Below are positions 1 to 39,699 of a DNA stretch of 39,699 nucleotides, in pieces. The translations under genes and the position numbers were made by a program. The stretch is from a virus, in the UHGV virus genome UHGV-0270985. One strand, 5' to 3'. The notes beneath the pieces are model-generated. The model made no database searches. It saw only the letters and a program-made list of their open reading frames with translations, and was not told the origin of the DNA. Numbering within the stretch: position 1 is the stretch's first letter; the number at the start of each line of letters is the position of its first letter.

Positions 1-1009
1 AGTTCGTTCTTTGTCCCTCAATAAGCAGGCCATCACACTCAAATCGCGGCTCATTAATTTCCGCCGTTTTCAGTTCGCCAGATTTGTTGATATATGTTGC
101 CGTTGATGCGCGACTGAAATTAATCTGTTTATCACTGGCAACCTGAACCACATTATCGCCAATCTTCACTTTTTTATAACCCGGAGAATAGCCCGTAATC
201 ATATCCAGCGAATCATTAAAGGGTATCCACACATCCGGCAGCGGCTGTAAAACATATCTGTACGGCTCTGCTGTCTGGTTTGCGTATTCTCTGGCAGCAT
301 CTTCACTTGCTTTTGCTGCCGTCTGGCTTGCTGCCGATGCTTTCGCCGAGTTCGCCGCCGCTGTTTCGCTCACCTTTGCGTTGGCTTCACTGTCTTTGGC
401 ATTCGTCTCACTGGTTTTCGCTGCCGTCTGGCTGGATTTTGCGTTTTTTTCGCTGGCCTTTGTGGCTGTCTCGCTATTTTTCGCGTTGGTTTCTGATTTT
501 TTGGCTGCTGTCGCGGAGTTTGCCGATGCAGTCTGCGAGGCCGCTGCCGCCTGTGCGCTGTTAGCTGCATTCGTTTCTGAGGTTTTCGCCGCATTCTTCG
601 ATGAGGCTGCTGCCGTTTCGGATTTCTTTGCCGCCGCTGCACTCTGTGATGACGCTCCGGCATGACGTGCCACTTCATTCACCATCAGCTCAAAACGGCG
701 CAGTGCCTCCGGACGGGCATCATCCTCCGTCATGGCACCGAGAAAATCATTCAGCGTACCTGGTCTGGAACCTTCATAGACGGTAATGGTCCCGGCATGT
801 GAAGGTGGAAAACCTTCAACCAGCAGGGTGACGCTGTACTGGCCATACTCAACATCCATGCTGTAACGCCCGGCTTCATCCGGATTTTCAGAGGCCACCG
901 TGTTCACCACCACCGTGCTGCTGGTCCGTCTGGCCTTCAGCACAATGGTGCAGTTCTGTACTGGTTTTCCTGTGCCATCTTTAAGCACGCCAGAAATTTT
1001 TACTGTCAT
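1..1009 (-). CDS. stf: side tail fibre protein Stf, N-terminal ~336 codons; the gene runs off the window start
   Basis: Minus-strand ATG at 1007-1009, open frame to position 1. Translation starts MTVKISGVLKDGTGKPVQNCTIVLKARR..., matching the lambda Stf N-terminus from memory, followed by an Ala/Lys/Ser/Glu/Thr-rich heptad-repeat shaft. Not in the ORF track because no stop lies in the window. Confidence 0.8.
   Translation of the reverse strand, partial: MTVKISGVLKDGTGKPVQNCTIVLKARRTSSTVVVNTVASENPDEAGRYSMDVEYGQYSVTLLVEGFPPSHAGTITVYEGSRPGTLNDFLGAMTEDDARPEALRRFELMVNEVARHAGASSQSAAAAKKSETAAASSKNAAKTSETNAANSAQAAAASQTASANSATAAKKSETNAKNSETATKASEKNAKSSQTAAKTSETNAKDSEANAKVSETAAANSAKASAASQTAAKASEDAAREYANQTAEPYRYVLQPLPDVWIPFNDSLDMITGYSPGYKKVKIGDNVVQVASDKQINFSRASTATYINKSGELKTAEINEPRFECDGLLIEGQRTN
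330..690 (-). repeat. imperfect 21-bp tandem repeats encoding heptad repeats (consensus roughly A-K-x-S-E-T-N) of the Stf shaft
   Basis: Periodic GCx/AAA/TCx/GAA/ACx codon pattern visible directly; it generates the spurious ORFs in three other frames over 280-786. Confidence 0.6.
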
Positions 1010-1023
1010 ACTTTTCCACCAAT

Positions 1024-1054
1024 AAAAAAAGCCCGCAGCAGTGACGCCACGGGC
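1024..1054 (-). terminator. intrinsic terminator downstream of lom (minus-strand sense)
   Basis: GC stem gcccg...cgggc; the A7 run on the plus strand gives a U-run on the minus-strand transcript. Confidence 0.5.
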
Positions 1055-1160
1055 TTCAGGACAGTGTAACTTTACGTTTCCTCAAACGCAGTTCACCCCA
1101 TAAGGCGGATGAACCTGCGTATCATAACAATATTTACAGAAGATAAATCGGCGTCTGTTG

Positions 1161-1760
1161 TCAGAAACGGTATCCGATACCAACAATAAATGCATCCGTT
1201 CGCCAGTCGCCACTGCCGGAGCCTTCATAAGCAATATCAATGGCCACGGATTCGGTCGGGTTAAACTGCACGCCAGCTCCCCACGCCAGAGAGGTATTGC
1301 TGTGGCGACCGTCATCACTTCCGGTCAGCACATCGTGCGTTTTCCCCTTGTTGTCAGTTACGCGGAGATAATCCCCGGAGAAAGTCGACACACGGCTGTA
1401 AGCCACACCCGCGATCGCATACGCGCTGAACCATTCATTCACGCGCACAGACGGCCCCGCCATCACGCTGAACCAGCGGTTACGCACGGAATCTTCATGC
1501 CAGCGGGTATCGCTGTAATGCGTTTTTTGCTCATCTTTGGCATTGGCATAACTGAATGACGTCACCAGCCCCAGCGTGTCCGTAAATTCATAACGGTATT
1601 TCACGTTAATGCCCTTCAGGTCATCGCTGCCTGGCATATCAGTATGGGTCTGAAGATACCCGGCGCTTAGTGTGGACTGATGCTCTGCTGCGCTCGCTGG
1701 CGTACCAGCGGCAACCAGCCAGACTACTGCGGACAGAATAACAGCACATAATTTACGCAT
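1161..1760 (-). CDS. lom: Lom outer-membrane protein (Ail/Lom family)
   Basis: 199 aa with signal peptide (MRKLCAVILSAVVWLVAAGTPASA) and C-terminal aromatic residue typical of beta-barrel OMPs; sits downstream of J as in lambda. Confidence 0.9.
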   Translation of the reverse strand: MRKLCAVILSAVVWLVAAGTPASAAEHQSTLSAGYLQTHTDMPGSDDLKGINVKYRYEFTDTLGLVTSFSYANAKDEQKTHYSDTRWHEDSVRNRWFSVMAGPSVRVNEWFSAYAIAGVAYSRVSTFSGDYLRVTDNKGKTHDVLTGSDDGRHSNTSLAWGAGVQFNPTESVAIDIAYEGSGSGDWRTDAFIVGIGYRF

Positions 1761-1784
1761 AATTACCTCTCGCTTTTCTGCAAT

Positions 1785-1808
1785 AAAAAAGGCGCCATTT
1801 CTGGCGCC
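1785..1808 (-). terminator. intrinsic terminator between J and lom
   Basis: Stem ggcgcca/tggcgcc; the plus-strand A6 run gives a minus-strand U-tract. Confidence 0.5.
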
Positions 1809-1827
1809 CGTATTGGGGTTATAAAAT

Positions 1828-4800
1828 TCAGCTAATCGTGATGCCTGCAGTGGCTTTCTTCATCACAACAACCAGCAAATCGCTGATACTTGCTGTGGGA
1901 TACCAGCCATTTACCCACCATGCTGATACAGAAAACTCCAGCGTCATGTCGCCGCGACCAGCAGGCATATCAATAACACCACTGTAAACCAGCGTATTAT
2001 CCATCGCGGTACGGTTATAAATTTCAGCACCGTTTTTCTTCACTATCAGGCGGCATGACGAATAAGTATCGCTGTTCTCCCGCTCATGTCTGGCACCGCT
2101 GAAAGCCACCGCCGGAATAACAATCTGCCGGTTAAACGGCTGATCGTCATAAACCCTGACGGTAATGGTTCCTGATGGCCAACGCTTCGGTGCACGGGAG
2201 TCACGAGGGAAAGCCTTACCCACTGTTTTAACGAGATCGCCTTCAATCTGGTTTGCAGACAGTTTCCCTCTGATGACACAGTTCTCGTTAATGGTGACAT
2301 TATTGAGCGTGCCGGTATTCGCCGTGATGGCTCCACTGATATCCGCATTGCGGGCTGTCAGCCTGCCATCCGGCGTCAGGGAAAACGTCGGAGGATTGCC
2401 GGATGACGTGATGCTCACCGCAAACAGTCGCTTCAGGAACACGTCGTTCATGAACAGCTGATTCCCCTGCGCCACAAACAGCGGCGTGGTGTTGCCGTTC
2501 TCCGGGGTAATCATCGCAATGCGATCGGCCTGCAGCAGAATGTTACTCAGGGTCTGACCATCAACATCCTCAATCCCCGCACCAATCCCGGCCACATAGG
2601 GAATACCGTTTTTTGTTTTCTGCACCTTCAGCATATACATGGCATTCAGCTCATTGCGCGTGTCTGACTGAACCCGCTGGATTTGCTGTATGGTCACGGC
2701 CTGGTCACCCAGCTTTTTATCCGTGGTCGAGGTAATTTCACTCCCTTTTTTATCCACGTACTGGCGGACCTGTGCTATCTGTCGGGCGTTTTCTGACTGC
2801 CCCTGGCTGACAGTCTGTGAGATTTCACTGCTCACCCGGTCCACTTTCTGGCTCACCTGCGCGATGGCCAGTGTCTGATCCTCATTCTTTTTCGCAACCA
2901 GCTGCGTGAGGCTGTTTTCCGCCTTCCCGATTTTCCGGGTCACTTCTGCGATATCCGTGTCCATCCGCTGACGGATATCTTCTTCCAGTTGCGTGACCTC
3001 CGTACGCAGCGCTGAAGCATCAATGCGCTCTTTCAGTGCCTGACCCAGAAGCGTCTCATCTATCAGCCCCCGGAAAATTTCCAGATACCCTTCACCATCA
3101 TTGCTGGGCTGCCCGCTGGCTTCCACAAAAGCAGATTTTCCCACCAGGTTGACGCTTCGCACGTAAAACCAGAAATCCGTACCCGGCTTAATCCGGCTCC
3201 CCTGGACAGTCCACTGACTGCCGGTCCCCAGATAACGGGCAGATTTTTCCACCTGTGCTGTGTTCGTGATGCGTTTTTCTGAGAACCAGAATTCAAACTG
3301 TACCGTCGGGTCATACACCGCAAGACGCGGGACCGCCGTTATCTGAAAATACCCCGGCGTCAGCTCAATGGTGGCGGGTTTTGCAGGTGCGTTAATCCGG
3401 AACGATACCGACGCCGGATCGCCCTGCTGTCCCCGGGCATTTACCGCCCGGACCGTCAGCGTGTAACGCCCCAGCGCCAGCTGCCTGAAGCGGTAAGTGG
3501 TTTCCGCCGTCCGGGCCGTGCTGACCAGCCGCTCACTGCCGTCATCCGCTGTTACGGTCAGACGGAGCAGGAAGCTCACGCCCTTCACCACCTTCGGCGT
3601 GTCCCAGCGCGCCAGCACCTGATATTCCCCGCTGTCTGCGGTGACTTCGGCGGTCAGGTGCTGCACCGCTGGCGGCGTGACACCATTCACCGTGCCGCTC
3701 TGGTCGCCGTCAAAGTGCGCTCCGTTATCCACGATGGCCTCTTTTTCCGGTACATGCTGCACGGCGGTGATGGCATACGCACCGTCATCGTTCTCCCGGA
3801 TACTCACACAGCGGAACAGGCGCTGGCGCAGCGTCGGCAGCTTCAGCCCCCACACGCTGTATTCGGCAACGCCGTCAGGAATACGGCTCACTTTCACCTT
3901 CACGCCGTCGGTGACGGACTGGACCTCCACGCTGACCGGATTCCCACTTCCGTCAACCAGGCTTATCAGCGTGGTGCCGGAGGATGACAGCATGATTTCA
4001 CGGTCGAGCGTCAGCGTCCGGGTCTGGCTGTTCACCGCCAGCACGCGCCCGCCGGTGCTGATACCGGCATAGTCATCATCACAGATTTCAATGACATCGC
4101 CCGGAACATGGCGAAGCCCTTCTGCGCCGACGCTGAAGTCCACGGTCTGCGTTTCCAGCAGTTCTGTTTTAATCAGCCACAGCCCGGCGCGGTGTGCCTG
4201 CCCCCGGCTGGTACAGCCAAAGGCATCCATCTTCGTGACGTTACGACCGTAACGGGCAATGGCCTGCGTGTCCTCCACAAGCTCTGTTGCCGTCTCCCAG
4301 CCGTTATCCGGGTCAATCCAGTTCACCTCAACGGCATTATGGCGGTCCTTCAGGGCGCTGAAGCTGTAGCGGAACGGCGCGCCATCATCCGGCATCACCA
4401 CATTACTGCGGTTATAGGTCCACACCTTATCCGACGGTCGGTCCTGCACGAACGTCAGCGTCTGCCCGTTCCATACCGGCATACAGCGCATCGCCGAGCA
4501 AAAATCACTGAGCACATCCCACGCCTTGCGCTGTGTGGTCAGGTACGCATTACAGGTGATGCGCGGCTCCGTGCCGCCAAAGCCGTCCGGCACTGACTGG
4601 TCGCAGTACTGGCCGATGACATACAGCGCCCATTTATCCACATCCGCTGCACCAAGACGTTTCCCCATGCCGTAGCGCGGATGGGTCAGCATATCCCACA
4701 GACACCAGGCCATGTTGTTGCTGTATGCCGGTTTAAACGTTCCGTCCCAGATACCGCTGTATTGCCGCGTCTGCGGGTTATAATTCGACGGCACCTGCAG

Positions 4801-5526
4801 AATACGCCCGCGCAGATGATAATTACGGCTCACCTGCTGGCTGCCGAACTGTTCCGAGTCCACCTGTACGCCGACCAGTGCCGTGTTCGGGTAGCACTGT
4901 TTCACATCGATGATTTCGGTGTATGACGACCAGAGCGTTTTGTTCTGCAGCTGGTCTGTGGTGCTGTCCGGCGTCATCCTGCGCATCCGGATATTAAACG
5001 GGCGCGGCGGCAGGTTATCCACCACCACCGAGGCCAGATACTGCGAGGTGGTTTTGCCTTTAATGGTGATGTCTTTTTCCGTCACCCAGCCACCATTACG
5101 CTGTATCTGAACCAGCAGGCGGACTTCCGACGGATTCCGGTCACCCTTTGAGGTGGTTTCCACCAGTGCCTGCACACCGAAGGTAAAGCGCAGACGGTCG
5201 ATGTTTGCCGACGTGATGGTGCGGGTGATCGGCGTGTCATATTTCACTTCTGTACCGAGCACCGTCTCGGAGCCGGAGGATTCAAAACCTTCCGGCGGTG
5301 TCTGCTCCTGCTCACCTGCCCGGAACACCACCGTGACGCCGGAGATGTTGGTATTCCCCTCACTGTCCAGCACCGGCGTACTGTTCAGCAGCACGCTTTT
5401 TAATCCATCCACCGGACCTTCAATCGGCCCTTCGCTGATGGCATCAATCACACTCAGCAGTTGCGTGGACTTCAGGTTGTCCTTCGCTTCGCGCGGGGTA
5501 TGCCCCTTACTGCTTCCTTTGCCCAT
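1828..5526 (-). CDS. J: tail tip / host specificity protein J
   Basis: 1232 aa; starts [43 protein letters not shown], the conserved lambda gpJ N-terminus; position after I. Confidence 0.95.
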
Positions 5527-5545
5527 TCGTCATGCTCCATAAACG

Positions 5546-5565
5546 ACAAAACCGCCCGGAGGCGG
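5546..5565 (-). terminator. weak hairpin plus U-tract between I and J, possible attenuator
   Basis: Stem ccgcc-cgga-ggcgg; minus strand reads hairpin then ttttgtcgttt. Confidence 0.3.
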
Positions 5566-5586
5566 TTTCACATGAAATATTTTGCA

Positions 5587-6234
5587 TCAGCGGCCAATCA
5601 CCACAACCTGACCACCGTCCCCTTCATCTGCCGTGCTGATCTCCTGAGAAACCACACGAGACCCCACGCGCATTTCACCGTACAGAACAGGCAGAACATT
5701 GCCCTGGGCAACCATGTTATCCAGTGATGAGAAATAGGTGTTCTGCTTACCGTTATCCGTGCTGGTCGCTGTGGGCGTCCGGGCTTTCGGTGCCAGCATC
5801 TGGGCCACACCACCCAGGATCATACTGGCCCCTGCCGCATACATGCCCGATACAGCCGCGGCACCCAGCCAGCCCACAGGGTTCCACCATGCCACCGCAA
5901 TCAGCGCCGCCCCCAGCACCACCTGAAACACACCGCCACTTTTAGCTCCCGCCAGACGCGGCACGATGTGGATCACGGCACCATTTGCCAGCGGCTCATT
6001 AAGACGGGCAGATAATTCGGTTTCACCTGCATCACGCCCGGCAATGCGCACCTGATACCAGCCGTCATTCAGTTTCTGACGAAACGCCGGGAGCTGTGTG
6101 GACAACGCCCGGATGGCTTCAGCCCCCGTTTTTACACGAAGGTCGATGCGGCGGCCAAATCGTTGTAAATCCCCGTAAAGGCAGATGCGTGCCATGCCCG
6201 GTGACGCCAGAGGGAGTGTGTGCGTCGCTGCCAT
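5587..6234 (-). CDS. I: tail assembly protein I
   Basis: 215 aa; lambda gpI-like sequence with Gly/Ala-rich hydrophobic central segment; position between K and J. Confidence 0.85.
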   Translation of the reverse strand: MAATHTLPLASPGMARICLYGDLQRFGRRIDLRVKTGAEAIRALSTQLPAFRQKLNDGWYQVRIAGRDAGETELSARLNEPLANGAVIHIVPRLAGAKSGGVFQVVLGAALIAVAWWNPVGWLGAAAVSGMYAAGASMILGGVAQMLAPKARTPTATSTDNGKQNTYFSSLDNMVAQGNVLPVLYGEMRVGSRVVSQEISTADEGDGGQVVVIGR

Positions 6235-6875
6235 TTGTCGGTATACCTCTCTCGTTTGCTCAGTTGTTCAGGAATATGGTGCAACAGCTCACCGTCGCCG
6301 CAGTAAATGGCGGCATGATTCGGCACCGATGAACCAAAACAGCACAGCAGCACATCGCCCGGCTGCGCCGCTGACAACGGCACCTGATACAGCCCTGTGG
6401 CCTCCAGATTATCCAGATAGAGATTCTGGCCGTTACACCACCAGTCATCCTCACGATGAAAGTCCGGCATCTCAATCCCCGCCAGATGATAAGCATCCCG
6501 GAACAGCGTGTAACAGTCCGTCGCCCCGTGCTCAAAGCGCCGCCCGGTAAGATGCGGCACACAGCGGAATTTATGAATCTCACCCCGGCAGACCAGCCAC
6601 CAAGGCAAATCGCTCTGCACCTGCAGCCGCCTGTCAGCCTCACTCAGCCAGGGCAGGCCACCGGGGTGGCTGTGGACCAGCGCCACAATCTCACCCTGCA
6701 TCTCTGCCCGCAGCCAGTCCTCCGGCGACATCCGGAAATACGCCTCCGGCTCACCGGAGATATTCACGCAGGGAAAATATCTTTCCCCTTCCGGCGTTCT
6801 CACCACGAAGCCGCACGACTCCGCTGGCGCACATCGCCGGGCGTGCGCCAGAATCGCTGATTCTGTCTGTGTCAT
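6132..6875 (-). CDS. K: minor tail protein K (JAMM/MPN plus NlpC/P60-like domains)
   Basis: Start taken at internal ATG (MTQTESAILAHARRCAPAESCGFVV) at 6873-6875, not the track start. Contains the JAMM-like motif ALVHSHPGG. The 3' end overlaps the I start by about 100 nt in another frame. Confidence 0.8.
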   Translation of the reverse strand: MTQTESAILAHARRCAPAESCGFVVRTPEGERYFPCVNISGEPEAYFRMSPEDWLRAEMQGEIVALVHSHPGGLPWLSEADRRLQVQSDLPWWLVCRGEIHKFRCVPHLTGRRFEHGATDCYTLFRDAYHLAGIEMPDFHREDDWWCNGQNLYLDNLEATGLYQVPLSAAQPGDVLLCCFGSSVPNHAAIYCGDGELLHHIPEQLSKRERYTDKWQRRTHSLWRHRAWHASAFTGIYNDLAAASTFV

Positions 6876-6879
6876 GGGA

Positions 6880-7578
6880 TTACTGCGAAAGTTTGTTAAT
6901 GGAAAGGAAGCCGCCAAAGTTGCCGACGTTATTGCGAAACTTACAGCCGCTCAGGCATTTGCTGCATTTATCCTTCGTGATATCGGACGTCGGCTGGTCA
7001 TATTCATCCGCAACCGCCGGACCGTGATAACCGCACTCATCACCGCGATAGGTCCAGGTGCAGGTGTTGGCCAGCATGGTACGTCCCGGAAAAACAGCAC
7101 CATCCGTTTCCGTCGGCGTGGACAGTACAAAAGAGGCACTCACCGCGCTCAGTTCGCTGCACTGCTCGATGCGCCAGCGGCTGATCACCTCCTGCTCTGG
7201 ATCGGCTTCGCTGTTTCCGTTGACGAAGTTCACCACATCCAGAAAACGGGCGTAAACCTTACGCCTGACCACCGTTCCGCCGACCAGACTCTGCAGGTCT
7301 TCCGCCATCCCGGTGACCATGCCGTGCAGATTAGAGACTTTCAGCGTTGGCCTTGCACTGGCTCCTTTGCCGTTCATCTCAAATCCACTTCCCTGAATGG
7401 GATAGGCCTGATACTGCCGCCCCTGCCAGGTGACTGGTTCACCTTTTTCGTTCTGCTCATTACAGAAGAAATAACGATCTCCGCCGACCTCTGTCAGATC
7501 AATTTCCCAGAGCACGACCAGCGCGGATTGCTCCGTTTTAGTGCACTCATTGAGTGTTTCCTGCTGTATATCCTGCAT
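6880..7578 (-). CDS. L: minor tail protein L
   Basis: 232 aa starting MQDIQQETLNECTKTEQSALVVLWEIDLTEVGG, lambda gpL-like, with C-terminal Cys cluster. Confidence 0.9.
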   Translation of the reverse strand: MQDIQQETLNECTKTEQSALVVLWEIDLTEVGGDRYFFCNEQNEKGEPVTWQGRQYQAYPIQGSGFEMNGKGASARPTLKVSNLHGMVTGMAEDLQSLVGGTVVRRKVYARFLDVVNFVNGNSEADPEQEVISRWRIEQCSELSAVSASFVLSTPTETDGAVFPGRTMLANTCTWTYRGDECGYHGPAVADEYDQPTSDITKDKCSKCLSGCKFRNNVGNFGGFLSINKLSQ

Positions 7579-7877
7579 CAGTGAGTGACCTCTTCAAAGG
7601 TACAGTTAAAATCGGTATACATGGCATTATCCGAAATGCTCCACTCCCTGCAGACAACCCGGACAGTCCTGTTGTGTTTTGGCGGACGCCACAAAAAAGC
7701 ACGAACCCCGGCATGACGGGATAAAAAACTGTCCAGCGCGGCACGGGAATATTCATCCGTGACACGAAATACCGGTTTAAACGTTTTCAGATCTGCATTC
7801 AGACCACCAGCCCGTCGCTGTTCATATCCGTCACCGAACTTTACCGTAATAACAGATGGCTTTCGTGTCGTCTCCAT
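7578..7877 (-). CDS. M: minor tail protein M
   Basis: Start taken at internal ATG (METTRKPSVITVKFGDGYEQRRAGGLNADLKT) at 7875-7877; the track start would overlap H. 99 aa, lambda gpM-like. Confidence 0.75.
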   Translation of the reverse strand: METTRKPSVITVKFGDGYEQRRAGGLNADLKTFKPVFRVTDEYSRAALDSFLSRHAGVRAFLWRPPKHNRTVRVVCREWSISDNAMYTDFNCTFEEVTH

Positions 7878-7911
7878 CCCCTCGCGGGGGATCCAGTTAA
7901 AAACTTCAGAC

Positions 7912-10900
7912 TCAGGCACTGCATAATCCTCCGTCCCGACGTGATGACTGCATAATTGACACAACCCTGCTGTCGATCAGATCCACCAGTCCCCTGGCTG
8001 AGCGCGCATCTATCTCGCCATTGCTCCCTTGATTCTGAATGCTGATGTGATACACGGGAGAATAAACAAATCCACCGCCACCATTCACATTTCCAATGGC
8101 CCTGACCCCAAGAGAGCCGTCCGCTGCCCGTGTCAGTGGCATGATTGCTTCAGGCCCGGCCTCGCCCATCAGCCCGGCACCTTTCGCAAAAGCAAAATAC
8201 GTCGGGGTATCCACAATGGTGTTACTGTAAGCACTCAGATTTGCCGATGTATAAACACCACCTTTTGCGTTTGCCACTGCACCGGAAAGCCAGTCGCCGA
8301 CTGTACCAAGCCATCCTCCGGCACCGGACATGCTTTTGGAAAGTGACTTCAGCCCGTTAACGATGGCAGCGTTCATCAGAATTTTTGAAACTTCCTGGAG
8401 AATTGAACTCCCCCAGTTTCTCCAGTCCACAACATTTCCGGCCAGTGCATCGGAAATATTTGATACCAGCCCGTCCATAGTGGAAACGACAGCATCTGCC
8501 GCCTGCGAAGCATAATCGGTGGCACTGTCTGCCCAGTTCGTCAGTCCCTCCTGGAGTCCGGCATTCCAGTTACTGCGTAAAGCATCAGCCTTTGCATAAT
8601 AATCCTGCTGATCGCTGAGACGCTCTTCCAGATATTTTTCATTCAGAGATTTTTCCTGTTTCCACAGGGCTTCTTCAATTTCTCCGGCCTGATACTGTCT
8701 CAGTAGCTCGTTATTTTTCTGCTCAAACTCCTGCCGGATGCTCCACATTTCCTGAAGTCGTTCACGCATCCGTGAGCCTTCACCATATCCCAGTAACTGA
8801 GCCTCATTTGATGCTCTGACACTGGCATTACTGTCCGCCAGACTGCTCTCATACGCAGCAAGCTGCTCACGAATCTTTTTCTGGTCGATGAGTGCTGCAT
8901 TCTGCAAAAGCGTTTTTTTCTGCGCTTCTGACAGGGTTGATAATTCGCCCTGGCTGACCTGATATTTCATCTTAGCCAGTTCAGTATTCTGCCCTGCCAG
9001 TGCTATTTGCTCTTTTTGCTGTTTAATCAGTTGCTTATAAGTATCTTCTATTTTTTCCGCTTCGGTCTTTTTATGCGCTTTGGGTTTATTTGCCTGGTTA
9101 TTTCGCCATGCATCCAGTGAGTTATTTATATAATTCAGTCTTGCTGTCTGATACGCCTCTCCCACAAAGCCGAGATCATCCGCAGCATAACCCAGGCGGG
9201 CACGCTCACGAGCTTCCCCCTTCAGGCGGGACAGAGCCAGTTCGCGCTCGCTGTTATTCAGTGCGGTCTGCTGTTTATCATCCAGGGTTGCCTGTGGTAG
9301 CCGTAACGGTACATTCACCAGCCCCTGTCGCTGCTGAAGTAATTCATTACCGAGCCCGAGAAGGCGATTAAACTCGGTATGCTGCCCATTCATGATCAAC
9401 AGGGACTGATACGCTTTGTTTTGTTCCGCTGCCTGTTGACGGATCAACGCCACCCGTCGCTCCTCCAGCCCGGCAAGCACATCCTGAATGGATTGCGCTT
9501 TGCCCTGCATTTGAGTGAGGCGAGACTGTTCAACTGCCAGTTGATTTGTTGCTTCTGCAAGCCCTTCTGTGACAGTTTTTACCGACGTCATGTGGTTAAT
9601 CATAAAACCGTTATCGGTTGTCCAGCCCGGGTTTGCCAGCACATACTGATAGCCAGCAATTTTTTCCTGTAAGGATTTAATCTTACTTTTCTGCTCGTCA
9701 ATTAACCTGTTTTGCTCCTTCAGTGCCTGTCGCGTCTTTTCCTCATTATCTGACGCTTCAGGAAGCGACATTGCCGACGTTTTCTGGCGAATTTCGTCGA
9801 TTGTTGCGGCATACTGTCGTGCAGATTCTCTGGCCTGCTCCTGATTCTGATACATCGTGTACCAGGCCGCAGCCCCCAGCATGACGAGTCCCGGCACACC
9901 ACCAACCAGCCCCAGCGCGCCACTTAATAAACGACTCCCCACTGACGTAACATTATTCAGCGTTGTCTGTGCCGCTGTTCTGGCCGCAATATTACGGGTA
10001 AGTGACACCTGGGCAGCTGTCAGCTTCGCTTCTGCTGCGGCCTGCCTTTCGGTACCGCGAGCAGCAACAACCGCCTGTTGCGCACGATAAACCGCCGCAC
10101 GCGCCCTGGCGGTTGCTATCTGTGTCCCCCGAAGTTGCACTTCAGCAAGAGCCACTTCGTTTCTGGCTGCAGTAATTAATCCGGCAGTTGCAGATCCAGC
10201 AGACGACGCCATATTGCCAAAATATCGGGCTACCCCGACGGCAACCAGAGCACCAGCAGCGGTTGCCACGGTGTCAATATTGCCTGCAATACCATTCAGC
10301 ACACCGGAGAGCGTCTTCGTCACTCCGCTTGCCTCGTTCGCACCACCAACCCAGGCCATAAAGGCGTTTTCAACTTTGGTTGCAGAGGATGAAACCGTAT
10401 CAGGCATTGCTGCATATTCATCACGCAACGCCCCAAGCTGACTAATCAGTGCAGGAACAACCTTATCGGCGGTCAGTTTTCCGTTATCCGCCATGGCCTT
10501 CAGATCCTTACGGGCAACCCCCATTCCCGCAGCCAGCGCACGAATAACACGATCGCCGTTCTCATTCACCGAGTTAAACTCTTCACCGCGCAGCACTCCC
10601 TGCGCCAGTGCCTGACTGAACTGCGTGATCACCGAACTGGCTTCTGCTGTACTGGCACCGGATAATTTCAGGCCCGTGGAGATCGCCTCGGTGACTTTCA
10701 GTACCTCCTCAGAACTGTAACCATACTCCCGCATGGAAGCTGCAGAACGGGCAAAAAGGCTGGCGTTATCAGAAAACGCCGTCCCCGTTCTCTGGCTGAT
10801 CGCCATTAATTCACGCTGTGATGACTGAAAATCATCACTGGACTGTGAGGCCTGCTTCAGACGGGCATTTACTGAATTCCACTCATCGGCGAGAGAAATA

Positions 10901-11157
10901 AGATGACCGGTAGCAAAAGCCCCGGCAAATGCCCCCGCCATGTTCAGTGCCGAAGATTTAGCTGTATTTATCTGATCCGTCACTTCTGCCAGTGCACGCC
11001 GCATTTCACGGGATGCAGCAGCGGACTGTCGGCCTCCGTTCTGCATGGTACGGTAGTAATCCTGCCCCATACGCGAAGCCCGGGAGATCTCTGACTGGAA
11101 TGACCGGGAATTTGCCGAGATTTTAATAATCAGTTCACGTAATGTCGCCACACTCAT
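7912..11157 (-). CDS. H: tail tape measure protein H
   Basis: 1081 aa, Ala/Gln-rich helical protein with predicted TM segment, directly downstream of G/T. Confidence 0.9.
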   Translation of the reverse strand: MSVATLRELIIKISANSRSFQSEISRASRMGQDYYRTMQNGGRQSAAASREMRRALAEVTDQINTAKSSALNMAGAFAGAFATGHLISLADEWNSVNARLKQASQSSDDFQSSQRELMAISQRTGTAFSDNASLFARSAASMREYGYSSEEVLKVTEAISTGLKLSGASTAEASSVITQFSQALAQGVLRGEEFNSVNENGDRVIRALAAGMGVARKDLKAMADNGKLTADKVVPALISQLGALRDEYAAMPDTVSSSATKVENAFMAWVGGANEASGVTKTLSGVLNGIAGNIDTVATAAGALVAVGVARYFGNMASSAGSATAGLITAARNEVALAEVQLRGTQIATARARAAVYRAQQAVVAARGTERQAAAEAKLTAAQVSLTRNIAARTAAQTTLNNVTSVGSRLLSGALGLVGGVPGLVMLGAAAWYTMYQNQEQARESARQYAATIDEIRQKTSAMSLPEASDNEEKTRQALKEQNRLIDEQKSKIKSLQEKIAGYQYVLANPGWTTDNGFMINHMTSVKTVTEGLAEATNQLAVEQSRLTQMQGKAQSIQDVLAGLEERRVALIRQQAAEQNKAYQSLLIMNGQHTEFNRLLGLGNELLQQRQGLVNVPLRLPQATLDDKQQTALNNSERELALSRLKGEARERARLGYAADDLGFVGEAYQTARLNYINNSLDAWRNNQANKPKAHKKTEAEKIEDTYKQLIKQQKEQIALAGQNTELAKMKYQVSQGELSTLSEAQKKTLLQNAALIDQKKIREQLAAYESSLADSNASVRASNEAQLLGYGEGSRMRERLQEMWSIRQEFEQKNNELLRQYQAGEIEEALWKQEKSLNEKYLEERLSDQQDYYAKADALRSNWNAGLQEGLTNWADSATDYASQAADAVVSTMDGLVSNISDALAGNVVDWRNWGSSILQEVSKILMNAAIVNGLKSLSKSMSGAGGWLGTVGDWLSGAVANAKGGVYTSANLSAYSNTIVDTPTYFAFAKGAGLMGEAGPEAIMPLTRAADGSLGVRAIGNVNGGGGFVYSPVYHISIQNQGSNGEIDARSARGLVDLIDSRVVSIMQSSRRDGGLCSA

Positions 11158-11197
11158 TCTCCGGACGAAAAAAAACCGCCGAAGCGGTTATGTTGAC

Positions 11198-11488
11198 TCA
11201 CTGAGACACTATTAAAAGCGCGTTTTCCAGTCCAGCAAATGGATCTGATACGCCTTCTGTCTGCTCCTTCTCCCACTGAAGAAGCGCATCATTCAGTGGC
11301 ACTTTGACCCCCTGCGCACCGTAAACAGCTGAAACAATCTGGGCAGCCCGGATATCAGCCCGTTCGTCCCCCAGCGGGCTGAACCTGTCAAATTCTGCCC
11401 ACATCATGATTTCTGATGCGGACATTTCCCGGCGTAACTCTGACAATGTGCGCCCCATCCTGAGCGCCAGCATCATCAGAAAACGCAT
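11198..11488 (-). CDS. T: T portion of the tail assembly chaperone G-T, expressed by -1 frameshift from G
   Basis: ORF in the -1 frame relative to G with no independent ribosome-binding site; G ends in a slippery heptamer; position between G and H. Confidence 0.7.
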   Translation of the reverse strand: MRFLMMLALRMGRTLSELRREMSASEIMMWAEFDRFSPLGDERADIRAAQIVSAVYGAQGVKVPLNDALLQWEKEQTEGVSDPFAGLENALLIVSQ

Positions 11489-11499
11489 CCCCGGAAGCG

Positions 11500-11886
11500 C
11501 TACTTTTTTTTAACCTCGCCGGCATCACTGATTAGTTCCAGAGACTGCCGAAGAAGCCGCGCATGCACCGGGCCATACACGGCAATCACCTGTTCACGAT
11601 CATCCTCTGAAAATACAGGTTGCAGTCCGGTATCACACAGAACATCGATGAACAGTTCAACATCCGCTTCCAGATTTCGGCGGGCGCGCTCCGCAACGGA
11701 TAACGGTGTCTCATCATCTTTTGCTTTAACGATCTCCTGCCAGCGCAACCAGGCTTCTGCAGAAGGTTCCCGTAATACAACCGTTGCCCCTTCCCATTCA
11801 GGCACATCAACAGTTTTATGGCGAAACCCCGACATCGTTGCCAGTGCCAGATTACGGATATTTTTAGTCATCACATCTATCCTCAT
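11500..11886 (-). CDS. G: tail assembly chaperone G
   Basis: 128 aa acidic protein between V and H; its ATG overlaps the V stop (TAATG). Confidence 0.7.
   Translation of the reverse strand: MRIDVMTKNIRNLALATMSGFRHKTVDVPEWEGATVVLREPSAEAWLRWQEIVKAKDDETPLSVAERARRNLEADVELFIDVLCDTGLQPVFSEDDREQVIAVYGPVHARLLRQSLELISDAGEVKKK
11503..11511 (-). promoter_or_regulatory. programmed -1 ribosomal frameshift site (A AAA AAG slippery heptamer) at the G/T junction
   Basis: Minus strand reads GAG GTT AAA AAA AAG TAG (G ends VKKK*). A -1 slip continues GTA GCG CTT CCG GGG ATG CGT..., i.e. directly into the T frame. Confidence 0.6.
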
Positions 11887-12590
11887 TAACTGACGGTAAC
11901 AGTGCAGGAAGTAGAGGTCACTTTGTTAACCGGGCTTGCTGAATCAGAAATCTCGCAGGTATATGCACCCGCATCACCGGATACTGCCGATGCCTTACTG
12001 AACGTTGCCGCCGTCTGTCCGGAAACAGGAGAACCACCTTTCTTCCAGACATAAGAATAAGGCGGCACACCACCCGCAGCCTCAACCGCCATTTCAAGTT
12101 TCGATCCGGAAGCAACCCGCAGCGTGCTTTTTAAATCGACCTTCACTTTCAGCGGCTCTGTCGTCAGCACAGGTTTACCTTTCAGGCGCAGAGAAAACGT
12201 TGCAGCCACAACACCATTGGTTCCTGCAGACCAGGTATGCTGACGCACCTCTGCCATAAAGGTAAATCCGTTGCCTGACGGAAAAATAACTTTAAAGCCA
12301 TACGTGGTGTCATTGTCATAGGCACTGCGCAACGCGTTCTGGGCAGCATTGAGGTAAAAGTTGCCTGACATGGAAATCTCTGAAGCAGCACCAAGGCCGT
12401 TAATATTTTCCTGCTCAACAGAACACAGCGTGGTGACATCAATATCCTGCTTTTGTCCTGCAGTAAACTGCACCTCTTTGATTGTACAGCTCAGGCCAAG
12501 ATAGCTGGCAGAATCCAGGGTTTCTGCTGTTACCGGTGCAGACGAAATCATAATTTTCGTCAGTTGCGAACGCTCAAAATTAGAGGACAT
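11886..12590 (-). CDS. V: major tail protein V with C-terminal Ig-like domain
   Basis: Start taken at internal ATG (MSSNFERSQLTK) at 12588-12590, preceded by GGAGACGAGT. C-terminal 80 aa resemble a bacterial Ig-like domain. Confidence 0.85.
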   Translation of the reverse strand: MSSNFERSQLTKIMISSAPVTAETLDSASYLGLSCTIKEVQFTAGQKQDIDVTTLCSVEQENINGLGAASEISMSGNFYLNAAQNALRSAYDNDTTYGFKVIFPSGNGFTFMAEVRQHTWSAGTNGVVAATFSLRLKGKPVLTTEPLKVKVDLKSTLRVASGSKLEMAVEAAGGVPPYSYVWKKGGSPVSGQTAATFSKASAVSGDAGAYTCEISDSASPVNKVTSTSCTVTVS

Positions 12591-12602
12591 ACTCGTCTCC
12601 TG

Positions 12603-12628
12603 AAAATAAAAAACCCGCCAGCGGCGGG
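12603..12628 (-). terminator. intrinsic terminator/attenuator upstream of V
   Basis: Stem cccgcc...ggcggg; plus-strand A-run aaaataaaaaa gives a minus-strand U-tract. Confidence 0.4.
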
Positions 12629-12649
12629 TGGGTAAAATCATTAACGACC

Positions 12650-12994
12650 TCAGGCTATTACCTGAAATTCAAGCGTGGCTCTGCTCAGACGGGAGTCAGG
12701 ATCATACCCCTGCGTTTTAGAAATAACGGAGGGTGCCAGTTTCCTTACTGCATCAAGCGCCTGCTCACGAATATCATCTGCGTCATCAGGTACTGTCGCC
12801 CAGACATCGATCTGCACGGTAATTCTGGATTCAGCCTGCCCATCAAGCACATCAGATGCCGTGTCAGACACCACAGAAAACACCAGCCACGGCGGAGATA
12901 CCGCAGGCTTTCCCTCCGTCAGCGGGACCACATAAGGATAAACCTGTCCTCCGGCCAGCTGAGACAACAGGGAATACAGTGTGCCCTCCCTCAT
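12650..12994 (-). CDS. tail completion / tail terminator-like protein (U-position)
   Basis: 114 aa; called from position between the HK97 gp10-like gene and V; 4-nt overlap with the upstream gene. Confidence 0.5.
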   Translation of the reverse strand: MREGTLYSLLSQLAGGQVYPYVVPLTEGKPAVSPPWLVFSVVSDTASDVLDGQAESRITVQIDVWATVPDDADDIREQALDAVRKLAPSVISKTQGYDPDSRLSRATLEFQVIA

Positions 12995-13440
12995 TTACTT
13001 AAGACCTCATCAATAGCCTGATTCATTCGCTGTATGGCAACCTGCGCCGCCAGCTCCTCTGTCGTATCGAAAGCCGGGCGAATGAATGGATGCGCGGGCA
13101 TGTTTATCGTTCCCAGCTCCACAAAGCGCCAGTAAAATGCATTTCGGGGATCGCTGGCTTTCATGCTGTTATCACTGTTTCCGGTTCGCAGGTTCCGTCC
13201 GCGAATGTGGACACCCGAGATAATTTCCCCCCGACGCTTTGAACGCTGAGTGAGAACAACCACATTTTTCTTCAGTTTCCCGGTTCGCTCCGGCGCACGT
13301 TCAACAACTGCATCCCGCATAACTTCAGCACCGGCACGGGTGGCATCGCGCAGAACCTTATTGTTTTCTGCCCTGCTGAGCGTCTCCAGATCCCGTGCAA
13401 TATCCGCCAGGCCGGAAAAATCAAGACTGAAATCCATCAC
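12991..13440 (-). CDS. HK97 gp10-family head-tail joining protein
   Basis: 149 aa with the ELGT...PFIRPA motif I associate with HK97 gp10; position in the neck module. Confidence 0.6.
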   Translation of the reverse strand: MMDFSLDFSGLADIARDLETLSRAENNKVLRDATRAGAEVMRDAVVERAPERTGKLKKNVVVLTQRSKRRGEIISGVHIRGRNLRTGNSDNSMKASDPRNAFYWRFVELGTINMPAHPFIRPAFDTTEELAAQVAIQRMNQAIDEVLSK

Positions 13441-13775
13441 ACATTCCCCTTCAGGCTGCAGAGTATTTCAAGCCGGGTAGCGCGTGCATCCGGTATTGGT
13501 GGACCTTCTATACCCAGAATGGCCCCTTTAAATGCACCGGTCAGCACTTTCAGACGTGAAGTCGCTGTCACATCGCGCCGGAATCTCATCCAGACTCTGA
13601 CCGTAGCCTGAGCGGTTTCTGCTCCGCCTGAGATTATCTCCCTCCCGCTGATACCCTTAACTTCTGCCCATACGGTAGCTCCCTCCGTCACCGTCTCCAC
13701 CGGATGCCCTGACGGAGAGCGGGCGGTGGTGACATTCAGAATAATTACGCGATCACGTAATCTGCCCGCCTGCAT
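13437..13775 (-). CDS. head-tail adaptor / head closure protein
   Basis: 112 aa starting MQAGRLRDRVIIL; size and position typical of SPP1 gp16-type head closure proteins. Confidence 0.65.
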   Translation of the reverse strand: MQAGRLRDRVIILNVTTARSPSGHPVETVTEGATVWAEVKGISGREIISGGAETAQATVRVWMRFRRDVTATSRLKVLTGAFKGAILGIEGPPIPDARATRLEILCSLKGNV

Positions 13776-13783
13776 GTCTCCTC

Positions 13784-14101
13784 CTACAAAGGAATAAAAC
13801 GATAAGGCTCCAGCAGAGAAGAAAAACCAAACGGGACTGGTGCCTTGCTGACATCTGAGGAATTTTCCCGGTTTTCGTACCAGTGCCCGACCAGCAACAT
13901 GAGCGCCAGCAAAACATCATCAGCTATAAGCACCCCTTCAGGATCACCTTCCGGCACCGTCTCCTCATAAAGCTTACGGTTGATAAAATTTTCTGCCTTG
14001 CGGCAGGCAGCCCGGAAATACAGCATCAGTAACTCATCATCAGTTGCATCATCTGTATCAATACGGCACTGCGCCCTGAGTTTTTCCACTATTGCTGCCA
14101 T
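13784..14101 (-). CDS. gp6-like head-tail connector protein
   Basis: Start taken at internal ATG (MAAIVEKLRAQ) at 14099-14101 with a CAGGAG ribosome-binding site; the track start would run through the terminator and the capsid gene end. Confidence 0.6.
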   Translation of the reverse strand: MAAIVEKLRAQCRIDTDDATDDELLMLYFRAACRKAENFINRKLYEETVPEGDPEGVLIADDVLLALMLLVGHWYENRENSSDVSKAPVPFGFSSLLEPYRFIPL

Positions 14102-14134
14102 CAGAAACTCCTGCCCGCAACACTGTGCGGGCAT

Positions 14135-14155
14135 AAAAAAACCGCGTCGGCGCGG
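14135..14155 (-). terminator. intrinsic terminator/attenuator directly downstream of the major capsid gene
   Basis: Stem ccgcg-tcgg-cgcgg with plus-strand A7 run (minus-strand U7). Confidence 0.5.
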
Positions 14156-14177
14156 TCTGTAACTGAACAACGAGTGG

Positions 14178-15395
14178 TTATTTGCCAGTGAGCGCCTTGA
14201 TGGCTGCCACATCTTCCAGCACACAGTCAAAACGATGGAAAGCCAGAAATGCCACCTGATCAAACTCAGCATAACGCTCAACCAGACGTTTCAGTTCCAT
14301 ATAAGTAACGCGGCGAATGATAAAGCGGTTGAAATCCCCCAGGAAAATGAATTTTTTTCCGGTACCAATCCCGTCAATAGCCTGATCAATAACATAAGGG
14401 ATCCCCAGCACAGTAGCCGGCGTACCGCCTGCAATATCCGGCAGCCATAACGGGCGTTTCTGCCCATCCTCCATCTCTTCAATAGTCTGCAATGTGGCAT
14501 CATTGAATGCCCAGCGGTATTTCGGCCCACCACGATATGCCGGATCAATGGCATGTTTCAGGGCATTCATTTCTTTCCAGGTGAAAGCGGCAGAGGCTGC
14601 AGTCTGGATGGTTCCCGTCACCGACGCTGCCAGCCCTTTTGGCTGTAACGGTGATCCCGTTCCGGTCCCCTGAACCAGATATTTTGCCTCTCCACGACCA
14701 ATACGCTGGGCAATACGGTTTGCCAGATAAGATTCAATATCCACCCCACTGTCCTGGAGCAGCTCATTGGACACACGAATTATTTTTGATGACAGCTTTT
14801 TAGCCCCCAGAATAGCGGTCCCGAACGTCACATCCTGTTCCGTTGCGGCTGTATTTTCCGCCAGCAGTTCGCCCTCTTCAGTCGTGCCATCAGACGTTGA
14901 CCAGGTGATATCCTGCCCGGTTGATGTGGTCAGAAGTTGCGCCACACTGGCAATCCCGCCATAAGCCTTCATGGTGTCAATGATTTTGTTACGCATCTGC
15001 GTGGGCACCGTATATCCGCCCTGAGAATCCGTTGTTACACTCTGAGCCCGCAGTTCACGCATCAGATTACGCTCTTCAGCATTCAGTTCTGCAAATCCGG
15101 CACGCAGAAAACGGTTAAATGCCGCAGCGCGCTTCTCTTCCACCGCCTTTTTCCCGTTCTCCGCCTCATTATTCTGGCGCTCTTCCGGCCCGGACTCATC
15201 CACATATGCCTGATCCTGACGGCGCAACTCTTCTTCACGGGCGATTTGCTCATCCAGCGCATCCAGCTCAGCTTTCGCCCTGTTCCACTCTGCCCGTTGC
15301 TCATCAGTCCATGCGTTATCACCAATTTTTTCATGCAGTGCACGCATATCCTTTGCAATGGTGTTTCGTTTTTGCTTCATCTCATGAAGTTTCAT
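14178..15395 (-). CDS. HK97-family major capsid protein
   Basis: 405 aa; N-terminal coiled-coil delta-domain-like segment (residues ~1-100) followed by an HK97-fold-sized body; follows the prohead protease. Confidence 0.85.
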   Translation of the reverse strand: MKLHEMKQKRNTIAKDMRALHEKIGDNAWTDEQRAEWNRAKAELDALDEQIAREEELRRQDQAYVDESGPEERQNNEAENGKKAVEEKRAAAFNRFLRAGFAELNAEERNLMRELRAQSVTTDSQGGYTVPTQMRNKIIDTMKAYGGIASVAQLLTTSTGQDITWSTSDGTTEEGELLAENTAATEQDVTFGTAILGAKKLSSKIIRVSNELLQDSGVDIESYLANRIAQRIGRGEAKYLVQGTGTGSPLQPKGLAASVTGTIQTAASAAFTWKEMNALKHAIDPAYRGGPKYRWAFNDATLQTIEEMEDGQKRPLWLPDIAGGTPATVLGIPYVIDQAIDGIGTGKKFIFLGDFNRFIIRRVTYMELKRLVERYAEFDQVAFLAFHRFDCVLEDVAAIKALTGK

Positions 15396-15409
15396 CGTCA
15401 GTAGTATCC

Positions 15410-16009
15410 TTATGCATTAAGAAGGGTCAAAAGACGCTCACGCGCCATTCGTTCGTTAACAGCTTTCTTCAGCGCACCACTCGCCCGCGCTTCCTGCCAG
15501 GCTTTCATTGAGCGGACACCAGAGTCTGCGTCCTGATAGGCCGGATATGTCACCGGGCTGACGTCATACAGACGAGAAATGCGCGTGATTTCCCGGATAA
15601 CAATCCCTTCGTCGTCTTCATACCAGCTCTCTCCGTCACGGGCGACACGAAACGCGAACGAGGACTGATTAATGTCACCACGCAACATTGGAGACAGCAC
15701 CAGGTCACAAATAGTCGGAGTATCCGGTGCAACAATGTCATAACGTAAACCGCGTTCATCCACCGACAATGACAACGTGCCGGCAGAACTTCGTCCGAGA
15801 ATGAAATTAGGATCATGATTAAACAAGCCACGTACATCATCATTCAGTACATCATCAAAAGCCCCCGGCTTGATGATTTCACGAAATCCCCACAGAGGTT
15901 CTGAACGACTGTTAAATACCGAGCCATACCCCAGAATGTGGGTCGGGGCATTATCATATTGTTCCGCCCGCACCTCCCCGCTGTAACAGCGCGTTTCACG
16001 GTCATTCAT
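15410..16009 (-). CDS. HK97-family prohead protease
   Basis: 199 aa with GYGSVF and LFNHD motifs; between portal and capsid. Confidence 0.85.
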   Translation of the reverse strand: MNDRETRCYSGEVRAEQYDNAPTHILGYGSVFNSRSEPLWGFREIIKPGAFDDVLNDDVRGLFNHDPNFILGRSSAGTLSLSVDERGLRYDIVAPDTPTICDLVLSPMLRGDINQSSFAFRVARDGESWYEDDEGIVIREITRISRLYDVSPVTYPAYQDADSGVRSMKAWQEARASGALKKAVNERMARERLLTLLNA

Positions 16010-17228
16010 CGTTCTTTTCCTCTTTGCCTTTCGTATCTTTAAAGTTATTCAACGGATTTGCTGCATTTACGCTGACCAGCATTTCATCCAGACCGTCAAC
16101 CGGGTTCATATCCTCAAATGCCCTGGCTTCATTCCGACTCATCCAGCCATCTGTAATGGCAAAGTGATAGAACTGCGCACGCTCCTGTGGGGTCCCACGG
16201 AGCAACCCCGTGAGGTTGAAACGAACGTAATACCCGGCAGCCCGTTCTGTACGGGTAAACAGGCGACGGTTAAGCTCCTGCTCCCAGTTCGCAACCCAGG
16301 GCATCATCGTGTAGCGAACAAACTGAATCGCCTGCTGCGTAATATTCGAAAATGTGGCTTTTTCCAGGTCATTAATCATGTGCGCCGGGACATTAAAAAT
16401 CCCGGCAATCATCGACCGGTTCAGCTTGGTCATATCAATGATCTGAGCATCCACCGGAGAAACTGTCAGAGCGCGGTAATCCAGTTGCGCAGGCAGCAAC
16501 ATGGTTTTATTTTCCTGGCTGCGAAGCGCTGTCACCGCCCGCTGCCACATATTTTTAAGCCTGCCCCAGCTTTGTTCGTTCAGTTCATTTTTCACAGAAA
16601 TAATACCGGCAGGACGGGCATTACCGTTAAAAAAGGCGCTGGTATACTGCTGGCCACTCATTCCCATACCAATGGTTTCAGCATGCTGCATGATCGGGCT
16701 CAGTCCCATTTTCTGATTGTTTCCCAGCGCCCTGATATGGATCATGTCGTCCGGACTTACCGCAAATGCACCCTCTTCGTTATACACCCCGTAAGTATGA
16801 CGCCCACCGGTGTTAAGTAACGTGGTTTCCCATGGCATACAGCATTCAAGGCTGGTAACCTCTCCACGACGATTACGTTTTACCCACGTATAACCATTGC
16901 CCCACCCCAGCACATGACGCTGCTTCAGTTCCCGCCACTTATAGCTGGTCTGCCAGGCATTAGGTTCATCATGAACGAGCCAGAACAACGGATGATCGCG
17001 TGCCGGCTGAACATGCTCATTCGTTTTTCGCATCACATGCAGGGGCATCTGAGCCACACTGGATGAAATAACATAAATACAGGCATAGACAGCAGCCAGC
17101 TTCATGGATGTTTCCGGACTGACATACACATCCCGGGCAAAAATATTATCCGTCTCAGCGGCCTCTCCGGTTACCGGAACCGAGGGATTTTCCAGAGGCT
17201 CACTGCGAAACAGAGCATCAAGAAGCAT
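16002..17228 (-). CDS. HK97-family portal protein
   Basis: 408 aa; position after terminase large subunit; overlaps the protease start. Confidence 0.85.
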   Translation of the reverse strand: MLLDALFRSEPLENPSVPVTGEAAETDNIFARDVYVSPETSMKLAAVYACIYVISSSVAQMPLHVMRKTNEHVQPARDHPLFWLVHDEPNAWQTSYKWRELKQRHVLGWGNGYTWVKRNRRGEVTSLECCMPWETTLLNTGGRHTYGVYNEEGAFAVSPDDMIHIRALGNNQKMGLSPIMQHAETIGMGMSGQQYTSAFFNGNARPAGIISVKNELNEQSWGRLKNMWQRAVTALRSQENKTMLLPAQLDYRALTVSPVDAQIIDMTKLNRSMIAGIFNVPAHMINDLEKATFSNITQQAIQFVRYTMMPWVANWEQELNRRLFTRTERAAGYYVRFNLTGLLRGTPQERAQFYHFAITDGWMSRNEARAFEDMNPVDGLDEMLVSVNAANPLNNFKDTKGKEEKNDE

Positions 17229-17359
17229 GTTTTCTCCTCATGGACACCACCAGTGCATAAAGCAGCAACAAACAGCCCGACAGCATCAGAGACGCTGGCA
17301 GACCTGCATACAGATAAACGCCAGCAGTGAGCAAACCGAAACCGATCAGCCCGGTCATA
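17219..17359 (-). CDS. possible 46-aa hydrophobic membrane peptide between terminase and portal
   Basis: ATG at 17357-17359; MTGLIGFGLLTAGVYLYAGLPASLMLSGCLLLLYALVVSMRRKHAS; stop overlaps the portal start. Below the ORF-track size cut-off. Confidence 0.3.
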
Positions 17360-17375
17360 TCAGTAATAAGCTGTT

Positions 17376-19133
17376 TCACAGAATTAACAGGTCCTCATCA
17401 GGATCAAGCGTGGACAGAAAGTCATTCACGCCCCCTCCATTTACCAGAAAGCGGCTCATGGCTGTAAAAAGCGCAACAGGGCCGTCGATTTTGGCTTCCG
17501 GCGTGGATTTATTCGGGAAGATGTTGTCGTTTTTGTCCGGTTTTACAGTAACGTTAGACATCATCCAGTTCATGACCGGATGATTGCTGTGATGGAAACG
17601 CCCGGCATAAACCAGTGATTCCGTTTCCTTCATGGCCTCTGACAGATTGCGGACCGTCTGCGGAACCTCCACCAGCGGTATCCCTTCTTCAGCCAGTGCC
17701 AGGCTGAACTGCATTGCGCTCCACGGGTCAAATCCCAGTTCCCTGAGGTTTTCACCGCCAATCCATTCCAGTAAGTCACTTTTTATCTGAGCATGATCGA
17801 TAACATCACCATCCGTCAGGATGAGCTTATCCATCTCCGCCCACTTCCGGTAAAGTTCTGCCTGCTGCCGCGAGCATCGTTCCAGCCGTCCTTCCGGAAG
17901 CCAGAATTTAAAATCAGCATGAACATGTCCGTTATCGGTTCGCCAGAGTTTTGCCGCCGCACAGATATCAATCTTATGAGCAAGGTCGACGCCGACCCAC
18001 ATGGGATATGTTTTCAGCTCATGTTGTGGAGCAATGTATTCGCACTTCTCCCACTTAATCATATCCATCCAGGCAGATTCGGCAGTGACCCACACATTCA
18101 TGTGTTTGGTAAAAAAATTCACCCGCGCAGAGACCTGCTCCTTCGCTTTTTTCGCCAGGCGACGCAGATCATCCCAGCGTTTACAGATGCCCAGGCCAGG
18201 ATTCGCTTTCTGCCAGACCGTTTCATCAAACGGATCATCTCCCTCATCAAGCGTGTAAATGATCGCAAAGTAAGAGTCGTCTTTTACAGCGCCCTCCACG
18301 TCGCTGTTATAGCCTCGCAATACCTTGATGGCGTAATCACGCTGCTCGTAACAAATCCCTTCCTTGTTAAAGCCAGCCGTGGTGATACCAAATAACAGGG
18401 ACTGCAGACGGGCACCGGTTGCCGTTTCCAGAACGTCCCACACGTCGCGGGTTTTATGTGCATGCAGCTCATCAATAATGGCGCAGTGGATGTTCAGACC
18501 GTCCAGGTTGTTTGCATCCGAGGAAAGCGGTTCAAATTTTGATGCGCTCTGCTCCTGGTAAATCGCCAGCTTGTTGAAATCAAACAACCGCCCGAGTGTC
18601 GACCGGGCTTTTCTGACCATATTTTTGGCGTCTTCAAACACGATTCTGGCCTGGTCACGCGTGGTTGCGGCTGAATACACCTCAGCTCCGCCTTCACTAT
18701 CTGCCCCCGTCATATACAGGCCGATACCCGATGACAGTGTTGATTTTGCGTTTTTACGGGCGACTTCGTTGTACGCCGTCCGGAACCGGCGCACCATCAC
18801 CGGACGTCCGCTGCCATCGCTGCGCATGACAACTTCCCCGGTTTCTTCATTGACCAGCGGAATGACAAAACCAAAAATATTAATGAGGATAAATACATGC
18901 CAGTCCATCAACTCAATGGGCTGGCCTGCCAGTGCCCCTTTTACATGAGGCACAAATTTGTAGAAATTCAGGATGTGCTGCGCACGGGGTTCACTGAAAT
19001 AAATCCCCCGCTTTTCGCCGTACTTCAGATCATCAAGAAAACGCTGGCAGGCCAGGCGGACAAATTCGCCAGCAACAATTTCTCCTGCAACAACACGTTC
19101 GGCGTAGCGGATCCCGTCAGCCACTTTTGCCAT
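17376..19133 (-). CDS. terL: terminase large subunit
   Basis: 585 aa; ATPase N-terminal and nuclease C-terminal regions; start overlaps the small-subunit stop (ATGA). Confidence 0.9.
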   Translation of the reverse strand: MAKVADGIRYAERVVAGEIVAGEFVRLACQRFLDDLKYGEKRGIYFSEPRAQHILNFYKFVPHVKGALAGQPIELMDWHVFILINIFGFVIPLVNEETGEVVMRSDGSGRPVMVRRFRTAYNEVARKNAKSTLSSGIGLYMTGADSEGGAEVYSAATTRDQARIVFEDAKNMVRKARSTLGRLFDFNKLAIYQEQSASKFEPLSSDANNLDGLNIHCAIIDELHAHKTRDVWDVLETATGARLQSLLFGITTAGFNKEGICYEQRDYAIKVLRGYNSDVEGAVKDDSYFAIIYTLDEGDDPFDETVWQKANPGLGICKRWDDLRRLAKKAKEQVSARVNFFTKHMNVWVTAESAWMDMIKWEKCEYIAPQHELKTYPMWVGVDLAHKIDICAAAKLWRTDNGHVHADFKFWLPEGRLERCSRQQAELYRKWAEMDKLILTDGDVIDHAQIKSDLLEWIGGENLRELGFDPWSAMQFSLALAEEGIPLVEVPQTVRNLSEAMKETESLVYAGRFHHSNHPVMNWMMSNVTVKPDKNDNIFPNKSTPEAKIDGPVALFTAMSRFLVNGGGVNDFLSTLDPDEDLLIL

Positions 19134-19615
19134 CAGTCTCTCGCTTTTAAAAGCTCTGCCAGCGGATCAACATTATCCGGTCCGGCGGTATTTACTTTTG
19201 CCCGGCTTGCCGGTGACATACCAAATTCTGCAAGCATCGCCCGGATCCGCTTCCAGGCATCCGCTTTCATCGCAGCAGCCGGGTGTGCCTTAATCAGCAC
19301 ATCACCGTTCTGCGTTTCCGAGCGGTAGGTGTACCCCTCAACATCGAGTGTTTCGCAGTGATGCCGGTATTCGGTATAGGCTTCCACCAGTAGCTCAAGC
19401 GCACGCGCATCAAGCTGAGAAATGATCCCTTCCGCATTCAGCTCTTCCGCCATTCGCCTGAACCAGTACTTCCCCTGCGCCCCTAAATGTTGCGGAATTT
19501 TAGGGAGACCTTTTTCATCCTTTTTAGCGGTTTTTTTGAGGTCTTTAACTGGCCGCTTTGAGGGGTTGCCTCGTATCAAATGCAGGCGTGGCGGGATTTT
19601 CGGGGGTCCAGACAT
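19133..19615 (-). CDS. terS: terminase small subunit (P27 family)
   Basis: 160 aa starting MSGPPKIPPRLHLIRGNPSKRPVKDLKK, typical P27-family N-terminus. Confidence 0.8.
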   Translation of the reverse strand: MSGPPKIPPRLHLIRGNPSKRPVKDLKKTAKKDEKGLPKIPQHLGAQGKYWFRRMAEELNAEGIISQLDARALELLVEAYTEYRHHCETLDVEGYTYRSETQNGDVLIKAHPAAAMKADAWKRIRAMLAEFGMSPASRAKVNTAGPDNVDPLAELLKARD

Positions 19616-19669
19616 AATCGGTTTTACCTATCAATCATTTAATCACATTCCAAAAAAAAGTTTTCGAAC

Positions 19670-19745
19670 CTGCGGCGATGCGAGGAAAGGTCAGGCGGCG
19701 GTACTGAGCAGCCAGGGTTGCAGAGATTTGACCCGCCCCTCCCCT
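19670..19745. other. candidate cos (cohesive end) region
   Basis: Non-coding interval between HNH endonuclease and terS, where HK97-like phages carry cos; contains AGGTCAGGCGGCGGTAC, reminiscent of the lambda cosN GGGCGGCGACCT core. Confidence 0.3.
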
Positions 19746-19762
19746 ACAGATGGGAACTGTTA

Positions 19763-20113
19763 TCAATTGATGCGTTCGCGCGCTGTTTTTGCTTTATGAC
19801 AGGGCCAGCACAGACTCTGCAGGTTACTGTCTGCATCTGTGCCACCATGAGCTTTCGGAATGATGTGGTCCACAGTTCTGGCTTCAACGGCTCTCCCATT
19901 GCGCAGGCAGTTCTGACACAGATGATTATCACGCTTCAGTATGCGCGCACGTATGGCATCCCATTTCGAGCCATAGCCACGCTGGTGGCGGCTCAGTCCG
20001 CGTTGATGCTGTACCCATCCTTCGCCACGATGTTTATCGCAGTAACCAGAACTGTCTGTGGTTGTACCTGCACATCCACGCTTACGGCAGGCGCGTGGGA
20101 TTAGTGCTGGCAT
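19763..20113 (-). CDS. HNH endonuclease, packaging-associated
   Basis: 116 aa with Cys-rich HNH motifs (CxxC...DHIIPKAHGGTDADSNLQSLCWPCH); immediately upstream of terS as in HK97-type cos phages. Confidence 0.8.
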   Translation of the reverse strand: MPALIPRACRKRGCAGTTTDSSGYCDKHRGEGWVQHQRGLSRHQRGYGSKWDAIRARILKRDNHLCQNCLRNGRAVEARTVDHIIPKAHGGTDADSNLQSLCWPCHKAKTARERIN

Positions 20114-20251
20114 GTTTCGCCCTTATATAAATCAAAGGTGACCTGCATTGAGTATCTCCATGGAATAGATTTGCTGCTGATATGAGACAGATCAATAGAC
20201 TTCATGAGCCAACGGGTGTAGATATTACTTTTTACTTCAGAGGGTTAACTC

Positions 20252-20791
20252 ATGGATATTAAAGATAAAATCAATACCATTTTGTTATGTGACATTGCCA
20301 TCCACCTAGGTATCGAAACTGATATTGATCCACAGCTTGTTAAATATGCTGTGTCATCTGGTAATGATTGGGTTATCAAGGCCGAATATTCACATTTGGA
20401 TGTTGACGAACCAAGTAAAGAAGATCGTGATTTTGTTACTGCTGTCTTGAATATGTATCGCGGACTTTCCAATGCTTTCAGGAAACTTAGTGATGACGAG
20501 CAAAAAGAATTAGTCCGTGACCATCATCTAAAAATACATGATGGGGCAATTCAGCTCCCAGGTTTCGACGGTAATAATGAATGCGATTACTTCAGTATCA
20601 TTGAGGCATATCAGAAAATTGATCGCTTCCCCGAACAGAAACAGCCCATTGCCAATACTCATTCACGTACAGAACATCTCTATAACGCAATGCTTGATGA
20701 GTTTAAGAAAATTGACGCTGTAAATCGAAGCTGGGATTTATCGAAGGAAGAACTGGCATCCATTCTTTCCACAGCTCCACGCAGTTTCTAA
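20252..20791 (+). CDS. moron gene; product weakly resembles the YfbU (UPF0304) family
   Basis: 179 aa on the opposite strand to the late operon, own ribosome-binding site (GAGGG), visibly AT-rich against the flanking phage genes. Resemblance to E. coli YfbU (LPGFDG..., ...THSRTEHLY... segments) is recalled, not searched. Confidence 0.55.
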   Translation: MDIKDKINTILLCDIAIHLGIETDIDPQLVKYAVSSGNDWVIKAEYSHLDVDEPSKEDRDFVTAVLNMYRGLSNAFRKLSDDEQKELVRDHHLKIHDGAIQLPGFDGNNECDYFSIIEAYQKIDRFPEQKQPIANTHSRTEHLYNAMLDEFKKIDAVNRSWDLSKEELASILSTAPRSF

Positions 20792-20796
20792 GTGCT

Positions 20797-21063
20797 TTAG
20801 GCGGGTTTCCAACCCGCCTTATTATGCTCGTATATAGAGAAGGAAGCACCCAAATTAACCAGCGCGGATTTCTTTTCCTCAATACGGCTGTTAAGTTCAG
20901 CAACTGCATGCGGGCGTATGGCCTCAAGAAAAGCACTATATTGATAGGCAGACTGGATTGTCACACCAAGCCCTGCACCACTTTCCAGTATACCTTTCTG
21001 TCGCTGTAGCTCTTTCATCTCGTTATAGATGTAATGTGCGTTACTTAGGTTTTCTACGTTCAC
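20797..21063 (-). CDS. hypothetical 88-aa protein, partner of the moron
   Basis: Minus-strand ORF between Rz and HNH, convergent with the YfbU-like gene at 5-bp spacing; no family recognised. Confidence 0.5.
   Translation of the reverse strand: MNVENLSNAHYIYNEMKELQRQKGILESGAGLGVTIQSAYQYSAFLEAIRPHAVAELNSRIEEKKSALVNLGASFSIYEHNKAGWKPA
20800..20825. terminator. hairpin at the convergence point of the two moron genes
   Basis: Perfect stem GGCGGG-TTTCCAA-CCCGCC followed on the plus strand by TTATTATG; lies inside the 3' end of the minus-strand 88-aa ORF. Confidence 0.45.
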
Positions 21064-21218
21064 GCCCTAAGTTCTTCCTGCAGTTAGCCTGCTCTGATTT
21101 GTTATGCGCCAATATGTCCCGCTTCGTCTGTTGCATTATCATAAGTAATAGCGTAGGTTGACACCTTGGCTCTCTTTCGCCACCGGCGAATCTTTAGCGG
21201 ATTATCCTTGGCCGGTTT

Positions 21219-21701
21219 TTATCTGAGACATTGCTCACGAATGTATAGCTGTGCCCCTTCCAGTTGCTTCTGCATCGTCATCAACCGTTCTCTGAGGGTG
21301 AAATAATCCCGTTCAGCGGTGTCTGCCAGTCTGGGGCTGGTTGCATTATCCACGCTGGTGGGTCCGGTGGCTTCACGCACGGCTGCGGAGCAACTGGCAT
21401 TGACCCGCAGGCGCTTACGACCAGCGGCAACATCAGCGCGCAGAGTTTCATTTTCAGCTTTCGCATTGGCTAATTCTCTCGAGTACTTTGCATCGAGCGC
21501 AGCAACATCACGCTGACGCTGTTGCATGTCAGCGATGGTGGCAGTCGCCTGCTTCAGCTCACTGACTTTTTTATCACGCTGTTCTTTGTAGGCGATGGCG
21601 TTATCACGGTAATGATTGACCGCCCACGACAGGCAGACGATGGTGCAGATAACCAGAGTATAAATAATCGCTGCGACTCTGCTCACTGATCTATCCCCCA
21701 A
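21219..21701 (-). CDS. Rz: i-spanin Rz
   Basis: 160 aa with N-terminal TM anchor and the conserved [16 protein letters not shown] segment. Confidence 0.9.
21281..21466 (-). CDS. Rz1: o-spanin Rz1, lipoprotein embedded in Rz in the +1 frame
   Basis: 61 aa with lipobox (LVVSAC) and proline-rich mature part ([30 protein letters not shown]). Confidence 0.85.
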
Positions 21702-22216
21702 CAGGCTAATGCGCTTTCCTGGTCACGACGAATAACCTGTCCATAGCAGTTATTTGAACGTATGCGGCAATCGCGCCCACCATCTTTTATCCACCAGCGA
21801 ATCGCCTCGCATGCGCCCTTACGATCACCGGCATTCAGCCGCTTATAAAACGTCGACGGGAAACACTTACCGGGGCCAATGTTATAGGGACAGAATGACG
21901 CTATACCCGCTTTCTGTGGTTCGGTCAGTGGTACTTTAATATTGCGCTCTACCCATGCCAGCGCCTTATCACGTTCAATAGCGTTAACCTGGTCGCATTT
22001 TTCCTTCGACAGCTTCATTCCCGGTATGACGGGCTTACCATCCACCATTGTGGCACCCCGACAGATGGTCCAGATGCCGGCCCCATCGCGGTATGCCGTT
22101 GTGTGGTTACCTTCTTTTTCATCCAGAAACTGGTCGAGAATATCAGGCGCGGGCGCACCGACGGCAATCAGTGCCAGAACGGCAGCCGACAGGCCGTATC
22201 TGATTTTTGCGTTCAT
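21683..22216 (-). CDS. R: SAR endolysin (T4-lysozyme family with N-terminal signal-anchor-release domain)
   Basis: 177 aa; N-terminal weakly hydrophobic Gly/Ala-rich segment ([16 protein letters not shown]) followed by a lysozyme domain; phage-21 type. Confidence 0.85.
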
Positions 22217-22279
22217 GGATATTTATCAGGATTTATCGGTTTCTGCCCACGGACAGGTTTATCTGTTCCGGTCAGTGAC

Positions 22280-22630
22280 TTAAGGTTGTGATTCCGGAGG
22301 AGTCTTCAGAGAACCAGTAATTCTTCCTGGTAGCTTTCCTTTGTAGGTTATCCACACATTCTGCGCCTCTAAAATTACGGGGCGCTTTTCCGGCGACTGC
22401 TCATCCCCTTCACATAACCCGGCAGCAACATCCAGGAAGACCTGTCTGATGCTCCTTCTGGCTGCTGCCTCATAAAACCCCAGCGCGGCACCTTCAACAC
22501 GGTCCAGCGAGATGTCCAGGTCAAAAATTTCACCGTCAAAGCGTTTTTTGTCCCGTAACGCTAAAGTTACCGTAACTTTATTCTCAAAATTGCGGATCCC
22601 TTTCACAATCAGTTCATAGTTTTGAGTCAT
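22280..22630 (-). CDS. YdfR-like (DUF1327) protein inserted between holin and endolysin
   Basis: 116 aa; the holin/endolysin-flanked position matches ydfR in the Qin prophage; family assignment is by position and recall. Confidence 0.5.
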   Translation of the reverse strand: MTQNYELIVKGIRNFENKVTVTLALRDKKRFDGEIFDLDISLDRVEGAALGFYEAAARRSIRQVFLDVAAGLCEGDEQSPEKRPVILEAQNVWITYKGKLPGRITGSLKTPPESQP

Positions 22631-22634
22631 TGAA

Positions 22635-22850
22635 TTACTCTCCCCGTGCAGCCTTACGACGGTCCTCTCTGATTTTGAAATACAGGTTAGTCAGATATGT
22701 CAGGAAGCCCAGAACCAGACTCCCCAGTACACCAATCGCAGCCCACTGTGACGGACTGACCTGATCAAGCCACTGTAAAAACCAGTAGCCAGCACTGCCT
22801 GCGGAGGTGCCGTAGGCAATGCCCGTTGAAATTTTATCCATGGATTTCAT
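22635..22850 (-). CDS. S: class II holin / pinholin, S21 type, with dual-start motif
   Basis: Start taken at ATG 22848-22850 ([29 protein letters not shown]...). M-K-S-M gives the two in-frame starts typical of the antiholin/holin pair; two TM segments. Confidence 0.85.
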
Positions 22851-23291
22851 AGCCTCACCTCCGCAGCGAACGGATGGCGTAGTTATAAGGGGAGCGAAAA
22901 AGAAAGAATGCGCGATTGCGCAATATGGTAACGTCAGGGTATTATCCACTGGCTGAATAGATCACTTCACGTTTTTTGTTCCTTGCCGCCCGTATCCATA
23001 TGCGGGCTTTTTTTTGCATGTAAAAAGGCCCCAACACATGTGCGTGGGGCCTGAGAGTATACATGGTTTCAGTCAACTGCATGGTGCCGGGTGCCTCCCG
23101 GTGAATTCAGTACCAGCACCTGAATCCGCGATTATCCCATATACCTACTCGCTGATTGCCCCTCCGCACAGGGGGATTCACCATGCCAGTTTCTTTTAAC
23201 AAACTCCCCGCAAAACAGACAACTGTCAACCGTCTGAATTGTGAGACATTTAAAAAAAAGGCCCGCAAAAGCGAGCCGGGAAAAATAAGTC

Positions 23292-23368
23292 TGGCGCGTT
23301 GTACTGGATTCGAACCAGTGACCGATTGCTTAGAAGGCAATTGCTCTGTCCGGTTGAGCTAACAACGC
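23292..23368 (-). tRNA. argO: tRNA-Arg (anticodon UCU), argO-like
   Basis: Manual fold of the reverse complement: acceptor GCGTTGT/ACAACGC, D-arm GCTC...GAGC, anticodon stem ATTGC/GCAAT with loop CTTCTAA, T-arm ACTGG-TTCGAAT-CCAGT, 3' GCCA. Confidence 0.85.
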
Positions 23369-23381
23369 AGGGTACAGATAA

Positions 23382-23458
23382 TGGACCGCCATCGAGGACT
23401 CGAACCCCGCGCAACCAGCTTCGAAGGCTGGTGCTCTATCCTGATGAGCTAATGGCGG
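23382..23458 (-). tRNA. argN: tRNA-Arg (anticodon UCG), argN-like
   Basis: Manual fold: acceptor CCGCCAT/ATGGCGG, anticodon stem CCAGC/GCTGG with loop CTTCGAA, T-loop TTCGAGT, 3' TCCA. Confidence 0.75.
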
Positions 23459-23465
23459 TATGTGA

Positions 23466-23541
23466 TGGTGGCCCTTGCTGGATTTGAACCAGCGACCTGG
23501 CGATTATGAGTCGCTCGCTCTCACCTCTGAGCTAAAGGGCC
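23466..23541 (-). tRNA. ileZ: tRNA with CAU anticodon, most likely lysidine-dependent tRNA-Ile2 (ileZ/ileX-like); tRNA-Met cannot be excluded from the anticodon alone
   Basis: Manual fold: acceptor GGCCCTT/AAGGGCC, anticodon loop CTCATAA, T-loop TTCAAAT; matches the E. coli ileX layout from memory. Confidence 0.75.
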
Positions 23542-23661
23542 GGGCGCAGGATAATAACGTTACGAAATCAATGTTGCAAGCATTCAAAAATCACCTGGTT
23601 AAAAATCACCCTTAGCTCCTCCACCAGCGCATTCACCATGTCTATCCGAGATAAGTGGCAC

Positions 23662-23688
23662 AAAAAAACCCGCTTGTGGGCGGGTTTT
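23662..23688. terminator. bidirectional intrinsic terminator downstream of Q, candidate tR'
   Basis: Stem cccgc-ttgtgg-gcggg flanked by A7 on one side and TTTTGTTTG on the other; 65-90 nt downstream of the Q stop on the minus strand. Confidence 0.5.
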
Positions 23689-23751
23689 GTTTGCTTTTGC
23701 CATCACGTACAAAATCGGCAAAATATCAGATTTGCATGAAATATATGCCTT

Positions 23752-24441
23752 TCAATCTACTTTTGCAACACTTTGCTTTGAAAATGCCGCCTTTTGTTTT
23801 GAACGTGTTCTCATTACAAACAATAAAGCCTCACTATCCAGTCGTTGAAAAATGTGTTTCATTGCAACCCAGTGACGAGTAAATGTTTTGGACCAGTTTT
23901 TAGTTGTCACTCCCGCCAGTAATGCCAGCTCCTGGTATTCATAACCTTCCCCACCAAAAAGTTCTGCTTTTACTGCCTGCGCCGCCAGCCAGATTAATTT
24001 TTTCAGGCGTTCCTGCGTTTTCCCTGCAATTTTTCTGGTACCGGATTGAGTATTAAATTCATTCCACGCCCACTGTGTTATCGCGATCTGATATTCCCAA
24101 CAAATACTCCCGCCGTAACACCACAACAACCAGGCTTTATGATGCTCTTCAAGAGACAGCAAAGCCCGCCGCCATGATGATGTCGAAAACTCAACCGGGC
24201 TGACCAGGGCAATTGATGAGCCATTCGCCAGTGATTGTTTTCCCGGGATTGGTGGATTATCCCGCGTTATCATTTTTCCAGTCACTTCATCGCGGTACCG
24301 GATTTTTTTTCGCCTGTAACGCCCTGTATCGAACATGGCATTCTCCTGCCAGGCTTCAAGCTGACCTTTTGTTGCCCCACTCAAATCAGCGGTGGCGATA
24401 ATGAGCTGCTCACGCACAAACTGTAAATACTGGTTATTCAT
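23752..24441 (-). CDS. Q: late-gene antiterminator Q (QuuQ-like)
   Basis: 229 aa starting MNNQYLQF; ATG overlaps the rusA stop (ATGA); canonical Q position between the nin/rusA region and the tRNA/lysis block. Confidence 0.6.
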   Translation of the reverse strand: MNNQYLQFVREQLIIATADLSGATKGQLEAWQENAMFDTGRYRRKKIRYRDEVTGKMITRDNPPIPGKQSLANGSSIALVSPVEFSTSSWRRALLSLEEHHKAWLLWCYGGSICWEYQIAITQWAWNEFNTQSGTRKIAGKTQERLKKLIWLAAQAVKAELFGGEGYEYQELALLAGVTTKNWSKTFTRHWVAMKHIFQRLDSEALLFVMRTRSKQKAAFSKQSVAKVD

Positions 24442-24803
24442 GCGCACTCCAGTTCTGTGATTTTTATCCCCAGCCGCCCACCAGGAACGAGCTGACCGCG
24501 CACAATATTGATTTCATCAAACTGCTCGTCGTCTATAAGTAGTCCGGCATGCGTCAGCGCATCCAGTGGTGCCTTCAGGATATTGTCCAGGTCACGACGG
24601 CGCTTATCCGGTGGCTCTGCAATAATCTTTATCGCCAGCCTTCCGGACAGGTTTAATTTCAGCCGCTGCTGGCGAACAATTAGCGCCACATCACGGCGAT
24701 AACGCTTTCCGGCTTCCGAGATGAAATACGTATTGCCATGACGTCGCCAGTAGGTATTCACCGTCGGCGGGTAAGGCAAAACAAATTCTATGCGTTCAGT
24801 CAT
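24438..24803 (-). CDS. rusA: Holliday junction resolvase RusA
   Basis: 121 aa with the RusA signature (LPYPPTVNTYWRRHG ... KRRRDLDNILKAPLDALTHAGLLIDDEQ). Confidence 0.85.
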   Translation of the reverse strand: MTERIEFVLPYPPTVNTYWRRHGNTYFISEAGKRYRRDVALIVRQQRLKLNLSGRLAIKIIAEPPDKRRRDLDNILKAPLDALTHAGLLIDDEQFDEINIVRGQLVPGGRLGIKITELECA

Positions 24804-25859
24804 TCATGCTTTCCACTTCAGGACACCCGAATTTCTCGCGTGCATTAAAAAACGAATCAGCAACAACAGCTGGCTGCCGTGTTTTTCTTCAAAATCTTTT
24901 ACCCCGGCGTGCAGTTCGTTATGACATTTACGGCACAGCGGAATAACAAACAAATCATCAGCCTTTGTTCCCATCCCTCCCAGTCCATGACCAATGATGT
25001 GATGCGGATCATCTGCCTGATTACCGCACGTCATGCATTTCTGCGTTTTTACCCAACGCGTGTATACAGGCATCTCTTCCCGTTGTGGTTTCTGGCGCTG
25101 GAGATACTGAGCCGGTGACTCCGGATCAACGGCAATGCTGACCACCGTCTTTTCCTGTGGCGGGTTTTGCTGGTGGGCATGAGGCAACGGCGCAAGATTT
25201 TTTGTGCGCTGCTTCAGTATGCTGGTGGCGGTCTGCTCTCCCGGTACGATGTCGCTTTCGCGGTACAAGGAGCGGATTTTTTCCGCACGTAACCCCAGAG
25301 AACGACGTAATACTGCCTCCGGAAGCGCGTCCGCCACCTGATTGCAGACCGCCCACCAGGATAATTCAGCCAGCGACAATTCCCGCTCCTGCGTGCCATT
25401 CATTGCATGGCGTATGACGTCAATCATCCATGCTGACAGGTTTTGATGAGCAAGTTGCCCGAGTGATTCGGATGTCTGGTCACGCAACTGGTTGTCGCAG
25501 TGCCAGCACAACACCATCGCGCCGGTACCGTAACGATGTATGACGATTTCACTGTGATGATAGTCACCATGAGGCCACTGGCAGGATTTGACATGACGCA
25601 ACAGCCAGTCAGACAGTGCCCCAGCGCCGCCAGCAGCACGAATCACCCGCTCATCGCTGAAAAATGGCAGTAATGATTTATCCTCCGCCAGCGGCTGGCG
25701 AACGGCAGGGACGACTCCGGACGGCAGACCGCGCATGCTTTTCGGTTCAGGCTCCACCAGCACTCGAGGGTTATGAAATACTTGCATGGATTCACAGCCC
25801 GGCCTAAGGACCACCAGCCCGAGTTCCGGTACCAGAACAGGTCGAAGTAATACCCGCAC
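24804..25859 (-). CDS. DUF968-family protein with C-terminal HNH-like motif (YdfU-like); start codon uncertain
   Basis: 351 aa; C-terminal CGNQADDPHHIIGHGLGG...CRKCHNELH; the track start appears to be GTG, and an in-frame ATG (MQVFHNPRV) lies 24 codons in. Confidence 0.6.
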   Translation of the reverse strand: MRVLLRPVLVPELGLVVLRPGCESMQVFHNPRVLVEPEPKSMRGLPSGVVPAVRQPLAEDKSLLPFFSDERVIRAAGGAGALSDWLLRHVKSCQWPHGDYHHSEIVIHRYGTGAMVLCWHCDNQLRDQTSESLGQLAHQNLSAWMIDVIRHAMNGTQERELSLAELSWWAVCNQVADALPEAVLRRSLGLRAEKIRSLYRESDIVPGEQTATSILKQRTKNLAPLPHAHQQNPPQEKTVVSIAVDPESPAQYLQRQKPQREEMPVYTRWVKTQKCMTCGNQADDPHHIIGHGLGGMGTKADDLFVIPLCRKCHNELHAGVKDFEEKHGSQLLLLIRFLMHARNSGVLKWKA

Positions 25860-25860
25860 G

Positions 25861-26133
25861 TTACCTCCAGATGCGTTGCTGGAATGTGCGGGACGGACGC
25901 GGTGGGCGTTCAGAGTAAGGAAGCCTGACGGAGATTATCCAGTGACGATAATCGAGGCTGAGGGCTTTCTTAATCTCGTATCCGCGTCTGCGGTAGTTAT
26001 GAATTAGCCATTCGGCCTGTTCTTCAGTACATGGTGGGTGTTGGTACCAGTCGGTTTTAAATGCGTGTGAACGCCGCTCATGCCGGATGGCAAGGTCGGT
26101 ATCAGAATTGTGAAATTTGGTTTTGTGCGCCAT
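25861..26133 (-). CDS. hypothetical 90-aa basic protein (rem-like position)
   Basis: ORF tightly packed against the DUF968 gene; identification by position only. Confidence 0.45.
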   Translation of the reverse strand: MAHKTKFHNSDTDLAIRHERRSHAFKTDWYQHPPCTEEQAEWLIHNYRRRGYEIKKALSLDYRHWIISVRLPYSERPPRPSRTFQQRIWR

Positions 26134-26204
26134 CTGTTTTCTCTGCTGGCGCAGCAGGTGTCAGGTGTTCAGGCTGACGTGCGAATTGTAAACCAGAATG
26201 CCAG

Positions 26205-26230
26205 GAAAAAACAAAACCCGCCGAAGCGGG
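26205..26230 (-). terminator. intrinsic terminator downstream of hok
   Basis: Stem cccgc-cgaa-gcggg; the plus-strand A-run gives a minus-strand U-tract. Confidence 0.45.
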
Positions 26231-26300
26231 TTAAGTGCGGGTGCGTTGAGGATGCCTGACACATCAGAGGCGGCGAGGGATTTCTCCCTCGCCAAGTCTC

Positions 26301-26456
26301 TTACTCCTCAGGTTCGTAGACTGTGAAGACAGCGACCTCCGTCTGGCCGGTTCGGATTCGTACCTCGCAGAGGTCTTTCCTCGTTACCAGTGCCGTCACT
26401 ATGACGGTTAAACAGATGACGATCAGGGCGATTAACATCGCCTTTTGCTGCTTCAT
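26301..26456 (-). CDS. hok: Hok/Gef-family type I toxin (HokD/RelF-like)
   Basis: 51 aa from ATG 26454-26456: MKQQKAMLIALIVICLTVIVTALVTRKDLCEVRIRTGQTEVAVFTVYEPEE; single TM helix and the conserved CE(I/V)R motif. Confidence 0.85.
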   Translation of the reverse strand: MKQQKAMLIALIVICLTVIVTALVTRKDLCEVRIRTGQTEVAVFTVYEPEE

Positions 26457-26747
26457 AGCCTGCTTCTCCTTGCCTTTCGGCACGTAAGAGGCTAACCTAC
26501 GTGTGTAGAGCATAGATATGGCCTCAGATTAATGTTAAGCGTCTTGCCGGACGCGTAATGTTAACTGGGGCTTTTCTCTATCTGCCTTTTGGTGTTCATG
26601 CCTGAGACAGATAGCCTCAAGCACCCGCTGCAATTCTACTTAACTCTCCTTTTCCCGCAAACCGTTTTTATCCCCAGCGGCAAATCGAATACACCACCAG
26701 CGCCACCGCCATCGCAATTCCTACCGTTGTTAATGCTTCAGGCCAGG

Positions 26748-27092
26748 TCATCGTAAAATATCCTCCACGCTTATCAGTCCGTTCCGCTCCAGATAACTCA
26801 TCGCCTTATCCGGTAATTTGCAGTCTGGCTTCGCTTTCCTCAGTTGCCAGGTTAACTGCTTTACCAGCATGGTTAACTCATCGACCAGACGCTGATATCC
26901 CACTGGTTTGTATTCATGCAATTTACCGGCTGGCTCTGCTGCCAGCGATACCAGTGCGATTTCCAGAACAGCAATATCCATCTTATATGTGCGGATGATG
27001 TCATGGTCGATTGTGCCCGGTATGCACAGTCTCTGTGCTTCAATAGTCTCCTCTGCGTGAGCTATTAACTGCTCTCTGGTAAAAGTCGTCAT
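26748..27092 (-). CDS. hypothetical 114-aa protein; its N-terminal half is paralogous to the upstream 55-aa ORF
   Basis: Starts MTTFTREQ... and contains ...ALVSLAAEP...; start overlaps the upstream stop (ATGA). Confidence 0.5.
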
Positions 27093-27256
27093 GCCGTAGC
27101 CCCTTCTTGATATTTTTCAAACCAGAACACAACCGGCTCTGCTTCCAGCGATGCCAGCGCAATCCGTGCCAGTTCCATTTGTTCACCACGGGTAAGCCCG
27201 TTTTCAAGCGGGTTTTTAATGAACAATTCAATACGTTCTTTGGTAATAGTGGTCAT
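27089..27256 (-). CDS. hypothetical 55-aa protein, paralogue of the N-terminus of the downstream gene
   Basis: ATG 27254-27256; [55 protein letters not shown]; shares MTTxT(K/R)E and ALxSLxAEP with 26748..27092. Below the ORF-track cut-off. Confidence 0.4.
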
Positions 27257-27266
27257 GTGTTACTCC

Positions 27267-27530
27267 TTAACCCGCAGTGCTTTCAACTGATGAGGGGAAC
27301 AAAATCTTTTCATCAAACCCTGCATTCATATCATGGACAGCAACACACCAATCCATTGACGAACGATTATCAAGAGCCTCCATGATTTCATCCATGCGGC
27401 GCAGGTCATACAGGTAAATGCTTTTATCGCCAATGGTGTAAAAACCAATTTTTTTCGGTGATGGACAGCGATCAAGAACGTCCTGTAATTCGTTCAACCA
27501 TGCCTGTTCTTTTTTTGTCAAAGTTGCCAT
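27267..27530 (-). CDS. hypothetical 87-aa protein
   Basis: Internal ATG (MATLTKKEQAWLNELQDVLDR) chosen because the track start would overlap the upstream gene by about 90 nt. Confidence 0.45.
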   Translation of the reverse strand: MATLTKKEQAWLNELQDVLDRCPSPKKIGFYTIGDKSIYLYDLRRMDEIMEALDNRSSMDWCVAVHDMNAGFDEKILFPSSVESTAG

Positions 27531-27531
27531 A

Positions 27532-27750
27532 TCAGTTTTCCTTATACGGATTAATTTTATTGTGCAGTGTGTTGAACGGAGCCCATACCACGTCGTTATA
27601 CAATTCAATAACTGGCTCAATTATTTTTCCGATTCCCCATACCAGAATTAACGGGGATATCGGTATCATCAACACGATAAACAGAATGAGAAACAAAAAT
27701 TCTGTCGCTCTACTTTTTCGCGGATATTCTTTTCTGAATAATGTAGGCAC
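27532..27750 (-). CDS. small hydrophobic membrane protein
   Basis: 72 aa, AT-rich, with one long hydrophobic stretch (FLFLILFIVLMIPISPLILVWGIG). Confidence 0.45.
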   Translation of the reverse strand: MPTLFRKEYPRKSRATEFLFLILFIVLMIPISPLILVWGIGKIIEPVIELYNDVVWAPFNTLHNKINPYKEN

Positions 27751-27751
27751 A

Positions 27752-27967
27752 TCACTCTCCTTTGTTGCTCCTCAAAATTTTATGCCCTGGCGCAAAAGCA
27801 CGCGTTTTGTCGGCACTTATTCGCCACCCATCTTTACGTGCCTCTTTTGCACAGCCAGCCCATGACGTACCGATATACTCACCAAAATCTGGCGACTGAT
27901 ATTTGCCATCCGTACACTGGCGGCAATCACAATAGAGATGCATGGTATAACTTGCGGCAATACCCAT
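27752..27967 (-). CDS. small Cys-rich protein, possible zinc-binding
   Basis: 71 aa with CDCRQC...C pattern; packed between neighbours with 1-nt gaps. Confidence 0.45.
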   Translation of the reverse strand: MGIAASYTMHLYCDCRQCTDGKYQSPDFGEYIGTSWAGCAKEARKDGWRISADKTRAFAPGHKILRSNKGE

Positions 27968-28327
27968 TCAGCCTCCTTTGATGCCCGTGTTTACAACCAG
28001 GCAGGCCTCCTTGAGTACCCAGTCAATAGCGTCTTTCCATGCTCCGGTTTCAACTGGCGGATCCTCACGCCGTACCTGTTCATAAAAGCGCACAGCTTTA
28101 ACCAGTCCTTCTGATGTCACCGAAGCTGGCGGGGCCGTGAATAACGCCTGAATTTCATAGTTTGGTCTGTCGTTACAATCCTCTTTTGTCGGGACATATT
28201 TCCAGTCACCAACCCACTGCTTCCCCTGAAAGTCTGTAACGCCTTTTTTCACGTAGCGATATCGCCATGCCACTGGTTTTGCCTGCCCTGCCTTTTCATG
28301 CCCTTCCTGATAATTAATCTCGCTCAT
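27968..28327 (-). CDS. hypothetical 119-aa protein
   Basis: ORF with start overlapping the upstream stop (ATGA). Confidence 0.5.
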   Translation of the reverse strand: MSEINYQEGHEKAGQAKPVAWRYRYVKKGVTDFQGKQWVGDWKYVPTKEDCNDRPNYEIQALFTAPPASVTSEGLVKAVRFYEQVRREDPPVETGAWKDAIDWVLKEACLVVNTGIKGG

Positions 28328-28500
28328 TCATCGCCCCACTCATCACAATATGCTTCGACCGGTGTTTTCCCTGCTTCATAATCATCACGCCATGCTTCAG
28401 CATCAGCGGCACTTCCACCGCGTAACTCTGCATAATCCATTAACAGTTCATGCCATTCTTCAAAACTGGCGTTATATTTAGTTGAACCAAAATCAGCCAT
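28324..28500 (-). CDS. small acidic protein, 58 aa
   Basis: ATG 28498-28500; MADFGSTKYNASFEEWHELLMDYAELRGGSAADAEAWRDDYEAGKTPVEAYCDEWGDE; strongly net negative. Below the ORF-track cut-off. Confidence 0.4.
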   Translation of the reverse strand: MADFGSTKYNASFEEWHELLMDYAELRGGSAADAEAWRDDYEAGKTPVEAYCDEWGDE

Positions 28501-28675
28501 TTTGTTCTTCCTCTTCGTCTTTTATTTCGTGGTATGAGTAATTGCAGTAGTTAAAGAAAATATCTTTAGCTTCATCCTGTATTTCATCTGGTGTTGCATC
28601 ATCATCCACTTCGAATTCATCCTCGAAATCTCCACCGGCTATTCCCGTTTCAATAATTATTTTGAATTTTCGCAT
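28493..28675 (-). CDS. small highly acidic protein, 60 aa
   Basis: MRKFKIIIETGIAGGDFEDEFEVDDDATPDEIQDEAKDIFFNYCNYSYHEIKDEEEEQNG; Asp/Glu are roughly a third of residues; AT-rich. Confidence 0.45.
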   Translation of the reverse strand: MRKFKIIIETGIAGGDFEDEFEVDDDATPDEIQDEAKDIFFNYCNYSYHEIKDEEEEQNG

Positions 28676-28803
28676 TTCACTACCGCCCTTTCGGACGGCC
28701 TCCTGATGTTCTGAGGGTGCAGGAATCCCTCCGGTTAAGGATTTAATAAAAATCGTTTCTGATTTAAATCTTCAGTATTTAGTTGTTAGTCGGTTTATAG
28801 CCT

Positions 28804-29115
28804 TTATGCTTCGGCCTTATTTCTCAGCCATACACAAACCGGGCCATCTTCGGTGTCATGTATTGAACCAATAAACCATCCATTGCCCTCTGGTCGTTCC
28901 GGTTCCCATGCAGAAATATCAGCATCACACGCATCAAGGTCAGCACATCCTTCATCTCTGAAGCAGAGGACGTATTGAAGATTATTTTCCTCCATCCAGG
29001 CGTTAAACTCTTCCGTTGAAATATATTCCCGACCGTCACAGAATTTTTCATATTCAGGATGCGTCCAGTAGCCATATTCATCACGTACTACTGGTATTTC
29101 TTTAATTTCATTCAT
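28804..29115 (-). CDS. hypothetical 103-aa acidic, Cys-containing protein
   Basis: ORF preceded by an AT-rich ~125-bp gap (28676-28803) that may hold an internal promoter. Confidence 0.5.
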   Translation of the reverse strand: MNEIKEIPVVRDEYGYWTHPEYEKFCDGREYISTEEFNAWMEENNLQYVLCFRDEGCADLDACDADISAWEPERPEGNGWFIGSIHDTEDGPVCVWLRNKAEA

Positions 29116-29362
29116 TTCTGTTCTCCCACGTTTTCAGACTTTCACCACAGAACGGACAAAATGAAACCCGAACTGGTAATTTAGAAAATTCACCGGAACG
29201 CAACATCACAAAATCAGGACCGCGAGTTAAACTCTCATTCCAGATTTTGTATATCAGCAGACCTTTTCGCATCGTGTATTCAGCATCACGCTCAAGGGAC
29301 TTTGCCAGTGCTGCACATGGTTCTATCTTGTTGCCATTAACCTGGCATTTTGATTCACTCAC
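29108..29362 (-). CDS. hypothetical 84-aa protein with C-terminal CPFC zinc-ribbon-like motif
   Basis: Overlaps both neighbours by 4-8 nt. Confidence 0.5.
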   Translation of the reverse strand: MSESKCQVNGNKIEPCAALAKSLERDAEYTMRKGLLIYKIWNESLTRGPDFVMLRSGEFSKLPVRVSFCPFCGESLKTWENRNE

Positions 29363-29781
29363 CGCACCACCTCCTCAAAATTCCCCTGACAAAACGCCAG
29401 TACACGCTGCATAGCTTCACTCTTCCGGCACTCGCGACAGATTATGTTTAGGCGCCTGTCGTAGCGACGTATTTCTCCGTCAGGTAATGACCAGATAAGG
29501 TCCGGATCAACCGCAGATGGTTTCTTCAGCTTTGCCCTTGAGAGCTTTTTACGGGCATTTTGCCAGTCCTTACGCGCCTGTTCAGACGGGAATAACCCGT
29601 AACCAGAGTTGTATACATCGCCACTGGCAACCAGCTCTCTGGCCAGAACGCTCATCAGATATCTTGTTGCCCCAGTTTTAGTTTCCAGTTGTCGTAACGT
29701 CTCGCGCCCACTCTGGCGTACGAGTTCAACAACCTGCCCTTTAATTTTTTCCCGCTCTTCTTGTGTAAAAACTTTTGCCAC
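29359..29781 (-). CDS. hypothetical 140-aa basic protein in the P (helicase-loader) position; no AAA+ motifs seen
   Basis: Immediately downstream of the O-like gene; no Walker A/B motifs recognisable. Confidence 0.5.
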   Translation of the reverse strand: MAKVFTQEEREKIKGQVVELVRQSGRETLRQLETKTGATRYLMSVLARELVASGDVYNSGYGLFPSEQARKDWQNARKKLSRAKLKKPSAVDPDLIWSLPDGEIRRYDRRLNIICRECRKSEAMQRVLAFCQGNFEEVVR

Positions 29782-29821
29782 AAGCCCTCCTGAAAATTAC
29801 CTCATGACCAGAAATTAACAC

Positions 29822-30784
29822 TTACCCCCTGAATCCCGGCGGTATTTCAGTGTCCGGTTCAGAAATGTGATTCACGCAACGCTGCGCAGGCGAACGCCCC
29901 AGGCGGATAACCAGTTCATCCCATTTTTCCCGGAGTTTTGCCGGACTCATGATGTTTTTTACCCAGAACGAATCCCGCTGGAGACGCCCAAACATTTCAC
30001 AAATTTGTCTGTGAGTTCTGCCATCCAGCATCCGCATTGTGCGAACGTCATTGGCCCATGCTGTCCAGTTGGGTTCTTTCGGTCTAGTGATCTCGCCATC
30101 ATCGCTGGCCGCCTGCTCGTAAAGACTCACGATTCGTCCCCAGATCCACTGTGCGCACACCAAATCTTCCTGACTTCCCCACTGGCGTTTTTTCGCACTG
30201 AACACAACCGCGTCAGGGTGTCGGGTTAAAAAATCCTGTTCAGCCGTCTGCGGGTCCGGTTGCGAAGCGTCCGGACAAGAAGATCTTTTATCTGACGGAT
30301 CAGGTTTTAATACTGACGGATCGGGGTCAATCATCGCCCCCCTAATCGGCAGTTTTTTATCAACGGTTGATCCATCAAAATTTGACGGGTCAACCGTTGA
30401 GGGGTCAATATTTGACGGGTCAACTGTTAACGGGTCATTTTTTGCCGGGCTAATTTTTCTTTTCGGTTTATATGACTCACGCGCCGCCGCCGCAGCTGCT
30501 TCGAGTTTTTCCACATTAAGCCGATAGATATTGCTTACATTACGCCCACCGACCTTACGCTCTTCCTTCGTCAGCCAGCCCTCTTTCGCCAGTTCTGCAA
30601 TAGCCGATTTCACTGTGGATTCACTTCTTGCACCGATCTGACGCCGGATAGTTTCAATGGCAGGCCATGACACGCCCTCGTCATTGCTGTAGTCTGCAAG
30701 ACGGGCCATAACCGCCACCCTGGATAAGATCATGCCGGTGAAGGCGCACCCTTCCCAGACAAGACCATGAAGCTTGCTGCTCAT
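29822..30784 (-). CDS. replication initiator, O-like, with the origin inside the gene
   Basis: Start taken at ATG 30782-30784 (MSSKLHGL) with a GGGGG ribosome-binding site. N-terminal winged-helix-like region; central peptide repeats (DPLTVDPSNIDPSTVDPSNFDGSTVD) are encoded by the DNA iterons. Confidence 0.6.
   Translation of the reverse strand: MSSKLHGLVWEGCAFTGMILSRVAVMARLADYSNDEGVSWPAIETIRRQIGARSESTVKSAIAELAKEGWLTKEERKVGGRNVSNIYRLNVEKLEAAAAAARESYKPKRKISPAKNDPLTVDPSNIDPSTVDPSNFDGSTVDKKLPIRGAMIDPDPSVLKPDPSDKRSSCPDASQPDPQTAEQDFLTRHPDAVVFSAKKRQWGSQEDLVCAQWIWGRIVSLYEQAASDDGEITRPKEPNWTAWANDVRTMRMLDGRTHRQICEMFGRLQRDSFWVKNIMSPAKLREKWDELVIRLGRSPAQRCVNHISEPDTEIPPGFRG
30320..30440. repeat. origin-of-replication iterons plus adjacent AT-rich tract
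   Basis: At least five copies of (A/G)CGGGTCAA(C/T)-like repeats in direct and inverted orientation (gggtcaatc, tcaacggttga, acgggtcaacc, ggggtcaat, acgggtcaact, acgggtca), followed by cattttttgccgggctaatttttcttttcggtttatat. Confidence 0.6.
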
Positions 30785-30806
30785 AAAACCCCCGAACACC
30801 GTGCTT

Positions 30807-31232
30807 TTAGTGCATCACCACAGCATTCCCTGCCGGGCCGCCGCGATTCATCTGGTCATACAAAACAACCGCTGACGCAACAAAATCATCGACATCCTTC
30901 ACCAGCCGATCCCTCCGTTCGACGATCTCACGGTAATATTCAGAACTGTGGCTGCGCATACGGGCCACCAGCAAAGGCGGCATCGCCTTTTCGATCGCCG
31001 GTAACAGAGCCTGCATTTTTTCAACAGCATCAGGGGTGTCTTTATCCAGCCAACGGAAAATTTTCTGGGTATTACGGGCCAGGGCTTCCGGATGGCTGTC
31101 GTCATACAGTTCCGGGAACGTCATTCCCAGCTCGAAATACGCTTTGGTAATTTTCGCAGCCGATACTTTTTCGCCGTCCGGATGCGCCCAGGCATTCATC
31201 GCCATGCGGATGTGTTCATGCTTGATTTTCAT
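30807..31232 (-). CDS. YdaT-like protein in the cII position
   Basis: 141 aa starting MKIKHEHI; start overlaps the cro-like stop (ATGA); family call from recalled Rac ydaS/ydaT synteny. Confidence 0.5.
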   Translation of the reverse strand: MKIKHEHIRMAMNAWAHPDGEKVSAAKITKAYFELGMTFPELYDDSHPEALARNTQKIFRWLDKDTPDAVEKMQALLPAIEKAMPPLLVARMRSHSSEYYREIVERRDRLVKDVDDFVASAVVLYDQMNRGGPAGNAVVMH

Positions 31233-31483
31233 GAATCAACTCCCATCAGCTTTTTCGTAGTAGTTTTATTCCTGCCAATAGTTAAAATTGCATCGGCAGA
31301 AAATAATCCGTTTGATGCAAGAGCGATTTTTTCAGCGTAATTTGTTTCGCCGGTATATTCTGTGCGAGGCAATTTTCCGTTATCCATCCATTTATAGATT
31401 GCTCTTTGGCTGACACCACAAACGTCGGCCACAACAGCAACGCGAACAGTTTTGATTACATCTTCAAGTGTTTTCTGGTTCAT
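31229..31483 (-). CDS. Cro-like HTH regulator (DicC/YdaS-like)
   Basis: Start at ATG 31481-31483 with a GAGGGTGA ribosome-binding site; 84 aa with HTH segment VADVCGVSQRAIYKWM; divergent from the repressor gene. Confidence 0.7.
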   Translation of the reverse strand: MNQKTLEDVIKTVRVAVVADVCGVSQRAIYKWMDNGKLPRTEYTGETNYAEKIALASNGLFSADAILTIGRNKTTTKKLMGVDS

Positions 31484-31499
31484 ATCACCCTCACAATGT

Positions 31500-31545
31500 G
31501 AACTTTGAGTACATGCTATAACAGAACTGACAGTACATTCAAGAG
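31500..31545. promoter_or_regulatory. right operator/promoter region between the cro-like and repressor genes
   Basis: 79-bp divergent intergenic region with two copies of AGTACAT(TC), at about 31508 and 31532. Confidence 0.5.
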
Positions 31546-31562
31546 CGAATATCATTGAACTT

Positions 31563-31982
31563 ATGGTTCATGAAGATAAAGCGCGTAAAGAGTTCGCCAG
31601 TAGGCTTGCGCTAGCCTGTGAAAACGCTGGTTATGAACAACATGGAAGGCAGGCAGAAATTGCCCGTCGAATGAAATTAACACCAAAAGCGGTTAGCAAA
31701 TGGTTTAATGGCGAAACAATTCCTCGCCGGGAGAAATTAAGGGAATTAGCAACACTAATAGGAACAACACCAACCTATCTTTTGGGAGAGGATACAGAAG
31801 AAAGTGGACAGGTACGTTTCTATCAGGAGTTAAATCCAAGACAAAAAATCATCATTGACCTTCTGGACGAGCTCCCTGACAGTGAGACAGATGAACTTTT
31901 AAAAACTCTTGAAGAGAAAAAACAGAAGTACAATGCAATTTACGAAGAGTTAGCACGAAAGAAAAAACAAAAAGCCTCTTAA
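31563..31982 (+). CDS. dicA: prophage repressor, DicA/RacR-like (XRE HTH, no S24 peptidase domain)
   Basis: 139 aa; N-terminal HTH (QAEIARRMKLTPKAVSKWFNGETIPRREKLRELATLIGTTPTYLL) and a C-terminal helical region resembling DicA (DLLDELPDSETDELLKTLEEKK); no Ala-Gly/Ser-Lys autocleavage motifs. Confidence 0.7.
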   Translation: MVHEDKARKEFASRLALACENAGYEQHGRQAEIARRMKLTPKAVSKWFNGETIPRREKLRELATLIGTTPTYLLGEDTEESGQVRFYQELNPRQKIIIDLLDELPDSETDELLKTLEEKKQKYNAIYEELARKKKQKAS

Positions 31983-32054
31983 ACCAGCATAAATCCGGTA
32001 GCGCCTTCCTCCGGGTTTGTGCTTCACTTTATCCCATCTCATTTTTTTACACAC

Positions 32055-32100
32055 AGAATGTACTAAAAGTACTTTACAACAATGAACGCAAAGTACATTA
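32055..32100. promoter_or_regulatory. left operator/promoter region (PdicB-like) downstream of the repressor gene
   Basis: Same 9-mer as the right operator: AGTACATTC occurs as its reverse complement gaatgtact (32057-32065), plus agtact and aagtacatt nearby. Confidence 0.45.
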
Positions 32101-32279
32101 TATACCTGCCACCCACCCCGCCCCACAGAATGCAGGGCAATACTTCGAGTTACCAGGCAGTGGTCAGGGGTTAAGTAGCCAGCCCGAGGCGTAAGAACAT
32201 GACGGCAGGGTTCAACTTTAATAACTATGCAGCAGGTTTTTGTTCCGCTACCCCGGCGTTAAGGGGAAATGAGGTCAGC

Positions 32280-32435
32280 ATGGATACTATCGATCTTGGC
32301 AACAGCGAATCTCTGGTATGTGGCGTGTTCCCCAACCAGGACGGCACGTTCACCGCAATGACGTATACCAAAAGCAAAACGTTTAAAACCGAAAATGGTG
32401 CCCGTCGCTGGCTGGAAAGAAACTCAGGTGAGTGA
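32280..32435 (+). CDS. ydfA: YdfA-like 51-aa protein
   Basis: Internal ATG with ribosome-binding site (aaggggaaatgaggtcagcATG); MDTIDLGNSESLVCGVFPNQDGTFTAMTYTKSKTFKTENGARRWLERNSGE; size and order match the Qin ydfA-ydfB-ydfC-dicF-dicB operon. Confidence 0.55.
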   Translation: MDTIDLGNSESLVCGVFPNQDGTFTAMTYTKSKTFKTENGARRWLERNSGE

Positions 32436-32436
32436 T

Positions 32437-32565
32437 ATGGATTTCGACACAATCATGGAAAAGGCTTACGAAGAATACTTCGAAGGCCTTGCCGAAGACG
32501 AAGAAGCTCTCAGCTTCAGTGAGTTTAAACAGGCGCTTTCCAGTTCGGCAAAATCTAACGGCTGA
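32437..32565 (+). CDS. ydfB: YdfB-like 42-aa acidic protein
   Basis: ATG 2 nt after the ydfA-like stop; MDFDTIMEKAYEEYFEGLAEDEEALSFSEFKQALSSSAKSNG. Below the ORF-track cut-off. Confidence 0.5.
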   Translation: MDFDTIMEKAYEEYFEGLAEDEEALSFSEFKQALSSSAKSNG

Positions 32566-32594
32566 TAAGCGAAACAGCACCGCGAGGAATCAGT

Positions 32595-32813
32595 ATGCAG
32601 AAACGAGAACCCGTCATCATCGCGCCAGACTATACCGATGATGAACTTTATGAGTGGATGCGCCAGAAAATTAATGCAGCGCAGGATCTGAAATGGGCTA
32701 ATGAAGCCAGGGCTAAGCAGGCTGAAAATCTGTCCTCTCTGGAGCAGGATATCACCAATCTGGAAAAAGCAGCGGCATTAACCATTGCCAGAATGATTAC
32801 ATACCCGCGTTAA
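32595..32813 (+). CDS. ydfC: YdfC-like 72-aa protein
   Basis: ORF track; size and position match ydfC. Confidence 0.55.
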   Translation: MQKREPVIIAPDYTDDELYEWMRQKINAAQDLKWANEARAKQAENLSSLEQDITNLEKAAALTIARMITYPR

Positions 32814-33154
32814 TAGCTAACCAACGAAGCTAAGGTTGGTAATTAAGGAGTTCTCCACGGGTGAGGTGGAGTGCGTGCGCCGGACACGGGTGAGCATCCG
32901 GCACTGACAGTTTACTGAAAGGATATTTCCCTGAAAAGTCAGACCATAACGCGAAAGCGCACGGCGAGGTAGCTGGTTCATAGATAGCCTGTCGTTAAAT
33001 TTTCGTCGACCGTGCGCTTCCGGTTGTGGCAATCCGCGAAATGGCGCGGCGGTAAGTATGGCGGGGTTATTCCTTCCCCCGTTGAGGACACCGGGTTGTC
33101 AGGTTGACCATACGCTTAAGTGACAACCCCGCTGCAACGCCCTCTGTTATCAAT

Positions 33155-33207
33155 TTTCTGGTGACGTTTGGCGGTATCAGTTTTACTCCGTGACTGCTCT
33201 GCCGCCC
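33155..33207 (+). ncRNA. dicF: DicF small RNA (53 nt, Hfq-dependent cell-division inhibitor)
   Basis: tttctggtgacgtttggcggtatcagttttactccgtgactgctctgccgccc followed by TTTTT; matches the DicF sequence as I recall it, including the GGCGG...CCGCC terminator stem. Confidence 0.8.
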
Positions 33208-33381
33208 TTTTTAAAGTGAATTTTGTGATGCGGTGAATGCGGCTGAGCGCACGCGGAACAGTTAAAACCAAAAACAGTGTTATGGGTGGATTCTCTGTAT
33301 CCGGCGTTAATTGTTAACTGGTTAACGTCACCTGGAGGCACCAGGCACTGCATCACAAAATTCATTGTTGAGGACGCGATA

Positions 33382-33570
33382 ATGAAAACGTTATTACCAA
33401 ACGTTAATACGTCTGAAGGTTGTTTTGAAATTGGTGTCACTATCAGTAACCCAGTATTTACTGAAGATGCCATTAACAAGAGAAAACAAGAACGGGAGCT
33501 ATTAAATAAAATATGCATTGTTTCAATGCTGGCTCGTTTACGTCTGATGCCAAAAGGATGTGCACAATGA
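33382..33570 (+). CDS. dicB: cell-division inhibitor DicB
   Basis: 62 aa from the internal ATG: MKTLLPNVNTSEGCFEIGVTISNPVFTEDAINKRKQERELLNKICIVSMLARLRLMPKGCAQ; downstream of DicF as in Qin. Confidence 0.8.
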   Translation: MKTLLPNVNTSEGCFEIGVTISNPVFTEDAINKRKQERELLNKICIVSMLARLRLMPKGCAQ

Positions 33571-33758
33571 ATTCAGCATTTGTGCTTGTTCTGACAGTTT
33601 TTCTTGTTTCCGGAGAGCCAGTTGATATTGCAGTCAGTGTTCACAGGACAATGCAGGAGTGTATGACTGCAGCAACCGAACAGAAAATTCCCGGTAACTG
33701 TTACCCGGTCGATAAAGTTATTCACCAGGATAATATCGAAATCCCGGCAGGTCTTTAA
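33567..33758 (+). CDS. ydfD: YdfD-like small membrane/lysis protein
   Basis: 63 aa from ATG overlapping the dicB stop (ATGA); N-terminal hydrophobic segment MNSAFVLVLTVFLVSG. Confidence 0.65.
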   Translation: MNSAFVLVLTVFLVSGEPVDIAVSVHRTMQECMTAATEQKIPGNCYPVDKVIHQDNIEIPAGL

Positions 33759-33850
33759 AACAGTTCCGTAATAAATATCCGGTTTCATTCTTATATGCCA
33801 GCAATGGCAGGGATTTGTTCATCCTTAAATCTGTCATGAGGTTAAAACAA

Positions 33851-36322
33851 ATGAGTAAAGTCTTTATTTGCGCCGCTATTCCTGACGAACTGGCAACAAG
33901 GGAAGAAGGCGCTGTGGCTGTAGCCACAGCCATTGAAGCTGGCGACGAACGCCGTGCTCGAGCAAAATTTCACTGGCAATTCCTGGAACATTATCCGGCT
34001 GCTCAGGACTGCGCTTATAAATTTATTGTCTGCGAGGATAAACCTGGCATACCCCGCCCTGCCCTCGATTCATGGGATGCTGAATATATGCAGGAAAACC
34101 GCTGGGATGAGGATTCTGCTTCTTTTGTCCCGGTTGAGACTGAATCCGATCTGATGAACGTCACTTTTGACAAGCTGGCCCCTGAAGTACAGAACGCTCT
34201 CATGGTTAAGTTCGACACATGTGAAAACATCACCGTTGATATGGTTATTAGCGCACAGGAATTGTTGCAGGAAGACATGGCAACATTCGACGGCCATATC
34301 GTTGAAGCGTTGATGAAAATGCCAGAAGTTAACGCCATGTATCCGGAGCTTAAGCTGCATGCCATCGGGTGGGTTAAGCATAAATGTAAGCCTGGTGCCA
34401 AATGGCCCGAAATTCAGGCAGAGATGCGCATCTGGAAAAAACGTCGCGAAGGTGAACGCAAGGAAGCCGGAAAATACACGTCTGTTGTTGATCTCGCCCG
34501 CGCCAGAGCCAATCAACAGCACACTGAAAATTCAACAGGAAAAATCAACCCGGTCATTGCTGCCATTCATCGCGAATACAAGCAGACATGGAAAACACTG
34601 GATGACGAACTGGCCTACGCTCTCTGGCCTGGTGATGTGGATGCCGGAAACATTGACGGCAGCATCCATCGCTGGGCAAAAAATGAAGTTATCGACAACG
34701 ACCGCGAAGACTGGAAGCGTATCTCGGCATCAATGCGCAAACAGCCTGATGCCCTTCGCTACGACCGCCAGACTATTTTTGGCCTTGTCCGTGAACGTCC
34801 GATCGACATTCACAAAGACCCTGTGGCACTGAACAAATACATTACTGAATACCTGACTACAAAGGGCGTGTTTGAAGATGAAGGAACAAATCAGAGCGCA
34901 ACTGATACTCTCTCGTCGCCAATACCAGAAACTGATGCAGTGGAAACGGCAATTCCGGACAACGAAAAAACCGAATGCAAAGTGGAAGTCGAACCATCTG
35001 TAGAACGTGAGGGGCCGTTCTACTTCCTCTTCACCGACAAGGATGGCGAAAAATACGGTCGCGCAAACAAACTTTCTGGTCTGGATAAGGCGCTGTCTGC
35101 TGGGGCTACTGAAATCACGAAAGAAGAATATTTCGCCCGCAAAAACGGTACATACTCAGGTTCACAACAAAATACTGGTGCATCTGACACGACCGCACAA
35201 CCAGGGTCAGTAAAAGTTACCGCTGACGAAGTAAACAAAATTATGCAGGCAGCCAATATCAGCCAGCCTGACGCCGATGAACTGCTTGCAGTATCACGTG
35301 GTGAATTTGTTGAAGGGATTAGCGACCCGAATGATCCGAAATGGGTTAAGGGGAACCAGACCCGCGATTCTGTGAACCAGAACCAGCAAGAAACGGAACA
35401 GAACGACCAGAAAGCGGAACAAAACAGCCCAAATGCGTTACAAAACGAGCCAGAAACGAAACAGCCTGAATCAGTGGCGCAACAGGAAGTGGAAAAAGTC
35501 TGCACCGCCTGCGGTCAGACCGGCGGCGGCAACTACCCTGATTGTGGCGCGGTGATGGGCGACGCAACATACCAGGAAACATTCGATGAAGAGTATCAGG
35601 TTGAAGTTCAGGAAGATGATCCGGAGGAAATGGAAGGCGCTGAACATCCACACAAGGAGAACACTGGCGGCAATCAGCATCACGATAGCGATAATGAAAC
35701 TGGCGAGACGGCAGATCACTCAATTAAGGTGAACGGTCATCAAGAAATCACATCCACCAGCAGGACGTGTGACCATCTAATGATCGACCTTGAAACCATG
35801 GGAAAAAATCCTGATGCCCCGATCATCTCAATAGGTGCAATATTTTTCGATCCGCAAACCGGAGATATGGGACCGGAATTTAGTAAGACTATCGATCTGG
35901 AAACTGCTGGCGGAGTCATTGATCGGGACACCATTAAATGGTGGCTTAAGCAATCACGCGAAGCGCAATCTGCCATTATGACCGATGAAATCCCGTTAGA
36001 TGATGCACTGTTACAATTGCGGGAATTTATCGACGAAAACTCCGGTGAATTTTTTGTTCAGGTCTGGGGAAATGGAGCCAACTTCGACAACACGATTTTG
36101 CGCCGTTCATACGAACGGCAGGGGATCCCCTGCCCGTGGCGTTACTACAACGATCGCGATGTACGCACAATCGTTGAGCTGGGGAAGGCCATAGACTTCG
36201 ATGCCAGAACGGCTATTCCATTCGAAGGTGAGCGCCATAATGCACTTGATGACGCCCGTTACCAGGCAAAATACGTTTCAGCTATCTGGCAAAAACTGAT
36301 CCCGAGTCAGGCTGATTTTTAA
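33851..36322 (+). CDS. large exonuclease-domain protein (often annotated exodeoxyribonuclease VIII); C-terminal DnaQ-like DEDDh 3'-5' exonuclease fold
   Basis: ATG at 33851 (MSKVFICAA) with a GAGG ribosome-binding site. Acidic Gln/Glu/Asn-rich linker (residues ~560-650). C-terminal motifs Exo I MIDLETMG, Exo II WGNGANFDNTIL, Exo III HNALDDARYQAKY. Confidence 0.75.
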   Translation: MSKVFICAAIPDELATREEGAVAVATAIEAGDERRARAKFHWQFLEHYPAAQDCAYKFIVCEDKPGIPRPALDSWDAEYMQENRWDEDSASFVPVETESDLMNVTFDKLAPEVQNALMVKFDTCENITVDMVISAQELLQEDMATFDGHIVEALMKMPEVNAMYPELKLHAIGWVKHKCKPGAKWPEIQAEMRIWKKRREGERKEAGKYTSVVDLARARANQQHTENSTGKINPVIAAIHREYKQTWKTLDDELAYALWPGDVDAGNIDGSIHRWAKNEVIDNDREDWKRISASMRKQPDALRYDRQTIFGLVRERPIDIHKDPVALNKYITEYLTTKGVFEDEGTNQSATDTLSSPIPETDAVETAIPDNEKTECKVEVEPSVEREGPFYFLFTDKDGEKYGRANKLSGLDKALSAGATEITKEEYFARKNGTYSGSQQNTGASDTTAQPGSVKVTADEVNKIMQAANISQPDADELLAVSRGEFVEGISDPNDPKWVKGNQTRDSVNQNQQETEQNDQKAEQNSPNALQNEPETKQPESVAQQEVEKVCTACGQTGGGNYPDCGAVMGDATYQETFDEEYQVEVQEDDPEEMEGAEHPHKENTGGNQHHDSDNETGETADHSIKVNGHQEITSTSRTCDHLMIDLETMGKNPDAPIISIGAIFFDPQTGDMGPEFSKTIDLETAGGVIDRDTIKWWLKQSREAQSAIMTDEIPLDDALLQLREFIDENSGEFFVQVWGNGANFDNTILRRSYERQGIPCPWRYYNDRDVRTIVELGKAIDFDARTAIPFEGERHNALDDARYQAKYVSAIWQKLIPSQADF

Positions 36323-36380
36323 TGTTCAACCCTAATTGCCGCTAACCGTATATAGTTAGCGGCGGTTATGAGATATAGCT

Positions 36381-36584
36381 ATGAGTAGCTTATTTTTAAC
36401 CGAAGATGAATTGCTAATATTAACGGGCTGCAAATATGCAAGCCACCAGCGAAAATGGTTAACGGAAAACGGGCTTCCGTTCTATACCAATCGTAGTGGC
36501 AAACCGATTGTCAGCCGGGATCTATTTACCTGCAATAAAACTTTACCACCACGCGAGGTAGAGCCGAATTTTGGTGCAATCTGA
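36381..36584 (+). CDS. xis: excisionase-like protein
   Basis: 67-aa ORF immediately upstream of int; its stop overlaps the int start codon. Confidence 0.6.
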   Translation: MSSLFLTEDELLILTGCKYASHQRKWLTENGLPFYTNRSGKPIVSRDLFTCNKTLPPREVEPNFGAI

Positions 36585-37609
36585 TGGGAAGACGAAGGAA
36601 AAATCCTGAACACGAAAAACTACCTCCAAATGTATATCCAAATAAATATAGTTATGTATGGAAACCAACATCCAGAGAATCTGTCACACTAACCGCCATC
36701 AAGGATGGTTTAGCTGCTTTATGGAAAAGGTATGAGGAAACTGTAAATAATCGCGATCGCGCAATGACATTCGGTCGCTTGTGGGAAAAATTCCTCGCCA
36801 GCGCCTATTACAGTGACCTCAGTCCAAGAACACAAAAAGATTATCTGCAACATCAAAAAAAGTTGCTTGCCGTATTCGGTAAGGTGCCGGCAGATTCCAT
36901 AAAACCAGAACACATCCGTCGATACATGGACCAGAGAGGGGGGCAGAGTAAAACGCAAGCCAACCATGAAAAAAGCAGTATGTCCCGCGTTTACAGTTGG
37001 GGATATGAGCGAGGGTACGTGAAGGCTAACCCATGTGCAGGTGTAAGTAAATTCAAGGCCAAAAACCGCGAACGATATGTAACCGACAAAGAATACCAGG
37101 CAGTATTAAGCGTTGCACCTCTTCCTGTTTTTATCGCAATGGAAATTGCCTATCTGTGTGCAGCGAGGGTTTCCGATGTGTTATCGCTGAAATGGGAGCA
37201 GATTGGAAACGACGGGATCTTTATCCAGCAAGGGAAAACAGGGAAAAAACAGATAAAAGCATGGAGTCCACGATTACAGGCGGCGATCGAAAAAGCAAAA
37301 CAGTTACCAACATCCGCCTATGTAATCAGCAATCAATACGGCAACCGATATATGTACAAAGGCTTTAACGAAATGTGGGTAGAAGCAAGAAATCGCGCAG
37401 GCAAAATTTCAGGTATTTTAACCGACTTCACCTTTCATGATCTGAAGGCGAAAGGAATTTCAGACTATGAAGGAAGCAGCCGGGATAAGCAACTTTTCTC
37501 TGGTCACAAAACCGAGGGGCAAGTGCTAATCTATGACAGGAAGGTTAAAGTTTCACCGACACTTGATGTCCCGTTACCTGAAAATATTCCAAGAAAATAT
37601 TCCAAGTAA
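36584..37609 (+). CDS. int: tyrosine integrase (lambda Int family)
   Basis: 341 aa; N-terminal arm-binding-like region, C-terminal catalytic region with HDLKAKG and GHKTEGQVLIYDR (His-x-x-Arg and Tyr nucleophile context). Confidence 0.9.
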   Translation: MGRRRKNPEHEKLPPNVYPNKYSYVWKPTSRESVTLTAIKDGLAALWKRYEETVNNRDRAMTFGRLWEKFLASAYYSDLSPRTQKDYLQHQKKLLAVFGKVPADSIKPEHIRRYMDQRGGQSKTQANHEKSSMSRVYSWGYERGYVKANPCAGVSKFKAKNRERYVTDKEYQAVLSVAPLPVFIAMEIAYLCAARVSDVLSLKWEQIGNDGIFIQQGKTGKKQIKAWSPRLQAAIEKAKQLPTSAYVISNQYGNRYMYKGFNEMWVEARNRAGKISGILTDFTFHDLKAKGISDYEGSSRDKQLFSGHKTEGQVLIYDRKVKVSPTLDVPLPENIPRKYSK

Positions 37610-37661
37610 TTCCAAGTGTGATTTTTGTCACTGACTTAATGATGTGTAAGTGATTGAATTT

Positions 37662-37723
37662 TGGCGGAGAGAGGGGGATTTGAACCCCCGGTGGAGTTGC
37701 CCCCACTCCGGTTTTCGAGACCG
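37662..37723 (-). other. 3' portion (anticodon stem-loop to CCA end) of a tRNA-Ser(CGA) gene, the attachment-site core
   Basis: Reverse complement reads CGGTCTCGAAAACCGGAGTGGGGGCAACTCCACCGGGGGTTCAAATCCCCCTCTCTCCGCCA: anticodon loop CTCGAAA, long variable arm, T-arm, acceptor 3' strand plus CCA. No complementary GGAGAGA 5' acceptor strand follows at higher coordinates, so the tRNA is not intact here. Confidence 0.6.
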
Positions 37724-38072
37724 ATGATACAGAGTCGAAAAATCAAAGAGTTAAAAACTTTTCTTGGAATAAATGTCTTAAAATCGTACACGAAAAATCA
37801 ATAAATTACATAACATTAAAGAAGAATATTCCAAGCCTTCTTGAGGCCACCACCTGTTTTCAGGTGTCATTCAGACGTGATTTACCCCAGATTGGGTAAG
37901 CACGCTTTTTTTCTCAGCTTATTCCGTTTTGCCTGTGTGTTGAATAATTCCACTGCAGTTATATAAAATCGGTAACGGCTGGAAATCATTCAATACTAGC
38001 ACTATCGAAAGTTAACCAGCCAACCGCAGTATCCTGTCATGACAAGTTACTGCGGCTTTTTACTTTTTATAT

Positions 38073-38360
38073 TTAACGGATCAACATCCAGATCAGCAGA
38101 CACGCCACCACCGGCACAGCAAAATCCATCAGGCTTGCCACATCCCACGCGCGTGGATCAAAACCGCCCCACCACGGCATGTTAATCCGCTTGCCATGCC
38201 CGAACATTTCAATCCAGCGATATTCTGCCTGGGTGTGTTCACGCGCAATGAAGAACGTACAACCGGCTATCGCCCCGTAAGCCCAGTTTCCGGTAAAAAG
38301 ACCAGCCAGCCCCTGTACCGCCACAGCACAAATTGCATGAAGTATCGGCGTGATATCCAT
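38073..38360 (-). CDS. hypothetical 95-aa membrane protein, outside the att core
   Basis: Hydrophobic segments (ILHAICAVAVQGLAGLFTG, VPVVACLLIWMLI); last gene of a minus-strand cluster converging on int. Confidence 0.45.
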   Translation of the reverse strand: MDITPILHAICAVAVQGLAGLFTGNWAYGAIAGCTFFIAREHTQAEYRWIEMFGHGKRINMPWWGGFDPRAWDVASLMDFAVPVVACLLIWMLIR

Positions 38361-38369
38361 CTGCTCCCC

Positions 38370-38648
38370 TTAAAACCACTCCCTGAGCGGGCGCTCTGGT
38401 GTAACCACCCACTCACGGAACACGGATTCATCAAAGCCATCGTCAAGAAGACGAATATTAACAAAGTACCCTTCGTCTCGCGTGTATTCAGGCTCCCCGT
38501 CAGCAGAAACACCTGACTCACTGAACGTAAAACCAATCTCATCAACCAGAACGGCATTCTGCAGCTCTTCGTCCTCTTCCCAGTTAAGTTTCCTGAGAAA
38601 TGCCCTGAAATCTGCTTTATCACTGAAACGCAACGTGAAATCTCTCAC
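38370..38648 (-). CDS. hypothetical 92-aa acidic protein
   Basis: Overlaps the upstream gene by 4 nt, suggesting translational coupling. Confidence 0.45.
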   Translation of the reverse strand: MRDFTLRFSDKADFRAFLRKLNWEEDEELQNAVLVDEIGFTFSESGVSADGEPEYTRDEGYFVNIRLLDDGFDESVFREWVVTPERPLREWF

Positions 38649-39699
38649 TCCACAACCTCCCCAAGCTGCGCATCTGTTAGCTCTTTATGCCAGAGACGAA
38701 AATTCCTCACATGCCCAAATAAATGGCGTAATCCTGCTGTAGTTTGTCCACCAATGCGAATGGTTGCTGTACTCCGGATATATTCCCATTTGGTTTTAGT
38801 TTCGCTGCTTAACTTACCGTTACTGACTACACATGTGGACCGTTCGGACTTTACCCGCATACCAATAAGCATTTTTTCCAGCCCGGCATTTTCATTTATT
38901 CGTCGGTTTGAACCACCTATATCACAATACGGAAAACCGTCGTACCCACCTGATGAACCAAACCCCATTACGATCCCCGCATCTGCCTGATGCCGGTATG
39001 TGTCAAAAACACGCGGTGCTGCATTTGGCGTTTTATACCAGTTCTTATGTACCTCACAAAGAACCGTAAAAGGAAGATTATAAAGATTATTCTTAATCGG
39101 AACTGTAACCATATCGCTTGCCCGCGTTACCGGTGCCGTCCCCGTAACAATAAAAGATGATGCGCCTGTACCAGCCTCAATCTGTGGAGTGGTTACATCG
39201 AGATAATCCCCTGATGCAACCATCTGCCCTGTATCCGGAGAATACTGGACAAAACCACCAACCGTATTTTCTGTTGTATCTGCTTTTAATGTAGCCTCAA
39301 AAAATATCCAGCCAGTTGCATCATCCTTAACAGACCTTGCTGTAACACGGCTTGTCTGACCTGTCTTGCTAATTATGCGGGTGGTAAGGTTCAGGTTTGC
39401 TGCTCCTATTGATGTCCTTACCTCCCCATCATAATGTTCAAATAAAATACGAACGGCGATATTATCAACTTCACTTTTTACCCGACAGGATATAGTTACA
39501 TGCTTTTCGTCCCCTGAAGTATCAACCCCTCCGGTACTCGAATACAGTCCGATAATGGTATGCGCTTTACTTGTACCAACAATCGAATCCTGTACGACAA
39601 ACCGGCCATAATTAAACCCGAAACTATCTGTGCCTGTTTCTGTAACGTCCAGTGAAGTTGACTTATTCCACTTCGAAGGGTCTGTACTGTTCTGGAAGA
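38645..39699 (-). CDS. hypothetical protein of at least 350 aa, 5' end beyond the window; beta-rich, possibly a tail fibre / receptor-binding protein
   Basis: The minus-strand frame stays open from the stop at 38645 to the window end, well beyond the track's Met at about 39223; hand translation of 39224-39699 gave no stop. Gly/Ser/Thr-rich; family not recognised. Confidence 0.4.
   Translation of the reverse strand, partial: FQNSTDPSKWNKSTSLDVTETGTDSFGFNYGRFVVQDSIVGTSKAHTIIGLYSSTGGVDTSGDEKHVTISCRVKSEVDNIAVRILFEHYDGEVRTSIGAANLNLTTRIISKTGQTSRVTARSVKDDATGWIFFEATLKADTTENTVGGFVQYSPDTGQMVASGDYLDVTTPQIEAGTGASSFIVTGTAPVTRASDMVTVPIKNNLYNLPFTVLCEVHKNWYKTPNAAPRVFDTYRHQADAGIVMGFGSSGGYDGFPYCDIGGSNRRINENAGLEKMLIGMRVKSERSTCVVSNGKLSSETKTKWEYIRSTATIRIGGQTTAGLRHLFGHVRNFRLWHKELTDAQLGEVVE

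Follow-up and report, generated by a model that had tools for sequence, protein, structure and literature searches.

A tRNA cassette of the Stx-phage type, very probably carried by a toxin-free temperate phage of Escherichia coli, and the predicted small RNA genes that precede the holin

Three closely spaced tRNA genes lying between an antiterminator gene and a holin gene raise the question of what they provide to the phage and whether the interval that follows them is the vacant site of a toxin gene. The stretch of viral DNA analysed, 39,699 bp and hereafter the window, had been described in a first-pass annotation as carrying a rare-codon trio (Ile2-CAU, Arg-UCG and Arg-UCU) arranged as in Stx-converting phages, with an empty cargo slot in terminator-rich non-coding DNA. 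The results indicate that the trio is very probably the standard ileZ-argN-argO cassette of lambdoid (Stx-type) phages, belonging here to a temperate phage of B2-type E. coli that has no toxin gene and has its integration site at the tRNA-Ser gene adjoining mtfA, and that it would add rare-codon decoding.

A search of the whole 39,699-bp window with ARAGORN identified exactly three tRNA genes, all on the minus strand, each of which was also recognized by the Rfam tRNA model.

23466-23541, minus strand: tRNA-Ile2 gene of the ileZ type, anticodon CAU (CAT), encoded CCA (ARAGORN; Rfam 70.6 bits)
23382-23458, minus strand: tRNA-Arg gene of the argN type, anticodon UCG, encoded CCA (ARAGORN; Rfam 56.2 bits)
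23292-23368, minus strand: tRNA-Arg gene of the argO type, anticodon UCU, encoded CCA (ARAGORN; Rfam 70.1 bits)

The three calls are far beyond chance since the gathering score of the Rfam model is 29 bits. Both programs agree on the trio, which occupies exactly the interval claimed for it (23292-23541) with the anticodons claimed; the order of transcription is CAU, UCG, UCU, with CCA encoded in each gene. The CAT gene was labelled 'Met' by ARAGORN and tRNA-Ile by PGAP in genomes with identical sequence, where the array reads tRNA-Ile, tRNA-Arg, tRNA-Arg. When the 76-nt CAT gene was used as query, a full-length match was obtained in all of the complete E. coli genomes (5,426/5,426). The best full-length match in genomes free of the prophage copy was 88-91% identical and annotated tRNA-Ile, and a tRNA-Met annotation was found on none among the matches listed. 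On account of the PGAP annotation and these matches the CAT gene is, as judged from its sequence, an Ile2 (lysidine-type) tRNA gene, the practical point being that a CAT anticodon labelled 'Met' by ARAGORN belongs here to an Ile2-type tRNA.

The window was found near-identical to a prophage of human E. coli FDAARGOS_1304, CFSAN067215 (O18:H1), M1/5 and UPEC129 that is integrated at the tRNA-Ser gene adjoining mtfA. The FDAARGOS_1304 prophage is identical to the window except for one IS21 insertion, and 54 of the 55 gene calls mapped from it onto the window were intact. The window is not an exact reverse complement of the M1/5 prophage, the early region being mosaic.

Codon usage in 55 phage genes (10,625 codons) was compared with that in 31 host core genes (9,334 codons), a baseline drawn from a single 50-kb region of strain M1/5.

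AGA: 5.65 per 1000 in phage genes, 1.07 per 1000 in host genes, odds ratio 5.3, p = 1e-8
AGG: 5.08 per 1000 in phage genes, 0.21 per 1000 in host genes, odds ratio 24, p = 7.5e-13
CGG: 11.9 per 1000 in phage genes, 3.6 per 1000 in host genes, odds ratio 3.3, p = 2.5e-11
AUA: 7.25 per 1000 in phage genes, 3.96 per 1000 in host genes, odds ratio 1.8, p = 0.0025
CGA: 5.36 per 1000 in phage genes, 3.11 per 1000 in host genes, odds ratio 1.7, p = 0.017

AUA, CGA and AGA are rare in E. coli, as had been asserted (4.0, 3.1 and 1.1 per 1000 in the host gene sample). Arg-UCU could read AGG, and Arg-UCG could read CGG, by wobble that depends on modification of U34. Together the five codons account for 3.5% of phage and 1.2% of host codons, an approximately 3-fold difference that is strongest for AGG, AGA and CGG and modest for AUA and CGA. 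Enrichment of AUA, CGA and AGA therefore holds for the phage genes overall, but in the late genes alone neither AUA (odds ratio 1.46, p = 0.1) nor CGA (1.62, p = 0.056) was significantly enriched. Such codons are scarce in the structural genes with the highest expression (5 of 404 in the major capsid gene) and more frequent in the lysis genes and in many early genes (30-85 per 1000). These results support codon supplementation, the benefit of which is probably modest and not confined to the late genes, because AUA and CGA are not significant in the late genes, the capsid gene has few such codons and the lysis and early genes have more. Since the highly expressed structural genes largely avoid the codons, any translational benefit may be modest or may fall mainly to early, regulatory and lysis genes.

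A different role has to be weighed at this point, in which the tRNAs act mainly as anti-defence spares that replace host tRNA-Arg or tRNA-Ile cut by anticodon nucleases or abortive-infection systems. Colicin D-like toxins are anticodon nucleases targeting tRNA-Arg, and two of the three genes encode tRNA-Arg. To our knowledge the UCG anticodon is missing from the E. coli K-12 chromosomal tRNA set, and the phage tRNAs differ from the host isoacceptors, the Ile2 gene having the 88-91% non-prophage matches noted above. The modest enrichment of AUA and CGA also favours such a role. However, the anticodons match the rarest E. coli codons, all five readable codons are over-used by the phage, and no tRNA-nuclease or counter-defence gene adjoins the cassette, so that mainly anti-defensive tRNAs are considered improbable in comparison with codon supplementation.

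The signals surrounding the tRNA genes were located by consensus and terminator scans, RNA folding and alignment.

23752-24441, minus strand: late-gene antiterminator Q (Pfam PF06323, Phage_antiter_Q, 304 bits)
23740-23768, minus strand: candidate late promoter pR', TTGCAA-17-TATATT, overlapping the end of Q (consensus scan)
23658-23688, minus strand: candidate tR' terminator (AAAACCCGCCCACAAGCGGGTTTTTTT), predicted to end a leader RNA of ~73 nt (hairpin in RNA fold, z = -2.8)
23551-23579, minus strand: tRNA cassette promoter, TTGCAA-17-TATTAT, ending 10 nt before ileZ (consensus scan and alignment)
23250-23277, minus strand: intrinsic terminator of the tRNA cassette, GGCTCGCTTTTGCGGGCC followed by T8 (terminator scan; five-locus alignment)

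PGAP names Q 'bacteriophage antitermination protein Q' in genomes carrying the identical sequence, and the distance of 210 bp from its end to the first tRNA gene bears out the placement of the trio downstream of Q. The candidate pR' sequence is identical in prophage PP6 of EPEC E2348/69, and function as a late promoter is suggested by analogy with lambdoid phages. The stem of the candidate tR' was listed on the plus strand by the terminator scan; the minus-strand T-run was read directly from the sequence. Membership of the pR'-tR' leader in the isrK or isrJ families was rejected, the scores of 22-25 bits being below the gathering scores of 37-50.

The cassette was aligned across five loci with differing Q genes and differing cargo. 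The three tRNAs, the -10 element and the terminator were essentially invariant: the -10 hexamer TATTAT was the same in 5/5 loci, with the -35 element identical in the Stx2a phage, and the terminator stem was unchanged in the five, divergence starting directly after the T-run. A transcription start site driving the tRNAs has been mapped between tR' and stx2AB in Sakai (Sp5) (PMC7547250). Since promoter -10, tRNAs and terminator are invariant in loci that differ in Q and cargo, the cassette appears to be a self-contained portable unit of ~330 bp that comprises a promoter, three tRNA genes and a terminator.

Comparison with Stx2a phage WGPS6 (AP012539), a phage of the 933W/Sp5 type, showed that window positions 23606-23251 match its ileZ-argN-argO region with 92.4% identity over 356 bp, promoter and terminator included. 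The anticodons and their order are the same, the identities are 75/76 for ileZ, 70/77 for argN and 75/77 for argO, and in both phages the cassette is placed after Q/tR' and before the lysis genes. The first-pass assignment of the arrangement to the Stx-phage type is thus upheld. The two phages differ in the acceptor stem of argN, which as read from the sequences is Watson-Crick throughout in the window only and contains two G-U pairs in the Stx2a copy. They also differ in the antiterminator, a 163-codon 'late antiterminator' gene in WGPS6 and the 229-aa Q (PF06323) in the window, and in cargo, the window having neither stx2AB after the argO terminator nor an esterase before the holin. A 1.9-kb query running from Q to the holin matched 364 phage records. 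The cassette, its position and its link with rare codons are already known from Stx phages; their classical description is taken from GenBank annotations, and no paper on the ileZ-argN-argO cassette, its stx link or the rare-codon tRNAs of 933W was found in the collection of papers searched.

It could be argued from the divergence located exactly at both cassette edges, and from the many cargoes that lie directly past the terminator, that the tRNA genes play no part in translation and are passive remnants of past integration or recombination at tRNA genes of the host, retained only beside a recombination hot spot, and a 2026 preprint takes prophage tRNA matches as marks of integration. This account is scarcely probable in view of three full-length genes with encoded CCA and high model scores, which lie well inside the late operon, the attachment site (~37723) being ~14 kb away. 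Divergent phages share an unchanged promoter -10 and terminator, pairing of the argN acceptor stem is kept and in the window improved, and tRNA transcription in Sakai starts at a mapped site. The array itself is preserved: a scan of IMG/VR with the last 25 nt of argO returned at least 120 loci, and the CAT-TCG-TCT array was intact, among the matches listed, in 97 of the 118 whose sequence extends 400 bp or more upstream of argO. A cassette maintained for decoding is preferred.

Similarity to WGPS6 stops at window position 23251 and restarts at 23248 with the DNA located downstream of stxB in that phage, where stx2AB forms a 1,333-bp insert (locus coordinates 3857-5189) right after the argO terminator and thus between argO and the lysis genes. 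The insertion point of stx2AB therefore corresponds to window position ~23249/23250, the 3' edge of the cassette terminator, a junction that is uninterrupted in the window. The stxA and stxB genes that characterize Stx-converting phages between argO and the lysis genes are absent, and tblastn of StxA, StxB and the Stx-phage esterase against the whole window returned nothing better than E = 1.5, in agreement with the claim that no toxin cargo is present. The interval from argO to the holin start codon (22851-23291) is 441 bp, close to the ~440 bp given before. The stx slot does lie within this interval; however, it is limited to the single junction that directly follows the argO terminator instead of spanning all 441 bp, because in Stx phages this STnc100 gene follows stxB. 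Other phages carry accessory genes at this hot spot past the cassette terminator, among them stx2AB and the TerB and DUF3927 genes, and variants of the slot were documented in 95NR1, MS10860, EPEC PP6 and the Stx2a phage.

The interval between the junction and the holin was examined with Rfam models, promoter and terminator scans and RNA folding.

23016-23215, minus strand: sRNA gene of the STnc100 family (RF02076; Rfam 140.2 bits, gathering score 47; match over the full model, positions 1-206 of 206)
22916-23015, plus strand: candidate sRNA gene in antisense orientation (promoter and terminator scan, fold, EPEC homology)
22916-22945, plus strand: promoter of the candidate, TTGCGC-18-TATTAT
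22952-23015, plus strand: predicted RNA of the candidate, ~64 nt
22981-22987, plus strand: seed CCUUGCC of the candidate
22988-23007, plus strand: terminator of the candidate, with T8 (terminator scan)

The STnc100 gene takes 200 of the 441 bp, shows an argO-STnc100 junction spacing of 106 nt and has its own terminator at ~23022-23051. The homologue in the Stx2a phage is 75 nt past stxB (locus coordinates 5223-5434, 154 bits), and STnc100 is also found downstream of the tRNAs in PhiR49_2, 95NR1 and MS10860. The helices are common to five homologues, with compensatory changes at four base pairs. In O157 the homologous EcOnc27/sRNA103 locus is reported to yield a discrete transcript that binds Hfq (PMC12711010); published accounts of the locus place it downstream of stx2B and relate it to PasD (PMC12711010, PMC12370729, bioRxiv 10.64898/2026.05.13.724894). 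The gene in the window resembles EcOnc27/sRNA103 of Stx2 phages in its helices and in its placement relative to argO and the cargo junction; in contrast, the tRNA terminator and not stxB immediately precedes it, and it has a shorter internal variable region and a longer terminator loop than the Stx2a copy. A search for its promoter revealed a conserved TTGACA at 23224-23229 that is only 9 nt before the Rfam start and without a properly spaced -10 element, and no promoter is assigned to it. No ORF longer than 77 aa is present in 22851-23291; the ORFs of 46-77 aa and the 'incomplete hypothetical protein' pseudogene annotated by PGAP antisense to STnc100 (23038-23196, plus strand) are considered spurious since they overlap the structured RNA.

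The predicted RNA of the plus-strand element folds with z = -4.3, and none of 200 shuffles was as stable (0/200). The element has the genomic position and orientation of an sRNA locus in EPEC PP6, with 81 of 107 aligned columns identical; both promoter hexamers (TTGCGC and TATTAT), the CCUUGCC seed and the GCCCG...CGGGC terminator with its U-run are conserved, the segment TTCCTTGCCGCC is common to both, and the 5' half of the window element has diverged. The supplements of PMC8550237 list the EPEC RNA, E2348C_1409.E2348C_1408.IGR, as an Hfq-dependent sRNA from RIL-seq, equate it with EcOnc08/21/42 of EHEC, and give targets that include cfa, dppA, emrA and tir with the common motif GGCAAGG. This motif is the exact complement of CCUUGCC at window positions 22981-22987. 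AsxR occupies the same position and orientation in MS10860, and the AsxR/AgvB loci share with the EPEC locus and EcOnc08/21/42 the antisense orientation directly past the STnc100 terminator. However, AsxR is without the CCUUGCC segment, and the covariance models for AsxR (RF02703) and AgvB (RF02702), which scored 63 and 43 bits on the MS10860 locus as positive control, had no match at E <= 1 in 22500-23900; for this reason the candidate is not filed under either family. Identity with PasA or PasC was likewise rejected, the PasA sequence in the EPEC supplement being unrelated. The plus-strand sRNA is possibly a new variant with a different set of targets, as the divergence of its 5' half would suggest.

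The description of the interval as terminator-rich and non-coding thus stands as far as the terminators and the ORFs are concerned, the former impression arising from three terminators (those of the tRNA cassette, STnc100 and the plus-strand RNA), but it overlooked STnc100 and the candidate sRNA gene. Reading the 441 bp as an empty slot is partly wrong, because the interval holds STnc100 and a candidate sRNA gene, both of kinds known from EHEC and EPEC prophages. It is also conceivable, although only tentatively proposed, that the block of tRNAs, STnc100 and antisense sRNA is itself the cargo and that two convergent Hfq-type sRNAs expressed from the prophage rewire genes of commensal or extraintestinal B2 hosts, the model being the EPEC homologue with its targets cfa, dppA and emrA.

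The frequency of the arrangement was determined in genomes and phage contigs. Of the 5,426 complete E. coli genomes, 4,238 contain matches to parts of the segment between the tRNAs and the holin, and 97 show the compact layout (at least 80% coverage). Among the IMG/VR matches listed, 77 loci extend at least 1.7 kb past argO and inform on the junction. Among these matches the argO-STnc100 junction is uninterrupted in 35/77, with a spacing of 104-107 nt in the 35 loci listed; stx is present at the junction in 10/77 and other cargo in 16/77, and an exact match to the STnc100 core is absent from 16/77. An esterase gene lies between STnc100 and the holin in most of the listed loci, and the holin is 442 nt past argO, as in the window, in 2/77. 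Among the matches listed, public phage contigs thus most often have a junction without toxin genes, and stx is one of several accessory inserts; the suggestion that a toxin-free slot reflects an unusual loss is contradicted by 35/77 empty against 10/77 stx-bearing loci among the same matches. That the argO-holin gap, as the first-pass annotation implied, is a decayed cargo site left with non-functional terminator debris after loss of a toxin or esterase gene is very unlikely even though stx2AB, an esterase gene of ~1.9 kb or both separate the tRNAs from the holin in related phages and the compact layout is uncommon, since the argO-STnc100 junction is seamless as in the 35 listed loci, the match to STnc100 (140 bits) spans the whole model and its helices are conserved, the plus-strand element retains promoter hexamers, seed and terminator, and tblastn found no stx or esterase fragment in the window.

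The interval is followed by the lysis genes.

22635-22850, minus strand: class II holin of the phage 21 S type, dual start Met1/Met4 (MKSMDK) (Pfam PF04971, 122 bits)
22280-22630, minus strand: YdfR/DUF1327 gene (Pfam PF07041)
21683-22216, minus strand: lysozyme (Pfam PF00959)
21219-21686, minus strand: Rz (Pfam PF03245)
21281-21466, minus strand: Rz1-like ORF embedded in Rz (ORF list)

The dual-start holin, the lysozyme with its hydrophobic N-terminus and the Rz gene resemble the lysis cassette of phage 21 (S21 pinholin, signal-anchored endolysin, Rz/Rz1). Unlike in phage 21, a YdfR/DUF1327 gene is located between holin and lysozyme, as in the Qin and PP6 prophages. PP6 (NC_011601, 1441845-1447593) is similar in further respects: its Q has the same annotation and length (690 bp), the alignment from the last 35 bp of Q to ileZ is 95% identical, and the same ileZ-type tRNA, the sRNA locus on the plus strand, a holin of class II and YdfR are all present. 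It differs in having two annotated tRNAs only, with ISEc13 inserted after them, and a 1.85-kb DUF6645 gene that separates the sRNA locus from the holin.

The preferred reading, a decoding cassette of the Stx-phage type, predicts the following course of expression. The cassette lies inside the late operon, with Q and pR'-tR' before it and the lysis genes behind it. In the lysogen, transcripts from pR' would halt at tR', the cassette promoter could supply the tRNAs, and the two sRNA genes could rely on signals of their own. Once the prophage is induced, RNA polymerase that starts at pR' and is modified by Q would read through tR', the cassette and all downstream terminators, then past the junction through the two convergent sRNA genes (STnc100 and the EcOnc08/21/42-like gene) and the phage-21-type holin into the remaining lysis genes and the structural genes. 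The late transcript would then be a second source from which the tRNAs are processed. Ile2 would read AUA after lysidine modification, Arg-UCG would read CGA and probably CGG, and Arg-UCU would read AGA and AGG, so that the three tRNAs would add decoding capacity for the rarest codons of E. coli.

Overall, the trio and its family assignment are correct, and nothing in the locus goes beyond the known biology of lambdoid phages. The significance beyond correct annotation is small, parts of the segment being matched in most complete E. coli genomes. In practical terms, intergenic DNA between tRNA genes and holin should be scanned for sRNA genes before such gaps are called empty. The exact insertion point of stx, together with a junction that is frequently uninterrupted, provides a clean reference for tracing the gain and loss of cargo in these phages.

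The features listed here lie on either side of the minus-strand tRNA cassette (23292-23541).
22916-23015, plus strand, candidate ~64-nt sRNA gene in antisense orientation to the late operon
23016-23215, minus strand, full-length STnc100 sRNA gene
23658-23768, minus strand, candidate pR' promoter and tR' terminator, with a predicted leader RNA of ~73 nt

The candidate sRNA has a homologue in EPEC, the RIL-seq sRNA E2348C_1409.E2348C_1408.IGR (EcOnc08/21/42), and the candidate's seed CCUUGCC is the complement of the published target motif GGCAAGG (PMC8550237). The gene is not annotated by PGAP. In place of STnc100, PGAP gives a probably spurious pseudogene, labelled 'incomplete hypothetical protein', on the other (plus) strand (23038-23196). 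In the MS10860 prophage (locus L007), two STnc100 copies stand in tandem (4100-4305 and 4583-4792) downstream of a TerB/DUF3927 insert, and the gene for the anti-sRNA AsxR (4795-4847, minus strand) follows directly in antisense after the second copy.

The tRNA array is not constant across related phages, as revealed by IMG/VR loci L009-L128 obtained with the last 25 nt of argO. Among the matches listed, the UCG tRNA is absent from at least 10 loci (CAT-TCT only), while a GCG anticodon and a duplicated TCT gene were each found in a single locus. Arrays of Lys/Ile/Thr/Gly tRNAs occupy the same site in other E. coli prophages.

Further modules were located elsewhere in the window.
19763-20113, minus strand, HNH endonuclease gene adjoining the small terminase subunit gene
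20252-20791, plus strand, YfbU-family gene in reverse orientation, with the lysis cassette on one side and the terminase genes on the other
26301-26626, minus strand, hokD toxin gene with sok antisense RNA (Rfam RF01794, 117 bits)
33156-33758, plus strand, DicF sRNA (RF00039, 76.7 bits), with dicB and ydfD downstream
36584-37609, plus strand, intact integrase ORF

DicF, dicB and ydfD make up a Qin-like cell-division inhibitor module, and the YfbU-family gene has the appearance of an accessory insert. The hokD/sok site is between the replication genes and Q. In the FDAARGOS_1304 prophage an IS21 insertion is present at the end of the HNH gene, ahead of the terminase genes, whereas the window has no IS21 there. 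The integrase, intact in the window, carries a frameshift annotation in those related RefSeq prophages that were checked (M1/5 and FDAARGOS_1304). The prophage match ends at 37723 (37723/37724), the tRNA-Ser attachment site, and the tail-fibre gene running off the left end continues in the last 865 bp (38835-39699), when these are linked to position 1. The window appears to be a complete phage genome of ~39.7 kb in circularly permuted form.

The pR'-tR' stretch is near-identical in sequence to that of the EPEC prophage PP6. Comparison of the leader with the Salmonella prophage sRNAs isrK and isrJ gave only sub-threshold matches (22-25 bits). The leader RNA could correspond to the short late transcript of the StxS type.

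Follow-up and report, generated by a model that had tools for sequence, protein, structure and literature searches.

Interchangeable cassettes of small early genes downstream of the replication gene in a Qin/Rac-type lambdoid prophage

In a 39,699-nt virus genome (UHGV-0270985; this whole stretch is called the window below), eleven small genes lie between a replication-initiation gene and hokD. The array does not represent a new kind of system, but is made up of interchangeable cassettes of widespread, uncharacterised phage protein families. We consider it likely that the array is the nin-equivalent accessory segment that an E. coli lambdoid prophage of the Qin/Rac type carries in its early-right operon. 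Because nin proteins have no homologue among the array ORFs, ‘nin-equivalent’ refers here to position and organisation and not to common genes.

Layout of the array and its prophage setting

About eleven small, packed ORFs had been predicted between the replication gene and hok, and there are indeed exactly 11, packed tightly on the minus strand of positions 26748-29781, with lengths of 55-140 aa and about 95% of the DNA coding. In identical RefSeq E. coli genomes, among them a chromosome with 100% identity, PGAP annotates the same 11 CDS between the replication gene and hokD. Neighbouring ORFs overlap by 4 or 8 nt or are separated by gaps of 0-10 nt, with the single exception of 128 nt before ORF4. 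The reading frames are intact, and nearly all have a Shine-Dalgarno sequence, which at most starts is of the GGAG type. A scan for promoters and terminators within the array performed no better than on shuffled sequence, and revealed no convincing internal promoter or terminator. This layout suggests that, after loss of the repressor, a single message would run from the early-right promoter (pR) through the replication gene into the array, and that neighbouring array genes are probably translated by coupling, which the 128-nt gap upstream of ORF4 would break.

The upstream flank is an O-like/DnaD-like replication-initiation gene (29822-30799, minus strand; phrog_391, E 2e-115), which PGAP names a helix-turn-helix domain-containing protein. 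Downstream, also on the minus strand, are hokD and a sok element followed by an intrinsic-terminator-like hairpin (26215-26626). The sok element (26451-26626) matches Rfam with 117 bits, hokD is 98% identical to its K-12 counterpart, and the hairpin past hok (26232-26215) is strong. In transcription order, repressor and cro-like genes, a YdaT/cII-like gene, the O-like replication gene and the 11 array genes are followed by hok/sok, a 90-aa ORF, DUF968, RusA and Q. PGAP annotates neither Gam, Abc2 nor rexAB in the prophage, and annotates the integrase as frameshifted in an identical prophage. E. coli O18:H1 CFSAN067215 has the 4.5-kb segment 26300-30800 with 100% identity, and among 5426 complete E. 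coli genomes 76 contain at least 80% of it.

The backbone resembles the K-12 prophages Qin and Rac in having DicF, dicB, ydfB, ydfC, ydfD, hokD, DUF968 (YdfU family) and a YdaT-like gene. However, Qin has relBE beside hokD, whereas the window has no relB or relE, in agreement with the original prediction. Qin and Rac, both annotated as cryptic prophages, also differ in their accessory genes: when the array was compared with their gene sets, none of the 11 ORFs matched either one.

The array is organised much like the lambda ninR region (ren, ninB-ninI). This region, which is dispensable, also for plaque formation, lies between O/P and Q and was described as ‘a chain of interlinked genes’ (PMC10695390). 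Both belong to a rightward early operon with replication genes on one side and Q on the other, in both the genes are chained together by stop codons that overlap the next start codon, and both begin with a Ren-type gene. Their contents differ. NinB, C, D, E, F, G, H and I have no homologue among the 11 ORFs, and the expectation that lambda nin genes would be missing was confirmed with Pfam, NCBIfam and tblastn against lambda. The genes of the array are instead drawn from the ea/exo-xis pool, and here hok/sok follows the array, with RusA and DUF968 then preceding Q.

Protein families encoded by the array

The ORFs had been described as unknown, which does not hold in the sense of unrecognisable: all 11 belong to PHROG families, and three also match Pfam domains of the DUF type. 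The sole functional label among them is that of ORF1 (29359-29781; 140 aa, basic with a pI of 9.75), the first gene past the replication gene. ORF1 matches Pfam DUF977 (98 bits, where the cutoff is 22) and phrog_142, ‘Ren-like exclusion protein’ (E 4.7e-46). Lambda Ren matches phrog_142 as well (E 1.6e-41), both proteins cover nearly the full profile, and they have in common the C-terminal motif NxxxxECRxSxAMxRVLA and a position after replication genes, ren being the next gene after P in lambda. On the other hand, Ren has only 96 aa, its pairwise similarity with ORF1 is confined to 18 residues, and it falls short of the DUF977 model. In lambda, ren guards against Rex exclusion. The promoter of ren is pR, and its product interacts with the Rex proteins (bioRxiv 10.1101/2021.04.19.439022). 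DUF977 is a predicted winged helix (PMC2686095), which is probably the fold of ORF1. In phage vB_EcoS-689R5, ORF1 is split.

Two Cys-motif proteins and one small membrane protein had been noted, and these can now be assigned to ORF2, ORF7 and ORF8. ORF2 (29108-29362; 84 aa; phrog_4030, E 7e-39) is a zinc-ribbon-like protein with four cysteines (C6, C16, C69 and C72), which do not vary among relatives with identities as low as 36%, including P7 Upf87.4 and proteins of Salmonella virus VSiA and Erwinia phage Gungnir39. Its only matches in the PDB are weak and are to zinc-ribbon proteins. The P7 homologue lies within the C1-controlled hea operon, and that of VSiA adjoins a DNA polymerase gene. 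ORF7 (27752-27967; 71 aa; phrog_926) has the conserved Cys/His motif YCDCxxC...GWxI...APGH and is 94% identical to 933W L0068 at the amino acid level; it occurs in 431 phage records, Ackermannviridae and Rogunavirus among them. ORF8 (27532-27750; 72 aa) matches Pfam DUF4014 with 89.7 bits and is 92% identical in amino acids to 933W L0067. It has one strong transmembrane segment (residues 19-37, Kyte-Doolittle 3.0), and the other 10 ORFs have none.

The two consecutive, very acidic proteins of the original prediction are ORF4 and ORF5, both with a pI of 4.05, and the preceding ORF3 is also acidic (pI 4.14), so that three consecutive proteins consist of 24-33% D/E. ORF3 (28804-29115; 103 aa) belongs to a stand-alone family of alpha+beta proteins, which occurs in proteobacterial phages and is conserved down to 28% identity. 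In mEp213 its homologue is immediately past N, and in PY54 it lies in the early region alongside recombination and exonuclease genes. ORF4 (28493-28675; 60 aa, 20 of them D/E) is a DUF7167 mini-protein with a beta-beta-alpha core and an acidic tail. AlphaFold models of ORF3 and ORF4 were confident, but led to no informative structural relatives and no functional lead. ORF5 (28324-28500; 58 aa; phrog_519, E 8.5e-23) occurs in 198 phage records, of which those listed are mostly Vi01-like, approximately 157-kb phages with 55-60% identity. ORF9 (27267-27530; 87 aa; phrog_1714, E 1.7e-50) is also acidic (pI 4.67), and the 84 phage records in which it is found include those of Salmonella phage FSL SP-030 and of Vibrio phages. 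A 72-nt leader (28676-28747, minus strand) travels with ORF4-6; in it AGGAGG, a hairpin (CCGUCC-GAAA-GGGCGG) and 7 nt precede, in this order, the AUG. The leader is near-identical across all contexts while the sequence 5′ of it varies; the stability of its fold is not significant (z -1.26).

The remaining three ORFs consist of EaA/Ea22-type pieces, although none of the 11 ORFs reaches the Pfam models Ead_Ea22 and DUF551. ORF6 (27968-28327; 119 aa) begins with the Ea22-type start MSEINYQ and continues with an EaA-like middle region of the phrog_660 type (profile positions 34-143, E 7e-43), and is a chimeric Ea22/EaA-type protein. ORF10 (27089-27256; 55 aa) is 86% identical to residues 1-44 of P22 EaA, and a 300-aa DUF551 protein (locus L020) that starts at the same position has an N-terminus with 98% identity to residues 1-42 of ORF10; full-length counterparts elsewhere have 300-317 aa. 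Judging from these alignments, ORF10 retains 42-44 residues from the start of an EaA/DUF551 gene and is a recombination stub that is probably non-functional. ORF11 (26748-27092; 114 aa) is a short EaA-type protein with an EaA-like N-terminal module and a helical C-terminal module (phrog_660, N-terminal part and positions 145-193, E 8e-43); over its last 45 aa it matches the C-terminus of a 181-aa EaA-type protein (locus L023) with 87% identity. A paralogous pair had also been proposed. This stands insofar as ORF10 and ORF11 have an N-terminal module in common (33% over 54 aligned columns, E 1e-4), but we rejected a functional duplication, given that ORF10 amounts to the start of a longer gene.

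Selection and exchange of cassettes

The array ORFs are real genes, beyond what chance would produce. For ORF4-ORF9, where diverged copies existed, comparison with these copies gave pN/pS values of 0.03-0.05 (ORF4), 0.04 (ORF5), 0.25 (ORF6), 0-0.14 (ORF7), 0.18 (ORF8) and 0.06-0.13 (ORF9), and these six genes are under purifying selection. Every exact array protein is found on at least 1000 contigs, and the exact sequences of ORF4 and ORF7 are indexed in 13404 and 11619 collection blocks, respectively.

The array is divided into five cassettes: M1 (ORF1), M2 (ORF2-3), M3 (the leader and ORF4-5-6), M4 (ORF7-8) and M5 (ORF9-10-11). Of 5426 complete E. coli genomes, 1512 contain at least 80% of M3 and 252 at least 80% of M2. 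Identical breakpoints recur in independent loci, at 29354/29358 (the M1 edge beside ORF1), 28747 (the left end of M3, seen in seven loci), 27973 (the right end of M3, at ORF6), 27534 (at ORF8), 27131 (inside ORF10) and 26751 (at ORF11). This pattern indicates that cassettes swap among prophages at gene boundaries or inside the common EaA N-terminal module. About 21 related loci have at least eight different gene arrangements, in which the same slots can be occupied, for example, by DUF4406, Ead_Ea22 and a 99-aa ORF, by a 118-aa ORF, by a 146-aa protein annotated as Ea22 (L001), by a 257-aa or 300-aa DUF551 protein, or by a 181-aa EaA-type protein. These data support the view that the array occupies a variable accessory slot. 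In some genomes (L024, H39) IS elements break the array.

Cassettes are also present in phage-collection records, including those of Stx-converting phages, and more distant relatives of the genes occur in P1-like and many virulent phages. In Stx and P22-like phages the same gene families belong to the leftward early operon, where they are located in the exo-xis/ea region. With this region (lambda ea22, 933W L0063-L0069, P22 eaA-eaI) the array has actual genes in common: ORF7 and ORF8 correspond to L0068 and L0067, which sit between xis and the Ea22-type gene L0069 in 933W, ORF10 corresponds to the N-terminus of P22 EaA, and the start of ORF6 is Ea22-type. Both regions hold variable sets of small early genes with a mosaic architecture. 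However, exo-xis lies between exo and xis and is leftward, whereas the array is past the replication gene on the rightward operon. The only tblastn match of the 11 ORFs to lambda is the ren motif of ORF1, and the array thus lacks the conserved block orf60a-orf63-orf61-orf73-ea22.

Possible roles of the array products

An anti-defence island, in which most of the proteins would inhibit host immunity (restriction-modification, abortive infection or RecBCD-type nucleases) and early expression would protect the replicating phage genome, is possible but rather unlikely. PHROGs places the phrog_142 family of ORF1 and Ren in the category ‘moron, auxiliary metabolic gene and host takeover’, and a strongly acidic composition like that of ORF3-5 is typical of DNA-mimic inhibitors. 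The hypervariability of the slot fits an arms race, the matched stretch of one related phage (H7) also carries a methyltransferase gene, DUF7167 genes adjoin exonuclease genes in Klebsiella and Enterococcus phages, and the prophage is without an annotated Gam or Abc2. However, none of the 11 ORFs matches a characterised anti-defence protein, a defence-system model or an informative solved structure, and DUF7167 also occurs on a phage contig that already has GamL, and in unrelated contexts. The families span Enterobacterales phages, and DUF7167 reaches phages of Enterococcus, Lactococcus and Streptomyces; this wide host span suggests conserved targets and not strain-specific immune systems. Furthermore, ORF10 is truncated, ORF6 and ORF11 are mosaics, and the sole characterised member of the EaA/Ea22 class acts on the lysis-lysogeny decision and not on immunity.

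Less probable still is that the gene products assist DNA metabolism, as NinB/Orf, NinG/Rap and Ren do, and act together with the O-like initiator and with the nucleases RusA and DUF968 encoded downstream. The array does lie directly between these genes, and Ren is ‘likely involved in DNA replication’ (bioRxiv 10.1101/2021.04.19.439022). In virulent phages DUF7167 homologues adjoin genes for exonuclease, Gp2.5-like SSB, DNA polymerase, gyrase and ligase, and the ORF2 and ORF3 homologues of VSiA and PY54 have neighbours of a similar kind. Yet nuclease, helicase, SSB or other DNA-metabolism domains were found in none of the 11 ORFs, and in 933W the same genes are in the exo-xis region, far from replication genes. 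Since phage early regions are generally rich in DNA-metabolism genes, adjacency is weak evidence. We regard as very improbable that the array is decaying cargo, i.e. recombination leftovers retained in a defective prophage by hitch-hiking. Although the ORF10 stub, the chimeric ORF6, the IS insertions, the split ORF1 of vB_EcoS-689R5 and the frameshifted integrase could be seen as decay, selection on ORF4-9 is strong, frames and ribosome-binding sites are intact, ORF3 is conserved over great distances, and the cassettes occur in phages that include Stx-converting ones.

Under the preferred reading, that of a nin-equivalent accessory segment, the Ren-type winged helix of ORF1 would probably work with the replication module and/or counter a Rex-like abortive-infection system. 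ORF2 and ORF7 are probable zinc-binding mini-proteins, ORF8 is a probable small inner-membrane protein, and ORF3, ORF4 and ORF5 probably occupy basic, nucleic-acid-binding surfaces of partner proteins. ORF6, ORF10 and ORF11 are probably mosaic proteins of the EaA/Ea22 class, in which lambda Ea22, itself a mosaic, is pro-lysogenic and biases the lysis-lysogeny decision (PMC10834534). The broad occurrence of the ORF4, ORF5, ORF7 and ORF9 families in virulent phages argues against lysogeny-specific roles for these. Anti-defence or host-takeover functions had been proposed from the position of the array; some of its products, namely the Ren-like ORF1 and the acidic ORF3-5, could plausibly act against host defences. 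By analogy with the lambda nin and exo-xis genes, the array products as a whole would be small proteins that the phage can do without and that bind to proteins of the host or the phage at an early stage of lytic growth.

The array and its surroundings

Exactly 11 small ORFs occupy the interval between the O-like/DnaD-like replication gene (29822-30799, minus strand) and hokD (26301-26456, minus strand), which confirms the original prediction. All are encoded on the minus strand within 26748-29781, and we number them along the direction of transcription, from ORF1 (29359-29781) to ORF11 (26748-27092). PGAP calls the identical 11 coding sequences in the 100%-identical genome; the stretch 26300-30800 has 100% identity with E. 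coli O18:H1 CFSAN067215. The genes are tightly packed: neighbours overlap by 4, 8, 8, 4 and 4 nt or are separated by 0, 1, 1 and 10 nt, the single larger gap (128 nt) lies before ORF4, and about 95% of the 3034 bases are coding, as calculated from the coordinates. A GGAG-type ribosome-binding site is present at most array starts. The individual properties that had been predicted also hold. ORF4 and ORF5 are the two very acidic proteins (pI 4.05 each, with 4.14 for ORF3), the two Cys-motif proteins are ORF2, with four invariant Cys residues, and ORF7, with a conserved YCDCxxC...GWxI...APGH pattern, and ORF8 is the small membrane protein, being the sole array member with a transmembrane segment. 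The suspected paralogous pair corresponds to ORF10 and ORF11, which have an N-terminal module in common.

Nor do the ORFs lack conservation, a possibility that had been raised along with the original prediction. For ORF4-ORF9, the ORFs with diverged copies at hand, pN/pS is 0.03-0.05 (ORF4), 0.04 (ORF5), 0.25 (ORF6), 0-0.14 (ORF7), 0.18 (ORF8) and 0.06-0.13 (ORF9). For every exact protein there are at least 1000 contigs, and its label there is always ‘hypothetical’ or ‘prophage protein’. ORF3 has 236 homologues across Enterobacterales, with 52-98% identity and 18 invariant positions. The 11 ORFs are real, conserved genes.

The window is a nearly complete lambdoid E. coli prophage that adjoins a tRNA-Ser gene and mtfA, and has HK97-type head genes, lambda-type tail genes and a Qin/Rac-type early region with DicF (33156-33207), dicB and ydfB/C/D. 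In 1-kb windows, G+C content is 0.44-0.47 over the array, versus 0.50-0.60 over the structural genes (1-19 kb). The order on the minus strand is the O-like gene, the 11 ORFs, hok, a 90-aa ORF, DUF968, RusA and Q, and a match to sok lies at 26451-26626. Just 3′ of hokD is a strong hairpin resembling an intrinsic terminator (AACCCGCTTCGGCGGGTT followed by a T-run; 26215-26232, minus strand); it shares the strand of the early-right genes and precedes DUF968, RusA and Q. At 23016-23541, in the interval from the Q gene to the lysis cassette, Rfam predicts an STnc100 sRNA and three tRNAs, where the PGAP annotation has four tRNAs (Gly, Thr, Lys, Ile). The replication module consists of one O-like/DnaD-like gene, with the DUF977 gene (ORF1) immediately behind it; in sister prophages, a further helicase-loader gene (lambda-P-like or IstB/DnaC-like) and a DUF1627 gene separate the two. 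In three sister prophages (L012, L007 and L017, locus positions ~8540-10280), hok and DUF968 are kept apart by an insert that has a 216-aa ORF and a 367-aa HTH + Peptidase_M78 (ImmA/IrrE-like) gene, followed by rem. This insert is absent from the window, and the hok-DUF968 interval is a second variable cargo slot just 3′ of the array.

Protein families and their distribution

The expectation that the array holds no nin gene was borne out: Pfam and NCBIfam yielded no match to a nin family, NCBIfam having no matches for the array proteins at all, and tblastn against the whole lambda genome recovered only a ren motif. Similarly, the relBE genes expected next to hok are missing, with neither relB nor relE in the window, and the suggested comparison with the K-12 cryptic prophages Rac and Qin gave matches for none of the 11 ORFs. 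On the other hand, the ORFs cannot be called unknown, as every one of them sits in an existing PHROG family. The original interpretation is partly supported: the slot lacks nin and relBE genes, as had been noted, but the genes in it belong to catalogued families.

ORF1 matches the Pfam family DUF977, a predicted winged helix (PMC2686095), with 98.1 bits (cutoff 22.1), its residues 1-135 aligning to positions 1-133 of 134 in the profile. The family phrog_142, annotated as ‘Ren-like exclusion protein’, matches both ORF1 (E 4.7e-46) and lambda Ren (E 1.6e-41). The two proteins have a common C-terminal motif, ECRxSxAMxRVLA, the match there having 11 of 18 residues identical, and both are encoded directly after replication genes; lambda Ren itself has no match to Pfam DUF977. 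The ren gene belongs to the pR transcript, and its product interacts with the Rex proteins (bioRxiv 10.1101/2021.04.19.439022). YdaW of the K-12 Rac prophage, considered as a homologue of ORF1, showed no similarity on comparison.

According to Pfam, ORF4 is a DUF7167 protein and ORF8 a DUF4014 protein. The four Cys residues of ORF2 are kept in relatives with as little as 36% identity. We considered a TraR/Orf73-like zinc finger, whose pattern is CxxC...CxxC, for ORF2 and ORF7, and rejected it on the grounds that there is no Pfam match and the Cys spacing differs. ORF7 and ORF8 share 94% and 92% identity with L0068 and L0067 of phage 933W, respectively; in 933W, these two genes are flanked by xis and the Ea22-type gene L0069, within the variable portion of the exo-xis region. 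The family of ORF8 (27532-27750, 72 aa), phrog_1832, bears the label ‘released from the phage upon host infection’, which is also attached to the 471-aa P22 gp20. The P22 protein is an ejection protein; for a DUF4014 membrane protein the label is not credible, and it looks like an annotation-transfer error.

Three array proteins contain pieces of EaA/Ea22-type proteins. Residues 1-42 of ORF10 share 98% identity with the N-terminus of a 300-aa DUF551 protein that has the same start position in a sister prophage (L020), residues 1-44 share 86% identity with that of P22 EaA, and the EaA N-module (MTT[IF]T...ALASLEAEP) is present. ORF11 matches this module more weakly (phrog_60, E 1.5e-7; phrog_5117, E 3e-9), and its C-terminal module shares 87% identity with the last part of a 181-aa EaA-type protein. 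In ORF6, the Ea22-like part is confined to the first seven residues, the Ea22 signature MSEINYQ, after which comes a middle region of the phrog_660 type (EaA-like). In ORF6, ORF10 and ORF11, the Pfam Ead_Ea22 coiled-coil (PF13935) has no match at E <= 0.1 (positive control: lambda Ea22, 100.9 bits), and the C-terminal DUF551 domain has none either (positive controls: the 300-aa protein of L020, 75.6 bits; 933W L0065, 83.6 bits). The three proteins, which fall below both Pfam models, are fragments or mosaics of the EaA/Ea22 class and not full members, and ORF10 is a stub.

Judging from where their relatives occur, ORF2-5, ORF7 and ORF9 are pan-phage early mini-proteins that are not specific to lysogeny. 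Relatives of ORF3 occur in 83 phage records, with Burkholderia, Pseudomonas and Vibrio phages, PY54, D6 and mEp213 among their carriers; in mEp213, the gene follows N in the leftward operon. ORF4 has relatives in Klebsiella Guernseyvirinae and Enterococcus Herelleviridae phages, and the 111 representative clusters of its family are mostly stand-alone proteins of 50-60 aa. There are 198 records for ORF5 (among the matches listed, mostly Vi01-like phages of ~157 kb), 431 phage records for ORF7, including Ackermannviridae and Rogunavirus, 84 records for ORF9, and 19 for ORF2. The ORF2 relatives include Upf87.4 of P7, in the C1-controlled hea operon, and one that adjoins the DNA polymerase gene in a Guernseyvirinae phage. 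A protein 100% identical to ORF7 is found in ‘Actinobacillus phage vB_Apl-pPE4’ (PP818812.1; matched records H3, H63 and H107), which carries this E. coli prophage segment with 94% DNA identity. This is odd for a Pasteurellaceae phage, and suggests contamination or host mis-assignment.

In Klebsiella Guernseyvirinae phages (loci L027 and L028, 3501-5025), the DUF7167 gene overlaps the start of a gene for a 454-aa exonuclease, and in Enterococcus Herelleviridae phages (locus L029, 2971-3671) it overlaps the end of a gene for a 180-aa exonuclease. This layout is reminiscent of phage T7, where gene 5.9, which encodes a RecBCD inhibitor, adjoins the exonuclease gene 6. The lead is weakened by other contexts of DUF7167, where its neighbours are GamL/RecT or gyrase/ligase and an adjacent exonuclease is missing.

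AlphaFold2 modelling with family alignments gave two confident models. In that of ORF3 (pLDDT 85, pTM 0.76), two helices are packed against a three-stranded sheet, and that of ORF4 (pLDDT 88) has a beta-beta-alpha core and a disordered acidic tail. Sequence searches of the PDB with ORF1, 2, 6, 7, 9 and 11 and with an ORF3 profile found nothing significant, and ORF4 matched only uncharacterised phage proteins in BFVD. A relationship of DUF7167 to lambda Orf55, a small beta/alpha exo-xis protein, was dismissed, as profile comparison finds the two unrelated (probability 0.3%).

Recurrent breakpoints and a conserved leader

Comparison of the array with nine related loci revealed breakpoints at 29354/29358 (the ORF1 stop), 28747 (72 nt 5′ of the ORF4 start), 27973 (ORF6 stop/ORF7 start), 27534 (ORF8 stop/ORF9 start), 27131 (within the EaA module of ORF10) and 26751 (the ORF11 stop). 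Since these breakpoints are recurrent, we divide the array into five cassettes: ORF1, ORF2-3, a leader with ORF4-5-6, ORF7-8, and ORF9-10-11. There are at least eight arrangements among ~21 loci. Alternative occupants of the slots include DUF4406 with Ead_Ea22 and a 99-aa ORF, a 118-aa ORF, a 146-aa protein annotated as Ea22 (locus L001), DUF551 proteins (257 or 300 aa), and an EaA-type protein of 181 aa. At least 80% of 26300-30800 is found in 76 of 5426 complete E. coli genomes. At the same coverage, ORF4-5-6 is present in 1512 of the 5426 genomes (28%) and ORF2-3 in 252. The ORF4-5-6 trio is unbroken in every context seen, also occurs in Stx phages, and in one locus (L010) belongs to a different, non-Qin phage type, with terminase genes shortly after it.

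The 72-nt leader (28676-28747, minus strand) is conserved with ORF4-5-6 in every context. It contains a strong AGGAGG 23 nt 5′ of the ATG and, between the two, a GAAA-tetraloop hairpin (CCGUCC/GGGCGG), which in L001 has a perfect CCGCCC stem. This hairpin could bring the Shine-Dalgarno sequence to ~7 nt from the start codon, forming a split ribosome-binding site. As a candidate structured RNA the leader did not hold up, its folding energy being not unusual (z -1.26) and Rfam having no match there, and a scan of its coding strand found no promoter-like site.

In some genomes the array is broken by IS elements. In locus L024 (6054-7282), a transposase gene pair (HTH_Tnp_1 and rve domains) splits ORF11 at the position corresponding to 27006-27011 of the window, and in strain TW10590 (NZ_CP035850.1; matched record H39) the matched stretch contains ISEc62, an element of the IS21 family. 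Resident prophages tolerate disruption of the array. Such interruptions, and the replacement of cassettes in related prophages, hint indirectly that the array may be dispensable for lytic growth.

A nin-like segment with genes of the ea pool

The array is an already known kind of region, and follows the textbook nin/ea pattern of lambdoid mosaicism. The lambda nin region has been described as ‘a chain of interlinked genes’ between O/P and Q, and plaques still form when it is deleted (PMC10695390). Like this region, the array lies between replication genes and Q, on the same strand, and is a chain of overlapping or abutting genes; unlike it, the array has no homologue of NinB/C/D/E/F/G/H/I. The gene content matches that of the exo-xis/ea pool. 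Those members of the pool that have been characterised are small modulators; lambda Ea22 is mosaic and pro-lysogenic (PMC10834534), and Orf73 is a TraR-like binder of RNA polymerase (PMC9239242; PMC8614690). Given the nin-like layout and the ea-pool content, we take the array to be an accessory segment that is probably dispensable.

A scan found no convincing internal promoters or terminators in the array. From this, together with position and orientation, we infer that after loss of repressor a transcript from the early-right promoter would run through the replication gene into the array, and the overlaps suggest that neighbouring genes would be translated by coupling. The products may act early in the lytic cycle by binding proteins of the host or the phage, and the cassettes are shuffled by recombination at gene-boundary junctions and inside the common EaA module.

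Other explanations differ in how they fare against these data. That the array merely reflects decay is contradicted by the purifying selection seen in it, ORF10 excepted. The host-takeover and anti-defence slot of the original prediction could take the form of a dedicated anti-defence island, which is plausible for ORF1 and the acidic ORF3-5; it finds no direct support. PADLOC models of anti-phage defence systems, scanned with ORF1-9 and ORF11, gave no match. The genes found next to DUF7167 and ORF2 in virulent phages point to a helper role of the array in DNA metabolism, which other contexts of DUF7167 contradict. Finally, ORF4-5-6 and its leader might be a functional unit in which the acidic DUF7167 protein and ORF5 mimic nucleic acid to inhibit a conserved host nuclease or DNA-binding defence protein, standing in for Gam or Abc2, neither of which is annotated in Qin/Rac-type phages. 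We regard this specific proposal as improbable.

The exact sequence of the array is already contained in dozens of annotated E. coli genomes, and none of its 11 proteins has been characterised. Its value is that of a catalogue entry for very common, uncharacterised small phage proteins that are cheap to test: DUF7167 with its two partners, carried by over a quarter of the complete E. coli genomes, the ORF3 family across proteobacterial phages, and the Cys/His family of ORF7. The significance rests mainly on the very common ORF4-5-6 cassette. If any member proved to be a host-takeover or anti-defence factor, this would be relevant both for Stx-converting phages and for many of the virulent phages employed in therapy.

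What the first reader, a model, noticed from the sequence alone, without database searches (positions are those of the whole stretch)
28324..28675. Two adjacent, overlapping, extremely acidic small proteins: candidate DNA mimics
The 60-aa and 58-aa products are dominated by Asp/Glu (for example FEDEFEVDDDATPDEIQDEAKD and IKDEEEEQ), with aromatic residues interspersed. That composition is typical of DNA-mimic anti-restriction proteins. The pair overlaps by 8 nt and lies downstream of a 125-bp AT-rich gap that could hold a promoter.
Basis: inference. Interest (0 to 1): 0.5.

Follow-up and report, generated by a model that had tools for sequence, protein, structure and literature searches.

The report
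Two acidic phage mini-proteins, function unknown
Two real, very acidic 60- and 58-residue proteins sit side by side in an E. coli prophage; they belong to two unrelated, widespread families of unknown function that look like small decoy inhibitors, but nothing yet shows they imitate DNA or block restriction enzymes.

Summary
Two minus-strand genes, 28493-28675 (60 aa, net charge -15) and 28324-28500 (58 aa, net -12), overlap by 8 nt. They are the two most acidic of 69 ORFs in this lambdoid E. coli prophage. Both are real genes under purifying selection (dN/dS 0.02 and 0.17). The pair occurs in 1750 of 5426 complete E. coli genomes.

They are two independent families. The 60-aa protein is Pfam DUF7167, a beta-beta-alpha-beta mini-fold with 209 clusters in phages of Gram-negative and Gram-positive hosts, usually among replication or nuclease genes. 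The 58-aa protein is a Trp-packed three-helix bundle. It also occurs in Ackermannviridae and in over 500 conjugative plasmids; the ones examined are about 60-kb IncI2 plasmids. Elsewhere each has other neighbours, and the overlap belongs to the 58-aa gene's own 5' end.

Acidity is conserved position by position in both families, which fits an acidic decoy that plugs a basic, nucleic-acid-binding surface. No sequence or fold link to Ocr, ArdA, gp5.9, Gp2 or any solved mimic was found. No promoter was found in the gap, and no target is known. The DNA-mimic idea remains a plausible, untested hypothesis.

The parts
28493..28675 (-). 60-aa acidic protein (A60), a member of Pfam DUF7167 / PHROG 1997. 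Predicted fold: beta1(2-10)-beta2(15-23)-alpha1(29-40)-beta3(45-51), followed by an acidic C-terminal tail.
   Evidence: ORF and translation. PF23768 scores 54.5 bits against a cutoff of 24.4, and phrog_1997 has E=2.7e-30. AlphaFold2 model pLDDT 78. 209 clusters at 50% identity. Conserved acidic ridge at positions 19, 22, 24-26, 29-31, 33, 34, 38. dN/dS 0.018. RefSeq WP_001224665.1 'DUF7167 family protein'.
28324..28500 (-). 58-aa acidic protein (B58). It matches the C-terminal part of PHROG 519 and has no Pfam family. Predicted structure: flexible N-terminus (1-12) followed by three short helices (13-27, 34-42, 47-55) packed around W16, W37, Y41 and W55.
   Evidence: ORF. phrog_519 E=8.5e-23. 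No Pfam, NCBIfam, PADLOC or PDB hit. AlphaFold2 model pLDDT 81. Conserved acidic positions 15, 33, 35, 39, 40, 42, 53, 54 and basic R38 and K45. dN/dS 0.17. RefSeq WP_000753053.1 'hypothetical protein'.
28493..28500 (-). 8-nt overlap ATGGCTGA: the start codon of B58 overlaps the last codons and stop of A60, giving translational coupling.
   Evidence: Sequence. The same ATGGCTGA junction joins an unrelated upstream gene (DUF1187) to the B58 homologue on IncI2 plasmids. The overlap therefore belongs to B58's module boundary. 78 of 80 viral contigs show the same geometry.
28676..28803 (-). 128-nt intergenic gap. The distal part (about 28748-28803) is AT-rich and varies between phages. The proximal part (about 28676-28747) is a conserved leader that travels with A60.
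   Evidence: GC 0.42. No sigma-70-like promoter and no terminator on the - strand. No Rfam family. Fold z-score only -1.4. Megablast homology to other phages ends at about 28747, or at about 28706 in Stx phages. Leader variants are listed.
28682..28703 (-). GGAGG (28699-28703) running into a 7-bp GC-rich hairpin with a GAAA loop (28682-28699), which ends 6 nt before the A60 AUG. This is a possible structured ribosome-binding region. It is not a terminator, because no U-run follows.
   Evidence: RNAfold gives -17.2 kcal/mol for the 61-nt stretch. The hairpin is kept in all upstream contexts seen. The only common variant is C/T at one stem position (G-C to G-U), and a shortened stem persists where the 5' arm is replaced. 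Its function is inferred only.
27968..28327 (-). 119-aa downstream gene (PHROG 660; C-terminus resembles Ea22-like proteins). It overlaps B58 by 4 nt (ATGA) and usually travels with the pair.
   Evidence: ORF. phrog_660 E=7e-43 and phrog_250 C-terminal match. Present after B58 in 74 of 80 viral contigs. Junction sequence. Replaced by an ead/Ea22-like gene in ArgO145.
28804..29115 (-). 103-aa upstream gene, the third most acidic protein of the window (net -17, pI 4.14; PHROG 1372). It is a variable neighbour and not part of the conserved cassette.
   Evidence: Present upstream of A60 in only 19 of 80 viral contigs.

Best explanation
The window is a Rac/Qin-like lambdoid prophage of E. coli. The two ORFs lie in its rightward early operon, in the variable stretch between the replication genes and the DUF968/RusA/Q genes, which is the counterpart of lambda's nin region.

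They are two unrelated, independently mobile single-domain proteins. One is a DUF7167 beta-beta-alpha-beta mini-protein and the other is a Trp-packed three-helix mini-bundle. Mosaic recombination placed them next to each other in E. coli lambdoid phages, and they are co-translated from one transcript made after induction or infection.

The most likely function of each, separately, is a stoichiometric acidic decoy. Each would use a fixed patch of carboxylates to occupy a basic, nucleic-acid-binding surface of a host or defence protein and so keep DNA or RNA out. In A60 the patch is the end of beta2, the following loop and the exposed face of helix alpha1. In B58 it is helices 2 and 3.

For A60 the best specific guess is a nuclease or DNA-end-processing enzyme, of the RecBCD/AddAB or restriction type. 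Distant family members sit among phage nuclease, helicase and polymerase genes. In Klebsiella Guernseyvirinae the gene lies directly upstream of, and overlapping, the exonuclease gene, which is the same position that the RecBCD inhibitor gp5.9 holds in T7.

Shown: the genes, their composition, purifying selection, predicted folds, position-specific conservation of acidic residues, distribution and genomic context. Inferred: time of expression, inhibitor function, nucleic-acid mimicry and the target.
For: Prophage identity and operon position.

Genes are real and selected.

A60 and B58 are the two most acidic ORFs in the window, with Ocr-like charge density.

Acidity is family-wide and position-specific. 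In A60, 11 positions between residues 19 and 38 are at least about 70% D/E in 93 sequences that are only 30-66% identical to it. These positions lie on the beta2 end, the loop and the solvent face of alpha1, while positions 21, 23, 32, 36, 39 and 40 are hydrophobic. In B58, 8 positions are at least 80% D/E around an invariant Trp/Tyr core.

DUF7167 sits beside DNA-metabolism genes in unrelated phages. In Guernseyvirinae it overlaps the 5' end of a 454-aa PD-(D/E)XK exonuclease, ahead of the Gp2.5-like SSB and the polymerase. In Enterococcus Herelleviridae it follows an exonuclease. In viral metagenome contigs its neighbours include SNF2 helicase, PolA, ThyX and a metallophosphoesterase. T7 gp5.9 overlaps gene 6 exonuclease in the same way.

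No Gam-type RecBCD inhibitor is annotated in the stretch of the identical prophage that was examined, which runs from the small terminase subunit to the integrase.

The family is present in phages of Enterobacteria, Enterococcus and a Clostridia MAG. This fits mimicry of a universal ligand. B58 occurs in temperate phages, lytic phages and conjugative plasmids, which fits a target common to Enterobacterales.

Against: The three-dimensional charge pattern was not measured. Some of the conserved acidic residues in A60 (T28-x-x-E31) may simply be a helix N-cap.

The association with nuclease genes rests on a handful of lineages. Most neighbours of distant DUF7167 genes are unidentifiable and non-recurrent. 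In this window the gene is not next to the prophage's exonuclease.

Acidic mini-proteins can have many other roles. No experimental data exist for either family. The only published mention is a machine-learning anti-CRISPR prediction for PHROG 519 (PMC9409062).
Confidence: 0.4

Rival explanations
1. One reading: one or both proteins are Ocr/ArdA-type mimics of B-form DNA that block type I restriction-modification enzymes.
For: Charge density equals that of Ocr. The genes are early and lie in an accessory region that elsewhere carries methyltransferases. The B58 family is carried by conjugative plasmids, which often carry ArdA-type genes (the ArdA point is general knowledge).
Confidence: 0.1
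2. The proteins are accessory factors for the phage's own DNA-metabolism machinery, not inhibitors of the host. For example, an acidic adaptor or chaperone that binds and regulates a phage nuclease, SSB or replication protein.
For: DUF7167 genes are embedded in replication and recombination modules and are translationally coupled to an exonuclease in Guernseyvirinae. In this window the gene follows the replication genes.
Against: There is no conserved partner gene across the family. Neighbours differ in nearly every lineage, including this one. B58 also occurs on plasmids and next to capsid genes in Ackermannviridae. The position is the hypervariable accessory region, where essential replisome parts are not expected.
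Confidence: 0.2
3. The two proteins form an obligate two-component unit, such as a heterodimer or a toxin-antitoxin-like pair, as the overlap suggests.
For: The 8-nt overlap and strict adjacency in 80 of 80 closely related viral contigs and in 1750 E. coli genomes.
Against: Those copies are all close relatives. At greater distance the families separate. DUF7167 without B58 is found in Klebsiella temperate, Guernseyvirinae and Enterococcus phages. B58 without DUF7167 is found in the Ackermannviridae, Morganella and Autographiviridae phages and the IncI2 plasmid that were examined. The same ATGGCTGA overlap joins B58 to an unrelated gene on plasmids. Both proteins are strongly negative, so electrostatic pairing is unlikely.
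Confidence: 0.04
4. They are lysogen-expressed 'moron' genes that benefit the host, for example through superinfection exclusion or host regulation.
For: The prophage carries other lysogeny-associated cargo, such as hok/sok, DicB/DicF and IraM. There is a 128-nt gap upstream.
Against: No promoter-like site was found on the coding strand and no terminator follows the cassette. The genes are packed head-to-tail within the early operon. Both families also occur in strictly lytic phages.
Confidence: 0.06
5. They are anti-CRISPR proteins, as a machine-learning tool predicted for PHROG 519 in Kuttervirus genomes.
Against: The prediction rests largely on features that any small acidic protein shares. 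No Aca-type regulator is adjacent. The structural scores are at noise level. The very broad host range (Enterococcus, Clostridia, Enterobacteria) does not fit one CRISPR type.
Confidence: 0.05

Closest known systems
Pfam DUF7167 (PF23768) / PHROG 1997
   Same: The 60-aa protein is a full-length member, scoring 54.5 bits against a 24.4-bit cutoff. RefSeq already labels it 'DUF7167 family protein'.
   Different: Nothing differs in membership. The family itself has no known function and no literature.
PHROG 519 (unknown function)
   Same: The 58-aa protein matches its C-terminal 62 positions at E=8.5e-23. Members occur in Kuttervirus and other enterobacterial phages.
   Different: There is no Pfam family. 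The PHROG profile is 143 positions long, probably because it includes read-through fusions with the upstream gene, such as the 127-aa DUF1187+B58 protein P0310. That explanation is an inference.
T7 gp5.9 (RecBCD inhibitor, 52 aa) and lambda Gam
   Same: Small, acidic early protein (gp5.9 has net -8 and pI 4.08). The gp5.9 gene overlaps the 5' end of the phage exonuclease gene, exactly as the DUF7167 gene does in Klebsiella Guernseyvirinae.
   Different: No sequence similarity (hhalign 0.08% and 0.26%). gp5.9 does not appear among the structural matches. In this window the gene is not next to the exonuclease.
T7 Ocr (gp0.3) and plasmid ArdA, DNA-mimic anti-restriction proteins
   Same: The same charge density and pI, with acidic residues interspersed with aromatics.
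   Different: Half the size or less. No sequence or fold similarity. Ocr is the first gene expressed on T7 entry (general knowledge), whereas these genes are mid-operon.
T7 Gp2 (RNA polymerase inhibitor) and T4 Dmd (antitoxin of RnlA/LsoA)
AcrIC9 and other small acidic anti-CRISPRs described as DNA mimics

Membership tests
Pfam DUF7167 (PF23768) | Full-length match to the family HMM above the gathering score (24.4 bits). | tested here: met
   A60 scores 54.5 bits with E=1.2e-14, covering residues 2-53 on profile positions 1-60 of 60. The profile search finds 209 clusters, nearly all 50-60 aa.
PHROG 519 | Significant match to the family HMM. | tested here: met
   B58 matches at E=8.5e-23, covering residues 1-58 on profile positions 76-137 of 143.
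DNA-mimic proteins (functional class) | Small protein with a strongly negative net charge and pI about 3-5. | tested here: met
   A60 has net -15 and B58 net -12, both with pI 4.05. The feature is conserved family-wide.
DNA-mimic proteins (functional class) | Surface carboxylates arranged with the spacing and helical path of DNA phosphates. | not testable with these tools
   Only secondary structure and pLDDT are returned for the models. From the sequence periodicity, conserved acidic residues line the exposed face of A60 helix alpha1 and the preceding loop, but distances could not be measured.
DNA-mimic proteins (functional class) | Binds the DNA-binding site of a target protein and competes with DNA. 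| not testable with these tools
   This needs biochemistry or complex prediction. No target is known.
Ocr / ArdA / ArdB-KlcA anti-restriction families | Sequence or fold homology to the family. | tested here: not met
T7 Gp2 RNA polymerase inhibitor family | Sequence homology to Gp2. | tested here: not met
T7 gp5.9 RecBCD inhibitor family | Sequence homology to gp5.9. | tested here: not met
   hhalign gives 0.08% for A60 and 0.26% for B58.
T7 gp5.9 RecBCD inhibitor family | Gene placed immediately upstream of, and overlapping, the phage exonuclease gene. | tested here: inconclusive
   True for DUF7167 in two Klebsiella Guernseyvirinae, and adjacent to an exonuclease in Enterococcus phages. Not true in this window or in most distant loci.
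Known anti-phage defence system components (PADLOC) | Match to a defence-system protein model. | tested here: not met
   No hit at E<=1 for A60, B58 or either neighbour.
Anti-CRISPR proteins | Homology to a verified Acr, or an adjacent Aca regulator. | tested here: not met

The most novel reading that the evidence does not exclude
DUF7167 would be a new, very widespread class of 50-60-residue nucleic-acid mimics. Phages of both Gram-negative and Gram-positive bacteria would use it to disarm a DNA-end-processing or restriction nuclease of the RecBCD/AddAB type. The 58-aa three-helix protein would be a second, unrelated inhibitor shared by temperate phages, lytic Ackermannviridae and IncI2 (mcr-1-type) conjugative plasmids, aimed at a barrier common to all DNA entering Enterobacterales.
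Probability: 0.2. Interest if true: 0.65.

Novelty: new member of a known kind. Interest (0 to 1): 0.38.

Why it matters
The pair is present in about a third of complete E. coli genomes. The 58-aa protein also rides on hundreds of conjugative plasmids; the IncI2 plasmid examined carries mcr-1, the colistin-resistance gene. DUF7167 spans phages of very different bacteria. Neither family has any experimental annotation.

If either is an inhibitor of a host nuclease or immune system, it would add a compact new inhibitor family. It would also help to explain how these prophages and plasmids establish themselves, and it would supply a small reagent for switching off the target. If they are not inhibitors, they are simply two more small acidic orphan proteins of the variable early region. 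Short, clean genetic tests can decide this.

Tried and rejected
1. Homology to known families. Pfam, PHROGs, NCBIfam, PADLOC, and PDB searches by sequence and by profile gave only DUF7167 and two PHROGs of unknown function.

3. T7 Gp2 idea. By eye, 'FEV..DAT.eEI' resembles Gp2's 'FEVPIYAETLDEA'. The profile comparison rejected this at 0.17% probability.

4. gp5.9 homology was rejected.

5. A promoter or terminator in the gap: none on the coding strand. Known RNA families in the gap: none. The gap as a whole folds no better than shuffled sequence (z -1.4).

6. A conserved partner gene for distant DUF7167 members: none. The neighbours are nearly all different.

7. Placement of B58 in the plasmid leading region: not supported on the IncI2 plasmid examined.

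8. The Morganella phage annotation 'DUF5419' for a B58 homologue was not reproduced with the current Pfam.

9. Literature. Nothing on DUF7167 or the accessions. PHROG 519 appears only as a computational anti-CRISPR prediction and in a proteome table.

10. A first attempt to fetch distant loci with the 74-sequence alignment failed for lack of a conserved stretch. A 12-sequence subset worked. The genome-collection scan returned a single locus, from a Herbinix MAG.

11. One literature search failed on a term-length rule.

Full report
**Setting**

The window is a lambdoid prophage of Escherichia coli. The region around the finding is 100% identical to a prophage of strain 300709 that is integrated beside ompW. 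In that prophage the genes on the window's minus strand run in this order: cro-like regulator, YdaT-like protein, an HTH replication protein, DUF977, several small genes, hokD, DUF968, RusA, the Q antiterminator, lysis genes and terminase. The two ORFs therefore lie in the rightward early operon, in the variable stretch between the replication genes and Q. This stretch is the counterpart of lambda's nin region.

- ORF 28493..28675(-) encodes 60 aa and ORF 28324..28500(-) encodes 58 aa.
- They overlap by the 8 nt ATGGCTGA. The next gene (119 aa) overlaps the second ORF by ATGA.
- The 60-aa protein (A60) has 20 Asp/Glu against 5 Lys/Arg, giving net -15. The 58-aa protein (B58) has net -12. Both have pI 4.05 and 8-9 aromatic residues.
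- They are the two most acidic per residue of 69 non-overlapping ORFs in the window. The upstream 103-aa ORF (net -17) ranks third.
- Their charge density (-0.25 and -0.21 per residue) matches T7 Ocr (-0.24) and exceeds T7 gp5.9 (-0.15).
- The upstream gap is 128 nt with 42% G+C against 50% for the window.

**Both are real genes**

A60 passes the Pfam threshold for DUF7167 (54.5 bits against 24.4) and matches PHROG 1997. B58 matches PHROG 519. A profile search of 1.84 billion representative proteins finds 209 DUF7167 clusters, almost all 50-60 aa. B58 has 141 cluster-level relatives, all of about 50-70 aa when complete. Against the copy in Stx phage ArgO145, dN/dS is 0.018 for A60 and 0.17 for B58. 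The 352-bp pair is present at 80% coverage or more in 1750 of 5426 complete E. coli genomes. Some copies, in decayed Qin-like remnants, are pseudogenes.

**They are two separate families, not a unit**

In the 80 best viral contigs A60 is always followed by B58, but those copies are all at least 98% identical. At greater distance the two part company.

- DUF7167 occurs in a Klebsiella temperate phage at 70% identity, followed by a different small gene.
- It occurs in Klebsiella Guernseyvirinae and in Enterococcus Herelleviridae, and in a Clostridia MAG.
- B58 relatives occur in 198 phage records, mostly Ackermannviridae, and also in a Morganella phage and an Autographiviridae phage.
- B58 relatives also occur in 554 plasmids, 516 of them conjugative. 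The listed hits are mainly about 60-kb plasmids at 86% identity, and the one examined in detail is IncI2.
- On that plasmid the B58 homologue follows an unrelated DUF1187 gene with the identical ATGGCTGA overlap. The overlap, and the translational coupling it implies, is therefore built into the 5' end of the B58 module. It says nothing about a partnership with A60.
- Within E. coli the cassette itself moves. It is in the nin-like region here and in phage vB_EcoS-689R5, but in the leftward early region between Ea22-like genes in ArgO145.

**Structure**

The AlphaFold2 model of A60 (pLDDT 78) is a beta-hairpin, a helix, a third strand and an acidic tail. The B58 model (pLDDT 81) is a flexible N-terminus followed by three short helices.

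**The acidity is functional, not compositional**

Across 93 DUF7167 sequences that are 30-66% identical to A60, positions 19, 22, 24, 25, 26, 29, 30, 31, 33, 34 and 38 are Asp/Glu in about 70-92% of sequences. Positions 21, 23, 32, 36, 39 and 40 are hydrophobic in 84-100%. Mapped on the model, the acidic positions form one continuous ridge: the end of strand 2, the loop, and the solvent face of the helix. Some of this (T28-x-x-E31) may be helix capping.

In 58 B58 relatives W37 and G44 are invariant, and W16, Y41 and W55 are 97-98% conserved. Positions 15, 33, 35, 39, 40, 42, 53 and 54 are at least 80% acidic, with conserved R38 and K45. Every full-length member of both families is acidic.

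**Context of distant DUF7167 genes**

There is no recurrent partner. In 28 distant viral loci almost every neighbour is different. Where neighbours can be named, they are mostly DNA-metabolism genes: SNF2 helicase (twice), family A polymerase, ThyX and a metallophosphoesterase. In two Klebsiella Guernseyvirinae the gene overlaps the start of a 454-aa PD-(D/E)XK exonuclease that precedes the Gp2.5-like SSB and the polymerase. In Enterococcus phages it follows an exonuclease. This mirrors T7, where the 52-aa acidic RecBCD inhibitor gp5.9 overlaps the start of gene 6 exonuclease. The identical prophage in strain 300709 has no annotated Gam-type inhibitor in the stretch examined.

**The gap**

No sigma-70-like promoter and no intrinsic terminator is found on the coding strand. 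No Rfam family matches, and the gap folds no better than shuffled sequence. Its proximal ~70 nt travel with A60 in most contexts. Immediately before the AUG there is a GGAGG that runs into a 7-bp GC hairpin with a GAAA loop, followed by 6 nt. The hairpin is kept in every context seen, with a single C/U change that preserves pairing. It may be a structured ribosome-binding region, but that is inference.

**Interpretation**

The best-supported reading is that each protein, on its own, is an early-expressed acidic decoy. Its conserved carboxylate patch would occupy a basic, probably nucleic-acid-binding, surface of a host or defence protein. For A60, a nuclease or DNA-end-processing enzyme is the most plausible target class. 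I put this at about 0.4.

The rivals are:

- an accessory factor for the phage's own DNA machinery (0.2);
- a lysogen-expressed moron (0.06);
- an anti-CRISPR (0.05), resting only on a machine-learning prediction for PHROG 519 in PMC9409062;
- an obligate A60-B58 pair (0.04).

**Literature and novelty**

No paper in the searched library mentions DUF7167 or the two RefSeq accessions. The proteins are catalogued but uncharacterised. If they are inhibitors, they would be new families within a known kind of phage counter-measure. The finding is a reasonable lead for a short genetic test and is not a demonstrated novelty.

Noticed in passing
window 28682-28703 (- strand); variants in L003-L083, L134, L135: A GGAGG merges into a conserved 7-bp GC hairpin with a GAAA tetraloop that ends 6 nt before the A60 start codon. 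The hairpin is retained wherever the cassette is found, with one C/U change that keeps pairing. A ~70-nt conserved leader accompanies it in most contexts. It may be a structured translation-initiation element.
   Followed up: partly
L091:1285-1320 (IncI2 plasmid NZ_CP016187.1) versus window 28480-28513: The B58 homologue on IncI2 plasmids is joined to an unrelated upstream gene (DUF1187) by the identical ATGGCTGA overlap. Any gene fused upstream of B58 in that frame ends in '-x-Gly-stop', supplied by B58's own 5' end. This is a neat example of a mosaic joint at a start codon.
   Followed up: yes
window 28804-29115 (-) and 32395-32565 (+): Two further strongly acidic small ORFs. One is the 103-aa gene just upstream (net -17, PHROG 1372). 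The other is a 56-aa ORF in the leftward early region (net -9, pI 4.05). Neither has a known function.
   Followed up: partly
window 26301-26626 (-): A hok/sok type I toxin-antitoxin locus: Rfam sok at 117 bits, with a Hok-containing ORF at 26301-26513. It lies about 1.7 kb downstream of the cassette.
   Followed up: no
window 33156-33207 (+), 23016-23215 (-), 23295-23541 (-): DicF antisense RNA, the sRNA STnc100 and three tRNA genes are carried by the prophage.
   Followed up: no
window 29108-29362 (-): An 84-aa ORF (PHROG 4030) with paired Cys motifs (C..C near the N-terminus and CPFC near the C-terminus). It looks like a small zinc-ribbon protein and lies between DUF977 and the acidic genes.
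   Followed up: no
L134 (E. coli ETEC1720 chromosome, 2301154-2307505): Copies at about 89% identity lie in a decayed, IS-riddled Qin-like remnant near flxA/ydfW. There the DUF7167 gene has an internal stop, and a class I SAM-dependent methyltransferase gene lies immediately upstream.
   Followed up: partly
proteins P0154, P0165, P0224, P0244: Some DUF7167 relatives are tandem duplications of the domain in one polypeptide. Others are fused to Cys-rich (zinc-ribbon-like) segments or to a long Pro/Asp/Glu repeat tail.
   Followed up: no
PP818812.1 (hits H17, H40): A record named Actinobacillus phage vB_Apl-pPE4 carries this E. coli prophage segment at about 95% nucleotide identity. That is unexpected for a Pasteurellaceae host and may reflect a mislabelled or contaminating phage.
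   Followed up: no
L085:4001-5525 and L137:1060-2107: In Klebsiella Guernseyvirinae the DUF7167 gene overlaps the exonuclease gene by 11 nt. In T7 the RecBCD inhibitor gene 5.9 overlaps the gene 6 exonuclease by 14 nt. The gene architecture is parallel although the proteins are unrelated.
   Followed up: partly

What the first reader, a model, noticed from the sequence alone, without database searches (positions are those of the whole stretch)
32280..33758. Intact Qin-type dicB operon (ydfA/B/C, DicF, dicB, ydfD) in an apparently complete prophage
In K-12 this operon is part of a cryptic prophage remnant. Here the same small ORFs (51, 42, 72 aa), the DicF sRNA and DicB/YdfD sit downstream of a DicA-like repressor in a prophage with complete packaging, head, tail and lysis modules. 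This is a chance to see the operon in its functional phage context, where DicB and DicF are thought to act in superinfection exclusion and host division control.
Basis: partly seen in the sequence, partly recalled or inferred. Interest (0 to 1): 0.5.

Follow-up and report, generated by a model that had tools for sequence, protein, structure and literature searches.

The report
dicBF operon in a complete phage
The region is a genuine, intact copy of the well-studied E. coli dicBF (ydfABC-DicF-dicB-ydfD) cell-division-inhibitor operon, sitting as the early-left operon of a complete lambda-like phage genome; this arrangement is very common and has already been described in working phages, so it is ordinary.

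Summary
Observation confirmed at the stated coordinates. The genes are ydfA (32280-32435), ydfB (32437-32565), ydfC (32595-32813), DicF (33155-33207; Rfam 76.7 bits), dicB (33382-33570) and ydfD (33567-33758). Window 32242-34617 is 98.6% identical to K-12 Qin. DicF, dicB and ydfD are base-for-base identical to K-12.

The phage context is also real. The window is one circularly permuted whole genome with an attP core (37654-37723, the 3' part of tRNA-Ser). It has intact packaging, head, tail, lysis, Q, replication, immunity, exonuclease and integrase genes.

- The repressor is only a distant DicA relative (29% identity).
- The Cro-like protein is unrelated to DicC.
- There is no Rem antirepressor.

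So the Qin-type operon is fused to a different immunity region, with five 17-bp ATGWAC-N5-GTWCAT operators.

It is not new. Plaque-forming phage Tritos carries the same immunity-plus-dicBF segment, and the literature already notes dicBF in functional phage mEp460_ev081. 4775 of 5426 complete E. coli genomes have a match.

One side observation: the DicF-dicB spacer is a sub-threshold structural relative of the prophage sRNA STnc100.

The parts
30807..31232 (-). CII-like / YdaT-family regulator gene (141 aa), downstream of cro-like gene in the rightward early operon
   Evidence: Pfam YdaT_toxin E 2.7e-10; PHROG 163 'CII-like transcriptional activator' E 8e-48
31229..31483 (-). Cro-like HTH gene (84 aa; the ORF could also start at 31555). 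Not related to DicC
   Evidence: Pfam HTH_17; PHROG 35; no BLASTP alignment to K-12 DicC; PGAP calls a 255-nt CDS in the identical copy
31498..31571 (.). Three predicted 17-bp operators (31498-31514, 31522-31538, 31555-31571; consensus ATGWAC-N5-GTWCAT) in the 79-bp divergent promoter region between cro-like and repressor genes (OR-like)
   Evidence: Repeat family D1. Pattern search: 12 matches with up to 2 mismatches in the window against 4.4 +/- 2.2 expected, and 5 of them lie in the two regions flanking the repressor gene. Promoter-like site CTGACA-17-TATCAT at 31527-31555. Function is inferred.
31563..31982 (+). Prophage repressor (139 aa): N-terminal HTH_3, short C-terminal helical part, no peptidase S24 domain. 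A distant DicA homologue with different immunity
   Evidence: Pfam HTH_3; 29% identity to DicA over 112 aa, E 5e-15; NCBIfam DicA subfamily 56.8 bits, below cut-off 101; PHROG 5736
32058..32101 (+). Predicted PL-like promoter of the dicBF operon (TTTACA-17-CATTAT, 32073-32101), overlapped by two operators (32058-32074, 32082-32098). The inferred transcription start is near 32108
   Evidence: Promoter scan (which finds no more sites overall than in shuffles); operator matches with 1 and 0 mismatches; direct repeats D1/D3. Inferred, not shown.
32280..32435 (+). ydfA (51 aa, DUF1391)
   Evidence: Pfam PF07151 E 9e-28; 49/51 identical to K-12 YdfA; GAGG Shine-Dalgarno 5 nt upstream
32437..32565 (+). 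ydfB (42 aa)
   Evidence: 41/42 identical to K-12 YdfB; PGAP 'protein YdfB' in the identical copy
32595..32813 (+). ydfC (72 aa)
   Evidence: 70/72 identical to K-12 YdfC; PGAP 'protein YdfC'
32944..33030 (+). Long RNA stem (perfect 10-bp core 32955-32964 / 33010-33019) upstream of DicF. Probable RNase III site giving the 190-nt DicF precursor, whose predicted 5' end is about 33018
   Evidence: MFE folds; arm complementarity verified. RNase III generation of a 190-nt species was shown for the 98.4%-identical K-12 spacer (PMC10448788; identity). The position here is inferred.
33155..33207 (+). DicF sRNA (53 nt), with terminator hairpin and a U-tract following
   Evidence: Rfam RF00039 76.7 bits, E 2e-15; 53/53 identical to K-12 dicF
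33205..33414 (+). Structured DicF-dicB spacer: sub-threshold STnc100-like element. A 21-22-bp closing stem (33214-33235 / 33346-33366) ends 3 nt before the dicB Shine-Dalgarno sequence
   Evidence: Rfam RF02076 35.8 bits (gathering 47), E 1.2e-5 in a 2-kb search. Same hit, 31-46 bits, next to DicF in 8/8 variant viral contigs. 27/29 base pairs kept, 12 with changes on both sides, against the true STnc100 of this window. Folds.
33382..33570 (+). dicB (62 aa), cell-division inhibitor
   Evidence: Pfam PF05358 E 2e-40; NCBIfam NF049927 132.8 bits, above cut-off 100; 100% nucleotide identity to K-12
33567..33758 (+). ydfD (63 aa, DUF1482), lysis protein / IspG inhibitor in K-12
   Evidence: Pfam PF07358 E 4e-26; 100% nucleotide identity to K-12; function from PMC8835842 (abstract seen)
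33842..36322 (+). Full-length 826-aa exonuclease gene. K-12 ydfE is its 5' fragment, cut by IS2E
   Evidence: The K-12 alignment ends at window 34617 = K-12 locus position 18845, where IS2E begins; Pfam Rv2179c-like exonuclease domain at residues 645-816, E 1.5e-67
36381..37609 (+). DUF4224 gene (36381-36584, in the excisionase position) and tyrosine integrase (36584-37609, 341 aa)
   Evidence: Pfam DUF4224 and Phage_integrase, profile positions 25-165 of 172. The identical DNA is flagged 'frameshifted' at the extreme 3' end by PGAP.
37654..37723 (.). attP core: a ~70-bp overlap between the alignments to the attR and attL sides of the CP028320 prophage. It contains the 3' part of tRNA-Ser
   Evidence: blastn overlap of the two alignments; junction sequences and tRNA-Ser comparison

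Best explanation
This is an orthologous, intact copy of the Qin dicBF operon. It acts as the first part of the early-left (PL-type) operon of a complete lambdoid temperate siphovirus.

The order on the + strand is: repressor, operator/promoter, ydfA-ydfB-ydfC, a structured spacer with DicF, dicB-ydfD, an 826-aa exonuclease, a DUF4224 gene (excisionase position), int, attP.

In a lysogen, the short DicA-type repressor (no autocleavage domain) most likely binds two 17-bp operators that overlap the promoter, and keeps the operon off. This step is inferred.

On derepression, one long transcript is made. RNase III cuts a long stem upstream of DicF. RNase E then trims to the 53-nt DicF, whose 3' end is its own intrinsic terminator. 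These steps are shown in K-12 for near-identical RNA and inferred here. Read-through transcripts carry dicB and ydfD behind a second long stem.

DicF blocks ftsZ and manX translation. DicB with MinC blocks FtsZ-ring assembly and ManYZ. Both are shown in K-12. The infected or induced cell therefore stops dividing and becomes refractory to phages that inject through ManYZ. This is the functional counterpart of lambda Kil in the lambda PL operon.

The operon is a mobile module. Only the segment from 38 nt upstream of ydfA onward is Qin-like, and the immunity region comes from elsewhere.
For: - Identity of the parts: Rfam DicF 76.7 bits; Pfam DicB, DUF1391 and DUF1482; 98.6% nucleotide identity to Qin over 2376 bp, with DicF, dicB and ydfD identical.
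- Position as a PL-type operon: same strand as the repressor and immediately downstream of it, running into exonuclease, DUF4224, int and attP.
- Regulation: five operator-like sites are confined to the two flanks of the repressor gene, two of them over a -35/-10 match. The repressor lacks an S24 domain.
- Processing and function of the near-identical K-12 RNA and proteins: PMC10448788 and PMC6832061. The spacer is 98.4% identical to K-12 and strongly structured, z = -5.9.
- Complete phage: all structural, lysis, Q and replication ORFs are intact. The window closes on itself across an intact 687-aa tail-fibre ORF, with an attP core.
- Phage Tritos carries the same immunity+dicBF segment (96-99% identity) and forms plaques. 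Its dicBF genes are not among those expressed 5-fold or more above background in the lysogen (PMC9928086). That fits repression during lysogeny.
- Modularity: in 120 viral contigs, DicB+YdfD follow DicF in 101/105, but this window's Cro is present in only 7/101.
Against: - No expression data exist for this exact genome. The transcription start, operator binding and processing sites are all inferred.
- The promoter scan finds no more sites than shuffled sequence overall.
- DicF ends in an intrinsic terminator. No N-like antiterminator or nut/put element was identified, so how much transcription reaches dicB, the exonuclease and int is unknown.
- No antirepressor (no Rem) and no LexA box were found, so the induction route is unknown.
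- PGAP flags the identical integrase as frameshifted at its 3' end.
- In K-12, DicF also accumulates in stationary phase without full induction, so expression need not be strictly lytic.
Confidence: 0.85

Rival explanations
1. The operon works mainly as a lysogenic-conversion (moron-like) module. Low-level, stationary-phase or stochastic expression from the prophage protects the lysogen against superinfection through ManYZ and adjusts host metabolism, rather than serving lytic growth.
For: In K-12, transient dicBF expression protects against lambda through DicB-MinC inhibition of ManYZ (PMC6832061). DicF accumulates in stationary phase, and about 1% of cells derepress dicBp spontaneously (PMC10448788). 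The module is retained in 4775 of 5426 complete E. coli genomes, often in defective prophages.
Against: It sits directly behind a repressor-controlled promoter in the PL position, with operators over the promoter. It has no independent promoter or terminator pair of the kind morons usually have. The Tritos dicBF genes are absent from the list of prophage genes expressed 5-fold or more above background in LF82. This reading is not mutually exclusive with the main explanation.
Confidence: 0.3
2. The element is not a functional phage: it is a defective prophage that merely looks complete, so the operon is in the same 'cryptic' situation as in Qin.
For: PGAP marks the identical integrase as frameshifted. 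No plaque or virion data exist for this exact sequence. No antirepressor or SOS box was found.
Against: The window is the circular attP form. Its two ends are contiguous inside an intact tail-fibre ORF, and a single att core joins the int side to the tail-fibre side. That requires excision, or a phage-derived circular or concatemeric molecule. All essential ORFs are full length. The integrase domain is matched up to profile position 165 of 172. Relatives from the phage collection share 73% of the queried 25 kb at 97% identity, and Tritos forms plaques.
Confidence: 0.07
3. The small ORFs and the sRNA only resemble ydfABC-dicF-dicB by chance or by convergence.
For: None found.
Against: 98.6% nucleotide identity over 2376 bp to Qin, with identical gene order and spacing, plus family-model matches above the curated thresholds.
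Confidence: 0.01

Closest known systems
dicBF operon of cryptic prophage Qin, E. coli K-12 (ydfA-ydfB-ydfC-dicF-dicB-ydfD-ydfE)
   Same: Same genes, order and spacing. 98.6% nucleotide identity from 38 nt upstream of ydfA to the point where IS2E interrupts ydfE in K-12. DicF, dicB and ydfD are identical. The structured spacer is 98.4% identical.
   Different: Upstream control is different: the repressor is 29% identical to DicA, there is no DicC homologue, there is no Rem, and the promoter, operators and most of the 5' leader differ. Downstream, the exonuclease gene is full length (826 aa) and is followed by DUF4224, int and attP, instead of IS2 and pseudogenes. The host element is a complete phage rather than a remnant.
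Escherichia phage Tritos (OV696610; prophage 3 of AIEC LF82)
   Same: Window 30818-36330 (CII-like, Cro-like, repressor, ydfABC, DicF, dicB, ydfD, exonuclease) aligns at 96.2%, and 31200-33900 at 98.9%. DicF is annotated in the record. Tritos is a lambdoid siphovirus shown to make virions and plaques (PMC9928086).
   Different: The rest of the genome is mosaic. It has a different integrase and att site, different head and packaging genes, a different Q/lysis region, and extra csp/ImmA genes.
Escherichia phage mEp460_ev081 and other dicBF-carrying temperate coliphages (vB_EcoS-689R5, PhiR42_1, HannyBb, PPompW/Stx2a phages)
   Same: They carry ydfC/DicF/dicB/ydfD followed by the exonuclease gene, at 94-99% identity. 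mEp460_ev081 is cited in the literature as a functional phage with dicB, dicF, dicAC and rem.
   Different: mEp460_ev081 is reported to keep the DicA/DicC/Rem control set. The window has another immunity type and no Rem.
Phage lambda PL operon with kil
   Same: Same position and logic: an early-left operon under repressor/operator control, running toward xis-int, which encodes an FtsZ-ring inhibitor that causes filamentation on induction. The Kil function comes from PMC3961180 (title and abstract listed).
   Different: No sequence relation between DicB/DicF and Kil. An sRNA is part of the operon. No N gene or nut site was recognised. The repressor lacks the RecA-cleavable domain.
STnc100 (RF02076) / PasD prophage sRNAs
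   Same: The DicF-dicB spacer matches the STnc100 covariance model over its first ~160 positions. The long closing helix and the CACCNGGAGGCACCNGGCAC hairpin are kept through compensatory changes.
   Different: The score is below Rfam's gathering threshold (31-46 bits against 47). The element lies inside an operon between DicF and dicB, not upstream of the lysis genes. It lacks the STnc100 terminator hairpin. No evidence exists that it is a separate sRNA.

Membership tests
DicF RNA (Rfam RF00039) | Covariance-model score at or above the gathering score of 48 bits | tested here: met
   76.7 bits, E 2.2e-15, full model 1-52
DicF RNA (Rfam RF00039) | Same sequence as the experimentally defined 53-nt K-12 DicF, including the 5' targeting region and the terminator hairpin | tested here: met
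   53/53 identical
DicF RNA (Rfam RF00039) | Produced by RNase III/RNase E processing of the operon transcript | not testable with these tools
   Only shown for K-12 (PMC10448788). The flanking RNA is 98.4% identical.
DicB (Pfam PF05358 / NCBIfam NF049927) | Profile score above the curated cut-off over the full length | tested here: met
   Pfam 136.8 bits (cut-off 27), residues 1-62 of 62; NCBIfam 132.8 bits (cut-off 100); identical to K-12 DicB
YdfA (DUF1391) and YdfD (DUF1482) | Profile score above Pfam's gathering score | tested here: met
   96.2 bits and 91.1 bits
YdfB and YdfC | Orthology to the K-12 proteins (no profile family is available) | tested here: met
   41/42 and 70/72 identical; no Pfam or NCBIfam model matched
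Qin-type dicBF operon | Gene order ydfA-ydfB-ydfC-dicF-dicB-ydfD with the same spacing | tested here: met
   Collinear alignment without rearrangement, with a single 1-nt indel in the spacer
Qin-type dicBF operon | Control by DicA (repressor), DicC (Cro analogue) and Rem (antirepressor) | tested here: not met
   The repressor is 29% identical to DicA and scores below the NCBIfam DicA cut-off. There is no DicC or Rem homologue in the window.
Lambdoid early-left (PL-type) operon | Lies between the repressor gene and int/att on the repressor's strand, with repeated operators over its promoter | tested here: met
   Gene map. Operators 32058 and 32082 overlap TTTACA-17-CATTAT. Binding was not tested.
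Lambdoid early-left (PL-type) operon | N/nut or put-type antitermination allowing read-through of internal terminators | tested here: inconclusive
   No N-like gene between the repressor and ydfA. Rfam found nothing else in 31900-33900 at E <= 1 apart from DicF and the STnc100-like hit. Rfam may hold no nut/put models.
Complete (non-defective) temperate phage | Intact terminase, portal, protease, capsid, connector, tail, tape measure, tip, fibre, holin/lysozyme/Rz, Q, replication, repressor/cro and integrase genes | tested here: met
   ORF sizes in the window equal those annotated in the 99.7-99.8% identical prophage. PHROG O-like initiator. Tail-fibre ORF intact across the window ends. The integrase 3' end is flagged by PGAP.
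Complete (non-defective) temperate phage | Excised/circular form with attP | tested here: met
   Window ends are contiguous in CP028320. A single ~70-bp core joins the attR-side and attL-side sequences.
Complete (non-defective) temperate phage | Produces infectious virions | not testable with these tools
   Shown only for the relative Tritos
STnc100 (Rfam RF02076), for the DicF-dicB spacer | Score at or above the gathering score of 47 bits | tested here: not met
   35.8 bits here; 31.1-46.0 bits in eight variant loci. The E-values are significant but the curated threshold is not reached.

The most novel reading that the evidence does not exclude
The most novel reading concerns the RNA around DicF, not the operon itself. 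DicF may be only the middle part of a ~430-nt mobile structured-RNA cassette (about 32930-33366). The cassette would comprise an upstream RNase III stem, DicF, and a diverged STnc100/PasD-family domain closed by a 21-bp helix that ends 3 nt before the dicB ribosome-binding site. That domain would be a previously unrecognised third branch of the STnc100/PasD family. It would act as a processing and translation-control element that separates DicF from the dicB-ydfD message, and perhaps also yields a further sRNA.
Probability: 0.4. Interest if true: 0.3.

Novelty: already known. Interest (0 to 1): 0.12.

Why it matters
It matters little beyond annotation. [quoted passage not shown] The window does give a clean example of three points.

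- The operon is the proximal part of a PL-type early operon that continues into a full-length exonuclease gene (K-12 ydfE is its stump), xis-like and int genes.
- The operon moves as a module between different immunity regions, so its regulation by DicA/DicC/Rem in K-12 is not universal.
- The RNA around DicF is a conserved structured cassette with an STnc100-like domain, which may be worth a look by people studying DicF processing.

Tried and rejected
- Rem, DicC, YdfX and YdfW were searched in the window by tblastn. There was no Rem or DicC, and only a weak YdfX/YdaT-family match.
- A LexA-box search (CTGT-N8-ACAG) gave a single chance-level hit inside the portal gene. No SOS-controlled antirepressor can therefore be proposed.
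- A PHROG scan of ten early-region and orphan ORFs found no recognisable antirepressor.
- A permissive Rfam search of 31900-33900 for nut/put-like or other RNAs in the 5' leader and the ydfC-DicF spacer found nothing apart from DicF and the STnc100-like hit. The 172-nt leader folds, but I have no comparative support for a structure.
- Covariation within the DicF-dicB spacer could not be tested, because the paired regions are nearly invariant in the 120 viral contigs. I did not build my own covariance model, because the near-identical sequences would add little to the Rfam result.
- The N-terminally extended 78-aa version of ydfA (32199-32435, as annotated in Tritos) was considered and rejected. 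Qin homology and a good Shine-Dalgarno sequence begin just upstream of the 32280 ATG.
- The antisense ORF 33183-33518 (111 aa) and the minus-strand promoter-like hits were treated as chance.
- I first assumed the window was an integrated prophage identical to CP028320. The alignment showed it is circularly permuted and differs in the tRNA region.
Full report

Yes. The sequence and ORF list show, on the + strand:
- ydfA, 32280-32435, 51 aa
- ydfB, 32437-32565, 42 aa
- ydfC, 32595-32813, 72 aa
- dicB, 33382-33570, 62 aa
- ydfD, 33567-33758, 63 aa, whose start overlaps the dicB stop as ATGA

Rfam places DicF at 33156-33207 with 76.7 bits (gathering score 48, E 2e-15). Pfam gives DUF1391 for YdfA, DicB for DicB and DUF1482 for YdfD, all far above the curated cut-offs. 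NCBIfam's DicB model is also passed.

A direct blastn against the K-12 Qin region (fetched) aligns window 32242-34617 with MG1655 1648470-1650844 at 98.6% over 2376 bp. DicF (53/53), dicB and ydfD are identical base for base. YdfA, YdfB and YdfC differ by 2, 1 and 2 residues. The 568-nt ydfC-dicB spacer is 98.4% identical.

**2. What surrounds it?**

The window is 99.7-99.8% identical to a prophage of E. coli O18:H1 CFSAN067215 (NZ_CP028320), but in circularly permuted form. Window 1-37723 matches the prophage from the middle of its tail-fibre gene to attR. Window 37654-39699 matches the DNA that lies immediately to the left of window position 1 in that prophage.

The two alignments overlap by ~70 bp (37654-37723). 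This overlap is the att core and contains the 3' part of tRNA-Ser. Joining the window's end to its start restores an intact 687-aa tail-fibre ORF. The window is therefore one whole genome in the attP (excised, circular or concatemeric) form, not an integrated prophage.

ORFs for the following have the same lengths as in the PGAP annotation of the near-identical prophage:
- packaging and head: small and large terminase, HNH endonuclease, portal, protease, major capsid, connectors
- tail: tail tube, tape measure, tip proteins, J, Lom, fibre
- lysis: holin, lysozyme, Rz-type protein
- other: Q, RusA, DUF968

The early region encodes an O-like initiator, a Ren-like protein, a CII-like (YdaT-family) protein and a Cro-like protein.

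Downstream of ydfD come:
- an 826-aa exonuclease gene (33842-36322) with a C-terminal Rv2179c-like DEDD domain
- a DUF4224 gene in the excisionase position
- a 341-aa tyrosine integrase

The K-12 alignment stops exactly where IS2E interrupts ydfE. K-12 ydfE is thus the stump of this exonuclease gene.

One caveat: PGAP flags the identical integrase as frameshifted at its extreme 3' end. The Pfam catalytic domain is nevertheless matched up to position 165 of 172.

**3. How the control region differs from Qin**

Nucleotide homology to Qin starts only 38 nt upstream of the ydfA ATG.
- The 139-aa repressor (31563-31982) has an HTH_3 domain and no peptidase S24 domain. It is 29% identical to DicA (E 5e-15). 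Its best NCBIfam hit is the DicA subfamily, but at 56.8 bits against a cut-off of 101.
- The divergent 84-aa Cro-like protein has no detectable similarity to DicC.
- Rem, the Qin antirepressor (PMC10448788), has no homologue in the window.
- No LexA box is present beyond one chance hit.

Repeat analysis and a pattern search reveal five 17-bp sites with the consensus ATGWAC-N5-GTWCAT. Three lie in the 79-bp divergent region between the cro-like and repressor genes (31498, 31522, 31555). Two lie downstream of the repressor gene (32058, 32082). In the whole window there are 12 matches with up to 2 mismatches, against 4.4 +/- 2.2 expected, and five of them fall in these two ~40-75-bp stretches.

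The downstream pair overlaps a sigma-70-like site, TTTACA-17-CATTAT, at 32073-32101. This is the classical OR/OL layout of a lambdoid immunity region. I infer that the promoter at ~32073-32101 is the dicBp equivalent, with a transcription start near 32108 and a ~172-nt leader. It would be repressed by the 139-aa protein. None of this is shown experimentally.

**4. How it most likely works**

The operon occupies the PL position: same strand as the repressor gene, immediately downstream of it, and running toward xis-int-att. For the near-identical K-12 RNA, the following has been shown:
- A polycistronic transcript starts upstream of ydfA.
- RNase III generates a 190-nt DicF species, and RNase E generates the 53-nt DicF.
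- A ~1.1-kb ydfABC-DicF species and a ~1.6-kb species reaching ydfD exist (PMC10448788).

In the window, a strongly structured spacer (MFE z-score -5.9) contains a long stem whose perfect 10-bp core is 32955-32964/33010-33019. A 190-nt species ending at 33207 would begin at ~33018, inside the 3' arm. That fits an RNase III cut.

DicF ends in its hairpin followed by a U-tract, so dicB-ydfD and everything downstream depend on read-through. No N-like gene or known antitermination RNA was found, so this step is open.

The functions of the products are taken from K-12 work:
- DicF represses ftsZ and manX.
- DicB with MinC blocks Z-ring assembly and ManYZ, giving filamentation and resistance to lambda (PMC6832061 and PMC10448788).
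- YdfD is a lysis protein that inhibits IspG (PMC8835842, listed).

In a complete phage, the simplest reading is a host-takeover module expressed on derepression, analogous to lambda Kil.

The rival reading is a lysogen-protecting moron. It is not excluded, but it is disfavoured as the main role for two reasons. The operators sit over the promoter. And in LF82, the Tritos dicBF genes are not among prophage genes expressed 5-fold or more above background (PMC9928086).

**5. Comparison with what is known, and novelty**

The segment 31200-33900 has matches in 4775 of 5426 complete E. coli genomes, with a median of two places per genome. 264 genomes cover at least 80% of it. It also matches 60 phage records.
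- Phage Tritos (OV696610) carries the same CII-like/Cro-like/repressor/ydfABC/DicF/dicB/ydfD/exonuclease block (98.9% over 31200-33900; 96.2% over 30818-36330). DicF is annotated in that record. Tritos is spontaneously induced, was imaged as a siphovirus and forms plaques.
- Ragunathan et al. 2023 explicitly remark that the functional phage mEp460_ev081 carries dicB, dicF, dicAC and rem.
- Phages such as vB_EcoS-689R5 share 73% of the queried 25 kb (window 14700-39699) at 97% identity.

In 120 IMG/VR contigs that contain a close DicF:
- DicB+YdfD follow in 101/105
- YdfA is present in 96/101
- YdfB in 63/101
- YdfC in 56/101
- this window's Cro in only 7/101

So the module is combined with many immunity types. 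The finding is a correct annotation of a known, very common arrangement. Novelty: already known.

**6. Side observation inside the finding's coordinates**

With permissive thresholds, Rfam's STnc100 model (RF02076) matches 33205-33414, the spacer between DicF and dicB, at 35.8 bits (gathering score 47; E 1.2e-5 for a 2-kb search). A bona fide STnc100 (140 bits) lies elsewhere in the window, upstream of the holin gene (23016-23215, minus strand).

I compared the two model-guided alignments:
- The two sequences share only 64 of 164 model columns (39%).
- 27 of the 29 base pairs that are canonical in the true copy are also canonical in the spacer.
- 12 of those pairs have changes on both sides.
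- Caveat: both alignments were fitted to the model, which favours pairing.

The same sub-threshold hit (31-46 bits) lies directly after DicF in all eight sequence variants I tested from viral contigs. The element is closed by a 21-22-bp helix (33214-33235/33346-33366) that ends 3 nt before the dicB Shine-Dalgarno sequence.

Homology-block boundaries in the 120 contigs cluster at ~32930 on the left and ~33360 on the right. In a few contigs a different gene follows the helix, and in two of these isrK and C4 RNAs lie downstream. The conserved mobile unit therefore seems to be an RNA cassette of ~430 nt: RNase III stem, DicF, STnc100-like domain.

A 2026 preprint links STnc100 and PasD as relatives and contains no mention of DicF or dicB. 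I could not test covariation within the cassette, because the paired regions are almost invariant. This is a modest lead, not a result.

**7. Verdict**

- Observation: confirmed.
- Interpretation: supported, with corrections. The repressor is a heteroimmune, only distantly DicA-like protein. There is no DicC or Rem. The window is the circular phage form rather than an integrated prophage.
- Mechanism: a PL-type early operon that delivers DicF and DicB on derepression (confidence 0.85). Promoter, operator binding, processing sites and read-through are inferred.
- Novelty: already known.
- Interest: 0.12.

Noticed in passing
window 33205-33414 (+); also L096:4379-4576, L050:2065-2197 and six other loci: The spacer between DicF and dicB gives a consistent sub-threshold match to the prophage sRNA family STnc100 (31-46 bits, gathering score 47). 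A 21-bp closing helix and a CACCNGGAGGCACCNGGCAC hairpin are preserved through compensatory changes relative to the true STnc100 in the same genome.
   Followed up: partly
window ~32930-33366: Across 120 viral contigs, the homology block around DicF most often begins near 32930 or 32830-32870. In five contigs it ends at ~33360, right after the closing helix. This suggests a ~430-nt RNA cassette (RNase III stem + DicF + STnc100-like domain) that recombines independently of ydfABC and dicB.
   Followed up: partly
L050:1796-1984 and L096:5462-5650: In two viral contigs (L050, L096) isrK and C4 antisense RNAs, the P1/P7-type antirepressor control RNAs, lie downstream of the DicF cassette; in a few contigs, these two among them, a different gene rather than dicB follows the closing helix.
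   Followed up: no
window 37654-37723 and window ends (39699/1): The window is a circularly permuted complete phage genome. A single ~70-bp att core (the 3' part of tRNA-Ser) joins the int side to the tail-fibre side. The first and last bases are contiguous inside an intact 687-aa tail-fibre ORF (38645-39699 + 1-1009, minus strand).
   Followed up: yes
window 22884-23541 (-): Between Q and the holin gene lie three tRNA genes (Arg-UCU, Arg-UCG, and a CAU anticodon called Met by ARAGORN) and a full STnc100 (23016-23215, 140 bits). The otherwise 99.7%-identical prophage in CP028320 has a different set of four tRNAs (Gly, Thr, Lys, Ile) here. This is the only segment of the genome that does not align.
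   Followed up: partly
window 26451-26626 (-): A sok antisense RNA (Rfam 117 bits), belonging to a hokD/sok type I toxin-antitoxin locus in the nin-like region, as in Qin. In phage Tritos, hokD is by far the most highly expressed prophage gene in lysogens (PMC9928086).
   Followed up: no
window 33842-36322 (+): The 826-aa 'exonuclease' is the full-length form of the K-12 pseudogene ydfE. Phage records label it exodeoxyribonuclease VIII (RecE). Its only recognisable domain is a C-terminal Rv2179c-like DEDD 3'-5' exonuclease (residues 645-816), so the RecE label may be a misnomer. The N-terminal ~640 residues have no family match.
   Followed up: no
window 36584-37609 (+): The integrase ORF (341 aa) is identical to a copy that PGAP marks as frameshifted at its extreme 3' end. 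A short duplicated motif (AATATTCCAAG) lies at the stop codon. The Pfam catalytic domain is matched up to profile position 165 of 172.
   Followed up: partly
window 31229-32101 and whole window: The induction route is unexplained. The repressor has no autocleavage domain, and no Rem-like or other recognisable antirepressor and no LexA box were found anywhere in the genome.
   Followed up: partly
window 20252-20791 (+): A YfbU-family gene (179 aa, PHROG 6084, unknown function) sits on the opposite strand between the HNH/terminase genes and the lysis genes. It looks like a moron with its own transcription unit.
   Followed up: no

What the first reader, a model, noticed from the sequence alone, without database searches (positions are those of the whole stretch)
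37662..39699. The att core is a tRNA-Ser 3' fragment whose far side is not tRNA: a gene trio of unknown function beyond the prophage boundary
Only the anticodon-stem-to-CCA part of tRNA-Ser(CGA) is present, with its 3' end facing int. On its 5' side (higher coordinates) there is no acceptor/D-arm sequence, but a 350-bp AT-rich spacer and then three tightly packed minus-strand genes (at least 350-aa beta-rich protein, 92-aa acidic protein, 95-aa membrane protein). That arrangement does not fit a single prophage next to an intact host tRNA. It suggests a second element sharing the same att core (tandem integration, satellite, or the tail-fibre end of a neighbouring prophage), or a rearranged boundary.
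Basis: partly seen in the sequence, partly recalled or inferred. Interest (0 to 1): 0.6.

Follow-up and report, generated by a model that had tools for sequence, protein, structure and literature searches.

The report
Phage attP in circularly permuted genome
The "half tRNA with phage genes on the wrong side" is the ordinary attachment site (attP) of a lambda-like E. coli phage whose 39.7-kb genome is written here as a closed circle, so the three genes beyond it are the phage's own tail-fibre end, not a second element.

Summary
Window 37662-37723 is the 3' 62 nt of E. coli tRNA-Ser(CGA) serU, with no 5' half. It is followed by a 349-bp AT-rich stretch and three minus-strand genes.

The interpretation needs correcting. 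The last base of the window is directly continuous with its first base in several E. coli chromosomes. Joining the ends restores a 687-aa side tail fibre gene that is 100% identical to an annotated prophage protein. The window holds no host DNA. It is exactly one unit of a lambdoid, HK97-like phage, cut open inside the fibre gene.

The junction int | core | trio is therefore attP. Comparison with empty K-12 serU (attB) and a single lysogen (attL, attR) gives a textbook Campbell set. Two phage/host polymorphisms place strand exchange at the anticodon stem-loop. Five WWATTCCAAG repeats, found nowhere else in the window, flank the core in a lambda-like 3+2 layout.

The trio is the end of the late operon: a side tail fibre and two small phage proteins of unknown function. 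The same trio occurs in isolated phages.

Real tandem arrays exist: strain M15 has three cores. This window is most simply a circular or assembler-closed phage genome. Known biology, low interest.

The parts
36381..36584 (+). 67-aa DUF4224 protein, the likely excisionase or recombination directionality factor. Its stop overlaps the int start.
   Evidence: PF13986, E 2.8e-16. phrog_1266 'excisionase', E 2.4e-21. No detectable similarity to lambda Xis.
36584..37609 (+). 341-aa tyrosine integrase of the lambda Int type, with an N-terminal arm-binding-type domain.
   Evidence: PF00589. Aligns over its full length with lambda Int at 23% identity, E 3e-18, including MGRRR..LPPN(V/L)Y. The exact protein lies next to serU/mtfA in 10 of 10 long contigs.
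37584..37616 (+). Three direct WWATTCCAAG repeats at 37584, 37597 and 37607, overlapping the int 3' end. Candidate arm-type Int sites of the int-proximal arm.
   Evidence: All 5 matches in the 39.7-kb window lie at 37584-37835, with 0.32 expected by chance. Lambda has an annotated Int-binding site overlapping the int 3' end.
37662..37723 (-). attP core: 62 nt equal to serU tRNA-Ser(CGA) nt 29-90, from the anticodon stem to CCA.
   Evidence: It carries the phage alleles G37693 and C37704.
37705..37723 (.). Segment that must contain the strand-exchange (overlap) region. It includes the anticodon loop at 37713-37719.
   Evidence: In lysogen 3385 the zinT-side junction keeps both host alleles and the int-side junction keeps both phage alleles. 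The crossover therefore lies to the right of 37704.
37741..37808 (+). Two matches to the IHF consensus WATCAANNNNTTR, at 37741-37753 and 37796-37808, in the int-distal arm.
   Evidence: There are 3 matches in the window against 1.75 expected, and 2 of them lie here. Suggestive only.
37763..37835 (.). Two further WWATTCCAAG repeats: 37763-37772 on the minus strand and 37826-37835 on the plus strand. Candidate arm-type sites of the int-distal arm.
37881..37912 (+). Terminator-like hairpin plus U-run, read in the int direction on the far side of the core. Candidate tI/sib-like element.
   Evidence: dG -14.2, z -2.8. The int-attP module shared with the IMG/VR contig behind L014 ends just after it, at about 37919. 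The function is inferred.
38024..38055 (.). Strong hairpin between the convergent late operon and the int transcription unit. A U-run follows it on the plus strand.
   Evidence: z -4.2 on the plus strand and -5.7 on the minus strand.
38073..38360 (-). 95-aa three-helix membrane protein (phrog_1443) of unknown function. It is the last gene before attP.
   Evidence: E 5.5e-56. 565 clusters with an invariant REHTQAEYRWI..MPWWGGF motif. AF2 pLDDT 92. No fold or defence hits.
38370..38648 (-). 92-aa acidic protein (phrog_1361) of unknown function. Its GTG start overlaps the fibre gene's TGA stop (GTGA).
38645..39699 (-). C-terminal 351 codons of the 687-aa side tail fibre gene, covering the receptor-binding part.
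   Evidence: NCBIfam GTA_spike_fiber domain, E 6e-14. phrog_1419.
1..1009 (-). N-terminal 336 codons of the same tail fibre gene. The start codon is at 1009 and the gene continues from the window end.
   Evidence: The joined ORF is 687 aa and identical to WP_016245366.1 of UPEC129. PF08400 covers residues 1-131.

Best explanation
The segment is the attP region of a temperate lambdoid E. coli phage that integrates into the serU tRNA-Ser(CGA) gene. The phage has an HK97-type head and terminase, a lambda-type tail and a lambda-Int-type integrase.

The window is one complete 39,699-bp genome unit written as a circle and opened inside the side tail fibre gene. As a result int (with the Xis-like gene upstream), the 62-bp core and the distal end of the late operon lie side by side. 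They lie this way only in an excised or replicating circle, in an assembler-closed contig, or between two tandem copies.

Shown here:
- the window wraps around onto itself;
- the attB/attP/attL/attR relationships hold;
- the crossover lies in the anticodon stem-loop end of the core.

Inferred mechanism:
- Int binds core sites formed by the anticodon stem, and binds the five WWATTCCAAG arm sites (three over the int 3' end, two in the other arm), helped by IHF bending.
- Integration splits this junction. The phage copy of the tRNA 3' part completes serU next to int. The displaced host 3' fragment ends up next to the 95-aa gene at the other prophage end.
- Hairpins beyond the core (37881-37912 and 38024-38055) would end or destabilise int transcripts only when the genome is in the attP configuration, as lambda tI/sib does.

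The trio is a side tail fibre (Stf-type N-terminus, GTA-spike-like distal domain), a translationally coupled 92-aa protein that may be a fibre-specific helper, and a 95-aa inner-membrane protein that behaves as an independent cassette. The functions of the last two are not established.
For: Wrap-around:
- In UPEC129, window 37654-39699 maps to 2838313-2840359 and window 1-20000 maps to 2840360-2860359. CFSAN067215 shows the same adjacency.
- In FDAARGOS_1304 the whole window maps at 100% as one prophage, interrupted only by an IS21.
- The joined ends give a 687-aa ORF identical to WP_016245366.1.

Campbell set:
- K-12 attB is host | core | serU 5' part.
- Strain 3385 has attL as host | core with host alleles | trio side, and attR as int side | core with phage alleles | serU 5' part.
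- The window is int side | core with phage alleles | trio side, identical to the middle junction of the M15 tandem.

Site architecture:
- All five arm-type repeats lie within 37584-37835, with 0.32 expected by chance.
- Lambda's record shows the same geometry.
- Int is homologous to lambda Int over its full length.
- The upstream gene is excisionase-like.

Independent occurrences:
- The exact attP junction occurs in three IMG/VR viral contigs.
- It occurs in only 1 of 5,426 complete E. coli genomes (M15).
- The ordinary configuration, int | serU | mtfA, is seen in 10 of 10 long contigs.

The trio is phage-borne:
- It hits PHROG families.
- The fibre-279 bp-288/294 bp gene order lies after J/lom in phages ev243, mEp460_4F5 and PhiR49_2.
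Against: - The sequence alone cannot tell a physical circle, or an assembler-closed contig, from a window cut out of a homo-tandem array.
- Binding of Int or IHF to the proposed sites was not tested. The IHF matches are statistically weak.
- The sib-like role of the hairpins was not tested either.
- The Int HxxR box reads HDLK, with Lys where lambda has Arg311.
- PGAP flags this int allele as frameshifted at its extreme 3' end in three genomes. Int activity of this particular copy is therefore assumed from the family's evident mobility, not shown.
Confidence: 0.9

Rival explanations
1. The window was cut from a chromosome that carries two head-to-tail prophages at serU (a tandem polylysogen). 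On this reading the trio belongs to the neighbouring copy.
For: Such an array exists. In E. coli M15 the order is zinT | core (host alleles) | prophage A | core (phage alleles) | prophage B | intact serU | mtfA. The middle junction is identical to the window over the 200 nt compared and 99.3% identical over 3.4 kb. A tandem junction is attP by construction, so the local sequence cannot exclude this.
Against: - The window is exactly one unit, with its end continuous with its start to the base. For an arbitrary chromosomal window that would be about a 1 in 40,000 coincidence.
- The window contains no host DNA.
- It would also require the two copies to be identical where they overlap. In M15 the two prophages differ in immunity and replication genes and in IS content.
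- Only 1 of 5,426 complete genomes has this junction.
Confidence: 0.12
2. A phage satellite or other small integrative element shares the serU core and lies next to the prophage.
For: serU does host other elements. In FDAARGOS_1304 and UPEC129 the tcpC-carrying serU island lies immediately beyond the displaced core. Its flank next to the core resembles the phage's int-side flank.
Against: - The genes beyond the core are a full-length side tail fibre followed by lom, J and the complete tail, head and terminase set of the same genome.
- There is no second integrase and no satellite hallmark genes.
- PADLOC gives no hits.
Confidence: 0.01
3. The boundary was rearranged by recombination between different prophages, producing a hybrid junction.
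For: Such events do affect this phage. In UPEC129 the tail half lies next to the serU island at 2.84 Mb and is joined to an ompW-type xis/int. The serU-type int | serU | mtfA lies at 2.14 Mb. That pattern implies an inversion between two lambdoid prophages.
Against: - The window junction is base-for-base what reciprocal recombination of attL and attR of a single lysogen predicts.
- Both arms map to one and the same prophage at 100% identity in FDAARGOS_1304.
Confidence: 0.02

Closest known systems
Bacteriophage lambda attP with int, xis and tI/sib
   Same: - The gene order is tail fibres / b-region end, then attP, then int, then xis.
- Int is homologous over its full length, including the arm-binding N-terminus.
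- Repeated arm-type sites lie on both sides of the core, with a cluster overlapping the int 3' end.
- IHF-consensus matches lie between the arm sites and the core.
- A terminator-like hairpin lies across the core from int.
   Different: - The core is 62 bp of a tRNA gene, not lambda's 15-bp core between gal and bio.
- The arm motif is WWATTCCAAG, not lambda's.
- The directionality factor is a DUF4224 protein unrelated in sequence to lambda Xis.
- Int has Lys at the Arg311 position.
tRNA-gene integrating elements that cross over in the anticodon loop and carry the tRNA 3' part from the anticodon stem to CCA (sublocation classes of Williams, Nucleic Acids Res 2002; cited from memory)
   Same: - The core starts in the anticodon stem and runs to CCA.
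- The crossover is confined to 37705-37723, which holds the anticodon loop.
- The phage copy restores a functional-looking tRNA, with a compensatory pair change in the variable arm.
- int lies next to the restored tRNA in lysogens.
   Different: Nothing of note. This is a typical member.
serU-integrated lambdoid prophages of E. coli (strains 3385, FDAARGOS_1304 and M15; partial phage records vB_EcoM-606R7 and vB_EcoS-689R5)
   Same: They share the same int, core and arms at 96-100% identity. The FDAARGOS_1304 prophage is 100% identical to the window apart from an IS21 insertion.
   Different: Those are integrated, with attL and attR flanked by zinT (or the serU island) and by serU/mtfA. The window shows the closed attP form.
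Lambdoid coliphages ev243 (Nesevirus), mEp460_4F5, PhiR49_2, 2G7b and Tritos
   Same: The same three-gene module (about 2.06-kb side tail fibre, 279-bp gene, 288/294-bp gene) follows J/lom. It lies ahead of the int region.
   Different: - They have other integrases and att sites.
- Some carry cargo genes between the trio and int: dinI, or ompT, a hydrolase and a methyltransferase.

Membership tests
Lambda-type attP of a tRNA-integrating temperate phage | A tyrosine integrase gene lies adjacent to the site. | tested here: met
   PF00589 hit and a full-length alignment to lambda Int. The int stop is 52 bp from the core.
Lambda-type attP of a tRNA-integrating temperate phage | The core is identical to the 3' part of a host tRNA gene. 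| tested here: met
   62 nt equal serU nt 29-90: 60/62 against K-12 and 62/62 against the serU of lysogens.
Lambda-type attP of a tRNA-integrating temperate phage | The reciprocal junctions attL and attR exist in lysogens, and an empty attB exists elsewhere. | tested here: met
   Alignment of K-12, 3385 left end, 3385 right end, the window and M15.
Lambda-type attP of a tRNA-integrating temperate phage | Arm-type repeated Int sites lie on both arms. | tested here: met
   Five WWATTCCAAG repeats, all within 37584-37835, with 0.32 expected by chance. This is a sequence pattern only; binding cannot be tested here.
Lambda-type attP of a tRNA-integrating temperate phage | IHF sites lie in the arms. 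| tested here: inconclusive
   Two consensus matches, at 37741 and 37796. The window-wide count is not significant: 3 against 1.75 expected.
Lambda-type attP of a tRNA-integrating temperate phage | An excisionase / directionality factor gene lies next to int. | tested here: met
   DUF4224 and phrog_1266 'excisionase'.
Lambda-type attP of a tRNA-integrating temperate phage | Integrative and excisive recombination activity is demonstrated. | not testable with these tools
   Inferred from single, tandem and attP-form occurrences.
Tandem prophage (polylysogen) junction | Three cores are present, with host DNA outside the outer two. | tested here: not met
   The window has one core and no host DNA. 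The feature is met in strain M15.
Phage satellite (P4-like, PICI and similar) | A small element with its own integrase, lacking virion structural genes. | tested here: not met
   The genes beyond the core are a tail fibre continuing into lom, J and the full tail, head and terminase set.
Lambda Stf/Tfa side tail fibre module | The fibre has the Stf-type N-terminal domain (PF08400). | tested here: met
   E 4e-68 over residues 1-131.
Lambda Stf/Tfa side tail fibre module | A Tfa-type assembly chaperone lies downstream. | tested here: not met
   The 92-aa and 95-aa proteins have no Pfam or NCBIfam family. They hit only PHROGs of unknown function.
Anti-phage defence system | A match to known defence protein models. 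| tested here: not met
   PADLOC gives no hit at E <= 0.1 for any of the three proteins.

The most novel reading that the evidence does not exclude
The only part that current knowledge does not explain is the 95-aa membrane protein, the last gene before attP. It belongs to a large, unannotated family of at least 565 clusters at 90% identity. The family has an almost invariant polar motif (D2, H8, Q16, R40-E41, Q44-A-E-Y-R-W-I50, M61-P62, W64-G-G-F67).

The family occurs after tail-tip or fibre genes in enterobacterial and Comamonas prophages. It also occurs as a lone chromosomal gene in Aeromonas, at 56% identity.

It could be a new kind of small inner-membrane lysogenic-conversion or superinfection-exclusion factor, or a small membrane enzyme borrowed from the host.
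Probability: 0.25. Interest if true: 0.35.

Novelty: already known. Interest (0 to 1): 0.1.

Why it matters
The main value is for interpretation. A tRNA fragment with phage genes on both sides is the signature of attP in a circular or tandem phage genome. It is not the signature of a broken boundary or a hidden second element.

Recognising this gives several practical results:
- It defines the phage precisely as one 39,699-bp unit.
- It fixes the integration site (serU) and the core (62 bp).
- It locates the probable crossover in the anticodon stem-loop.
- It identifies candidate arm sites.

It also shows that serU in B2-type E. coli can carry a stack of elements: the tcpC island, one or two lambdoid prophages, and then the yersiniabactin high-pathogenicity island (HPI) at the neighbouring tRNA-Asn gene (asnT in K-12). 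None of this is new biology.

Tried and rejected
- Second copy of the core in the window: none found.
- tRNA callers on the fragment: ARAGORN finds nothing. Rfam gives only partial, sub-threshold hits to tmRNA and a plastid 3'-UTR family that share the T-arm and acceptor sequence.
- Defence hypothesis: no PADLOC hits.
- Function of the 95-aa protein:
  - Pfam and NCBIfam give nothing meaningful.
  - A confident AF2 model (pLDDT 92) gives no significant BFVD match.
  - The afdb50 library was not available.
- Function of the 92-aa protein:
  - The family is narrow.
  - The single-sequence AF2 model reaches only pLDDT 73.
- Solved structures for the fibre C-terminus: only a marginal hit to the RcGTA head spike fibre, consistent with the NCBIfam domain hit.
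- Source of the window: no record in the phage collection and no IMG/VR contig of this exact length was found.
- Literature searches on serU prophages and tandem prophages returned nothing specific to this phage. Only the serU island papers were relevant.
- Satellite and rearranged-boundary readings were rejected on gene content and on the exact attL x attR prediction.
Full report
**1. What is in the sequence**

- int is a 341-codon plus-strand ORF at 36584-37609. A 67-codon ORF (36381-36584) precedes it, and its stop overlaps the int start.
- Fifty-two bases after the int stop, at 37662-37723, the minus strand reads as the 3' 62 nt of tRNA-Ser(CGA).
- Against K-12 serU (90 nt) this segment is nt 29-90, from the second base of the anticodon stem to CCA, with 60 of 62 identities.
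- The two differences (G37693, C37704) convert an A-U pair of the variable-arm stem into G-C, so they are compensatory.
- Homology stops dead at 37723/37724, with no D-arm or acceptor 5' strand. ARAGORN calls no tRNA there, and Rfam gives only partial sub-threshold hits to families sharing the T-arm and acceptor end.
- A 349-bp stretch at 36% G+C follows (the window is 50%). After it come minus-strand ORFs of 95 aa (38073-38360) and 92 aa (38370-38648), and an open frame from 38645 that leaves the window.

**2. The window is a closed circle written linearly**

- In E. coli UPEC129, window 37654-39699 maps to chromosome positions 2838313-2840359 (H18). Window 1-20000 maps to 2840360-2860359 at 100% identity (H31).
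- The last base of the window is therefore followed immediately by its first base. CFSAN067215 shows the same adjacency (H17, H33).
- Joining window 38645-39699 to 1-1009 gives an uninterrupted 687-codon ORF. Its product is identical to the annotated 'prophage tail fiber N-terminal domain-containing protein' WP_016245366.1.
- In strain FDAARGOS_1304 every part of the window maps at 100% identity to one prophage. The order is core, trio, tail, head, terminase, lysis, Q, replication, immunity, exonuclease, DUF4224 gene, int, serU. The only interruption is an IS21.
- The window thus contains no host DNA and is exactly one genome unit of 39,699 bp.
- It is opened inside a gene, not at the cos end expected near the P27-type small terminase and HNH genes. 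That is how assemblers output circular contigs.

**3. The junction is attP**

I aligned 200 nt around the core from five contexts.
- K-12, the empty site: host-left | core | serU 5' part. This is attB.
- Strain 3385, zinT side: host-left | core | the window's right arm, identical from 37724 onward. This is one prophage end.
- Strain 3385, other end: the window's left arm (int side) | core | serU 5' part. This forms an intact, annotated tRNA-Ser next to mtfA.
- The window: left arm | core | right arm. That is precisely the product of recombining those two ends, which is attP.
- M15 middle junction: identical to the window.

The polymorphisms add resolution. The zinT-side junction keeps both host alleles, and the int-side junction keeps both phage alleles. 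Strand exchange therefore lies to the right of 37704, within 37705-37723. That segment is the anticodon stem-loop, with the loop at 37713-37719.

From what is known of tRNA-targeting tyrosine integrases (from memory, Williams 2002), the anticodon stem supplies the inverted core-type sites and the 7-nt loop supplies the overlap. This step is inferred, not shown.

**4. Architecture of the site**

- Arm repeats: the decamer WWATTCCAAG occurs five times in the 39.7-kb window, with 0.32 expected by chance. All five lie at 37584-37835.
  - Three are direct copies over the last codons of int (37584, 37597, 37607).
  - Two lie in the other arm (37763 inverted, 37826 direct).
- Lambda's own record annotates two Int-binding sites in the arm distal to int, one at the core and one overlapping the int 3' end. 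The layout is the same.
- Int: it aligns with lambda Int over its whole length at 23% identity, E 3e-18. This includes the arm-binding N-terminus (MGRRR..LPPNVY against MGRRR..LPPNLY), the RV(S/G)D arginine and the GHK motif.
- Upstream gene: it is DUF4224 and matches PHROG 'excisionase'.
- IHF: two matches to the consensus lie between the core and the distal arm repeats. The statistics are weak.
- Hairpins: on the int strand, across the core, there is a hairpin plus U7 at 37881-37912. A stronger hairpin at 38024-38055 abuts the stop of the convergent 95-aa gene.
- Because integration separates int from both hairpins, they could act like lambda tI/sib. This is a hypothesis.
- Module boundary: three IMG/VR contigs carry the exact 86-nt attP junction. 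Their similarity to the window extends from int across the core to about 37919, about 38031 and about 38371 respectively before diverging. The int-attP module therefore includes the first hairpin.
- Part of the 'AT-rich spacer' is thus an attP arm, not filler.

**5. The trio**

- Gene 1 is a side tail fibre.
  - It has PF08400 over residues 1-131 (E 4e-68).
  - It has an Ala/Ser/Thr-rich repeat region, which explains the direct repeats at 288-475.
  - It hits phrog_1419, and its distal part hits the NCBIfam 'GTA spike fiber' domain.
- Gene 2 (92 aa, acidic) starts with a GTG that overlaps the fibre stop, which suggests translational coupling.
  - It belongs to phrog_1361, a narrow Escherichia-only family of 24 clusters.
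  - Its model is of low confidence with a generic alpha/beta fold.
- Gene 3 (95 aa) is phrog_1443.
  - Its model is a confident three-helix membrane protein.
  - The family has at least 565 clusters and a nearly invariant polar motif.
  - There are no fold or defence matches.
- The same order (fibre of about 2.06 kb, then a 279-bp gene, then a 288/294-bp gene) follows J/lom in the phages ev243, mEp460_4F5 and PhiR49_2. It lies ahead of their int regions. The trio is therefore the normal end of the late operon.
- Gene 3 is separable from the fibre. A homologue follows gpJ in a Comamonas prophage, and another is a lone chromosomal gene in Aeromonas.
- My best guesses are a fibre-specific helper for gene 2 and an envelope or exclusion function for gene 3. 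Both are low-confidence inferences.

**6. Tandem arrays and other neighbours**

- Among 5,426 complete E. coli genomes, only M15 contains the int-core-trio junction.
- There it is the middle of a true tandem. The order is zinT | core (host alleles) | prophage A | core (phage alleles) | prophage B | intact serU | mtfA.
- The two M15 prophages differ in immunity and replication modules and in IS content, so the assembly is credible.
For this window, however, it would require an exact one-unit cut and identical copies.
- The ordinary configuration, int | serU | mtfA, is seen in 10 of 10 long contigs that encode the exact Int protein.

**7. Comparison with known systems and verdict**

This is a typical lambda-type attP/int/xis module aimed at a tRNA gene, in a known kind of mosaic lambdoid prophage at a known island hotspot. 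The serU island literature is PMC5521745 and PMC8147327. Nothing about the junction is new.

The finding is best closed as 'attP in a circularly permuted phage genome'. The only open item is the function of the two small proteins, chiefly the widespread 95-aa membrane protein.

Noticed in passing
window 37425-37460 (Int residues about 283-290); compared with lambda Int in L017: The conserved HxxR box of tyrosine recombinases reads H-D-L-K in this Int, with Lys where lambda Int has Arg311. PGAP also flags this int allele as 'frameshifted' at its extreme 3' end in M15, 3385 and FDAARGOS_1304. That is the region where the 13-bp-spaced arm repeats overlap the coding sequence. The family is nevertheless clearly mobile.
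   Followed up: partly
L003 (UPEC129, NZ_CP071522.1 2834000-2883000) and L028 (same genome, 2142297-2149322): In UPEC129 the tail, head and terminase half of this phage (100% identical to window 1-20000) lies next to the serU island. It is joined to a different early region ending in an Arm-type int next to ompW. The serU-type int | mtfA half lies about 0.7 Mb away. This looks like a chromosomal inversion by recombination between two lambdoid prophages.
   Followed up: partly
L010 and L018 (FDAARGOS_1304, NZ_CP069990.1 861343-884000): The displaced host serU 3' fragment is flanked directly by the tcpC-carrying serU island (tcpC, TIR and macro-domain genes, mobQ, pilV, repL, H-NS-like genes, and its own integrase near zinT). 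The locus therefore reads zinT | island | core | phage | serU | mtfA | tRNA-Asn | HPI. No full second core was found at the zinT end of the island.
   Followed up: partly
window 38073-38360; L019 6001-6309; L020 6001-6303: The 95-aa membrane protein family has no Pfam or NCBIfam model but is very conserved. An Aeromonas chromosomal gene, sitting among housekeeping genes next to two lipid A acyltransferase genes, is 56% identical. The family also occurs after gpJ in a Comamonas prophage.
   Followed up: partly
window 23292-23541: Three phage-borne tRNA genes lie downstream of Q: Arg-UCU, Arg-UCG and a CAU-anticodon tRNA. ARAGORN calls the third Met, while RefSeq annotates the identical gene as Ile. 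This cluster is typical of lambdoid and Stx-type prophages.
   Followed up: no
window 30360-30449: Three tandem 30-bp direct repeats (TCAACNGTTGA...TTTGACGGG) lie inside the 325-codon minus-strand ORF at 29822-30799. They look like origin iterons within a replication-initiator gene, as in lambda O.
   Followed up: no
window 288-475: Imperfect 41-nt direct repeats were flagged as a repeat family. They lie in the Ala/Ser/Thr/Lys-rich repeat region of the side tail fibre, protein residues about 180-240.
   Followed up: yes
L008 8872-11998 (M15, NZ_CP185789.1): In M15 the left-hand prophage's tail fibre gene is split by an IS903B. IS5 copies sit in msrP and near the prophage tRNA cluster, and both int copies are flagged as frameshifted. 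The tandem array in that strain may therefore be decaying.
   Followed up: no
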